A DNA stretch of 61,335 nt from the NCBI GenBank assembly GCA_030264375.1, contig JASCQW010000032.1, positions 60,526,314 to 60,587,648 on the forward strand, in the 5' to 3' direction. This DNA is from Carcharhinus longimanus. Taxonomy: Eukaryota. Each line of letters begins with the position of its first letter. Positions within the stretch are counted from its first letter, which is position 1. Positions 1 to 61,335 of the stretch are shown here, in pieces. A program made the position numbers and the translations under genes. Under the pieces are notes generated by a model. The model was given only the letters and a program-made list of their open reading frames with translations, ran no database searches and was not told the origin of the DNA.

Positions 1-474
1 CACCCAGGGACTTGGTTGTCCTTGTTTGTGAGTCATGAAAAGCCAGCTCGCAGGTGTTGCATTCAGTAAGGAATAAGGAAGGCAAATGGTATGTTGGCCT
101 TCATCACAACAGGAACTTGAGCTAAAAAAAATGCCTTGCCGCAGCTGAGCCTTGGTGAGACTGCACCTTGAGTATCACGTACGGTTTTGGTTTCCTTACC
201 TCTGAAAGTTTAGACTTGTCACAGAATGAGAGCAACAGATGTTCACCAGGCTAATCTGTGGGATGACAGGATTGTCTTATAAGGAAAGCTTGAGGAGACT
301 AGGCCTGTATTCTTTGGGGTTTCAAAGAAAGAGAAGCGATCTCAATGAAATGTACAAACTTCCTACAGGACTTCAAGGGTAGATGTATCTACATCTACCC
401 TTGAAGTCCTGTAGAAAGTTTAACCATTTTTCCCTCAACTCTGAGTCTAGAACTAAGGTGCACCATTGCAGAAT

Positions 475-541
475 AACTGTGATGATGAGGAATTTAAAAC
501 TGTGATGATGAGGAATTTAAAACTGTAATGATGAGGAATTT
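475..541. repeat. Tandem triplication of 23-nt unit aactgtgatgatgaggaatttaa
   Basis: Copies at 475-497, 498-520 and 521-541. Confidence 0.9.
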
Positions 542-684
542 CTTCACTCAGAGGGTGATGAATTTTTGGAATTTTCTATCCCAGAGAGCATTGGAGGCTC
601 AGCCATTGAGTATATTCAAGATAGAGATTGACAAGTTTCTAGATATTAAAGACATTAAAAAATATGGGGATAGAGTAAGAAGAT

Positions 685-1025
685 GACACAGTGGCACAGT
701 GTTTAGCACTGCTGCCTCACAGTGCCAGAGACCCAAGTTTGATTCCAGCCTTGGGTGACGGTGTAAAGTTTGTACGTTCTTCCCCTGTCTGCATGGGTTT
801 CCTCCAAAACTCTCCTGACATCCTCCCACAGTGCAATTATGTGCTGGGTAGGTGGATTAGCCATGCTAAATTGCCTCTTAGTGTCACCATGTGTACATTA
901 GGTAAAGTAGCCATGGTAAATATGTGGGGTTATGGAATGGAGGGAGGAGAGGTTAGATCTGGGTAAGATGCTCTTTTGGAGAGTCGGTACAACTCAATGG
1001 GCTAAATGGTCTCCTTCTACATGGT
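685..1025 (+). mobile_element. HE1-like tRNA-derived SINE (V-SINE type)
   Basis: Head 'cacagtggcacagtgtttagcactgctgcctcacag', core 'gggtttcctcc...ccatgctaaattgcc'. Repeated many times in the window. Confidence 0.85.
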
Positions 1026-1124
1026 AAAAATGGCATTTAACTCAATCAACCATGATCTAGTTCAATGACAAAGTAGGCTCAAGAGACCGATTTGCCTGTC
1101 CTACTCCTATTTCCTATGTTCTTC

Positions 1125-2720
1125 ATGTTGCCCTCCCTAATTGCCCTCAAGAAGGTGATGGTCAGCTGCTTTCGTGAACCGCTGCTGTGCATGTGGTGTA
1201 GGTACATCCACTGTTGTTAGGAAGGGAACTCCATGATTTTGATCCAGCGATCATGAAGAAAAAGTGTTATTACTCCAAGAAGGCATTGCTTGTGGCTTGG
1301 AAAGGAAGTTGCAGGTGGTAGTGCTCCAATACCTCTCAACCCTTGTCCTTTCAGCTGGTAGATGTCACATGTTTGGATGCAGATGAAGGAGCCTTGGTGA
1401 GTTTTTGCAGTGCATCTTGTAGATGGTGCATACTGTTGCCATTGAGTAGCAGTCATGGAGGGAATGAATGTTAAAGGTGGTGGTTGGGTTGACAATCATG
1501 CAGGCTGCTATGTCCTGGATGGTGTTGAGATTCTTAAAGTGTTGTTCAAACTGCGCTCATCCAGTGGGGTGTATTCCATTACACTCCTGACTTCATAGAA
1601 TCATAGAAACCCTACAGTGCAGAAAGAGGCCATTTGGCCCATCAATTCTGCGCCAACCACCATCCCACCAGGCCCTACCCTCATATCCCTACATATTTAC
1701 CCGCTAAGCCCTCCAATCTACGCATCTCAGGATTCTAATGGGCAATTTTTAGCATGGCCAATCAACCTAAACTGCATATCTTTCGACCTGTGACTTGTTG
1801 ATGGTGGACAGTCAAGAGGTACATTATTTACCATAGAACACACAGATTCTGACCTGCTCTTGTAGCTACAGGATTTATATGGCTAGTCCAGTTCAGCTTA
1901 TGGCCACTGATAACCCAAGGATCTTAATAGTGGGCAATTCAGCAATGATAATGCAATTGAATGTGAAGGGGAGATGTTTAGATTCTTTTTTAAAAGATGA
2001 TCATTGCTAGGCATTGTGCCGCATGAATATTTCTTGCCACTTCTCACTCCAAGTCTGGTTATTGTCCAGCTCTTTCTGCATATGGCATGGACTGCTTCAG
2101 TATCTGAGGAGTCACAAATGTTGCTGAACATTGTTTAATAATCAGCTAACATCACCATATCTAATATGATGGGAGGAATGGCATTGGTGAAACTATTAAA
2201 GATGGTTGGACCTAGGGAACCCTCAGGAAATTGCAGTAATGTCCTGGGTCTGGATGAGTGACCTCCAATAACCACAACCATCTGCCTTTGTACCAGGTAT
2301 GACTCCATGCAGTGGAGAATAACTCCAGCCCTCCAGCTGCTTTCAATTCCCATTAACATCAACGTTGCTAGAGTTCTCTGTTGCAACACTCAGTTAAATG
2401 TTGTCTTGATGTCAAGAGCCACCAGTTACTTCACCTCTGGAGTTCAGTTGTTTAAACCAAGTTTGGACCAATTCAGTAATAGGTTCAGGAGCTGAGCAGG
2501 CTTGGCAGAACCCACACTCAGCACCAGGGAGAAGGTTATTGCTGAGTTAAGTGCTACATGATAGCACAGTTAATGAGAGTGGCCAGATGGGGCTTTAACA
2601 GGATGTATTGAATTTGTTTTGCTTTTTGTGAACAAGGCATACCTGGACAATTTTCTATATCACTGGGTGGATGCCAGTATTGTAATTATGGTGGACAAGC
2701 TTGACCAGGGGCACAGCTAG
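1125..2720 (-). mobile_element. Decayed LINE (CR1/L2-group RT and 3' UTR), with a SINE tail nested at ~1593-1785
   Basis: Minus-strand RT remnants ('SYLVQRQMVVVIGG', 'LGPTIFNSFTN'). The same 3' end recurs at 18590-19190. Confidence 0.75.
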
Positions 2721-3211
2721 TTCTGGAGTTATATTGCAACAGTAATTTTACAATAGTTTGTTATAACCATAGAGTAGGCAGGCTTATATCAGGGGTTTAA
2801 GTAACCAATCTCACAACTGCTGTGCCCCACACCACTTTAGCAGCTGAAATTCTCCCCAAAGTACTTGTATTGCTTTGGTTGAAGTTTCTTTGGAACATCC
2901 TGATATTGTTGTGAAAGTTACTGTATCAATGCAAGTCTTTTATTTAAATTACTAATCACAGATACAAACCTTTTGTTACAAATAGTTTCTGGACTTATTT
3001 TTTCAGTGGTGCTGTGGTGAAAATGATAGTTAAATCAAATGCTTTTCTGCTCCAAATTTTTGTAACATTTTTGAAAAGCTGTAAAGATCATAAAAGATCC
3101 TGGTGGAACTTCCTCAGGAAGGGTGGGTTTGGGAATTAAAATCTCCTAAAGGGAGTTTAAACTGTCTTCCCACTCTCTTCTGGGTTTCATTGAGGGGAGT
3201 TATCATTGAGT

Positions 3212-3546
3212 AGAATCATAGAATCCCTATAGTACAAAAAGAGGCTATTCAACCCATCGAGCCTGCAGCAACAACAATCCCATTGAGGCCCCTATCCCCG
3301 CAAATTATAGGTTTTGATGTATTTACCCTGCTAATCCCCTTAACACTAAGGGGCAATTTAGCATGGCCAATCCACCTAACCCACATATCTTTGGACTTTG
3401 GGAAGTAACCAGAGCACCAGGAGGAAACCCACATAGACACAGGGAAAACATGCAAACTCCACACAGATAGTCATCCAAGGCTGTAATTGAACCTACATCC
3501 CTGGCATTGTGAGACAGCAGTGTTAACCACTGTGCCAGCGTGCCAC
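3212..3546 (-). mobile_element. HE1-like SINE
   Basis: Reverse complement of the SINE head and core, with an (attctatg)-type tail. Confidence 0.85.
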
Positions 3547-5342
3547 TAATAATACGTTCAGTGAGTCGAAATTCCCTTTGATTTGGTGCCAAAAAAACAT
3601 TTAAGATCTTAAAATTAATTAAGTCCTGTTTTAGGCCTCAATTTTAGACAGCTAAGTTATCTGTTTCCTAGTTGTTAGCAAGTGTCATTTTCAGTGCGGT
3701 GTGTTCTTATAAGCCTTTTCTCCTGTGCAATTGTTTTACTGGTGCATTGTTGAGGTTTCTGAGCATGTGCGGATTTGGAATGCAGTCTGTAAGAGAGTAT
3801 TCTGCAAACAAAACCTGCTTTATTAGAGCTCAAGTTTTCATAGTTACTGTTCTTGTTAATTTCATTATTTATTTATATAAAGATCATCATTCTTTAAACA
3901 ATGCATCTGACTACCTTGTTCGTGATCTCAAGTCACAAAGAGAAAATGGCTAGAAAACGTTTTTCAATGTTCAGCATGGCAACACAAGTTTACATCGACG
4001 GAATTTCAAGTTAGCAGGTCAGGTCTGTCGGAGAGTCTGATGAGAGAAATGAAGACTGGGCTGAATACACAGAGAGTGTGCAGTGTTTCTATTTAGCAAA
4101 TAGAATAGATGAGGCAAAGTAGCACTCGATTTTCCTGAGTGTCTGTGGGGCAAAGACACATGAGGCTGGCCATACCATGGAAACCAGGAGATTTCATTTG
4201 CAGATTTAGGTGCTCTGGTCCAAAATCACCATAATCTGAAGTCCTGGGTGATTGTTCAAAGAGTCAAATTTCATAGCCATTTTCAAAAAGCAGATCAATC
4301 AGTGGTTAACTTTATGGTAGAATTATGCCAGCTTTCAGAACATTGATTTCAGAGCAATTTTAGAAGATATGCTCAGAGACAGGTTGGTCTGCGCCATTAA
4401 TGAAAACAACACTCAGCACCGGCTGTTGGGGGAAGATACACTGACTTTTAAGAAAGCTCTGGAAATTTCTCAGGGCATGGAAATGGATGCCTGTAATACT
4501 AGCGATATTAGCAGTTAAAAGGCAGTGCCTAGGTGGGTGCTGCATTAAACACAGAAAGAACCTGCAAACAGGAAGGTAAAGCAGTGGCGTGTTTTAGGTG
4601 TGGCCACACCATGCCAATCAGAGCAAGTTTATAGTTGCTGTTTGTCACAAATACAGCAAGAAAGTGTAGTTAGCAAAAAAAGTGCAGGGGTGTGAAAAGA
4701 AAGGTAAGGGCCAGGCTATAAAATTTTAATTCAAAAAAGTCTCAATCAGCTACATATCATGTCAAAATCTCAGAGCAGGCTGATGTGTAAGTTTGTGACA
4801 TGTTCAATAGCAATTAGGAAGAAGCAGTGCCTATTGCCACAGTTATAGTCGACAATAAATAGATCAAGATGGAGGTTGACACAGGCGCCTCCACACCTCC
4901 AAGTTAACATGGGACTCTAACCAAGCCACCAGCCCTCACTCCAGCAGGGATTAATCTCAGAGTCCATACCTTTGGGACATTGGAAGTTCATATAATAACC
5001 AAGAGCAATAGCATGCCTCCTTATAGTCAAAGAGGTTGAGTTTGCTAGAGTGTGACTGGCTTAGCAAAATTCTGTTGCTCTGAAGTGAGATCAAACAGAA
5101 GCATTTGGACATATTCAAGGATGAACTGGGTATATTGTAAAGTTGTATGTAAATTCTCAGGTTATTCCTCACTTTTTCATGTCCAGAACAGTGCCTTATG
5201 CCATGAGAAGGAAAGGGGAGGAGTTGGAACAGTTGCAAAGGCTTGGGATTCATTGAAACTATTCAGTTTTCTCATTTGGCAGCTTTAATCATTCTCTAAT
5301 CATTCCAGTCCTTAAAAATTATGACTTGGTGTTTATGTGGTG

Positions 5343-6417
5343 AAGTACTTGGGATTTCAAGATAGAAAGCTGGTTAGCAGATAGGAAGCAAAGAGTTGGC
5401 ATGAATGGGTCTTTTTCTGATTGGCAGTCAGTGACTAGTGAGGTTCCGCAAGGATCTGTACCAGGGCCCCAACTATTTACATTATATATTAATGATCTGG
5501 AAGAGCGAACTGCAGATGATACAAAGTTGAATGGGAGGTGAGCTGCAAAAAGGATGCTGAGATGCTTCAGTATGATCTAGACAGGCTAAGTGTGTGGGCA
5601 TCTACATGGCAGACACAGTATAATGTGGATAAATGTGAAGTTAATCACTTTGATAGCACTAACAGGAAGACAGATTATTACTTGAAATTGGTGTAAATTG
5701 AGAAAGGTGGATACTCAGCGAGACCTTGATGTCCTTGTGCATCAGTCGCTGAAAGTGAGCACGCAGGTACAGCTGGCAGTAAAGAAGGCGAATGGTATGT
5801 TGGCCTTCATATTGAGAGGATTTGAATATAGAGGTAGGGATATTTTGCTGCAATCGCATAGCAAATCAGTGAGGCCACACCTGGAGTATTGTGTGTAGTT
5901 TCGCTGTCCTTCTACGAAGAAGGATGTCCTTGTGAGAGAGAGTACAATGAAGGTTTACCAGGCTGATTGCTGGGATGGCAGGCCTGTCATACAAGGAGAC
6001 ACTTAGTTGGTTAAGATTATATTCGCTGAAATTTAGAAGAGAGGGGATCTCATAGAAATTTATAAAATTCGAACAGGGTTAGACAGGTAGATTCAGAATG
6101 TTCCCAATGATGGAGGAGTCCAGAACTAGGGGTTATTGTTTGATGATAAGGGGTAAGCCTTTTAGAACTGAAATGAGGAGAAATGTCTTCATCCAGTGAG
6201 TGGTGCATATATGGAATTCACTACCACCAAATGTAGTTGAGGCCAAAATGTTGTCAGATTTCAAGAATTAGATATAGCTCTAGGGGCTAAAGGGATCAAG
6301 GGATGTAGGGAGAAGGCAGGATCAGGATATTGAATTTGACGATCAACCACGATCAAAATGAATGGCAGAGCAGGACCGAAGAGCCGAATGGCTTATTCCT
6401 GTTTTTAAGTTTCTATG
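5343..6417 (+). mobile_element. 5'-truncated CR1-type LINE nested in the Gypsy RT
   Basis: 'QRDLDVLVHQSLK...KKANGMLAFILRGFEYR...VRPHLEYCV' plus CR1 3' UTR. Splits the Gypsy motif CG-D|YKL. Confidence 0.9.
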
Positions 6418-6681
6418 ACTATAAGCTCACCATTAACCAGGTTTCCAACTTAAATGCTCATCCATCACCCAAGATGGAAGATTTGTTTTCAACTCTTCCG
6501 GGAGGCAAGAAATTTTCAAAACTGGATACAAGCCAGGCATATCAACCACTTTTGCTAGAGGAAGATGCAAAGCAGTACATGACCATCATTACACATAAAG
6601 TGCTGTTCAAGCTTGATTTCTGATATATCCTCCAGTCTGGCAATCTTTCAAAGGATTGCCTATTGCAAGGCATTCCTCAGC

Positions 6682-6971
6682 ATGGGTCACACAGTGATTA
6701 AGACTGCTGTCTCACAGATTGATTCCTGGTTGGGTTACTGTCTGTGCGGAGTCTACACGTTCTCCCCATGTCTGTGTGGATTTCCTCCGGATGCTCTGGT
6801 TTCCTCCCAAAGTCCAAAAGACATGTTGGTTAGGTGCATTGGCCATACTAAATTCTCCCTCCTTGCTCCTAAACAGATATTGGAGTATGGCAACTAGGAC
6901 ATTTTCACGGCAACTTTATTGCAGTGTTAATGTAAGCCTATTTGCAACACTAATAAATACACTTCAACTTT
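6682..6971 (+). mobile_element. HE1-like SINE, second tail type, nested in the Gypsy RT
   Basis: SINE core followed by the tail 'attttcacggcaactttattgcagtgttaatgtaagcc...taataaata'. Confidence 0.85.
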
Positions 6972-8051
6972 AGGTTGCAGTCTACTTGGATGACATCTTA
7001 ATTACAGGAAAGACTGAGGAGCACTTGGATCAAGTTTTTAGAAAGTTTTCAGGGGAGGGATTGCGACTCAAGAGGAGCAAATCCATTTTCCAGGCATAAA
7101 GTGTAGCATATCTAGGCCACAGAATCACTGCACAAGGCATATCTCCTGTGGAAGAGAAAGTTTGAAAGAAGCTTTGGAGGTCAAGAATGTGTCAGAGCTC
7201 AGGTTATCTTTGGGCTTAATGAACTAGTATGGAAAATTTTGTCAGACCTGTCTACTCTGTTGGCTCCACGATACCAACCTCTGCACAAAGAAAGTAAATG
7301 GAAGTGGGGAGTCTATAAAGAAGGTTTTCAAGAACATGGAAGCGCCGCTGTAATTGGGTAATCTGCTAGTCCATTTTGATCCATACAACTTGTCTGTCTT
7401 GCAATGCCTTGCCCTACGGTGTGGGGACGGTATTCTCTCAATTATTGGAGGACAGGTAAAAAGCATCCAGCGATTTTCAACTTCGGATGCTGATAAAAGC
7501 TGAAAGCGAATAGTCACAGTTAGACAATGAGTGTCTAGCTATCGTTTTTTGTAGTGGAAGTATTACATCAGTACCTCCTTGGTCATTTACTCACTATATG
7601 TACTGACCACAAGTCTTTTCAGTGAGTTGAAATGATTCCTCTGGTGGCCTCAGCAATAATACAGCACTGGGTGTTTACACTGCCAGTTATCAGTACAACA
7701 ATTGTGCACAGAACAGGGAAAGACAACACAAATGCATACACGTTGAGTCATCGCCCTTTACCAGATTTGCCATACAAGGTATTGTATCCTCTGGAGAAAG
7801 TTTTATGAGAATTTTGCACATTCTCCAGTAAGTGGGAAGAAATTTAAGCAATTGAGGTCATTTTCTGTCACAAGTTGAAAGATTTCTGATTCAAGGATGG
7901 CCAACTATCATTGAAGGTGTGAAGCATAGAGATGAGTTAAGTGTACAAGATGGATGCATGGAGTGAGGCTCAAGAATGGTCTCTTGGCCATTCACTAGTC
8001 ACGCATACAATTCATGAGGCTCATCCAGATGTGTATGGAATGAAAAGACTA

Positions 8052-8088
8052 GCTTCTCGGCCTTTTGGTTCAGATCAAGTGTAGTATC
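8052..8088 (+). pseudogene. U2 snRNA 5' fragment (about nt 4-40, including the branch-point recognition sequence GTAGTA)
   Basis: gcttctcggccttttggttcagatcaagtgtagtatc matches the recalled vertebrate U2 5' end at 35/37 positions. Confidence 0.9.
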
Positions 8089-8326
8089 GACATGCTGTAC
8101 TTGGTTGAAGTCATTAGGTTACATTTTCATTTCAAATAATTTTTTATAGCGGCATCTCGGTCTTTTGGCTAAGATGCAAATGAGATCAAGCCTTGTAGGA
8201 GAATCTATCGTGTAGATCAAGCCCAAGACAGGAGGTGAGAGCTCTGTCTTGTCAGCTTGAATCTGGAATGTCAACTTGTTGACACTCTGAATTGGATTTG
8301 ATTGGATTGAATTGGAATTAAAAAAA
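8052..8326 (+). mobile_element. Composite U2-headed retroposed element (candidate U2-derived SINE)
   Basis: Two U2 heads (8052-8088, 8152-8175), hairpins, (ATTGG/ATTGA)n tail + A7, flanked by aaaagactagct (8043-8054) and aaaagtcttgct (8323-8334). Confidence 0.7.
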
Positions 8327-8977
8327 GTCTTGCTGGGTCATACGTATAGTGGCCTCGATCTGGACTTGAAGGTAAAGTCCTGTTCCACTTCACATAAAGC
8401 AGAAGTTGGTACTATTTCTTCCTTGGGAGTGGCTAGATTGTCTGGACTGCACATGGACTTTGTAGTACCTTCCATGAACCACATGTTGAGTGTTGTAGAC
8501 ATGCATTCAAAATGGTTGGAAGGACATGAATATTACAGCTTCTGTGACAATTGAGAAGCAACGTCAATTTTTTTTTTAAAACAGTTCATGGTCTACCACA
8601 TTAGCTTGTTTCGAATAACAGTACTAGGTTTACAAATTATTAAAAGAATTCATGCAAAAGACCAGGATACATCTCAGTACATGCGTACTGAGCCATTTCA
8701 GCTGGCTTCAAATGGTCTAGCAGAGAGAACTGCTCAAACGCTAAAGGGGTTATTGAAGAGCGCCTTTGATGCTCCATCACCAGGCAAAATTTCATTCATG
8801 GCAGGGAATTGCAAAAATGGCACCATAGGCTTCTAGTGCCTTACCCAATGCTTAATACTAATGTACCTCAGCATGTAGAGGTGCTGTCTGGAAAGGGCAA
8901 ATTTAAAGAGAAATAAAACAAAAAACACTGGTAGACTTATACCATGGAGTCAAATAGAAAGTCTGATAATGAATGGC

Positions 8978-9185
8978 AATTGATTGTTACATGTATTAGT
9001 ATACAGTGAAAAGTTTTTTTTTTGTGCACTATACAAAGCATACCAGACATAGAAAAGAATATAGTGTTCCAGTCGTAGCTAGGGTGTAGAGAAAGACCTC
9101 TACTTAATATGAGATAGGTCCATTCAGAAGTCTGGAAAGAAACTGTTCTTAAGTCAGCTGGTATATGTCCTCAGGCTTTTCTAAG
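8978..9185 (-). mobile_element. LINE 3' end fragment (Rex1/Babar-like; family uncertain)
   Basis: Same sequence family as 31742-32052 ('acatgtatt..tacagtgaaaagt'). Confidence 0.6.
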
Positions 9186-9949
9186 AGGAGATTGAATTAC
9201 AGCATTGTTAGAGTGGTTTAAAAGAGTTAGAAAAAAGTTTTAGAAGCATAGAACAAGAGTAAAAGATGGAATTAGAGGGTAAGCTGGGCACAGCTTACAA
9301 GAAGTCGCCTCGCTCTGGCACCATCTTGCGAACATTAGTCTTTGTACCATTACAAGCATTATTAATGAAATCAAATAGTAAGCCAGGAAACAAAACTCTA
9401 CACTTGCATGGTATAAATTTTTATTGTGAAAAATATGACAACTCCTTTTTAAAGTGATAACAGAGTTCCTCGCAATTTCCATAACCACTGCGATATTATT
9501 CTATGGCTATTACAGAATCCTTATCTCTTTTTGCATACTGGTAAACTAAAATTAAAATCTATTACTAAAACTGTTGAAGCACTTGATGGTTAATATTTCA
9601 CTCAACGCAAATACATACAAAATGCTTCAATATCGGTACCCTACACTTATTCTACTTTACTTGATGAAATAAAGTCCTGGCATCGTAAACAATTACATCA
9701 AATAGTCCATTATGAAGTTCAGTGCTTCATGCAGCAAAATCCTGGACGATGGACATAACTTGGTAAAATTAACGTGAAAAGTTGCAGACATTGAAGTGAG
9801 CATGGGTAGAAAGCGCACTGCAGAATTCTGTAGAGAGCTATTTGATCCAAACTTAAAATAAATAAATGTGCAGCATTAACATGTGATTCTATTTTAAACC
9901 TGAAATCACATCAATTTTAACTTTAAATTTTGGTAATGGTCACAATGCA

Positions 9950-11492
9950 GATGAAATGTACAAATAAAGTGAGATTTATTTAGGGATATAATTTATGTAG
10001 AGAATATACAAGCATGTTTGAACTCATTCCACAATCCAATGCAATTAGAAAGCTTTTCTGCTTAAATTTTGTCACTTGACCTTATTTTTCTATAAATACC
10101 GTCCACTACCATTAAAAACTATCAAGAGTTGCACTGTGTAACTAGAAGTGTTTGTCCCCCAAATAAAATGTGTTTCCTTCCCCACAGGACTGGTGCAGTC
10201 AGCTTTACTGAAGTAAATATTTTATTGGAATATTCAGTATATATTTAAATCAGAATAAATTAGTTGAAGATACTTATGAAGCCAAATGATTTTACCCAGC
10301 TGACAGCTGAATGTCTTGGTTCATAAAAGACAGAAGGTCCCATTAAAACAAAATAGACAGAACAATTTGCATCATCATTTTAACAAATTTCTTAAAATAG
10401 TTTTTATTTAACATTAAGCTGCTGCAAGATTGTCCTCCCTACAAAACAAAATTTTATATCCTAAATAAAACAAACAATAGCATTCTTAAATGTTTCAAAA
10501 CAACCTGAAAACACAGATCAGCCAAGATATGCTGCTATTGTAGCAATCCCTGCTACAATAGTTAATACAGTAAAAAGTCTGCAGAGCTCACCATATTTTG
10601 AAATATCAATTAATAGTATATTGCTTCAGTAGCATGACACATTTGTGCATATATATGTCAACAGAAGCAGCTTCATGCATCTGCAAAAATCCTATTTCTA
10701 TTGCTACAAGCAGGATTCTAAAGTGGGGATGAGCCAATAGTTCAGATGTTACATTCCCTGTAAGGCAGAACCATAAAATATTATCNNNNNNNNNNNNNNN
10801 NNNNNNNNNNNNNNNNNNNNNNNNNNNNNNNNNNNNNNNNNNNNNNNNNNNNNNNNNNNNNNNNNNNNNNNNNNNNNNNNNNNNNCCATAAAATATTATC
10901 CTTGTATAAAATATACTTTAAAAATCAGGAATACTAACGTTGCACTTCATTCAAATATTGCTGAATCGTCTAAACTTTAATGATTTATAAATATAGGCAT
11001 GCAAGCTGATAATTGAGAAAAAACGGCACAATTGCAATTTTAAGATACTTAAAAATAGAGCTAGTTAAATAATTGCAGGACACTGTCCAATGACTATCTT
11101 AAACGGAGTATAAAATCTGAAACGTTTGCTCATCCAGATTAAAACTAACAGAGCAATGTAATTATATACCTGTTTGGCAGTACACATCTATAAAAACGTT
11201 CCAAAATCTTTCCCTGGGAATAAAATGAATGTTCTCCATGTACTAAGATTGACTCCAGAGTTTCATATAGATGTATGGTCTTGCAAGTGTATTCCCCACA
11301 CAATAATGCTCTAACAGGACATTTTAAACCACTAGCAATCACAGATTGCATTTCATATAGCAGAGTGAAACAAAAACTGCAGTTTCTGCAATTTTACAGC
11401 CAGAAACCTTATTTACAGCTTTTTACATTCATTTGGCATATCATCCTCATTTCCAATTGTCTAATTGAAATCTTCAAATTTCCACAAGTACT
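9950..11492 (-). other. INSIG2: Putative INSIG2 3' UTR (end uncertain; candidate AATAAA at 10408-10403, 10226-10221, 9980-9975)
   Basis: TE-free AT-rich sequence downstream of the stop codon with several minus-strand AATAAA. Interrupted by a 100-N gap. Confidence 0.6.
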
Positions 11493-11534
11493 TCAATCTT
11501 GATGAGGTTTCTCTGGAATAACTTTACACTCATA
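11493..11534 (-). CDS. INSIG2: INSIG2 last coding exon: YECKVIPEKPHQD*
   Basis: Acceptor ctgattgcag|TAT, INSIG2-type YECKVI tail, TGA at 11495-11493. Total CDS is 684 nt = 227 aa + stop. Confidence 0.95.
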   Translation of the reverse strand, partial: YECKVIPEKPHQD

Positions 11535-11689
11535 CTGCAATCAGAAAGAAAATAAGGTGGTCATTGTTCATAGGTTGTAGGACATCCAAAGAATATGAAT
11601 TACAAACATTGCCTTGTTTCTTCACTTGTAAAATCATCCCTAAAGTCAACTGGAATATTGAAGCACAGAACAAGAAAATGAATGCAAAA

Positions 11690-11869
11690 GTGAAATGCAG
11701 CAGATGCTAAGAATCTGAAATGAAAACAGAAAACATTGGAAATAGTCAGCAGGTCATGCAGCATCTGGGGATATTTCTGATGAAGAGTCACCAAACTAAA
11801 ACATTACCTCAACCTCTCCCCACATATGTTGCCTGACTTGCTGATTATTTCCAGCATTTTCTGTTTTCA
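11690..11869. mobile_element. Palindromic Penelope-derived/MITE-like repeat with a decayed hammerhead core
   Basis: ~50-bp inverted arms 11721-11770 / 11818-11869, CTGATGA at 11777-11783. Half-copies at ~38605-38672, ~57935-58005, ~60205-60290. Confidence 0.7.
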
Positions 11870-12209
11870 CAAAAACAGAAACTAGCACATTAATGTAATC
11901 CCTTCCATAGAGTCCACCACTTACCCCATTGTGGATCTGAAGCACCTCAATCTAAATAGTCCAATTACAAAAGTTACTAAAACATGCAGAAATGCACATC
12001 ATTTACCTTTCCTCACATTTCCATTTTGAAATCTGATTTGCTAGAATCTCCTAAACATATTACCCAATCGCTCCATTCCTTTATGGATATGTATTCTGTA
12101 TGATGGGATGTAGCAATTCGTATTAGTGATTTGGTTAAAAGAATTAAGAGTTCCTTTATTCATGTTTACTCAAGATGATAGTTAATTAGAAAGCAAAGTG
12201 TTGTTTGTG

Positions 12210-12950
12210 CAAGAAGTTGCAATGGATCACTGTGAGACTAAGTGAATGGGCAAAACTATACAGGTGCAGTCCAATGTAGGAAAGTGTGGAAGTATTCATT
12301 CTAGTCCAAAAAAGACAGATCAGAATATCTTCTTAATGGCAACAATTAGGAACACAGATGCTTAAATCCTATGCACACCAAACATAAAAGCTAGTGCACA
12401 AGTACTAAAAGTAAAAAAAAGTTAATGGAATGTTGACCTTTATTTTAAGGAATTGGAATTCAAAAGTGGTCAGGTCCCACTGGGAGCACATCATTCAGCT
12501 TCAGGCATTGAATCTCAGGAAACATATATTGGTCTTCTTAGAGGTATAATGCATATTTACCTGAATGCCTTAGCTTAGATTTCCAGGGCAGATTGCATGA
12601 ATGTGGTTTGTATTGGAGGGTTGAGGGGTTGTAGAATGAGCTGATAAAATTGAAGTGATTCTGTAGGTCACACAGAGGAACAATATCTCTGGTGGTACAG
12701 ATGAAACAAACATGCCAAATCAAATTAGCCCTAGGACATGCAGGAGTGTAAACACACAACAGATTGCAAAAATCTGGAACTCATTTCTGCAAAATGCTAG
12801 TCAATTAAAATTTTCAAACTCTGTTAGATAAAGGTACCAAGGGGTGTGGAGCAAAGGGAAATAAATGGAGGTGCAGATGAGCCATGATCTAAATGAATGC
12901 AGAACAGGCTTGAAGGACTGGATTGTCTACTGCTGTTAGCATTTTTCTAT
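12210..12950 (+). mobile_element. Old, highly decayed CR1-type LINE
   Basis: Remnants 'ctaagtgaatgggcaaaa', 'aatggaatgttgacctttatt', 'agccatgatctaaatgaatg'. Confidence 0.7.
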
Positions 12951-13957
12951 ATTGGCCATTTCAGTCAACAGCTGTCCATCCAAGGCTCCAATTTCATTTC
13001 AATTCCTAGCTTTTGTTGAGATTCCACACGCCCTCTGTTCTGGTCGTGGTAACACTTGTGGGAAGTTGAAGGAGCGGGGGTAAGGAATTCTTATATGTAA
13101 AGTCCCTTGAGGAGAGTTTATTTTCAATATGTGACAGGGAGGGCAAGAGGAATTTGTTCTCTTATCATTCAAAGTGATGCTACACAGACTACATCAATTC
13201 CCCAGGGGCAGATAGTGCCATGGAGCAATACCTCCATGGACTTCACAGAATTCACACGTGCTATCATGAGAAAACCTGTACATGCCACACAAGTAGTGGC
13301 CTGCAGAATTATGTCAATGAGTCTTCCTCCTTGTTGGCAAAAACTAGCTTGACTAGATCTACAAGGCAAGAACAATTAACTTCTAAGTGAAAGTTGCGTA
13401 GATGGGTTTCTTTGCTTGCCTATCTACAGCAAGCACACTTTAGCAGTTTGATTGGTTGTGAAGAGCTAAATAGTACCATATAACTGAAAGTGCATATTAA
13501 TGAAGAAAACTAACACTTAAGGGTGAAAGAATCTCTTTACTATTCTTGGTACTTATACTCAAAATTCATACTATTCCACATACTGCCTGTGGGATACACA
13601 AGTGTTGTCTGTACTATGACATTAGTTGTTCTAGCTGCCTGGGATGGGGCAGTTCTAATGGCTATGTACATTCATCAACTTCATTTCAATTATAAAGGAA
13701 AGGCAGGCAGGTTACACAAAATGACAGAATTTTGAAAGCATTTTTCAGTACAAAGATAGAAATTCATTTATTATTCATTAAAGCATTTCTGAGGCTTCTT
13801 GCTGCATAAATATATATTTTTTTTTAAAAAGAACCATAAATATATTCAATCATTAAAATGGTTAAGGGCCAAATTTTATAGATAATTTTCATCTGGGAAT
13901 TTGGGAAGCACGGAGAGGTTATCATCAAATATCCATATAAAAAAAGTGTTTACCTAC

Positions 13958-14057
13958 CATTGCTAACTGGCGTCCTATATTTCCCATTGTTATTCCACCA
14001 GCAAAAAATATACAAGGTAACCAAGATCGAACATAAAGGAAATCTGGAGATGTATAT
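13958..14057 (-). CDS. INSIG2: INSIG2 fourth coding exon (100 nt): [33 protein letters not shown]
   Basis: Acceptor ttttacag|A and donor ATG|GTAGGT, with phase consistent. Peptide matches the INSIG2 TM6 region. Confidence 0.97.
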
Positions 14058-14761
14058 CTGTAAAACAAAGTGCAATAGATAAAATTTGTTTCCCAATATA
14101 CAGATATCTCATTAAGTCAAAACTTTAATATAACCTCATGTAAAATGTATTAAGCTTTCAGTGCACTAACCGATTCTGCTCTTTATGAATTACTAAATTT
14201 GAAATTGAAATCAAGTCTATAACTGATATAAACCCATATGCACAAGAGCAGCAACTTTCAACCAAGTGAATTAAACATGGGAAAGCATTTCATAATAAAC
14301 ACGGAATTCAGACTGACAGTTAAAAATATAAACATAACATTTGCATATATTGAGATACAGAATTATTATGGGCGCATCTAAACATACAGATTGCAAGAAC
14401 TTACGTGGTTTTAAAACCCAAGAAAACTATATAAACTATTTAGTGTTTGTTTAATAAATTAAGAAAATTTTCATCTAATTGTGAAGAATTACTGTACATC
14501 TGAATTAAGTAGATGCAGCAGATCCCAGATTCAGTGCATGTGATCTGCAAATTTACCTGCTTAATCCATTTACTTTCAGATTTTTGTTCATTCATCCATT
14601 TCTTTGTAATTATTGTGTTCTTTACCTATTCCTCAGTAAGACATCTTAGTGTCCTATTATGGTTCAGATTAGAAACTCCAAAGTGCTTTATGAAGCAAGC
14701 CTGAATTATAAGTTTTGCATTTTGAATTTGGCTCGGATAAGCATAATCACATCACTTCAGG

Positions 14762-15430
14762 TGTGATTCAAAAGACCCACTAGGGAACTTTTACCAAAAA
14801 AAGTTTATTTAAGAATATAGTCAACGTGTATGAAAAGAAAATTAGCAATAACTTCTAACAATTACAAACAATAACAAAGTAAACCACATATATAAGTTGT
14901 CCCATTCAAACCAACCTTCATAAACAACCCTTTAAACAGGTTCAACGCAGCATAGACTAACGCTCACGTGATACTGGGATTAAGGCTATTAGTTGAACTC
15001 TGCAGCCAAATGCATTTGAGGCTCAGAACAGTTTGAAGACAAGTCAGCTCCATAAAACACCAGAGACATTCTAGTCCAGCCCCCAATAGCAGCAGATTTT
15101 CACCCTTCAGAAAAAAGCCTTGCTTTCAGCTAACCAACAGAATTTCCAAAATAACAGTGAGGGGGGAGAAACTTCTTTTTAGCTTGCTGTCCCTTCTAAA
15201 ACTAAAACCCACCGCTCCAAACTGAAAAAACTGTCTAACAACACAGGATCGTGAAACTAATCCAGAATGTAAACAAACAACCCCATTTAAGGAGCAATGA
15301 AAGGACATTTGGTGGGAATTTGGCAGCAGAGAGATCAGATAGGGCTGTGAGCTAAGAAACCACTAAAGCTGTGAGCTTCAGAAATCATGTTTTTAAAAAA
15401 CCCTTTCTTAAAAGGTCCACTGACATCACA
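14762..15430 (-). mobile_element. Putative solo LTR
   Basis: Bounded by inverted termini TGTGAT...ATCACA with a minus-strand AATAAA near 14803. No clear TSD. Confidence 0.45.
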
Positions 15431-15688
15431 GTCCTAAAAATAAAAAAAGTTTCTTTTTTCCCTTAAGTTTTCTGCAAATCTATTTTCCGAGTTTAATCCT
15501 GGATTTTGATTTAATTTCATATTGACCCTAAAAGTTAAAAATTTGCTTCCTGGTTGTGCAGACCGAGTCTGCTTTAATCAGGTTAACGACACTGTATTTG
15601 CTTTGTTCACCAATTTATTGAGAAATTGTTTTGAATTTAAAGGACATTTCCATTTTTTTCCTCCCTCAATAACTCAATGACTTATAGG

Positions 15689-17061
15689 TTTCCTAGTATT
15701 TTGTCTGCCACTTATCTGTCCTTTTTTTCCCTTTCCCAGGAGATTGAGAGATTGTAGGGAGTCTGTAAGGAAGTTGTGAGGCTAGCTTTAAGGTTTAGCT
15801 GGTCATCTCCTGTCCATCAGTTTTGTGTAATTTGTAAAGTAATTCAGAACATAGCTTCTGGAAGAAGTTTAAAAAGTACTGTACTGTAATTTATGTTAAA
15901 GTAAAAATTTGCTGGTGGCTATTGTACAACAGCATGGGAAATGAAAGTGTTCAGGATATTTCTTGTATCTTAATTAGCAAATAAGGCACTGGTTAAAATT
16001 ATATACACTAGCCCACATTGAGAAACTAACTCTTCGCAAATGAGAGTTAAAATATGTGGTATTAAATTCACGTGACAAATGTATAACATAGATTTTGCAG
16101 TGCTATTGATAGGAAAACTCTCAGCTTTCATTGTCATTATACCACAAACTGACAGCACCTTCCTGACTCTGCTTGAGTGTTGAATAGTGTGGATTTACTC
16201 AAGTTTCTGTAAGTAGGTCTACTGTCCTCTGTAGGATGCATTGTGAAGGTTCCATCATCTGCAATTTCCATTGTTATCATGATTTGACAAAAATTTCCAA
16301 CTCTTACATATGCAATGAAGTATAACTGGGTGTTTAAATGGGACACTAACTACAAAAGTAATGGATAGGATAGAGGTGGAGAGACTCTTCCTGCTCAAAA
16401 AAGACAGTAGGATTAGGGGGCACAGCCTCAAGATAAAGGGGGGGCGGTTTAGAACGGAGTTGAGGAGGAACTTCTTCACTCAAAGGGTGGNNNNNNNNNN
16501 NNNNNNNNNNNNNNNNNNNNNNNNNNNNNNNNNNNNNNNNNNNNNNNNNNNNNNNNNNNNNNNNNNNNNNNNNNNNNNNNNNNNNNNNNNCATGATCTTA
16601 TTGAATGGCGGGGCAGGCTCGAAGGGCCAGATGGCCTACTCCTGCTCCTATTTCTTATGTTTATGTTTATGTTTAAACATGCTTAACAGACCTGGATGGG
16701 CAACTTCATCTTGTCAATTTTCCCCCCAGTGAAAGCTGTCTGGTAGATCTCACCAATAGCAAAACATTTTCCCATGTTGTTGCACAATAGTCACAAGCAA
16801 ATTTTTACTTTAATATGAATTACAGTACAGTACTTTTTAAACTTCTTCCAGAAGCAATGTTCTGAATTACTTTTTAAATTACACAAAACTGATGGACAGG
16901 AGACAACCAGCTAGATCTTAAAGCTAGCCTCAACATGACGGATAGTCCATTTTGATGAGACACTTCTTTGCGGACTCCTTACAACCATATAATCTCCCAG
17001 GAAGGAAAACAAACCAGAAAAAAACTGAGGACAGATAAATGGGGGACAAAATACTGAGAAA
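15689..17061. repeat. Long imperfect inverted repeat, arms ~15689-15943 and ~16765-17061
   Basis: 'agcttctggaagaagtttaaaaagtactgtactgtaatt' is mirrored by 'aattacagtacagtactttttaaacttcttccagaagc'. Similarity extends over more than 250 bp. Confidence 0.9.
16345..16672 (+). mobile_element. CR1-type LINE 3' end (with gap)
   Basis: 'RIRGHSLKIKGGRFRTELRRNFFTQRV' and a (ttatgt)n tail. Confidence 0.85.
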
Positions 17062-18589
17062 TTCCTTTCCACTCACCTCAGGCAATCAAAACAAGTCCAA
17101 GAGACTAAATGGAACTGTTATTCAAAAACTCAAATACTGAAAGACAGTTATGCTGTGCATATGATCAATGGAATATGCACAACTGTCCCCATCAATAAAA
17201 TTAAGTGCAATCTTTTTAGAAAGAATTCATATTTGCATTGAACCCCATATAATACCTTCCACCAAAATGTATTTGATATTCTATAGAGTTATATCAAAAT
17301 TATACAAATTTTATTTTCTGCATGCAGGACAGTTTTGTAATTTTATTATAGAAATGAGCCAGTGATGTAAAAAATTAAGCAGGATTAAATATTTCAAAAT
17401 ATGCAAACAAAATAGATTCTGCATCCATTAATTTTATACTAAGTGGTTAACTGCAATTACAGGCATCTATAAAGCAGAAAATCTCTCATGCAAGTTTTTT
17501 TGTTTGCAAAATGTGGAGACTTTAAAAAAATTTAGCATAACTTTCTACTCATTCTGCTGCCCAAGGCCAGTTTATTTCACCCTTTTTCAAATGGTCAGAA
17601 TTTTATTGAAATATGCAGCCAGAAAAGCTTTGAAGATTTACTCTTCTACGGTCAAAAAACTTCAAAGCTTCCAAATTCTCTTATTCATTATTAAATATAA
17701 TGAAGCAATTAAATTACCAGAAATACCTGCAAAGCTCCATAATAACACAGCACAAAGCTATATTATACATATGCATCTAGGGACCTGACCTTCAGTGCCA
17801 AGTTCTGGAAAGGCAACTTGAGGCAAGTTCTTTATTAAAATAAATGACACTGTTGAATTTAATTCTTGGTTCTCAATAATTTTTATAAAATCTGTTTGGC
17901 TGATCACAGTCAGTTGAAAATCAAGTGTATCATTGAGCTATGGCTTCTAGAAAAAATTAGAGAAGTAATAAAATGCAAGTGGTCACTTCATATTCTTATT
18001 GCATTCATGGTTGTAAAACCAAGGCAATAACCTTTCGATCTCAATTTATTTTCTGTTGCTAAATGCGGCCAACACAAATAATTGTTTTTAAACTGCCAAG
18101 GAAACAGCATCTCCACGGTTCAAAACATTTTGCTAAACTAAAGTCCCTTCCTTGGGTCAAACTAGAATAGACAACTGCCAACTACCCTAACTGAGGAGTC
18201 ACATTCCACTTAGTTAAAATCCAACACAGTTCACATGTTGGCAAAAAATGACTACTTCACATCTGGACATTACTTGATGTAAGGACTTCATTCCTTGCAG
18301 TCCTTCAGCAAGCTCTATGAAGAAGTTTTTACATTTCTTAGTTAATATGTTGCTTGCATTCTGATAGTTGAGGGATTTAGTAGTTTTGATGATTTTCACT
18401 AAATTGACCCTTATTGATGCTAAAAGGAAAGTCTTCAGCTTAAAAACTTAAGTACTCTTGCAACAATATTTATAACATAAGGTGAGAGGGAAAGATAGAA
18501 AAACATTTTGCTTGCATTTAGAAACAAGGCTGTGATTCTATTTGGCACTCAATGATATCATAAATCATGACACCAAAGTTTGAGGGTGT

Positions 18590-19195
18590 TTTTATTGTTT
18601 CACAGAATGTGGGTGTTGCTGGCTATGTCAGATTTTGTGCCCATTCTAAATTGTCATTGGGAAGGTGGTGATGAGCCACCTTTTTGAATTGTGTGTCCAT
18701 GTGATGTTGGTACACTCTCAGTGCTATTAAGAAAGGGAATTCCAGGATTTTGACGCAGTGACAAAGGAACAGTAATGTAGTTCCAAATCAGTATGGTGTG
18801 TTGCTTGGAGAGGAATTTGCAATTGCTGACCTTATCACGGGTTTGGAAGATGCTAGCAAAGGAGACGTGATGAGTTACTGCAATGCATCTTGTATATGGT
18901 AATCAGTGCTGCCACTGTACTTCAGTGATGGAGGGAGTGAATGCTTAAGATGTGCCATAGGGTACCATTCAAGCAGACTAACTTTTCCAGCATGATGCAG
19001 AGTTTGAGTATTGTTTGAGCTGCACTCATCCAAACAAGTGGAGAGTATTCCAACACATTCCTGACTTTTGCTTTGTGATGGTGAACAGGCTTTGGGGAGT
19101 CAGGAGATGATTTACATATTGCAGACTTCCCAGCCTCTTACCTGCTTATGTAGCCACAGTACGTAGCTGGTCGAGTTTAGTTTATGGTCAATGGT
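18590..19195 (-). mobile_element. LINE 3' fragment, same family as 1125-2720
   Basis: Shared 'gaaggtggtgatgagcc...ttccaggattttgac'. Confidence 0.75.
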
Positions 19196-19654
19196 TCCCC
19201 CACCACCAGCCCCCCTTCAAGGTTATGTTGTTGCTGCTCAGAAGAATACATTACTGCACATATTCCACTCCATCTACTGGATTCAATCATTCCAGGGAGA
19301 AGTTGGAATGTTCCAGAGAAAACAGACCTCATGATCTCTGTAAACCCAGGCTTGCATCTGCCCACTAGAGAATGGACTATGTATGCATGTTCATTACAAA
19401 TATTTTCTTAATTGCTCAAGTGTAACCTAATATGTATGGCTTATAAATTATTTGGCCTTGGACCACAACGCTAAAAATACTCTTTATATTGGTTTTAATG
19501 AAACCAATTTCATTTTTAATGAATACAATTCAGTTTTATATAATACTCAATGAGAGATAAAAGAAATATTAACCAAACATTGATACCCACAGTAAATGCG
19601 ACTTTATGAAAAGCACCAAAACTGCCCCAGTCAGATAAATCTATTTATACTTAC

Positions 19655-19821
19655 TGGTAAACACCATTGTAGACTAAAAGCTGAGTGACCAACGTAGCAA
19701 GAAATGCAATTCCTATTCCCAGTCCAAAGCCACTTCGAGATCTATCAAAAGTCCACCACAATCCAATGGAAAGTGCTGCTAATGTAAGGGAGAGCTGCAT
19801 ATTGTTGGCAAAATCCACCTT
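19655..19821 (-). CDS. INSIG2: INSIG2 third coding exon (167 nt): [55 protein letters not shown](Q)
   Basis: Acceptor tttcatag|AAG and donor CA|GTAAGT. Contains the conserved WWTFDRSR motif. Confidence 0.97.
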
Positions 19822-20642
19822 CTATGAAAGACTTGTTAAGGTTTGAGACAAAGACAGCATTTCATAGAATCACTGAATCCTTACAGTCAAAAAGTGGTTA
19901 TTCGACCCCTTGAGCCTGCACAATTCCACCCAGGCCCTATCCCTGTAACCCTACATATTTACCCTAATTCCTTTGATACTAAAGGGCAATTTATCATAGC
20001 CAATTAACCTAATCCGCATGTCTTTGGACTGTGGGAGGAAACCAGAGCACCCAGAGGAAACCCATGCAGACATGGAGAGAACATGCAAACTACACACAGA
20101 CAGTTGCCTGAGGCTGGAAGTGATCCCGGGTCTCTGACACTGAGGGGTAGCAGTGCTAACCACTGTACCACCATACTGCGCAACATTGAATTTTTTTCTC
20201 AACTATATCCAAGAAAATTTATCCTAAAGATAAAATTGTTTTGCAAGTTTATCAACTATCCTGTAACTCAAACTCCAACAAAACCATGTTTTCATCACAT
20301 GGTGAACTGTGATTTTGTAGAAGTAACGTTCTGAAGAATTTCTACACTGAAATTCACCTCATGATTAATTCTGCAGGCAATAATTTTTTGAAATTAATTC
20401 ATACTAAATTTAGTTTCTTGACACACATGGACTCGTAANNNNNNNNNNNNNNNNNNNNNNNNNNNNNNNNNNNNNNNNNNNNNNNNNNNNNNNNNNNNNN
20501 NNNNNNNNNNNNNNNNNNNNNNNNNNNNNNNNNNNNNNACACATGGACTCGTAAGAGCTTAAAAAAATCCTGCATTCTTAGCTATAAATGAACTTTAAAA
20601 AATAAAATCTATATTTTGTGGTTTGTTAAACAAAGAGGATAC
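19822..20642 (-). other. INSIG2: U12-type (minor spliceosome) GT-AG intron of INSIG2
   Basis: 5' splice site GTATCCTC, branch sequence CCTTAAC at 19841-19835 close to the 3' AG, and no long polypyrimidine tract. Confidence 0.9.
19862..20182 (-). mobile_element. HE1-like SINE inside the U12 intron
   Basis: Full head, core and tail on the minus strand. Confidence 0.88.
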
Positions 20643-20767
20643 AGCACTAGCATGGTTTATGCCAACAAAGACTGCCACACAACGCATTACACTGGACCAT
20701 TCCCTTTTGAATTTGTGTGGTTCTCCCAGATGGCTGTCAATGCATGGGTAAAGCAAACCAATCACAG
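20643..20767 (-). CDS. INSIG2: INSIG2 second coding exon (125 nt): [42 protein letters not shown]
   Basis: Acceptor ttcctgcag|CT is phase-compatible with the previous exon. Peptide is nearly identical to INSIG2. Followed by the donor GTATCCTC. Confidence 0.97.
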
Positions 20768-22054
20768 CTGCAGGAACAGAATAACAGCATTGATTAGTAA
20801 GACCTAAAATAGCATTTGTTTTGCATTTGAGGCCGTTGGGTTACTTCAGTTCAACAGCCCTGACCAAACAAAACAACAAAAAAGTTGTTTCAGCAAGCAT
20901 AAACCCAGCTAACACAATGCCATATATAAAATTTATGACAAATACATAATACTAAGTGGATAAACTCTTGAAAAAACTTTCCAGCCATTCAATTTCATAA
21001 GGTTTTTCAAGTTTAGGATTCATAAGTGTTACAAATGGACAAATATACCAAAGAAACAAATTTGCCTCCTATTATGGGCAAAGGCAGTTTTGCATTTTTT
21101 TCATGTTCATTTTTCATGTTGTTCTTTGCAATTTTGTTCCCAATTAAAATGTAACAAACCCAACATCCAATCAAGTCTCCCATTTCTCTGTTGACAATGA
21201 ACAAATGATAAATATCTGCCACATCTCTAATAGCAGCATTGGGGAAAGAAGACTGCCTGCTAATTCACTTTGTTCTTTTTCCTTCCTGTGAAAGCCCTTC
21301 ATCTCATTCAATTGCTCCATTATACCAAAAACATGAATGCTATCATCCTACAAACCAGTTATGTATTGATGGACCATTGCAGCTTTCTCAAGAGGACATT
21401 TTAAAAGCCTGTATAAAATTGTGGAGCTACTATACAACTTCCAAAATCCCCATATGTTTAGATCTTTATAACTTAGATTAAACAATAAAACAATTACAAT
21501 TTCATGTTAGAATCACAAATTTGTTCACTGCTCAAAGTTCATTAACTGCAATTTATACAAATTACTTAAAGCAGACTGTAATCTCATGTACACTGCAATT
21601 AAATCACTATCAAAAAATATTTTAAAAGTAATACTCATTGTGGCAAAATGTGGTGGTAATATGCTCAAGGAAAATTCCAACTAACTTTTTTCATTAGTTA
21701 GTGTCAATCTAATGTTGCAGCACAATAAGTTAGCTCAGTAATTTAAAATTTTCAAAATTAACCAGATGTTTTTAACATCACTATCAGTGCTTTCATATAT
21801 TTAAATTATTCAGCAAGTCACAAAGGAGTTAAGTTAAATAAATGCTGCAACTGATCCATATGACAAAAAAATGAGTTTCTGGCTTAACTGCTTCTTTTTA
21901 TTTTTGGCATTTATGTTATATCTGGAAATTTGATCAATGGCTCTCATCTTAGTGTCTTTTCTCTTTAAAAGAAATGTACATATCTTTTAGTAAGTGCAGC
22001 AGAGCAGAGATATTTGCAAAGGAAAAACTTATTTAAGTATATCCGACCCCATAA

Positions 22055-23325
22055 ACACATACAAATATGCAAAATAGGAGCAGAAGCAGACCATTCAGCC
22101 CCTTAGGACTGCTCGGTCATTCATTAAGATCATGGCTGTTCTGTTTGTTTCAAATTCCATATTCCCATCTACCCCTGATAACCTTTAATTCCCTTGCTTA
22201 ACAAGAATCTACCCACCTCCACCTAAAAAATTTTCAAAACCCCACCTTCAGAAGCAGAGTGCCCCAGAGTGACACAAGAGAAAAGAAAAATTCTCCTTGC
22301 CTCTGTTCTAAAAGGGTGACCCCTAATTTTAAAAACAGTGCCCCTTAGTTCTGGATTCACCCACAAGAGGAAACATCTTTTCCATGTCCAGCTTGTCAAG
22401 ACCATTCAGGATCTCGTGTACTTCAATTAAGTCAGTCTGCACTCAGTGCCAGAGGAAACAAGCTGTTCAACCTTCCCTCAAAGGAGGACCTATTCATTCC
22501 AGTTATCAATACAGTAAACCTCCTGTGAACTACCTCGAATGCGTTTACATCTTTCCTTAAATTGGACCGAAATCGCATGCAATATTTGAGATGTAGTCTC
22601 ACCAATGCCCTACATAACCAAAGTTCAACATCCTTACTTTTATGTTCAATTACATCTTTAGGATAGTATTCCACTGGCCTTCTTAATTACTTGTACCTGC
22701 ATAATAATCATCTGTGACTGACTTGCGAGAACACCTAGGATCCCTTTGCACCTCAGAATTCTGTAGTCATTCTCTGTTTAATATTCTTCCTGACAAAGCA
22801 AACATCACACATTATACGCCATCTGCTAGACTTTTGTCCCCTTACCCTATGTCTACCCATCTGCACCCTCCTCATCTTCATCTCATACTTTCCTACCTAC
22901 ATTTGTGTCATCTGCAAATTTAGCAACCATGCCTTTGCACCCTTGAAGTTATTGATATAAATTGTAAAAAGGTTGATGACCCCTGTGAGACTCCAATCAT
23001 TACATTTTGCCAATCAATTTATGAATGCTATTTTCTGCTAATCAATCTTTTACCATGCTAATATGTTATCCCTCTACAGCAAGAGCTTGTACTTTCTGCA
23101 GTAAGTTTTGCTGTGGCATCTTATCAAATGCCTTCTGGAAATCTAAGTATGGTACATCTACAGGCTCCCCGTTTTCCATGGTGCACGTTACTCCTTCAAA
23201 GAACTCCTATAAATTGGTTAGACACTATTTCCCTTTTGCAAAACCACACTGACTTTTCCCAATTACCTTGGGTCTTTCCAAGTGCTCAGCTATAATCTCA
23301 AATTATTGATTCTAATACTTCCCCT
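22055..23325 (-). mobile_element. CR1-type LINE fragment
   Basis: 'LCRALVRLHLKYC', 'DFQKAFDK' remnant, CR1 3' UTR. Confidence 0.85.
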
Positions 23326-24109
23326 ACGACACAAATGAAAAATATCGTTTTACTCATTTTAATGTCTTCAAACACTTGCCAAACATGGTTACCAACAGGT
23401 GTTCAAACATCATGCTGAAATAAGGCAGAAGCTTCCACTGTGCACTGTGGCATTAATCATCTCACACACACACACACATCCAGCTTCCATTGCTATTTGC
23501 AAGAAATTTTTTTAAAAAACCCATAATTAGTAAATCGAAGTTCCAATTAACTTAATTGGTTTATAAATAAGTGGAGGTCAAGGAGATTTGGACTAATCTC
23601 AACTCCATTAAGCATAACATAACAACACTAATTAAATCATACAACCATATGGACAGTGATGTCCCAATAACTAGGGCAGAGCACAATAACAAGCACAGAG
23701 CAAGAATAATTTCCTTACAGTCTTTACTCATGACCAGAACGAGTTAATAGTGTCTTATAAAGGTAGGTAAAAATGAAGACTATTCAATCTGACAAGTTTA
23801 CAATATAAAGGAAGGCTATTTATAAATAGCTACTTAAAAAAATCCTACCATCACTTTACTCTAGACCTCAAAAGATCTCTCACTTGCTGCGTCACAACAC
23901 AGGTGCTCACACATAAAAGCTTTATTTTGCCCTTAATTTTCTTTGGAATAATGATTATGAAACAATAGCTTAAACTGCTGAAATGCATGTGCTTGTACGA
24001 TAAGTTTTATTCGAGTGAAACTTATTTTCTTGCACAATCTTTGAAAACATCACTATAGGCATTTCCTAAACTCCAATATCACAAAACAGAACATGTTGTG
24101 ATCACTTAC

Positions 24110-24359
24110 CCGATGCTGTACCACAACATGGCGGAACCCACCAAGCAGAAGAGAAAATGCTGGCAATGACATCTGGAGGAAAAAGAGTAACATTTCTTTG
24201 TACCTGCAACAAGTTCAATACCAGTGCTAAGAACACACCAATGGAAAACAGGACCACGCCCCGAACAAGCAAGTTCATATTCTGATTTGTGATGGCAGAA
24301 AGGTAGGGGCCATGCCTGATCTGCACAGTTGTGGCTTTGCTTTTTTCCTCCTCCGCCAT
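24110..24359 (-). CDS. INSIG2: INSIG2 first coding exon (83 codons + 1 nt): MAEEEKSK...[67 protein letters not shown]
   Basis: Translation closely matches the vertebrate INSIG2 N-terminus (short N-terminus, [23 protein letters not shown]). Ends at donor G|GTAAGT (24109-24104). Confidence 0.97.
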
Positions 24360-24463
24360 AGAGATAAGGGTATTTAAGTATCTGTCTTCTCAGTCGTTGG
24401 CTGTTATCAGTGGAGCTCCATTTAGCTGGATCGACGTTCACCATTTAATACATTGTGTGCAAC
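24360..24463 (-). other. INSIG2: 5' UTR part of the first coding exon of INSIG2
   Basis: Acceptor ttccttgtag|G at 24463, with an alternative tctttcag| at 24473. Confidence 0.6.
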
Positions 24464-26799
24464 CTACAAGGAACTGAAAGACAATATGCTATATAATTCC
24501 AGTAAGTAATCTATAATAGATTAGATAAACTAGGGATTATTTCAACGAAGTGAAATAGTCCCCTTAACAAATAAATTGAGTTTTAAATTGTAGAATACTC
24601 CAGAAAAATACAACGGGCTTTGACGCAGAGAGATCACTATGTCGCCAACAAGAGGTCAAACCATATGATTTCCATTAAACCAGCAAGCTGCCAGTTTATT
24701 CAAAGTGCTGATCAAGAATTTGTCATTTTGGTGGGAAAGGAGCATTGATGACAGATCTGCCAAGACCATTCATAGACAAGGGCCTCCAGCATGGGTGTTA
24801 CTGGTGAGAGTAACTTGAGGGCATTACTGAAGAAGATGATTAGCAATGAAATGTGAAAATGAGCAATTTTGCTCATTTGTTTTCCCTTAGAAAATTGAGA
24901 TTGATAGTAAATCTGAAATTTTACATTTGAAAATGTTCCCCAATGTTTTCAGGAGGTTTAGTTCTCATTGGCATTCAAATACAGGCATTAAATGGTGGCA
25001 ATATAACAAGACATTGAAATGAATCATAATTTTTAAACTATGAAATATTTAGACCATTTCAAAATATGACCTCGATATTTTTTGCAAAAAAACTTTGCAA
25101 GTAAACTACTAGTGTATTTTCCACAATCTTAACTTGCACACGTCAATCTGAGATTAACATCACAGTAAGCGTCCACTTCCATTTGTGCTGTAATTAAGAC
25201 ACAAGCTTACATGGCAGGTGAAAGCATTAATAGTACTTTTAAACTGTTAAATTTATTTTTTTCAATGTTAGCTTCTAAAATTATATTCATTCTTTCTGTA
25301 ATTGTATTGCTGTTTAGCATGGAATATTATTCACTGGATGTCTCTCAGACGCTTTGACTAAATGTAGTCCAGCTGTCAGTAATAACCAATTCCAAATATT
25401 AATTCTAGTCTAACTTAAATAGTATTTTTATATTTAAATATTTAATATTTTGCATTAGTTAAGTGTTCTACTGCGTGAAAATGCTACTATTGGAGTAGTA
25501 GGCAATTGACAGCTTTAGATGCTTGATGATACTGGCCCAGGTTTTACAGTAATAATGATGGAAAACCATCAATCTTTACGCAAAACTTACAAACCTCAGT
25601 AAAGGCAGAAATCCAGAAGCGGTTGTCCATGATTCAACACATTCTCATAGGATCATACTGCCACCACAAAGCCAATCCCCTGAAGTATTATAATGATGTT
25701 CATAGTTTTCTAAGGTATCAAACACATCACTTCTATATTACATGAGTATTATAAGAGTATTATATTACCAGAATGCAATCCGGTGGAAATCCCTTAAGAG
25801 GACTTGCCCTTTTATTAACCCTTCTGTAAAAACCCTTGAAAAAGTTGAATGAGGAATAACCGAGTTTTTTTTAAAGCCATACCAAGTTTATAATTAATGC
25901 TGAACAGTCTCAACAGAAAACTAGTTTATTAGTAAATCGTTTTAAATTTTGATACTTCAACATCTACTGTACATTCCAATCATTTATTTCAGTCTTTGTA
26001 AAATTTCAATTTGAAGTGAACAAGAGCACATTTTACTTCCTGGTTTGCTGTTGAATATTTCAATGTGATTTGGTCGCTTCTCCTGCTGATGTCATAGTTG
26101 CTGCTGGATGCCAGGAAATCCCCTTGTCTTGACACCAAATTCAAAGTGAAGTCAGGAAAGAGGAAAATCCATGCCAGAGGTGGTCAGATTGTTGTAGCAG
26201 CTTTTTTCAAATGAACAGTGGCTAGTGAATAGTGAACAGTAGCACTATTCCCCCTGCTCTTCTTTCTGGTCTCATGCTGTCTCCTCGGACTCTGGTTCCC
26301 CCAGTGCTTTTTCTGTGTTCTACTGTCCCTAGACTCCTGCAGTCTCCATATTCCTGCTCTCACCATGCCCTTGGCATAGATGGATAGATTTTGCAGTGAG
26401 AAGCAGACACACCAATCTCATTGTTATCAATAATTGCTATTGTCTGAAAAGCATTAAAATACTCTTTACACACATCACTTCCATATAACATGAGTATTAT
26501 CAGTATATTTTAGAGAAAAGATCCATGGTTACTAAACTATTTGAATAGATGTCCTTCAGCCAAAGATGCTCAAGAGCCCTGATCATAAAACACTGTATTT
26601 AACTGAATTATGATCTGCAATTTCAGGAGGTGATTACATATCTTTAATAACCAAGTTATAACAGGCATCTTACATTGGTGTTTACATGCTTCAACTAAGC
26701 TCCACAGTTTAATTCGACAAATAAGCCAGACATTCTGCCATCAAGCAATACTAAACCACCTTGGGAAAGCTATGCTCACAGCTCCTTTGCTTTGTATCA

Positions 26800-27844
26800 G
26801 AGAGTTATAAAGAGGCCCTTCAGTCCATGTCTGCACCAGCCATCAAATTCCTTTTATAATCCCATTTTCCAGCACTTGGTCCATAACCTTATATGATGTG
26901 GTGTTTCAATTGCTCATCTAAATACTACTTAAATGTTGTGTGAGGGTTCCCACCTCTATCACCCTTTCAGACAGAGTTCCAAATATCCACCACCCTCTGA
27001 GTGAAAACATTCCTCCTCAAAATCTCTTGCTTCTTCACTTAAATCTATGCCCCTTCTTATTGACCCTCCTAAGGGGAAAAGTTTTTTCCCATCTACCCTG
27101 TCTGTATCCCTCATTTTTTTTGCACACTTCAATGAGGTCTCCTCAGTTTTCTCTGCTCCAAGGAAAGCCACCCCAGCCTATTCAGCCTCTCTTCATACCT
27201 GAAACGCACGATCCCAGGCAACATCCTGCTGAATTCGACATCCTTTCTAGTACAATCACATCCTTCTTATAGTGTGGTGACCAGAACTGCACACAGTACT
27301 CTAGCAGTAGCCTAACAAACATTTTAAAGAGCTCAATCATAAACTCCCAGCTCTTATATTTCACACAATGCCTTCTTAACCACCTTATCTATCTGTTCTG
27401 CTGTCTTTATGAATACCTGTGACAGGCACCCTAAGGTCCCTCTGGAACTCCCAGCACCCCACCATTCGTTTGTGTATTCCCTTGCTTTATTGGTCCTCCC
27501 AAATTCGATCACTTCTCATTTTTTGGGTTAAATTCTATTTGCCACTGTTCTGTCCATTAACAGGCCCATCTATTTCATCCTGTAACCTAAGGCTTTCCTC
27601 CTTGCTATCTGTCGCACCATCAATTTTTGTGTCATCTGCAAACTTACTGATTACACACTCCACATTCACATCCAGATCAGTAATGTATACTACAAACAGC
27701 AAAGGATCCAGCACCTATCCCTGCAGTACATCACTGGACACATGCTTCCAGTCACAAAACAACCTTTGACCAACACTCCATGCTTCCTGCCAGTAAGCCA
27801 ATTTTGGATCCAATTTACCAAATTGCCCTGGCACCCATAAGCTC
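26800..27844 (-). mobile_element. CR1-type LINE fragment running into a gap
   Basis: 'FVRLLLEYCVQFWSPHYKKDV', 'NWIQNWLTGRK', FADD remnant. Confidence 0.88.
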
Positions 27845-29843
27845 NNNNNNNNNNNNNNNNNNNNNNNNNNNNNNNNNNNNNNNNNNNNNNNNNNNNNNNN
27901 NNNNNNNNNNNNNNNNNNNNNNNNNNNNNNNNNNNNNNNNNNNNNNNNNNNNNNNNNNNNNNNNNNNNNNNNNNNNNNNNNNNNNNNNNNNNNNNNNNNN
28001 NNNNNNNNNNNNNNNNNNNNNNNNNNNNNNNNNNNNNNNNNNNNNNNNNNNNNNNNNNNNNNNNNNNNNNNNNNNNNNNNNNNNNNNNNNNNNNNNNNNN
28101 NNNNNNNNNNNNNNNNNNNNNNNNNNNNNNNNNNNNNNNNNNNNNNNNNNNNNNNNNNNNNNNNNNNNNNNNNNNNNNNNNNNNNNNNNNNNNNNNNNNN
28201 NNNNNNNNNNNNNNNNNNNNNNNNNNNNNNNNNNNNNNNNNNNNNNNNNNNNNNNNNNNNNNNNNNNNNNNNNNNNNNNNNNNNNNNNNNNNNNNNNNNN
28301 NNNNNNNNNNNNNNNNNNNNNNNNNNNNNNNNNNNNNNNNNNNNNNNNNNNNNNNNNNNNNNNNNNNNNNNNNNNNNNNNNNNNNNNNNNNNNNNNNNNN
28401 NNNNNNNNNNNNNNNNNNNNNNNNNNNNNNNNNNNNNNNNNNNNNNNNNNNNNNNNNNNNNNNNNNNNNNNNNNNNNNNNNNNNNNNNNNNNNNNNNNNN
28501 NNNNNNNNNNNNNNNNNNNNNNNNNNNNNNNNNNNNNNNNNNNNNNNNNNNNNNNNNNNNNNNNNNNNNNNNNNNNNNNNNNNNNNNNNNNNNNNNNNNN
28601 NNNNNNNNNNNNNNNNNNNNNNNNNNNNNNNNNNNNNNNNNNNNNNNNNNNNNNNNNNNNNNNNNNNNNNNNNNNNNNNNNNNNNNNNNNNNNNNNNNNN
28701 NNNNNNNNNNNNNNNNNNNNNNNNNNNNNNNNNNNNNNNNNNNNNNNNNNNNNNNNNNNNNNNNNNNNNNNNNNNNNNNNNNNNNNNNNNNNNNNNNNNN
28801 NNNNNNNNNNNNNNNNNNNNNNNNNNNNNNNNGGTTAGTTTATACTGCTTCAAATTTAACTACATTCTGGACAATTCAAGCACTAAATTAGGCTAGTCAA
28901 CCTGTTACATCACATTAATTTATATCACAACACAAACTAATTGTCTCATCAACATATAAAATTTAAAAAACTGTGCCTAATTATTTCCAAACTTACACAT
29001 ACTCTCAATAGCATCCAAAAACAACTCACACAAAATGAATTATTTCTACAGTCATTATCAGGGAGGTTAAGCGTATTTATTAACCATTTTGCATTCAGCA
29101 AATTACCAAAATTAATGGGAGAAGTGAACAGTTATACACCTTTTTTTGGCGTTGGCTGAGAGTAGAACACTGGCCAAGTCCAGGTCCCAAAGAAAATGCT
29201 TTATTCTTCTTCAAATATTATCAGCTAACACATCCACCAGAACAGACAGATTTGGTTTGAGACGGGATACAAACCCATTCGACAATGCAACAATCCTTCA
29301 GTACTGAGCTGGAGTTTAAGGTTAAATTAGATTATGAATAAGGTTTGGTCCACCATCACTTTGGAGGTTTACTGCTTGATCATTCTGGGAGGCCCCATCA
29401 GCAAACCTCCCCATAAGTCAACAATTGCGTTGCAATCTTAACTCTGATGACTTTTGTTTTTGTGGAAGTGTCAACACAGCCAGGATATCAGTATTACAGA
29501 CTGGGGCATACAGACAAAGCTTGACCTATGTCAGTATGAAGGAGGGGGATTTTCACAGTAACTTCACTGCAGTGTTAACGTAAGTCTGCTTATGAGATTA
29601 ACAAATAAGTTTTAAACTTTACTTCGATCTGGACTGAGATGCTGTAGAGTATTTAGTAGTACTGGACTGAAATAGTCTTAAAGGCAGGTTTTCTGCCTGA
29701 ATAAGTGGGACTATTTAGTAAAGACACACAAGGGTCATTTGAGAGCACTGACTCAAGTCCTGATTGAAGCACCTTACAGTTTTAATTGGTATAAGTAATG
29801 AACTAGGCAATAAAAGGAGTTTCCTTCACTAAAAAAGACTTAC

Positions 29844-30170
29844 AAGCGAACCCGGAGCCCCCAGTCCTCACAGTAGCTGAAGCATCTAGGCCGCAAGCAG
29901 CCTGCTCCTTTCCAAACAAGCTCGCCCACCGCCTGCTCCTTGAAGCCCGGCCAGGCCAGCCGCCTCGGCCCGCTCTCCGCTCCGGCGGTCCTGCCGCTGG
30001 GGAACTCCGAGTCGGGTATGAACCAAGTGGACTGGAGGCCACTCAGCTTCTCCTCCCCCAACAGCAGCAGCGCCGCCGCCGCCGTCTCTCCGCTCGGCCC
30101 AAGCGCATCTCGCAGCGACAGCAAAATAAAACAAACGCTGCAGCCTTCCGCTCTCTCGCTCAGCGTGACG
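29844..30170 (-). other. INSIG2: Putative non-coding exon 1 of INSIG2 (start approximate)
   Basis: Lies in the CpG island and ends at consensus donor TT|GTAAGT (29843-29838). Confidence 0.6.
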
Positions 30171-30305
30171 CGGCCCGCCTGCGTGCGCGCTCCTGCCTTA
30201 CCCGCGGGCTGGACTGAGCACGTGCACGCCCTCACCGTGCGCCCCGGACGTGCGCGCGTCCGAGCTGCGCGCGCGTGCTGGCGGGGGAATGTGCGCGTGC
30301 GAATG
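29845..30305. promoter_or_regulatory. CpG island / INSIG2 promoter with E-box CACGTG (30219-30224), RCGTG motifs and GCGC runs
   Basis: The only strongly GC- and CpG-rich stretch in an otherwise CpG-depleted window, 5.4 kb upstream of the ATG exon. Confidence 0.85.
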
Positions 30306-30404
30306 TTGCCCTATTGAGCAGAAACATTGAAATAGTTGCCTGTGTTACGTAAAAATAACCTATAGAAATAGTTACCTACATTTCTGTTACCATAAAAATA
30401 GTTG

Positions 30405-30728
30405 CTAATAGTTATCTCTTTAACCTGTGGTTATCTCTCTCTCCACTCGCATTGTCTGTGCCTGTAAACACAGTAAGAAGTCTCACAAAGTGGAGCCCTA
30501 CCTGTAAAGACATGGTAACCTGTAGACTCATATTCTACCCATTATCTGGCAATAACACAGTAATCTCTGTCTATATATGCCTTGTTTGCGAACCCGAGTC
30601 TCCACTCACCTCATGAAGGAGCAGCGCTCCGAAACTTCATGATTCCAAATAAACCTGTTGGACTTTAACCTGGTGTCGTGAAGCTTCTTACTGTGCCCAA
30701 CCCAGTCCAATGCCGGCATTGCCATATC
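30405..30728 (+). mobile_element. Penelope-like terminal repeat with a minimal hammerhead relic
   Basis: ctcac-CTCATGA-a-ggagc/gctcc-GAAA followed by 'ccaaataaacctgttggactttaacctggtg'. Related copies at 32205-32311 and ~35005-35120. Confidence 0.7.
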
Positions 30729-31590
30729 ATAGAAAATAGAAGTAGAAGTAAGCCAATCAGCCCTTTGCGCTTGCTCCACCATTTCATTATGATTGTGGCT
30801 GATCATCAAATTTGATATTCTGATCACCCCACCCCCCCATGGCACAGTGAGTGCCTCACAGTGCCAGGGACCCGGTTCAATTCCCTGCTTGGGTCACTTT
30901 CTGTGTGGAGTCTGCATGTTCTCCTTGTGTCTGCATAGGTTTCCTCTGGGTGCTCCAGTTCCCTCCCACGTCTGAAAGACGTGCTGGTTAGGTGCATTGG
31001 CCATGATAAATTCTCCCTCAGTGTACCCGAAGAGGCGCCGTGTGTGGCGCCAAGGGGATTTTCACAGTAACTTTGTTGCACTGTTAATGGAAGCCTACTT
31101 CTGACACTAATTTAAAAAACTTTAAGCTTCAAACATATCCGTTGATCCCTTTAGCCCCAAGAGCTTTATCTAATTTCTACTTGAAACCACACAACGTTTT
31201 GGCTTCATTTACTTTCCGCGGTAGTGAATTCCATGCATTCACCACTCTCTGGGTGAAGAAATTTCTCCTCATTTCAGTTCTAAAAGGTTTACCCTTATCC
31301 TCAAATTTTGACCCCTAGTTCTGGACTCCCCCACCATTGATAACATTCTTTCTGAATCTACCCTATCTAACTCTGTTCGAATTTTATAAGTTTCTATGAG
31401 ATCCCCTCTCACTCTTCGACGCAACAATGAATATAATTCTAACTGATCTCTCTTCATATGACAGGCCTGCCATCCCAGGAATCAGCCTGGTAAACCTTCA
31501 CTGTATTCCTTCAATAGCAAGGATATCCTTCCTCAGATAAGGACACCAAAACTGCACATAATACTCCAGGTGTGGCCTCACCAACACCCT
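30729..31590 (-). mobile_element. CR1-type LINE 3' part, interrupted by a SINE
   Basis: 'RRVRGDLIETYKI...DRVDSERM'. Confidence 0.85.
30840..31125 (+). mobile_element. HE1-like SINE, second tail type
   Basis: Core plus 'ggggattttcacagtaactt...gacactaat'. Confidence 0.85.
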
Positions 31591-31741
31591 AAATGTTTAT
31601 AGCAGAGGAGGAGGCTATTTAGCCTGCATGTCTGGACCTCTGGAGGAGTAATTCATTTAGTGACACTCCTCTCTGCCTTTTCCCTGTAGCCATATTCCTT
31701 TTCAGATAATGATTCAATTCTCTTTTGAAAGTCTCAATTAA

Positions 31742-32052
31742 TTTGATTTGATTTATTTTTGTCACATGTATTGGGATACAGTGAAAAGTATTGTTTCTTG
31801 CATGCTATTCAGACAAAACACTGCTCGTAGAGTACATAGGGGAGAAGTAAAGGAGAGGATACAGAATATAGTTTTGCAGTTACAGATAGGTGAAGGGAAA
31901 GGACGTTTGATATGTGATAGGACTATTCAAAAGCCTGATGGCAGCAACTGTTCTTGGGTCGGTTGGTACGTGTTTTCAGATTTTTGTATCTTTTTCCTGA
32001 CAAAAGAAGTTGGAAGAGAGTATGTGCGGGGTACGTGGGGTCCCTGATTATG
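31742..32052 (-). mobile_element. LINE 3' end (Rex1/Babar-like; uncertain)
   Basis: (ttgat)n tail and sequence shared with 8978-9185. Confidence 0.6.
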
Positions 32053-32204
32053 CTAACCCAACTTCTGCACTCAGGCATTACATTCCAGATCCTACCCGTC
32101 TATGTCGCCATTGTTTCTTTTGCTAATTAATTACCTTAAATCTGAGCCCTCTAGATCTCAATCCTTATACCAATGGGGACAGTTTCTCCCTGTCTGCCCT
32201 GACC

Positions 32205-32311
32205 AAGATGTGGATAAGCCAGCGTTGGACTGGGGTAAACACAGTAAAAAGTCTGACAACACCAGGTTTCAGTCCAACCAATTTATTTGATAGTAAACTC
32301 ACTAGCTTTCG
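32205..32311 (-). mobile_element. Penelope-like terminal repeat truncated by a gap
   Basis: Minus strand reads cGAAAgctagtgag...aaataaattggttggactgaaacctggtgttgtc. Confidence 0.7.
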
Positions 32312-32611
32312 NNNNNNNNNNNNNNNNNNNNNNNNNNNNNNNNNNNNNNNNNNNNNNNNNNNNNNNNNNNNNNNNNNNNNNNNNNNNNNNNNNNNNNNNN
32401 NNNNNNNNNNNCCATCATGATTTTGAATACCTCTATCAAATCCCCTCTCAACTTCCTCTTTTCCAGAGAAAACAGTCTCAACTTGTTCAATCTTTCTATG
32501 TAATTCAAACTTTTCATCACTGTAAGTATTCTCATGAATCTTTTCTACACCACTTCTATTGTTCATATCCTTCTTAAAGTGTACTGTTCAGAACTGAACA
32601 CAATACTCTAG

Positions 32612-32978
32612 TTTTTTTTATTCATTTATGGGACATGGACATCGCTGGCTGGTCAACATTCATTGCCCATCCCTAGTTGCCCTTAGAGGGCAGTTGGGAG
32701 TCAACCACATTGCTATGGCCCTGGGGTCACATGTAGGCCAGACCAGGTAAGGACAGCAGATTTCCTTCCCTAAAAAACATTAGTGAACCAGATGGATTTT
32801 TCCGACAATCGACAATGGTTTCATGATTATCAATAGATTCTTAATTCCAGGTTTCTTTTTTTTATTGAATTCAAATTCCACCATCTGCCATGTTGGGATT
32901 TGAGCCTGGGATCCCCAGAATATTAGCTGAGTTTCTGGGTTAATAGTCTAGTGATAATACCATTAAGCCATTGCTTCC
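32612..32978 (-). mobile_element. tRNA-headed SINE of a second family, sharing its 3' tail with the 1125/18590 LINE
   Basis: Minus-strand B-box-like 'ggctcaaatcccaacatggcag', core 'tttagggaaggaaatctg', poly(A). Second copy at 56435-56760. Confidence 0.75.
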
Positions 32979-34774
32979 TCCTTTTTGGGACTGAACCAGT
33001 GTTTTATACAGGTTTAACATAACTTCCTTGTCTGTGTGCTCTGTGCTACTATTGATTAAGCCCAGAATTCTGTAAGCTTTGTTGATTGCTCTCACAAATG
33101 GTTCTGCCACCTTCAATGATTTAGGAACATATACGCCCAAGCTGTGCATGTCTTTTAGAATTAAACCTTTTATTGTATATTGCTTGTCTGCATTCTTCCT
33201 ACTAAAATGAATCATTTCACATTTCTCTGCATTAAATTTCATCTGCCAACTGCCCATACATTCCACTAACATGTCTGTGACCTTTTGAAGTACTATTCTA
33301 TCCTTTTCATGGTTCACAATACTTCCAAGTTTCTTCAAATTTTGAAAATGTGCCCTTTATACCAAATAATCATTAATATACAAATGGCAGTGCGGGTGTC
33401 CAAATATTGTACACTGTGAAATTCTATGATAAATCATAGACACCTATTTCTTGTCATTTAGCCAATTCCATATCCACTTTGCTACTGGTTCGAACTTTGC
33501 TCACAGGTCTGATGCACAGTATCCTACCAAATGCCTTTTGGAAGTCCATGTACACCAGCTTAACAGTATTACTTTCATCAAGCTTCTTTGTTACCACATC
33601 AAAAAACTCAAGCAAGTTATTCAAACACTATTTGAGTTTAAGAAATCCATGCTGGCTAAAAACATTTGCCTACAACCATTAATTTTGTCCTAAATTATCA
33701 TTTCTAGAATCTTCCCCACCACCAAAATTAAACTGATTTGTGTGTAGTTACTGGGTTTATCTTTACACATTCTTGAGCAGGGGTGTAACATTTACAATTC
33801 TACAATCTTCTGGCACCTTTCAAGTCTAAGGATGATGGAACAATTATGGCTGGCGCGTCTGCAATTTCCACTTTCACTTCCTTCGGTGTCCTGGAATGCA
33901 TCTCATTCTGCCCTGGTGCCTTAAATACAGGCAGCCTATCCAATATCTTCTCCTTATCAATTTTAAACTCTTTAAATGTCTGAACTACTTCTTCTTTCAC
34001 TATGATCTGGGCAATGTCTTCTTCCTTGATAAAGACAAGTACAGAGTATCAAGTTAATACCTGAGCAACCCTCTGACTCTAGGCATAAATCCCCTTTTTG
34101 ATCCTGAATTGCCCCACCTCTCCTCTTAGAACACTTTTATTGTGTATATGTCTGTGGAAGGGCTTCTGCTTTGCCTTTTATGTTAGTTGCTATTCTCTTC
34201 TTATACTCTGTCTTTGCTTCTTGTTTTCTTTTTCAATTATCCTCTTGTACTTGGCATGGTTCTCAATTGTATTATCAACTTGACATCTGTCTTAAGCACA
34301 GGTGCATCTTAATTTCTTTCAACATCCCACAAAGCTGTGGATTTGTTTGCTCAATCTAAGTCTAACTGTGCCTCCTTTCTCATCAGACTGGAAACATACT
34401 GCTGTAAAAAAGTTCTCTTATACACATTTTAGGAAATCCTTTCCCTCTCTGACCCTACACTGCTGCTATCCCAGTCTATATTCAAGTAATTAAAGTCCTC
34501 CATTTTAACTACTTGATGATTCTTGCATGTCTCTGTAAATTCCTTGCAAACTTGTTCTTCCACATCTTTCCTACTGTTGGTAGCGTATGGAATACATCAT
34601 ATAATGTAATTGCATCTTTTTGTTCCTTAACTCTAGGCAAACTGATTCTCTCCTTGACCCCAGGGGCATCCTTTTTCTCCAGAACTGCCAATGAGCTAAT
34701 GGCAGCTTTCTGCCTGGTAAGATAATGGTTTGGTCAACTCTATGTTAAGCATTTTTTATTGTGGCTCAGGAGTC

Positions 34775-35945
34775 CCATTCCTGCTTGGGAGTCTCTGCTG
34801 CATTTTCTGCAGAGCAAGACACTCCTGAGAAGATGCATGATTTGCTGCCTCTATTTTATTTGGGCCCTTTTCTTGGTCAGCTGAGCTTTTTGTTTCTTTT
34901 CATTTCCTCCAAAACTCTTCCAGATGTTCAGCTTCCAGATGCCAAGGCCATCGACAACTGTCTTCCAGTTGTTAGTGACAATATCCGTCATCTTCATAAC
35001 TCACTTACAGATAGAAGTTTCAACACCAGATTAAAGTCCAACAGGTTTATTTGGAATCTAGAGCTTTTGGAGGGTTCCTCCTTCATCAGGTGAGCAAACT
35101 GAGCCAGCATCTCCATATCATCACTTACAAATGTCCTTGTAGCAGAATAATGAATGCACAAGAGTTCATGACCCAGTGGCCAGCTCGCCATACAGGGGGT
35201 GCTTGGTACATGGCAATTATCCATCCAATGAACGTGGCTGAGTCAGTGCAGATGTTGCAGGCTTAGCAATTAATGTATACTGATGGAATTAACATCTGCA
35301 TCTTTGAATTGGGGAGATTGCCCTCTGCCAAGAGATATCAAGGATACGTCTGAGACAGAAAAGGTGACAACTGTTCAGTCTTTTTTTCTCTGTTGAGCAT
35401 ATGCAGTCCAGATCTTACTCCAACAGTTGGGATGTAGGCTAGGCAGACTTGCAGTTTGGTCCTCTCAGTCAGTTTGCTATTGTTCCACACACACTTACTC
35501 ACTTGAAGATAACAGCTAAAGCTTTTGTGATTCATGAGTTGATTTCAGCATCAAGTGACAGATTCTGATAATTATAGAGCCTATAAATAAGTATATTTAT
35601 AGGGTCTATAATCAGCAAAAATCTGTTGCTTGATGTTGAAATCAACACATGAATTACAAAAGCTGCAGCTGTTATATATAGTCAACATCCTCCTCGGTCA
35701 CTTTGTCAATGCTGATTGATGGTAATGTCCTGGACCATGACACTTATCTTCCTAATGCTGATGGTCAACCCTTTACAGGCTTCAGAGAGTCAGTGCATTT
35801 GCCAGTAAAGGTGTTCCTTGATACGAGATGCCAGTGTGTCATAGTTAGTGTAAAGCAGCTCTCTGGTGAGGAGTTGGTGCACTTTTGTCTTGTATCTCAG
35901 GTGAACAAGGCCGAACAGATTTCCATCAGTTCTGGTATGTAATTA
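34775..35945 (-). mobile_element. Decayed RTE-type LINE
   Basis: 'VWNNSKLTERTKLQV' and a plus-strand terminal 'cataccagaactgatggaaatctgttc' remnant typical of RTE RT. Confidence 0.6.
35005..35120 (-). mobile_element. Penelope-like terminal repeat with a hammerhead relic
   Basis: Minus strand reads ctcac-CTGATGA-a-ggagg/cctcc-AAAA-gctc. Confidence 0.7.
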
Positions 35946-35994
35946 GACACTCTCTGTAGATGTTCTGAAAGCAGCAATCAATGCCAGAATACAA

Positions 35995-36810
35995 TCCTGT
36001 TTGTGCTGCCCCGCAATGTTCACCTGAATCAATACTATTTCCCCATCCTTTCCTATCTTTTCTGAACACCTTGTATTCAGAACTATGTTATACCCAGTCC
36101 TGCCCTTCTTTGAGTCAGGTCTCTGTTGTGGCCACAACTTTATATTTGCATATGCCTATCAGTGCCTGCAACTCATTAATCTTATTTACTAAACACTATG
36201 CATTCACATACATGCACTGTAACCATAATTTAAACTTTATTACTTTGCCTCTTACACTGAACCTATCAAATACCTTACCATTTTCTACCCTAGTACCAAC
36301 TATCTCTCCCAAGATTCCTTACACCTTGCCATCCCTCTCTAACATTACCTCTTGGTTCCCATATTCACACTACAGAAACATTTGTCTATTCCACTGACAA
36401 TTGAATTTCCTATCATTATTGTTCTTCTAGTCTTCATTGTAACACTCCCCCCTCCATGTTCTCCCCCCATAACCCCCCCAACCCCCTGCCTACCTCCTGT
36501 CCCCACCCCATACAGCTGAACCAACCTTGATGCCATGGACTTGGTGCTTTGGCTGCACTCTCCAGATCTACCAATACTTTCAGCACATTCAAAACTGAAT
36601 ACAGGTTGGAGTAAGGTGCATTTAGGGGGCTCTTGTGTGACTACCTGTTTCTTCTTTACTGTCTGGTGGCCAACTATTCCATCTCTTTGCAGACTCATAA
36701 ACTGCAGGGTGACCAAATCCATAAAAGTGCTATCCATAGAGTTCTTAACCACACAGATGTGCCACAGTGGCACCCGCTTCTCCTCAAGTTCTGAAACTTG
36801 AAACCTGAGC
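35995..36810 (-). mobile_element. CR1 ORF1 (esterase/SGNH-like) remnant
   Basis: 'RRTIMIGNSIVSGIDKCFC' resembles the CR1 ORF1 'VIGDSIVRG' motif. Confidence 0.6.
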
Positions 36811-37039
36811 TATTGCAGCTCCCCAAATCTGTTCTAGTTATTCAAGCAAATCATGGCTGATCGCTACCTCAATTCCATTTTTCCACCTTGCTACTGTACC
36901 CTTAATGTTTCTGTAACCCATTACATTTTTACCTAATAAAGGTAATGGGTATACCATGAAAACCAACACTGCTCAATTTGCAGTTTACAATTTGCAGTGG
37001 CAGCTTTCCATCTCGTCAGACGATGGTCTGCTCCATGGT

Positions 37040-37985
37040 GATCAACCCAATGTTCAGCATTGCCTGGCGTGCTTCAAGAGCTCCAGTTTGGCATGACACT
37101 CTGTCGCATTTGCTACAGAGGAAGACAGAGGCCTGACAAGATGCAGGATTCGTTCACCTCTGTTTGTACTGGGCCTTACTCTCAGGCAGCTATGCTTTCT
37201 ATATCTTATTATCTCTTCCAGTGCCTCTCCAAACACACTCTAGGGTTCACAACCATCATCAACTATCTTTCAATTGTTGGTGTCAATGTCCACCATCTTT
37301 ATATTTTATTTGCAGGTATCTTCATGGTGGACTTTGTAGCAGAGTTATAAATGCCCAGGAGATCTTGACCCAGTGGACAATTCACCACACAGCAAGTCTT
37401 TGGGAACATGACCATCATCCATCTAAAGAACATGGTTGAGCCAGTGCAGACTGTGGTGATTGTAATGATTGTCCCTTTAATGACAACACAACAGATGATG
37501 GTCACCTAGCTTGATGGACCACTTGGGACTGAGAGTGCTAATCACACCAGATGGGGTAGAGTCCTCTCTAAGGCAGAAGACATCTTGAAGACATATAGGA
37601 ACTGAGACAGTTGATGGGTAGCTCCAGGGCAGCCAGGGGCTGCTGGCCTCTGCAGCTTTTCCTCATTAATACCTTTTGTGTTCCTGATAAAGTCTGTGAG
37701 CGTGCATTTTTACACAGATGTTGTTTCTTAGCAATGAGTGCATGTTGATGGAATTGGCATGCTCCAGGCCCTCTGGGTTAATGGGCCTGTCCTGCCTTGA
37801 GATGTTAAGAATATGGAGTCACTGCGGCAGAGGAGTGCGCTAAGGATGCAGACTTGGTAGATTCACAGCTTGGTGTTCTCAGTCAGGTTGCTTTTGATCC
37901 ACATTCTCAGACTCAGCATGGACATAACAGCTGCAGCTTTTGCAATGCCTTTTTAGATTTTAGCTTTCAGCATTCAGCTGACTAT
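37040..37985 (-). mobile_element. RTE-type LINE fragments
   Basis: Shares 'aatgcccaggagatcttgacccagtgg' with the 35150 region. Confidence 0.55.
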
Positions 37986-38689
37986 GCTTGTTTACAATTA
38001 GGGATTTCTAAATTATAACCCACATGTAAATGGCACAATTTTCATTTCTCTTCTATAATTTTTGAACAATGAATGGTATTTTTCTATTATAAAAATAAAC
38101 CATGTGCATTCTTCCCAACCTAAGTGGGCTAGCATCAGCTGGCCAAGTTTAAAAAATACAATCTGACATTGTGCCCTACACTCCAACCTTCCATGCTGAC
38201 AGGCATTGTAATGGGAGCCAGCAGGCAGTGTGCCAACCCTCTCTGATGAAAACCAGCAAAGTTTGGCTTGAATAAACCTCAATTCTATTCCTGACTGCTA
38301 TTACAGCAGATTGAGTCCCTCTCCTCATATTGCTACATCCAGCATTAATTGCCCACTTAAGGGTCTCAATTGGCATCTAGATGGCAAGACCCCTCAGAAG
38401 CTTTCCTGCCCCAGACTTAATCGAGAGGTGATGAGAAGAGGTGGAGTCCCAGCCTGCATAGACGAGGGAGAGAATTCATGGGCCCTCATTCTTCTCCTGT
38501 TTCTGGACCCCTTATTCCACATTCCATCACACTTTCCATTAAACAATAAATATTTTCTGATATTAAATTAAAATTAAGCACACCTGTTAATGTCCAGCAT
38601 GAAACAGAATCAGAGAGCAAAGTACTCGAGATGCTGGAAATCTGATGTATAAACAGAAAATGCAGCATCTGTAATGGATTCCTGGGTGA

Positions 38690-41640
38690 ACGTCAAGTTG
38701 AGATACTTTAGTGATGACAGTATGTCATTAAACATTAAAATATTACCAATCATCATGAGAAGTTTTCTCTGTTCAAAGTATCGATAAACCACTGGGTTGT
38801 TCATAGTATAATCTGGCCATCCTCTCTGGCAATATGCTTTTATTTGATCCATGCTGTGTATCCTGTGTATGGTTTGCTACATTAATGCAAATACTTCATT
38901 TTAAAATATTTCTGCCTATGTAATTACATTTAAATGCTAAGATTTTAAAGTTAGCTTGACCACATTTTAAACTCAGCAGGCATGCTGGGATTATTTTGAA
39001 AAATTGGCTCCATTCTTTGAAATTACAATGCTAGCAAAAACAAGCTTCCTCATAGGCCAAAACAAAGCTTTTCACAGTCACAGTTGCAAATTGTTTATGA
39101 AAGTTAGAGACAGCTTGTACTAAGCAATTTCAATATGAGATTACGGACAACCTATAATTTTGCCTTCAGCCATTTGTTTTTCAGTTTTAGTCAAGTCTAT
39201 TTTCAAGACCAGTACAATACAGACTTTTGCAAGTCTCTCTCTCTCGCTCCCCCAGTTTTTCACTCTCTGCAATAGGCTAATTTAAAATTATGCTCAATAA
39301 AAGACATTCAACATATCAGTACTGTCTCCATCTATTCTGAGGAATGGATGGATGCTAGAACACATTTATCAACTTATTGCCATGCTTCTTCCTTTTTGGT
39401 TGCTCGTAAGTGTTATTAATCAGTGAAGAACAAGCTTCCAATTCCTCAACAAAATTTAAATCTTCCAGTCTGACTTCTTCCACTTGTATTCTTGATAATG
39501 CACTGGCTCTCATCTCGTACTTCACTTGAATGTGCTTAGAAACTGAATTGTGTCTCATGAGCCTCAATCTAAAACATTGAATTTGAGGTGGCATTTTTAC
39601 AAGTTCCTTTAGGTTGAGAAGAGTAATCGAAGGTTTGTGGTTCGTTTCAATTTTAAACCTAATCCAATAACATAATCAGATAACTTATTGCACATCCATA
39701 TGACTGCTAATGCTTCTTTCTCAATGGTTGCATACCTCTTCTGTGTGTCTATGAGAGATCTGAAGCATAATAAACTAGCCTTCTTTGTCCACTTTTTAAA
39801 CATTGTGTCTAGCCTGTAGATGATGGGTCCAATGACACAATTGTTGGCAACTTTAGATGTTAATGTAGTGGAATCTCTGGAGTAATTATATTTTTGATTT
39901 TTTCAAAAACATTTGCTAGTCCACATTCCAGCACCATTGCTGGTCTTGTCTCAACAGCTGTCATAATGACTCGTTGACTTCTGACAAATCTGGTAGGAAT
40001 TTGCCTACTTGGTTGACCATCCCGGTGAACATTTATAATTCTGTAATGATTCTAAGCTGTAGAAACTCTCCAAAGACCTGGGATTTCTATGGGTTGGTCA
40101 TAATTGCTGAAGTTTGCACAATGTGCCCGAAGAATTTTATTATAGGCTTTGCAAAGTTACATTTGCTAGTTAATGTCAATCCTGCTTGTTATAAAACCTT
40201 GAAGACTGCTCTCACTCAACTGTCATGTTCTCCCCTCAATGAACCATGTACATAGAATGTCGTCCATATGGCATATTCTTCATGCCTTCCAGGATCTGAG
40301 ACATCATCCTTCAGAATATTTCAGGTGTAGAAATAATTCTGAATGGGAACCTATTGAAATAATAACAACCAAATGGAGTGACAAAAAATAGTTAGCTTTC
40401 TGAATTCTTTCTCCAGAGGCAACTGCCGAAAGCATCCAATTTTGTGAAGAGGGTATTCTTTGCTAATTTGGCAAGACTTTCATCCACTGATGCCATCAGG
40501 TGGATCTCATGCTCTATTAACTTGTTTAATTGATTCAATTCCAGACAGATTCTAATTGAACCATTAGAGTTTGGTATTGTGATCATTCCAGAACACCACT
40601 TTGTCAGTATGGTTAAACATGTGTTCAATCTCAGTCTTGACTTTGCTTAATGATGGCCAAGAGACTTTCTTCACTGCTTTGCTGAGCATCTGCCCTTACG
40701 GTTACATGACATTCTGTCTTCAGCTTTCCTAAGCCCAAAAAAAAACCCAAAATAAGGCTGGAAGTTCTTTTCTGAATATTTTACTGGATTGCTAGATATC
40801 ATAAACCTTGTAAATGCAAGAATGCTTTTTTGTTCAATGATGGTGACTCACAGTTCTGTATAGCGCACAGGTACCTAATAATTTCTTTATTCTTATATCT
40901 TAATTTCACCAAATGTTAGCCTCTTAATTTGTGATAACTCACTTGGACTTTGCACCTGATGGAGGATTAAGTGTCTTTACTTCATCAGACAATACTGAAA
41001 CACCTGCGCCAGTATCTAGCTTGAATTCTTTAGGGTGATCATTAAGTGTTAAGTCAGTCATCCAATATTCATTTTCTGATTTATTAATTTCCCTTAGGTT
41101 TTTTTTCTGTGTTTCATTCAATTTTAAAGTAAAGTTAAAGTTTATTTATTAGTCACAAGTAATCCTTACATTAACACTGCAATGAAGTTACTGTGAAATT
41201 CCCCTAGTTGCCACACTCTGGCGCCTGTTCGGGTCAATGAATCTAACTGGCCCGTCTTTCAGATTGTGGGAGGAAACTGGAGCACCTGGAAAAAACCCAC
41301 ACAGACACAAGGAGAAAGTGCAAATTTTACACAGACAGTGACCCAAGCCGGGAATCGTACCTGGGTCCCTGGTGCTGTGCGGCAGCAGTGCTAATCACTG
41401 TGCCACTGTGCCGCCCATTTTATTTGGCCTTGTTATTTCCCCTTTCTTCCTGTCAGCTACATGTATTTTAGGCCAGCAGATTTTCTTTAAATATTGTAAT
41501 TTTTCACAGTTGTGGCATTTTGCACCTTGGTAAGCACTCTTCCTGCTTGTGCAGAATTTACTCACCACACTGAGACCATATCAAGGTTTGCACTGATTTT
41601 ATGTTCTTTTCTTCACTGCACTTTCTCCTTGTGTCTCATG
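38690..41640 (-). mobile_element. Decayed Ty3/Gypsy retrotransposon
   Basis: Zn-knuckle remnant (~41500), protease 'FKLDTGAGVSVL', RT 'GSIRICL...FTKLDA', RNase H 'QKRYATIEKEALAVIW', 'IKAYCQRGWP'. Confidence 0.88.
41128..41417 (-). mobile_element. HE1-like SINE, second tail type, nested in the Gypsy element
   Basis: Well-preserved 'gggcggcacagtggcacagtg...aataaataaacttt'. Confidence 0.88.
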
Positions 41641-41950
41641 TCTTGAAAGGCTGCACCCATTTTGTTCTAAAGGACATTACTTTCCCCATGAAAATTTGCA
41701 CTGTTTTGCCAAAACTTAGTCCATTATGCCATTTGTGACAGCTAATAACACTCACGGACAACCAAAAAGGAGGAAGCATGACAATAAGTTGATAAATGCG
41801 TTGTAGCATCCATCCATTCCTCAGAATAGATGGAGACACTACTGATATGTTGAATGTCTTTTACTGATAATTTTAAATTAACCTCTTACAGAGAGTGAAA
41901 AAACTGCCTCATTTGCAAAAAAATAAAGACCCTGATATGATTTTAAGTGT

Positions 41951-42022
41951 AGTAGCATGGTTGAGTGGTCTAAGGCACTGGATTAAAATCCCAATTTCTG
42001 GCTTTGAATCCCACCACTGCCA
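41951..42022 (+). pseudogene. Decayed tRNA-Leu (AAG/TAG-type) pseudogene
   Basis: agtagcatggttgagtggtctaaggcactggattaa...tttgaatcccaccactgcca aligns to recalled tRNA-Leu GGTAGCGTGGCCGAGCGGTCTAAGGCGCTGGATTAAG...TTCGAATCCCACCGCTGCCA, with CpG decay and a variable-arm deletion. Confidence 0.8.
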
Positions 42023-42039
42023 AAGTTTCAGTTCACTAA

Positions 42040-43720
42040 CATTTGTGGAGCTTTGGGTGAACATTTGACAAATTAACTTTGAATATATGACCTAATTTCC
42101 CTTATCTGGGATGAGAAAAACATGCCACGAGATCTCAGAGATGCCATAATTGTGACCGTCTTCAAAAAATGTGACAAATCCGACAGCATTAACTACAGAG
42201 GACTGTCCCTGCTGTCAGGCACAGGGAAGGTCACCGAAGAGTCCTCCTTCATTGCATTTTTCCTGTGGCTAAAAATCTCTTCCTAGAATCCCAATGCTGG
42301 TTCTGCCTACAGAGGGGAACAACAGACATGATCTACATCATAGCAGCTGCAAGAGAAATTTAAGGAACTGCAAACCCCTTCTATTTGGCCTTTTTTGACC
42401 TCACAAAAGCCCTCAACACTGTCAACAGTGACTATGGAGCATCCTCCTCTGTTTCGGCTTGTCCCCAAAAGTCTGTCACCATCTTCCGCCTGCCTCATAA
42501 TGACAAGCAAGCGATGATCCTGACCGGCAGATCTACCACAGATCCAATTCACATTCAGATTGGGGTCAAGCAAGGCTGTATCAATGCACCAACTTTCTTC
42601 TTGATGTTCAGTGTTCCATATCTACCTCAGCAAGTCCCTGGTTGGAGTGAAACTAAATTACAAAACAAATGGGAACTTACTCAATCTGTACTGCCTGCAG
42701 GCCAGATCCTGGGTCAGCCCATCCTGTCATTGAACAACAGTATGCAGATGAAGCTTGCATCTGCGTAATCAGATGTCAAGCTCCAAACCATGATCAACAT
42801 TTTCACTGAGGCATACAAGAGCATTGGGTGTACACTAAACACCTGCAAGACAAAGATCCTCTACCAAACTTCCCCTCCACCATGCAGCACTGCCTCCCAG
42901 TTATCCAAATCCATACCAAGGCCTTGGAGAACGTGGACCACGTTCCACATTTTGGGAGTCTACTATCAACAACGGCAGACATCGACGACAATGTTCAGCA
43001 CCACCTTCAGTGTGCCTGCACAGCCTTTGGTCACTTGAGGAAAGGAGTGTTTGAAGACTAAGCCCTCAAACACAGCACCAAGCTCATGGCCTACAGAGCA
43101 GTAGTGATACTCCCACTGCTTTATGGCTCAGACACATGGGCTATGTACAGCAGACAACTCAATACCTTGGAGAAATACCACCAGTGCCGCCTCTGCAAGA
43201 TACTGAAAATCCATTGACAGGATGATGCACTAACTTCCGTGTTCATGCTTAGACCAACATCCCCAGCATTGAAGCATTGATCATGTTCTATCAGCTCTGC
43301 CGATGGGCTGTATCGTCCGCATGCCTGACACGAGACATTCAAACCAAGTGCTCTACTTGGAGTTTGATGAAGCAGGGAGACCCCAGACAAGTAGCAACAA
43401 TTTAAGGATACCTTTAAAGGCTGCTTGAAAAATTGCAACGTCCCCACCGACATTTGGATGTCACCTCTCGCCCAAGACAATCTGTAGTGGAGAAAAAACA
43501 TTGGGAAGGAGGTGTACATTTCGAGTTTCTTTGCCAAGAGCAAGCTGAAGCCAAGGGTCGATAGCAAACTGAATGCATGGCAACCCAGGCACTCCACCCA
43601 CCCACTCCTTCAACCACTGTCTGTCCCACTCCAAGTCATGCATTGTATGCTCAATCACCTGAGAACTCATTTTTAGTGGGGAAATAAGTAATCCATGACT
43701 CTAGGGACTGTCTAAGAAGA
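42040..43720 (+). mobile_element. RTE-type LINE RT fragment
   Basis: 'NYRGLSLL', 'AFFDLTKALNTVN', 'GVKQGCINAPTFF', 'AFGHLRKGVFED'. Confidence 0.85.
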
Positions 43721-43859
43721 CGGTTATATGATCACGTATTAATTAATCTCTAAGGATCCTGAGGTCACAATTTTCAGCAAGTCAGTACATGTCATTTATA
43801 AATAAATTCATGTATTTACTCAGTTCTTGTTTCCTCTTATTACAATTCGATCACTCAAT

Positions 43860-45935
43860 GATAGAATTACTTTGAACACTGAAGTATACATTGAATGGCT
43901 GAAAGACTTCATCATATGAGCTTGAGGCCTCAGTATCATGTCATTGGCAATCACAATCTGCTAGACAAACCCAAAATGTATAGCATCAAAGAGCGAATCA
44001 AGATGGGCATCAGTATGAAGCGATCCTCTTAGTTGACAAAGATAACAGGTCCTAAGTAAACCCCAATTGTTAATTCAGTTACTGAAATACCTAGCAAGAA
44101 GGTGTGACCTTTTGCATGCACCAAGAAAATGCCCACCTTTTCATCAAGTCTGCAAGGCATGTGGCAGAAAGCAGCATCCGCAGCAGTGATTAGAGTAAAG
44201 ACTGATACAGCCACAAAGAGCCATGCACTGATCTAACAGACCAGACACAATGTGTACCTTCATACAACAAGAATGACCATCTGGTATCCTGCCAGGAACA
44301 TACACATGAGGTGATCGATAAACCAGGAAACAATGATGATATGTTAGAGGAGACAAAAAGCATATATTTCACACCATCAATCTCTGGGAAAACATAGATG
44401 CCATGTTACTGTTCCAAGTGTTTGCCAAGATTGCCCTAAGAAAGTTGGCAATCTTTTATTGGTCAAGATTGACACTGGGGCAAGTTCCAATATACTACCT
44501 CTAAAGAAAGATGGATCACTGAAAGTGTGCCTTGATCTACAATGTTTAATCACAACTTTAAAATATTGTCCCGACAAAATGCCAATATTAGAAGAGTTGC
44601 AAAACATTTCTTGAAGCTTGATGCCAAGCATGTTTACTAGTGAGAATATCTCACAGAGAAGTTCCAAGAGCTAACTACATTTCTTATCCCATTCAGACAA
44701 TACTGTTTTCAACAACTTTCTTTCGGGCTGTCAGTTGACCAGGATCTTTTTCAAGCTCACATGAACTGCATTACATTCATTAATATTGTTGACGACATAG
44801 CTGTTGTGGGAAAAATAGAGCAAGAACATGACCATAACAGCAGCAAGTAATGAAAGAATAGTGTTCAACTGTTGAAATGTGACATTAACATGCAGCAAAT
44901 CAATTCCTTCAGTTGTATTTATTCTCATGTTGGCATATGTCATGATTCAGATAAAATAGAGGATATTAAAATCATGTCAACAACCTCAAGAGAAGGGCAC
45001 TGTTCAAAGACATCTAGGTCTCTTTAATTTTTTTCTCCATACATTCCCCAATTTTTCTCAAAATTCACTAGAATTGTTGAGAAAGGAGGTGCCTTCCTGT
45101 GGCACGAAGACCATCAATATCTATTTGAAGCACTGAAACAGTCATTATCAGAGCATTGACATTGCAATTTTAAGAACCTAAAGAGAAAACTGCCCTGAAG
45201 ATAGATGCCTCACAGAAAGGTCTGGGAGCATGCATACCACAAAAATGCAAACCAATGTGATTTGCTTCAAAGATTTATGCCTGTAACACAATCTAACTAC
45301 TCCAATATCAAGCGGGATATATTCGCTTTAGTGTTTGGAATCATATCCATCTACCTGGCAAAAGATTTGTGGTAAACACTGACCATAAGCCATTGGAAGT
45401 GATTTGGTGCAAACCATTGACCAGTGCATCATCAAAATCTCTTGATAAAAATGCATGATTATGAGATTAGGTACAAACCAGGTAACTTGATCACATTGAA
45501 TACCCTTAGCAGATTGCCTAACCCAGCAAAAACAGAAGATGTAATCATAGATGTACAAGCTGACTTCATTGACATTGATTGGAAGGCATTCTCCAAATTG
45601 ATCTATTACATTTTGTGCAATGCAAATGCCAGGAGCTACAAACAGAAATGGTGAAAGATTCTACATCACAGAAAATATAGAAAACCATGATCAAAGATGT
45701 GGCTCTGATTCAATTCAGCATGTTTCTGAACAGGTGACACCATTTTGGCCTTAGCAGGATGGAGTTATGCATCTCCCAGGAAGTCCTACTACAAGACAAG
45801 CAGGTGATCATACCGGAATCTTTGGAAACTGATAGTCTCAAAAACTTCATCACTTACACATGGGCATAGGATGAACAAGAACACACAGAACAGGCAACCT
45901 ATTAGCCAGGTATAAACAAGGACTTTGAATTTGGG
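43860..45935 (+). mobile_element. Heavily deleted Ty3/Gypsy retrotransposon
   Basis: 'KIDTGASSNIL', 'DGSLKVCLDL', 'DASQKGLGA', 'TDHKPLE', 'YEIRYKPG', 'HMGI'. Confidence 0.8.
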
Positions 45936-46217
45936 TTACACCATTCGTGAGTCCAGAATTCTATTTTTACTAATCAACTGACAATGTATGGTTCACAATG
46001 TGATCATCTCATATAAGCTCCCAACTCGTTCACATTCCTGCGTTTCTCACACAACTTTTAGGATTCAGTCTGTTTTGAAGTAATGTAATTCATACATTAC
46101 TTCCCCAAGAGCTTCTTGAGTTTTATTGATCTCTTATTTTCATACAGAAAACTGACTTTTTTGTGGAGAGAGCTCAGCTTGCTTCCAAACAAAACAAGAA
46201 TTGGATAACTGTGTCCA

Positions 46218-46356
46218 GCTGCAGCTCTCCTTTGTGTCTGCAGCTCTCCTTTGTGTCTGCAGCTCCCCTGTCTGTTTGCAGCCCTTCTTTGTGTCCACAG
46301 GTCTTCTTTGTGTCTGCAGTTCTTCTTTGCATCTGCAGCTCTCCTTTATGTCTGCC
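46218..46356. repeat. Minisatellite, ~19-nt unit ctgcagctctcctttgtgt x ~7
   Basis: Visible tandem units; repetitive ORF 'RRAADTKE'. Confidence 0.85.
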
Positions 46357-46814
46357 AGCCACAAGACTTCTGGTCGTAACCTTCTCCCTGATGGTATACT
46401 CCATAGTGAAGTGAAAAGCTTTGAGATTCAGGAGCTCTAAGAAAATGTGCTGGCAATATCATTTCTAAATCTAATATTATGTTGTTTTCCTATGTATTAA
46501 TCATTTGAGTTTTCAAATGCTGTAAAACTGTGCTCTTTACGAGAAAAATATTCATGCCAGTAGTCGTTTTATTTCAAACTGTGTAGTATATTGAAACATT
46601 AGTCTTTAGATTAGCTAGAATTTCATTATGCAACAGTTCAATTCCTTATTCAATCCTTTTAAAAATGTGAGTTATGAAAGACAACTTCTTATTGGGAGAC
46701 GGCAGATGGACCAGTCACTGTTTTTCTTGATGTCCAGGGCATAATTTCAGATTTGACGATGATGCAAGACTAGGAATTATTGTGAATTGTAAGGGGGAAA
46801 GTGATTGACTTGAA

Positions 46815-47113
46815 GGGTGGCATAGTGGCACAGTGGTTAGCACTGCTGCCTCATAGCGCTAGGGACCCGGGTTTAATTCCGTCCTCGGGTCACTGTCTGT
46901 GTGGACTTTACATGTTCTCCCTGTGTCTGTATGGGTTTCCTCCGGGTGCTCCAGTTTCCTCCCACAGCCCAAAGATATGCTGGTTGGGTTGATTGCCCAT
47001 GCTAAATTGTTCCTTAGTGTTAGGGGGATGTCAGGAGGATTAGTAGGCTAAATATGTGGCATTAAGGGGATAGGGCAGGGAGAAATTATTGTCAGTGCAG
47101 ACTTGATGGGCCA
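46815..47113 (+). mobile_element. HE1-like SINE
   Basis: Head and core present. Confidence 0.88.
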
Positions 47114-48520
47114 CACAGGAAGCCGTTGAGTAAGATAAGAGCTCATGGTGTTAAAGGTGAGGTACTAGCATGGATAGAAGATTGGCTGACTGGTAGAAGG
47201 CAGAGAGTGGGAATAAAGGCGTCCTCTACAGGATGGCAGCTGGTGACTAGTGGAGTTTTGTAGGAGTCAGTGTTGGGATCACAACTTTTCACTTTATACA
47301 TCAATGACCTAGATGAAGGNNNNNNNNNNNNNNNNNNNNNNNNNNNNNNNNNNNNNNNNNNNNNNNNNNNNNNNNNNNNNNNNNNNNNNNNNNNNNNNNN
47401 NNNNNNNNNNNNNNNNNNNNNNNNNNNNNNNNNNNNNNNNNNNNNNNNNNNNNNNNNNNNNNNNNNNNNNNNNNNNNNNNNNNNNNNNNNNNNNNNNNNN
47501 NNNNNNNNNNNNNNNNNNNNNNNNNNNNNNNNNNNNNNNNNNNNNNNNNNNNNNNNNNNNNNNNNNNNNNNNNNNNNNNNNNNNNNNNNNNNNNNNNNNN
47601 NNNNNNNNNNNNNNNNNNNNNNNNNNNNNNNNNNNNNNNNNNNNNNNNNNNNNNNNNNNNNNNNNNNNNNNNNNNNNNNNNNNNNNNNNNNNNNNNNNNN
47701 NNNNNNNNNNNNNNNNNNNNNNNNNNNNNNNNNNNNNNNNNNNNNNNNNNNNNNNNNNNNNNNNNNNNNNNNNNNNNNNNNNNNNNNNNNNNNNNNNNNN
47801 NNNNNNNNNNNNNNNNNNNNNNNNNNNNNNNNNNNNNNNNNNNNNNNNNNNNNNNNNNNNNNNNNNNNNNNNNNNNNNNNNNNNNNNNNNNNNNNNNNNN
47901 NNNNNNNNNNNNNNNNNNNNNNNNNNNNNNNNNNNNNNNNNNNNNNNNNNNNNNNNNNNNNNNNNNNNNNNNNNNNNNATTGTGGGCCATGTTGGGCCCC
48001 GTAACTAAGAAAGGATGTGCTGGCCTTGGAGAGGGTTCAGACAAGGATCACGAGAATGATCCCGGGAATGAAATGCTTAATGTATGAGGAACATTTGAGG
48101 ACTCTGGGTCAGTACTCGATGGAATTTAGAAGGATGACAGGGGATTTCATTGAAACTTGCAGAATACTGAAAGACCTGGATAGAGTGGATGTGGGGAAGA
48201 TGTTTTCATTAGTAGGAGAGACTAGGGTCGGAGGGCACAGCCTCAGAATTAAGGGAAGAACCTATAGAACCGAGATGAGGAAGAGCTTCTTCAGCCAGAG
48301 AGTGGTGAATCTATGGAATTCATTGTCACAGAAAGCTATGGAGGCCAGATCATTGAGTATATTTAAGATAGAGATAGATATGTTCTTGATTGGTACGGGG
48401 ATCAAAGGTAATGGGGAAACAATGGGAGAATAAGGTTGAGAAACTTTTCAGCCATGATTGAGTGACGGAGCAAACTGATGGGCCGAATGGCCCAATTCTG
48501 CTCCAATATGTTAAGGTCTA
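47114..48520 (+). mobile_element. CR1-type LINE (spanning a gap), followed by further CR1 3' ends to ~49030
   Basis: '[15 protein letters not shown]', 'ALERVQTRITRMIPGM...FFSQRVVNLWNSL'. Confidence 0.88.
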
Positions 48521-51500
48521 AATTTATAAAACATGGTCAAAATCATGAAGGATCTGGAGAGTGTAAATAGAAAGAAACTATTTCCATCAGCAGAAGGTCA
48601 AGAGTGCTAAGGTGATTAACAAAAGAACCAGAGACAACATAAGGAAAACGTCCTTATGCAATAAATGTTTGGATTTGGAGTGCACTGCCTAAGCGTGTCT
48701 TGGAGACAGATTCAATTGTGGGTTTTCAAAAGAGAACGGGTTAATTATTTGAAGAGAAAAGATTTTACTGGAGTACAGCGAAAGGTCGAGGATTGGGACG
48801 AGCTAAGTTGATTTTGCAGAGACATAGGGACAATGTGCTGAGTGGTCTCCTTTTGTGCTGTAACCATTCTACGATTCTAGTATAGATACATTTCAGGAAA
48901 TGGATAAACACGCAGATGAAACATTAGGTTTCCCTGATTCTATGATCAATGGTGAGAGGATGTTTGTGTGGAACGTAAGTAGCAGAATAGATGAGGTGGG
49001 TCAAATGGCCTCCCACTGTGATGTGAATTCCATATAAAGCTGCCAACAAGGAATACAAAGAGTACACTACATCCCAGATCCTCAGGCCATCGGCCAATGA
49101 ATTAATGTGAATCACTTTCTCGCTCCACCCCACAATTTCTCTTCCCCTTCCCAAACCCTTTCACCACCTCCACGCTTTCTCCCCATCAAATGCTCTCTCC
49201 GCTCTACATTCTATCTCCTCAACACTCTCTTCCTCCCACATTCTTTCTTCCTCCGACACAGTCTCCCTCCTGTAACCCCCTCATATTCTCTCTCCCCAAA
49301 CCCCCCTTACTGTCTANNNNNNNNNNNNNNNNNNNNNNNNNNNNNNNNNNNNNNNNNNNNNNNNNNNNNNNNNNNNNNNNNNNNNNNNNNNNNNNNNNNN
49401 NNNNNNNNNNNNNNNNTGTCTATCCCCCACCTCCCCCCACCCCCACCCCCACCCATCTCTTCACACTCTCTCTCTCTCTCACACACACAGTCTCCAGTCA
49501 CTCACTGATATGTCTGTGTGTGCCCTGCTGCTCCAGCTGCCTCGCCTGGGCCCTGCTGCTCCAGTTGCCTTGTTTGGGCCTAGCCAGTCCAGTTGCCTCA
49601 TCTGAACTCCTCACCACTGCTCCATCTGCCCCTCCTGGGCACCACATTACCACTCCAGCTACCTCACTTGGACTGGCACCACCACTCCAACTGCCTCACA
49701 ATTTGGGCCCTGAAACCTACCTTCAACACTTACCTCCCCAAAGGTGAGCCTATCAGCAGAAAATTCAGGGAGGAACCAGCCAACAATTGGATCTGAGCAG
49801 CTTTGCAGCATTTTTCAAATATCAGTGACTTGAACCCCAGGTTTGATGGGCTGCACTGAGCTTGCAAGTCTGCTCAAAATCGAAGGTGCTGAAGCAATGC
49901 TTTGGTACGCTCCAGGAGCATTACATCACTGCATACATGGATTCCAGGTCAAGGGTCACCAGATCACATGGGCCAGTGTTTCTTATTATCCAAGAAAAGT
50001 ACAGCTAATCACTTTGCAAACTCTTTTTTAAATTTTTGAAAAACAGTTAAAAAGTCCACAGACATTTTAGAGAAAATGTGAATTTTCCTGAGTCAACGGT
50101 CATTACAAAGCACATGATTGAAGCCAGTACCAGGTTAAATCTATTTTAAAATTGCTTAATTCATTACTGTATCTTAATATAAACTTAATGTAGAAAAATA
50201 TGGTGCATATTAAAAGCCAATTTTTCATAAATGGAGTAAAAAATGTAATGACCATAGTGAGAGAATAAAAGAACATTTGGCTTAACAGTGTCACACCATG
50301 TACAGACCATTTACAATCTACCATTTACAATGGACACTTGTCCATTAATGTTTTAAAAGAATATTCTGCATAAAATCTCAAAAGGCAATTATGCAAAACT
50401 CCAGAATACTCACCCTCATAGCTCTGCTGGAGCTGAAGTTATTCAGAAATAGAGTACCACTTTCTGGTTGAAATTAACTCTCATATCAGAGCACTTTACA
50501 CAGCAACACATTTCAGAATGTTACAGAATGTTAATTTCATATTATACTTCATTAAGAATAGGTCACTTACAAAATCTATCAATATTACAGATTTTAAAGC
50601 AAATTCTAATTTTTTATGGATCTATTATTCATGCACAGAGTTTAGAACTTTTTTGTAACTAATGATTATAAATTTATTTAAATTTTAGAAAATCTCTGGT
50701 GCCATATGATGGTGTAGTAATGTACTGTATCACAGCATGATAAAATGTAGACGATTGAGTCTTTGATCTTAACTGTGCCATCAGGAAAAGGTGTAAAGGA
50801 TGCAATGAATCACTAAACTGGAAATAGAACAAGTTATGGCTTTTTCTTCTTAACACTTCCTATCTATTCATTAATGAGTCACCCAAGGCTACTCCTAAGA
50901 ATGGCATATACTCCCACACACCTTTCATTAGCTAATTAGAAAATGGCTTTGTTTATAATTCGTACATAAGGTTGATCACTCTGAATCACCAACATCACGG
51001 ATCTTAAAAGGGAGCTGCATTCCTAGCGTCCACAGCATTTCTGTAAATTATCAGTTGATTCTCTGCCCTCACAGAGTTACATGGGCTTCAACAATAATCA
51101 CCTCTCCTCAGTCTAATTATTAATTGAACATCAGGCTTTCCGGGGGCCTGGAACTTAACTGGCCTTCAACTGAATCAACTTCCCAACAACCTTGAGTTTT
51201 TAAATGTTCACAGTTATTTCAACTTATTATGTTGAAAATTCAGATATTTCTACTTAAAATTTGTATGTCATGTGGAACTATTGTAAAAATTAATTGGATG
51301 CTATGGTCCATAACAAGGACAAATAAATATAAAACCAGAAATTAAATGCTTATTTATATAATACCTAGATGCAAGTCCACTGTGTCCATTTAGGACTCCA
51401 AGGTTCCAATGACTGGACATAGAGAGCAGGAGCCTGCAGGTCCTGAAAGATTTTCCAAGGCTCCTGATATGCTGGGCATCATTTGTTCCTGAATGGCCTG

Positions 51501-51570
51501 AGAATTTAGGACTTTCAAATGGTCCAGATATTTTCTCAGGATGGGGTTTCTATGAAACTGATCTCATCCT

Positions 51571-51807
51571 TGTTGCCACTGAAATAACTCCACAAAGGGT
51601 GGTGTCCCTTCATCAAATTTAGATTTATTTACTCATCAGAGGATGAGTACATCCTCGTACAGAGTATAAACCCAGAATGTCAGTAACCCTGACACTCCTT
51701 ATTATGTTCATGTGCAGGGCTCCCTGTTTGTACAAACCATTATTGCCTTAATCAGGGAACTCATCTTCTAAGACACCCACATTGTCAGCCTCATTAAAGT
51801 CATTACA
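51571..51807 (-). mobile_element. Putative short solo LTR
   Basis: Minus strand TGTAATG...AATAAA...GGCAACA. No TSD seen. Confidence 0.35.
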
Positions 51808-54800
51808 TAGTCCAGCAAAAGTGTGTAAGGACACCTAGGGATTTGACTCTCGTGTGTCTATTAGGTTGCAATGCTTGCTCATATTTGCAGTGTACTTCTG
51901 TTCCAGACCTGGAACTTTTGAGCATTTTCATCCTTGAAATATTTCACTACAATATTCACTCATGTTGTTTTTTTGTAATAAATAATCGTGTGCCCAAATG
52001 TCATCAACGCCATCCTGCTTAATGATATACTTCTGAAAGAAAAGTAAACAAAAATACATTTCTGGGAAAAGGCAGACTGCAGACAGAGTGGGACTAACAA
52101 ATGAGCTATGGATGGCCAGAAATAACTTCAATATCCATATAAAAGTACAATTATTGTTCTCCATATTCAATATAAATAGATAGCTAGATATATTTTCAAT
52201 TAACTATTATGTACAATTTGCATGAAAGAGAGGTAAATTGCTCAATGAGCTATGGAAGAGGAAATAGGCAGATGAAAGTGAATGGAGATGTATTGAAGGA
52301 TAATATTAAAGGTAATTACTGGAGGAAAGATGAAAAATCAGTGGGAAAGAAGATGGAGAGAGAAGGTCAAATGTATGGTACTTGAAAGATAGAATTGGCT
52401 GTCTTGGTGATGGACCACATGTGAGATTTGGAGATTTGAAGTAAGACACCAAAGTTTCATACCATCAGGTTGAACCTGAGCCATATGGGAAGGGGAAGAG
52501 AATCAGAAATTGAAGAATTTGGTTTCTGTTCAGAGCCAAGCAGAATGGCTTCAATCTTACCAAATGGAAATAGAACAAATTTCTGAGCTTAATCCATAGC
52601 TTGTAATCGAGTGCGAAAGAAACAATAAGGAAGTCAAAGGCGGTTTGTGGAAGTAAAATTGGATGCCTTCGGGGTACAAATGGCTGACTCAGAAAGTTAT
52701 CAGGCAAATAAGCTGTATATAAATTCGGGTCAGGAGATGAAGCGACTATGAAAGCAGGGAAGAAGAATCCATTGGTGATTAGTGAAGTCTACACTTATTC
52801 TTTTGATGTCACCTATCCCAGCTCCCACCATCCCGTATAATCAATATCCACAATGGAGTAAAGTGGTCATTAAACTCCCAGTCTTTAGCTGGAAGATTTT
52901 CTTTACACATAAACTTATATGCAACAAACAACAATACAAGTCTCACATTGCTTGATGAATAACATTGCCAACTCTCCCACTATGAGCTACATGTGGAATG
53001 TTTGGATTGGGTTTTCCCATCCATTAGTTCTGGGCTGGAGACAGGAGAATGGCAATATGGCAATATAGCAGGGGTCGGCAACAGCAGTGGTAGCCCAGCA
53101 GTGCCCTGTCAACTTAAGTGTCAAATTAACATCTACTTTTACTCCCATGAGCACTTTGCTCATATTGGTGAGAGTGCTGACTGTCATAGAAAGTTGGAGG
53201 GGGCCTGCCTTTATTTGTTCTGGCTCTCCTTGCCCCCCCACCACCCAACCCCCTCCCATAGCAATGGCACNNNNNNNNNNGACTCCCCCCCCCCTCCCAA
53301 TATCACCGATGTCTGCTTACCTAGGCCTGGCTTCCCCAAAAGACCTACAGGCTCTTGGAATGTCAGCAGTGATATTGCCACCAGAACAGTGTTGCCTTCC
53401 ACTTTTGGTCCCAGTGGCAAGGCAATAATGTCCCCTGTAAATTGCAGCCTTTGCACGTTACTGCATCTTACATTATCCAAAGGAATTCGCACCTTTTGTA
53501 TTCTTTTTAAAAGAAAACAGAACCCAGAACAGCTGGTTGGTGACAGATGATGGACCCTCAAACTTGAGAACTCTTATTTCCTATGGGAGAAAGATTTACA
53601 GATCTTGGGGAGAGGCTATCAAAGTTGTTGGAGACAGGACGTGGGAGTGTATGTTACAACTGAGGATTCATCTAGACATTTTGAATTTGAATTTGGAAAC
53701 CCCAAAAGAACCATCTTTTTAGAACTATCCCAAGAGATTCTAATGAAATACATATGGAATATATTCCCAAAAAGCTCTTTAATGGTTAAAATTGACATAA
53801 GTAAGATAAACTAGTCTTAAAGAAAACATTACATTCATTTTTATGAAATGTATTTTTGACCTATAATTATAATTCTTCTGCTAAATATTTATCATTGCCC
53901 ACTCATATAAAAATTGTTTTATGTCAAGGGTTAATTTATGAGTTGTAATTTACATAGGTATCTTAAATGATATTTAATTTTATTATTTACATAATTGTAC
54001 TTTTACTCTTACTTTCTCTGTGTGATCATAATGGGAGAATTGTTAAAATGCATCTATGGAATCCAAAGACCAAGAATGGGTCAAATTCTGGGCTGCCAAT
54101 CATCTCCCGCTTACTTTTGTACCCTCAGACTAATCATATTTATTTGTATTTAGCAAATGAATGAAAACCCCTGATTTCATTTCATTTGTCACATTGGCCA
54201 CAATCAAACCATGGTTTCATCACATCTTTGCTTTAAAATCACTTGTTTACTGATGGCTGCTATGCTGTTGGGTCTAATTAGCTGACAATTACTTTGTTAT
54301 TACTGCATGTAATTATCTTTTCCGTAAAAAGAATGCAGCTGACCAGAGTAATAAAACTGTCTGCCCTGCTTCCAAACCCGTCTACTACAGCCAATGAAAA
54401 TCTTTTCCTTGGAGAAAAACAAGAGATTGACACAGACTGCTGGTATAGACCCAAGAGGCCTTTTTCTCAATAATGCTGCTATCCAAAATACAGTAAAGGA
54501 CGAGTAACCTTGACACAATGTGAAACAGATGTTCTGCTTTTGTTACTATGATACATTTAGCAACCTCACTTCTTTAAGAATTAATAACCTAATCATTTTT
54601 AATATTTTCATATGTATAATAATGATCCTTAACAAAAGCAACTGGAATAAGTATGCAACAAGGCATAAATGGCCAGCAATACTTTAGATATATGAAAATT
54701 TAAATATTGCTTTCTATATAAAAATGTAATTATATTTTTCTTACTCAATATAAGCAGATTACAACGTACATTTTCAATTCACTATTATCTATAAATACGC

Positions 54801-56044
54801 GACAAAGTAAATCACTTAATAGTGAATCATAACATTTAGGGAAAAGCTATTTCCTGTATGCTGATGGGAAAAACATCTCCTGTCCAAGGAATAGTCACAA
54901 GATACCCTATATCTTCAGTTGTCTTGCCACTATTGTTTTAATTTGTCACAGTACATTGCTGTGATTATGATCAGGGATCTCACAACATGATGGTTAAAAA
55001 AGATGACATCTTCTCGGCTAAACCAGAGATAAAATTGGACGTATTTTAAAATAAACCATAGGTCTTTCATTGTAAATCAATAATAAAAGTTTGGAAAGGA
55101 ATTTAGGGCTCAAATTCAATTCAATTCAATGCTTATGATTTCATTAACTGCTTCAATTTCACTCTCCCTATTTGAATCCCAAACGAAGCTACTTGATTGA
55201 ATAATCAAACTGTATAACTCACTGCCAGGTGCGTGTTATACATTTTATATTAGGCATATCTGATTTTGTGCATCATATGTATCTAGGCGTCATCTCATTT
55301 ACATATGGAAACTACTATTGCCTGCAATAAAAATGATTTTTATTACATTGTTGCATGACATGCATATTTTATATTATACCCAAAATGAATAAGTATGCAG
55401 CCTCTGGCAGATGAATTACTTACAGGAAAATATACACCAGATGTTACTTCCTTCAAATATCTTAAATGAAAAAAATGAAAGCCACATGTAATCCATTAGC
55501 AGCTATTTTAATGAAATTGTACAGTTTCTTACGAATGCAACCAGTTAAAGTATTGGCCAATAAATTTCAATTATCCTTATCAGGTACCTGAACGGAATAA
55601 GCATGTGAAAAATGTGTATCAGAAACTTGGAATGTTACCTCCTTTCTGACTCAGCGCTTGAATATGATTTATCCTACAACCCAATCATGCCCTATGAGAT
55701 TGTAAGCATAATCCAACAGCTCTCTCTGCAGATACCATTTAAAAATATGCACGGCATGATTTGCAGTCAAGCAGAATATTCTGGAGTGTGGTATCTTGCA
55801 TCTGGCTTCAACTATAGGCAGTGCATTGCAATGAAAATATTGCCACCTACTGGTCACTTTTTAGCCATCTGATTTAACAATCACAGTTCACCAATTCTCT
55901 TTCTATGTAAGACTTGAAACTTATTGTCACCAGCTTCATCAAATGAATGCTTAAAGTATTCAAGCGGTATCTTTCTACTATTTTAGCACAGCATACTAAA
56001 TGTCACCGCCTGCTGTACCAATAACCATTTTCAGGATGGTGAGA

Positions 56045-56165
56045 AGGATTTTACAGCCTCGCTCACCCCAAAACCGTAAAATCCCGCCCAAGGTCAACAG
56101 GCCTTTCCACTGTCCACCCCTCTCCCAGACCGATTCCTGTTGCGGGTGAGGCAGTAAAATTCCAG
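56045..56165. repeat. Short GC-rich MITE-like repeat
   Basis: Inverted termini 'ggattttac ... gtaaaattcc'. Confidence 0.5.
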
Positions 56166-56237
56166 ATATTACATTGATGAGTATCTATTGAACTTTAATT
56201 GGTAAATACCCATCAAAAAGATTTGCCAATTGACATC

Positions 56238-56413
56238 TAAAAGTCCAAAGATGTACGGCTTAGATTGACTGGTCAGATTAAATTGTTCTTTAGTGTCAGG
56301 GGAATTGGTTAGGTAAATACATGGGGTGATGGGGTTAGGGCCTGAGTGGGATTGTTGTTGGTGCAGGCTCGATGGGCCAAATGGCCTCTGTCTGCACTGT
56401 AGGGATTCTATAA
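56238..56413 (+). mobile_element. 3' half of an HE1-like SINE
   Basis: 'agtccaaagatgt...ctgcactgtagggattcta'. Confidence 0.8.
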
Positions 56414-56434
56414 TTTGTTAGAGTGAATACTCAG

Positions 56435-56760
56435 GTATTTGGACATCGCCGTTTGGGCCAGCATTGTTCATCCTAATTGTTATTAAACTGAATGGCTTGA
56501 TAGACCATTTCAGAGACAGCAATGAATCAAAAACATTGCCATCGGTCTGAAGTCACATATAGGCCAGGCCAGATAAAAATGACAGATTTCCTTCTCTAAA
56601 GGACATTAATCAACCAAATGGGTTCTTACAATAATGGTTTCATCATTTGACTTTTAATTCCAGAGTTTTATCTAATTCAAATTTCACCATCTGCCATGGT
56701 GGGATTCGGACCCCAGTCCCCAGAATATTACCCCAGGTCTCTGGCTTACTAGTCCAGGGA
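56435..56760 (-). mobile_element. tRNA-headed SINE, same family as 32612-32978
   Basis: Shared head, core and tail. Confidence 0.75.
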
Positions 56761-59700
56761 TGATCCTGTCTCCACTTGTAATAAGTATGTGTAACATGAT
56801 TACATTTGAATTTTGAAAGTGCATTGGTAGAAAATATGTAAATTTATTAAGCAAGCAATTAAGTTTAAGTTTTTCCAAAAGAAATATGAAGAAATAGAAA
56901 ATAATGAGAACATTTAAATGTTGTCTGTACTTCATATCAATTATAATTTGCAAGCTGAGAGTGTAGGAAATACAGGAAATTTTGGGAATTGAAAAATATC
57001 CATCAATCTTTTTTTTTATTGATCATGATCCCATCTTCCTATATGCATCTAAACATCCTTTTCCCATAAATATTTTATTTGACTGTATCCATTTATTGTA
57101 TTTACTTCATTGTGCGTCAGTGGCAATTATCTGTATCTCTATAATTCTTAGTTTGAATCCGTTCTTTCTTGATTTCATACCTACTCTTAGTTTCCTAATA
57201 TCTAAATGACGACTTTCACTTATTTTTAAACTTGAGTCAGTGTGAGCAATTTGGGCTGAATTTCTTTTCAGCCTGAGGCTAAATCCTGTACCTCATTCAG
57301 AAGCACAATTGGAGTGAGGAGAGGGGGAGGGGGAGGTGGAGCTGGTCCAGTTCAGATACACCAGATCTCAACTCAGGCTGTCAATTCCCAGTAGGGTCTG
57401 GAACAGACAGAGATCCTTAGTCCATCTCTAAGTACATAGCTACACTGGTGCATTTTGGTGAAAAAGTGTGATTAATGCTTGTGCATAGGACTTCAGCCCT
57501 GCAGCCAGGATTTTGTCAGGGCCCATAGCCTTCACTGTGTCCGATGGTCTCAGTCACTTCTTAATGTTACACAGATAAATCAAATTGGCTGGATTTTCTC
57601 ATCCGAAATGATAGGGACCTCAGAATTAGGTTCAGTAGGATTATATACTTTGTAGGGATTCTCAATATATTTGTTTTGTGCCCACCCGCCACTGCACCCC
57701 CCATATTATAAAAAATTCACAGACCCTCAAAGAAACATTTTTTTTGTATAAAAGTTAGCTATGCAAATAATATTTTTTGATTTATTAATATAAAAAATCT
57801 CTGTTTCTGGCAGGCAATAGAACCAGGCTCAAGTTAGGAGAATTAGATCAATGCTCAGGTAAAGGGCGTAGTGATGTCTTGCAGCAGCTGCAAGCCTCAG
57901 AGCGATGGAGAGTCATATTAAACTCAAAACAGTTCTACAGACGTGCTGAGTTTTTCCTGCAATTTATTTTATTTCAGATTTTCAGCAACTGAAGTGTTTT
58001 GCTTTTATCATATTTAAATATAGTTTGAATTTACTGAGGAATTCCCTTTTGGCCTTAAAAGGGCAGGCCAGTTGAACACATTTCTTTCAGAGCAGCATAA
58101 TAATACATTGTTATATAATATTATACTCCTATCATTAAAAAAACACTCAATTTACCATGGGCAACAGCACTGGCAATACTCTACTATCCATTATGTTTTA
58201 ACGAAAGTTTTTTTGACATCTAAGCAATGCAGTATATTTTTACATTATCAGTTTTCAGTTTCATGTACTGTACAAGGCACATACACATGCATCTATTTAA
58301 CAATTCAGTCCATTAATTCTGAACTGAATAATGAATAACAGCCCGTTTTGTTTAATATGTGTTGACTATTGCAAGATCTCCTTCTATTTTGTAAAACTGG
58401 GATAGAAGCATAGTTCCAAGATTAAGACAGTCAAGGTTTTCATAGACTCTACGTTTTATTTTGGATAGCATAGATTTTATCACAATATATTTTATAGCTC
58501 ACTGAAGAGTACCTGTTCAGTATAATTGGAATCTCAACTGTTGTTCGTAACAAGTCTGAAAGCCAAACATTCCTGCTCCTAGTCTTACTTTGGCAGAAAG
58601 TTAGACAGTGTATAATATTATCTCTTTGTGATAAACCATCCATGTAACACTGTGAATTGTCTTATTTTTAAAAACAATAACAGATTTATTTTGATATCTA
58701 CCTTTATTCTGCTCCCTCAATTGAATTCAATGTTTCCTAAGTCCATCATATAATATTTTAAAACTGCTTGCCCTTATGCGTTTGCTGGTTTATTTATTAT
58801 TTCTTAATGTTTGTTTGTATTGCTAGTGCTCTATATGTCTAAAACAAAATAGTTTACATATACAGAGGGTATGCCCCATGTACTTTGAGTCACTAACTGT
58901 AACCTCCAACTCGATGGCACAGAGAGCATAGCAGCTAATAACGAGATGTGTGAGTGGACATGTAACCCATTCATCATTCTGTTTAGGCCAATATAAGGGT
59001 CTTTTTATCAGCACTATTTGTACCAATGTCATTACCCTTGGTATAAATCTTCTGTCAAAGGCTCTGGTAGAAGCAATGTTGTTGTCCTATTAGTGCCTGT
59101 GATCTGAAATAATCACTAACTGACCTCTGGATGTCTGTAATTAACTTTTGGCCTGCTGCATGCAGCCACTGACTAAGTCAAACGATGTGTCTCTACATGT
59201 GCATCCTCTACAGGGGTTTTACTTATTAGGTGAAATCTATGTTCCTAATGAAATATGGATAATGTATTGTATTCTGTCCATTTATGTACATGGTATGGGG
59301 AGTTTCATGCTATGGCCTATTTACATCTTCAAAGAAAGAGATATAATATTAGCCTTAACGCAATTATAGCAACTGAATCCAGAAATGCATTGTGCATGAA
59401 TGAATTAGAAGAAAATGAAAGAAACACGATTGTATATTTTTGAATAAACAGTTGAATGTATAACATTCAACTGGATAAAAATGTGATTTCTTAATTTCTC
59501 ACAAAGCAAAATGATGCATGAATTTCCATAGGAATTCTCCCACTCTTTCATTATAACTTTAGCAGAAGAAATGCAGAAATCCTGAAAACAAGAGAACATC
59601 CAAGCAAATTTACCCTTTTGTTTTTGTCAAATTGCATTGTTGCATATTTATCCTCAGAATTAGTTTGACAAAAGCATTATTTGTTGACTACTTCATCATC

Positions 59701-60366
59701 AAAGGCTATTTGTAATATGTCTCAATGGATCTTACCTCTTCATATGAAGTTTTTTTGTTGCTCTGTGGTGCAAATCCAGGTCAGTTGATGGTTCTACCTT
59801 CGTCTCTGACAGGTTCAGTAACATAACTGAACAAGTGCTGTTTTGTGGTTATGTGTCTGCCAACACTGAGGCGCTAAAGGATAGGAGACAGTGCAGAAAT
59901 TAACTGAGAAATGTAAGTAATAGGTTCATTTATTCCAAATCCCAAGGGAATTCTTAAAGCATGTATTGAGCCTGGTTGATTCTGCACTAAATCCCTCGAT
60001 GACCAAGAGGCACTTCCATATCCAGCTGCCCAAAATAACAGTTTAGTAAAAGTTCAGAAGCTCTGCAATACAGGTACAGTAACATAGGGGTTATGTTATT
60101 GGGTGAGCAATCCAGAGACCTGCAGTAATGAACCAGCAGATTGTGAGTTCTTACACCACCATGGCAATTTGAGCTCCAGTTAAATAAAAACATTGCACAA
60201 AAGCAAAATACTGCAGCTACTAAAATTCTGAAACAAGGATTAAAAAATGTTGGGAATGCTCAGCAGGTCTGGCAACTTCAGTGTAGAGAGGTGGAGCGAT
60301 AACAGACAGAATTTTGTCTTATGTTCTTCTTATGTTCTTATTAATTCTTCAGCCATTCACATCAGT

Positions 60367-60478
60367 GGGATTCTCCAGTCTCGCTGGCAGTGCACTATCT
60401 GCAGATTTCCCACCGGCATGGGGGTGATGTCAATGGGGATTCCCATTGACAATGGCAGGACTACCAGAGAATCCTGCA
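60367..60478. repeat. Short palindromic MITE-like repeat
   Basis: Termini ggattctc...gagaatcc and internal hairpin tgtcaatggg-gatt-cccattgaca. Confidence 0.6.
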
Positions 60479-60494
60479 CTCGCAAACAATACGA

Positions 60495-61335
60495 ATTAGA
60501 GTCAAAGAGGTTTACAGTATGGAAACAAGCCTTTCAGCTCAACTTGTCCATGCCGTCCAGTTTTAACAACTAAGCTAGTCTCAATTACCTGCGTTTGGCC
60601 CATATCCCTCTATACCCATCTTACCCGTGTAATTGTCTAAATGCTTTTCAAAAGACAAAATTGTACCCACCTTTATTATTACCTCTCGCGACTTGTTCCA
60701 GACAATTACCACCCTATGTGTGAAAAAACTACCCCTCTGGACCCTTTTATATCTTTCCCCTCTCACCTTAAACCTATGCCCTCTAGTTTTAGACTCCCCT
60801 ACCTTTGGGAAAAGATATTGATTACCTCATCTATGCCCCTTATTATTTTCTAGACCTTTATAAGATCACCCCTAAGGCTCCTGCACTCCAGGGAAAAAAG
60901 TCCCAGTCTATCCAGCCTCTCCTTATAACTCAAACCATTAAGTCCCGGTAGCATTTGAATAAATCTTTTCTGCACTCTTTCTAGCTTAAAAATATCCTTT
61001 CTATAATAGGGTGACCAGAACTGTAAGCAGAATTTTAAGTGTGGCCTTACCAATGTCTTGCATAACTTCAACAAGACATCCCAATCCCTGTATTCAATGT
61101 TCCGAACAATGCAACCAAGCATGCTGAATGTCTTCTTCACCACCCTGACCACCTGTGACTCAACCTTCAAGGAGCTATGAACCTGTAGCCCCAGATCACT
61201 TTGTTCTATAACTCTCCCCAACGCCCTATAATTAACTGAATAAGTCCTGCCCTGATTTGATCTACCAAAATGCACCACCTTGCACATATCTAAATTAAAC
61301 TCCATCTGACATTTGTCAGCCCACTAGCATAATTG
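60495..61335 (-). mobile_element. CR1-type LINE 3' region (continues beyond the window)
   Basis: 151-aa RT C-terminal ORF 'MEFNLDMCKVVHFG...LVRPHLKFC...LRGDLIKV'. Confidence 0.92.

Follow-up and report, generated by a model that had tools for sequence, protein, structure and literature searches.

A stretch of 61,335 nucleotides from Carcharhinus longimanus (contig JASCQW010000032.1), called the window below, was analysed. In it an insert of 280 nt lies between two 12-bp near-copies of one short sequence, inside a decayed Gypsy-type pol region. The composite U2-headed retro-insertion at 8043-8334 is real. The features of the insert, of its host and of the most abundant repeat of the window are as follows.

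3900 to 9000 (approximate), + strand: host element, the heavily decayed coding region of a Gypsy-type LTR retrotransposon interrupted by numerous stops and frameshifts and containing two further nested repeats
8043 to 8054, + strand: left copy of the target-site duplication, whose last bases overlap U2 nt 4-6 (microhomology)
8049 to 8088, + strand: U2 head 1, U2 snRNA nt 1-40, securely nt 4-40 (cmscan, RF00004)
8092 to 8120, + strand: U2-antisense arm, the ungapped partner of 8059-8087 (U2 nt 11-39), from which a loop of 4 nt separates it
8121 to 8149, + strand: AT-rich linker, 14% GC, ending in TAG
8152 to 8177, + strand: U2 head 2, U2 nt 4-27, with an extended stem I fold, a T4 run at 8163-8166 and a perfect A-box-like word at 8166-8176
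8178 to 8287, + strand: body, with a 10-nt word from U2 nt 24-31 present twice (8183-8192 and 8214-8223) and stem-loops at 8213-8265 and 8269-8284
8288 to 8326, + strand: 3' tail of degenerate pentamers followed by A7, the last A's being common to the right duplication
8323 to 8334, + strand: right copy of the target-site duplication, running on into the host pol reading
684-884, 3334-3546, 6732-6860, 19978-20174, 30852-31024, 41265-41412 and 46817-47029: copies of the abundant SINE

The two copies of the duplication were identical at 10 of 12 positions, and a score of at least 10 was reached by chance in 132 of 19,163 random pairings of a left site with an A-run. Both copies stand in the same codon phase, reading K-R-L-A on the left and K-S-L-A on the right, 280 nt apart. 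The 12-bp near-duplication with two mismatches, starting at an A-run, which an earlier note on this DNA had described, was thereby borne out. The 5' boundary of the insert is ambiguous by a few bases because U2 nt 4-6 coincide with the end of the left copy. One A-tailed RNA was copied into the Gypsy-type host, and the 12-bp duplication begins in an A-run. The order in the copied RNA was U2 5' fragment, antisense arm, linker, second U2 fragment, body, pentamers and oligo(A). The duplication, the A-tail, the two U2 heads and about 210 nt of non-U2 sequence agree with the proposal that the insert is a composite and not a plain U2 pseudogene.

The host was characterised from its protein domains. 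Upstream of the insert and on the same strand, Pfam RVT_1 was found in 6962-7399 (E 2.1e-5) and RT_RNaseH in 7400-7781 (E 1.2e-4), and the Gypsy label is our assumption from the order of the domains. Downstream, the lead for an integrase is a match of 8321-8548 to an atlas cluster in which 12% of the members carry rve. The insert had been said to split a Gypsy integrase zinc finger; the decayed pol host with reverse transcriptase and RNase H was upheld, but the flanking motif, which we take to be the integrase zinc finger, gave no match in Pfam or PDB. Full-length relatives of the host element were searched and none was found. Repeats at 5340-6420 and 6680-6970 are nested in the same element, presumably a fragment of a CR1-like LINE and, at the second site, the abundant SINE of the window.

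The wider neighbourhood has an INSIG2-like gene on the minus strand at 11500-24390 (127 bits to the PDB INSIG2 chain), with exons near 24350, 20756, 19761, 14047 and 11534. As the gene is on the minus strand, the insert lies about 3.2 kb beyond its stop codon. A GC-richer stretch at about 29.8-30.3 kb may be the INSIG2 promoter region. The abundant SINE has at least seven copies, which are 75-83% identical to the copy at 46817, and presumably resembles the shark V-SINE/HE1. An inverted repeat of 163 bp (91%), 39256-39418 and 41743-41902, brackets about 2.3 kb with a remnant of an RT-type RNase H, and such inverted ends are unexpected for a Gypsy-type element. Another of 165 bp (92%), 15777-15941 and 16768-16932, surrounds an assembly gap. 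Upstream of a fragment at about 42.1-43.7 kb that we take to be RTE-like, a tRNA-like stretch was noticed by eye at 41950-42020, where ARAGORN and Rfam call no tRNA. Long, near-perfect palindromes at 348-429 and 35537-35645 gave spurious matches to miRNA families far below the gathering scores.

The U2 content of the insert was analysed with cmscan. The Rfam U2 model (RF00004) matched 8049-8195 with 47.1 bits against a gathering score of 46 (E 2.8e-6). The high-confidence alignment was limited to model nt 1-40, that is window 8049-8088, where 37 of 40 positions were identical to the printed consensus by eye. The claim that U2 from about nt 4 to 40 stands at the start of the insert is in accordance with this result. 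Head 1 ends two bases beyond the Keno/Utopia insertion site at nt 38|39. Head 2 (8152-8175), as had been claimed, matched U2 consensus nt 4-27 at 22 of 24 positions when compared by eye; it matched head 1 at 20 of 24, while the best match elsewhere in the window was 16 of 24. The predicted stem of head 2 has pair probabilities of 0.89-0.94, but its fold z is only -0.80. The four differences of the heads from U2 within nt 4-40, examined by eye for both heads, either preserve the predicted pairing or lie within an internal loop. Judged from the sequence, head 2 with changes at 2 of 24 positions is not demonstrably older than head 1 with 2 of 37. A degenerate full-length U2 gene was considered and rejected, as the alignment confidence beyond nt 40 was mostly low and no match to the Sm site was seen. 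The insert passes the Rfam U2 gathering score, and therefore such copies would be annotated as U2 genes. For a stingray, PMC10787021 gives 690 spliceosomal snRNA annotations.

Between the heads an AT-rich spacer of about 60 nt had been described. This was correct for 8121-8149 with 14% GC, but not for 8089-8120, which has 41% GC and is antisense to head 1. The arm and head 1 pair at 25 of 29 positions, through 16 Watson-Crick and 9 G-U pairs with 4 mismatches, and 15 of the pairs form a contiguous core. The hairpin is predicted for the plus strand only (z -3.24, against +0.70 for the minus strand), and the whole-insert fold (z -2.51) is largely due to it. With head 1 held fixed, an equally long stem was obtained from 2 of 5,000 random window segments and 2 of 5,000 shuffles, and an equally low energy from 56 and 18 of 5,000 respectively. 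The score of the arm segment, a feature noticed after the fact and in one copy, was matched by 1 of 4,000 window controls and 0 of 4,000 shuffles; on Watson-Crick pairs only, it was matched by 16 and 14 of 4,000. Compared with an exact inverted copy, the arm is changed at 13 of its 29 sites, whereas head 1 has remained close to U2; simple joint decay of the two therefore does not account for the difference. All five core differences of the arm keep the pairing (P 0.0002-0.014 by mutation model), and the G-U bias over the whole 29 nt is marginal (9 of 10 transitions, P 0.05). At 12598-12631, a stretch rich in G and T pairs with head 1 better than the arm does (26.5 against 19; 16 Watson-Crick and 15 G-U pairs), which is probably compositional chance and cautions against the arm statistic. 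The predicted pairing of the arm covers the GUAGUA of U2, which we take to be the branch-point-binding sequence. The linker 8121-8149 had no significant match elsewhere in the window, and its end, a T-run and TAG just 5' of head 2, resembles a 3' splice site or, alternatively, a TATA-like upstream block for Pol III.

Two further descriptions of the insert did not hold. The element had been called possibly dimeric; the alignment of spacer with body was at chance level, 651 of 2,000 shuffles scoring as well. A model of two homologous monomers was rejected, as the unit-to-unit alignment was carried by the head and the halves share only the head. The body had also been called structured, for which the support is weak, since the fold z was -1.02 for 8176-8320 and -1.74 for 8218-8295, not better than shuffles. 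That a non-U2 body follows head 2 was confirmed apart from weak U2 similarity, and no other Rfam family was found. A tRNA-derived head is not supported, as neither ARAGORN nor Rfam detected a tRNA in the insert. The 280-nt insert has no coding remnant, and no frame has a credible relative. The tail of pentamer repeats and A7 was seen as described, with about seven pentamers at 8288-8322; these are degenerate, and Tandem Repeats Finder did not list them at score 50.

Words resembling a Pol III promoter were observed in head 2 and the body. The patterns used, TRGYNNARNNG for the A-box and GWTCRANNC for the B-box, are what we take to be the consensus patterns, and by them the words at 8166 and 8215 were called. 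Both 10-nt body words are perfect B-box-like words and match U2 nt 25-31. Among 51 A-words and 16 B-words on either strand of the window, 8166/8215 is the sole perfect pair at a spacing of 25-60 nt, and a B-word fell in range in 178 of 20,000 body shuffles. The A- and B-box-like words stem from U2 but reach a perfect match only with the help of bases foreign to it, and head 1 has neither. Against a promoter reading, the U2 sequence already supplies most of each word, and a T4 run is present at 8163-8166. According to SINEBase, such boxes give many false positives and are only an indication (PMC3531059). The pair, noticed after the fact and in one copy, is therefore offered as a lead to a putative Pol III promoter and not as a finding.

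Other copies of the insert were searched for. None was found in the 59 kb of sequenced window (blastn with word size 7; local alignment at chance), where another SINE is present in at least seven copies against one U2-headed insert. The crocodilian genome is about 2.2 Gb in size. The single copy in the window is weak evidence because SINEU-1, the crocodilian element with about 7,700 copies (PMC4494074), averages about one per 290 kb. The 71-codon antisense frame, one of six frames, had no relative in the 90% protein set, which is a set without usable eukaryotic repeats. Two matches to this frame among 1.84 billion representatives were rejected, being tandem-repeat proteins with best single-domain E values of 1.1e4 and 2.8e5. 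Pattern scans of bacterial and archaeal genomes returned 0 and 0 matches, and plasmids and phages gave no match to the insert, all in collections without usable eukaryotic repeats. A partner LINE with the same 3' end as the insert was not found. The RTE-like fragment has no detectable sequence in common with the body. In the literature no U2-headed family outside crocodilians was found, and no U2-derived SINE of cartilaginous fishes was among the matches listed, in a coverage that leaves most subscription papers outside. A Repbase or Dfam entry for a U2-headed element may already exist.

From these results, the insert is probably one copy of a non-autonomous retroposon that resembles SINEU, bears a U2 head and was mobilised by a LINE of the Tx1 or RTE type. 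A LINE enzyme acting in trans, most likely of the Tx1 clade and next of RTE, would have nicked the target and primed on the A-tail. The core unit would be 8151-8326, and the 5' module 8049-8150 may have been added in a later round, when the reverse transcriptase changed template to nt 40 of U2 snRNA, the route described for the heads of SINEU-1 and SINEU-2. The antisense arm may be part of the design of the element RNA, either by pairing with the U2 head of the same molecule or by keeping cellular U2 in position for the switch. Such multi-step assembly would need transcribed intermediates and therefore a family of copies. The subfamilies of SINEU-1 arose by repeated 5' addition of U1 and U2 pieces (PMC4494074). 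Tx1 is the group to which SINEU has been attributed, and LTR retrotransposons are the preferred targets of two Tx1 families in crocodilians (PMC4494074). The whale shark is reported without full LINE1 but with Tx1-like repeats (PMC8455134). The 12-bp duplication fits the ranges of the L1 clade (7-18) and RTE (7-15) better than that of L2 (1-9 bp), the latter range being the one found in most platypus chimeras (PMC4476161).

Among other explanations, an unlikely one is a one-off chimeric retrocopy. An A-tailed RNA, such as a SINE, a LINE 3' end or a host transcript in which an old U2 fragment was already present, would have undergone one switch onto U2 at nt 40, and the hairpin would come from fold-back copying or partly from chance. 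The single copy in the 59 kb of sequenced window and the non-significant structure of the body agree with this, and chimeras of snRNA with LINE or SINE sequence, involving L1, L2 and RTE in lizard and platypus, appear in PMC4476161, where they are shown for U6. It requires, however, two independent U2 captures 100 nt apart in one locus, and also two further copies of the U2 word and the antisense arm beside the junction (1 in 4,000). Of the 58 human U2 retrocopies characterised in Table 1 of PMC4476161, 57 show plain 3' truncation and 1 is joined to a repeat; because single U2-repeat chimeras are so rare in human, two U2 captures in one event are unlikely.

A bolder proposal, which we regard as quite doubtful, is that a SINE family derived from U2 evolved independently outside crocodilians and turned pieces of U2 into functional parts. 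Stem I with one change would serve as the Pol III A-box and the duplicated U2 word as a B-box at the right spacing. The G-U-rich antisense arm would pair with U2 nt 11-39, masking the branch-point-binding sequence or docking cellular U2 for fresh capture of a head at nt 40. If it is true, it offers testable answers on how snRNA-headed SINEs are transcribed and how snRNA heads are gained repeatedly.

Derivation from a non-autonomous Keno- or Utopia-type element is decidedly improbable. Here a master copy in a U2 gene at nt 38|39 would give a transcript from the U2 promoter, U2(1-40)-element-poly(A), and an off-target copy of it would have landed at this locus. Transcription without an internal promoter and the hairpin in cis would both be accounted for, head 1 breaks off at nt 40, two bases away from the site common to Keno and Utopia, and some Utopia families insert outside U2 genes (PMC4640811). 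The 3' flank, however, is the Gypsy-type host and not U2 nt 39 onward, and no coding remnant is present; the short head does not require Keno because plain U2 retrocopies are mostly 3'-truncated too. Very improbable indeed is a stack of separate insertions (for example the core 8151-8326 and a tailless U2 copy with flank) or a tRNA SINE with its 5' end replaced by U2 at the A-box: an A/T-rich linker does precede head 2 and the A- and B-box-like words have tRNA-like spacing, but a single duplication brackets the whole insert, ARAGORN and Rfam give no tRNA signal, and the B-box-like words match U2 nt 25-31.

The locus is most likely a SINEU-like element with two unusual features, as judged from one copy. 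SINEU was described as crocodilian-only, and how it is transcribed was left open in its description (PMC4494074). If another vertebrate lineage had a second such family, snRNA-headed retroposons would have arisen repeatedly or be of much greater age. The antisense arm and the A/B-box-like pair provide two concrete mechanisms that can be tested. If single-copy, the insert would be only an unusual chimeric pseudogene.

The insert was compared with known systems. As in Keno (Tx1 clade) and Utopia, the U2 sequence at the 5' junction ends near the nt 38|39 target site, as given in PMC4640811 and PMC6136364; unlike them, the insert has no RT/endonuclease frame and no U2 nt 39 onward at its 3' side, and does not lie in a U2 gene. 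It shares a 3'-truncated U2 5' fragment and a flanking duplication with the tailless and chimeric snRNA retropseudogenes of PMC4476161 and PMC5322556, but those are mostly tailless single fragments, whereas two heads, a body and a tail are present here. The tRNA-derived SINEs of sharks and rays (HE1/V-SINE, SacSINE1, SINE2-1_CM), as described in PMC3747384, are likewise short and non-autonomous with 3' short repeats and A/B-box-like words, but the present insert has a U2-derived head, no tRNA match and no similarity to the abundant SINE of the window. A strict SINE, as defined by SINEBase (PMC3531059), is at least 60% identical to tRNA, 5S or 7SL along a 60-nt stretch and has an internal Pol III promoter and at least 100 copies; Rfam and ARAGORN found no such identity to tRNA, 5S or 7SL in the insert.

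The comparison with SINEU-1 (PMC4494074) revealed a U2-derived 5' head, more than one snRNA-derived piece and a non-snRNA 3' body in both, as well as an A-tail or poly(A), a length below 500 bp and a duplication of about 10-12 bp. An internal oligo-T and insertion into another transposon are also common to the two, and for neither was a LINE with a matching 3' end found (PMC4494074). The SINEU features present here are thus the U1/U2 head, a non-coding length of 280 nt (below 500 bp), a short A7 and a 12-bp duplication. Unlike SINEU-1, the insert was found in Carcharhinus longimanus and not in a crocodilian, and it has pentamer repeats 5' of the A-tail. It also has the antisense-U2 arm and the A/B-box-like words, whereas the main text of PMC4494074 reports no promoter-like sequence and no antisense arm. 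Its target is a Gypsy-type pol region and not Mariner-N4 as in SINEU-1, -2 and -3, a difference in which one copy cannot measure preference. Rfam found no match to U1 in the insert and nothing that could be assigned with confidence to the 3' part of U2, which argues against SINEU-2 and SINEU-3. The insert, with its different target, is not filed in the named crocodilian families; it is likened to SINEU by its structure, and not by body homology or copy number, and by this analogy it would work in the same manner.
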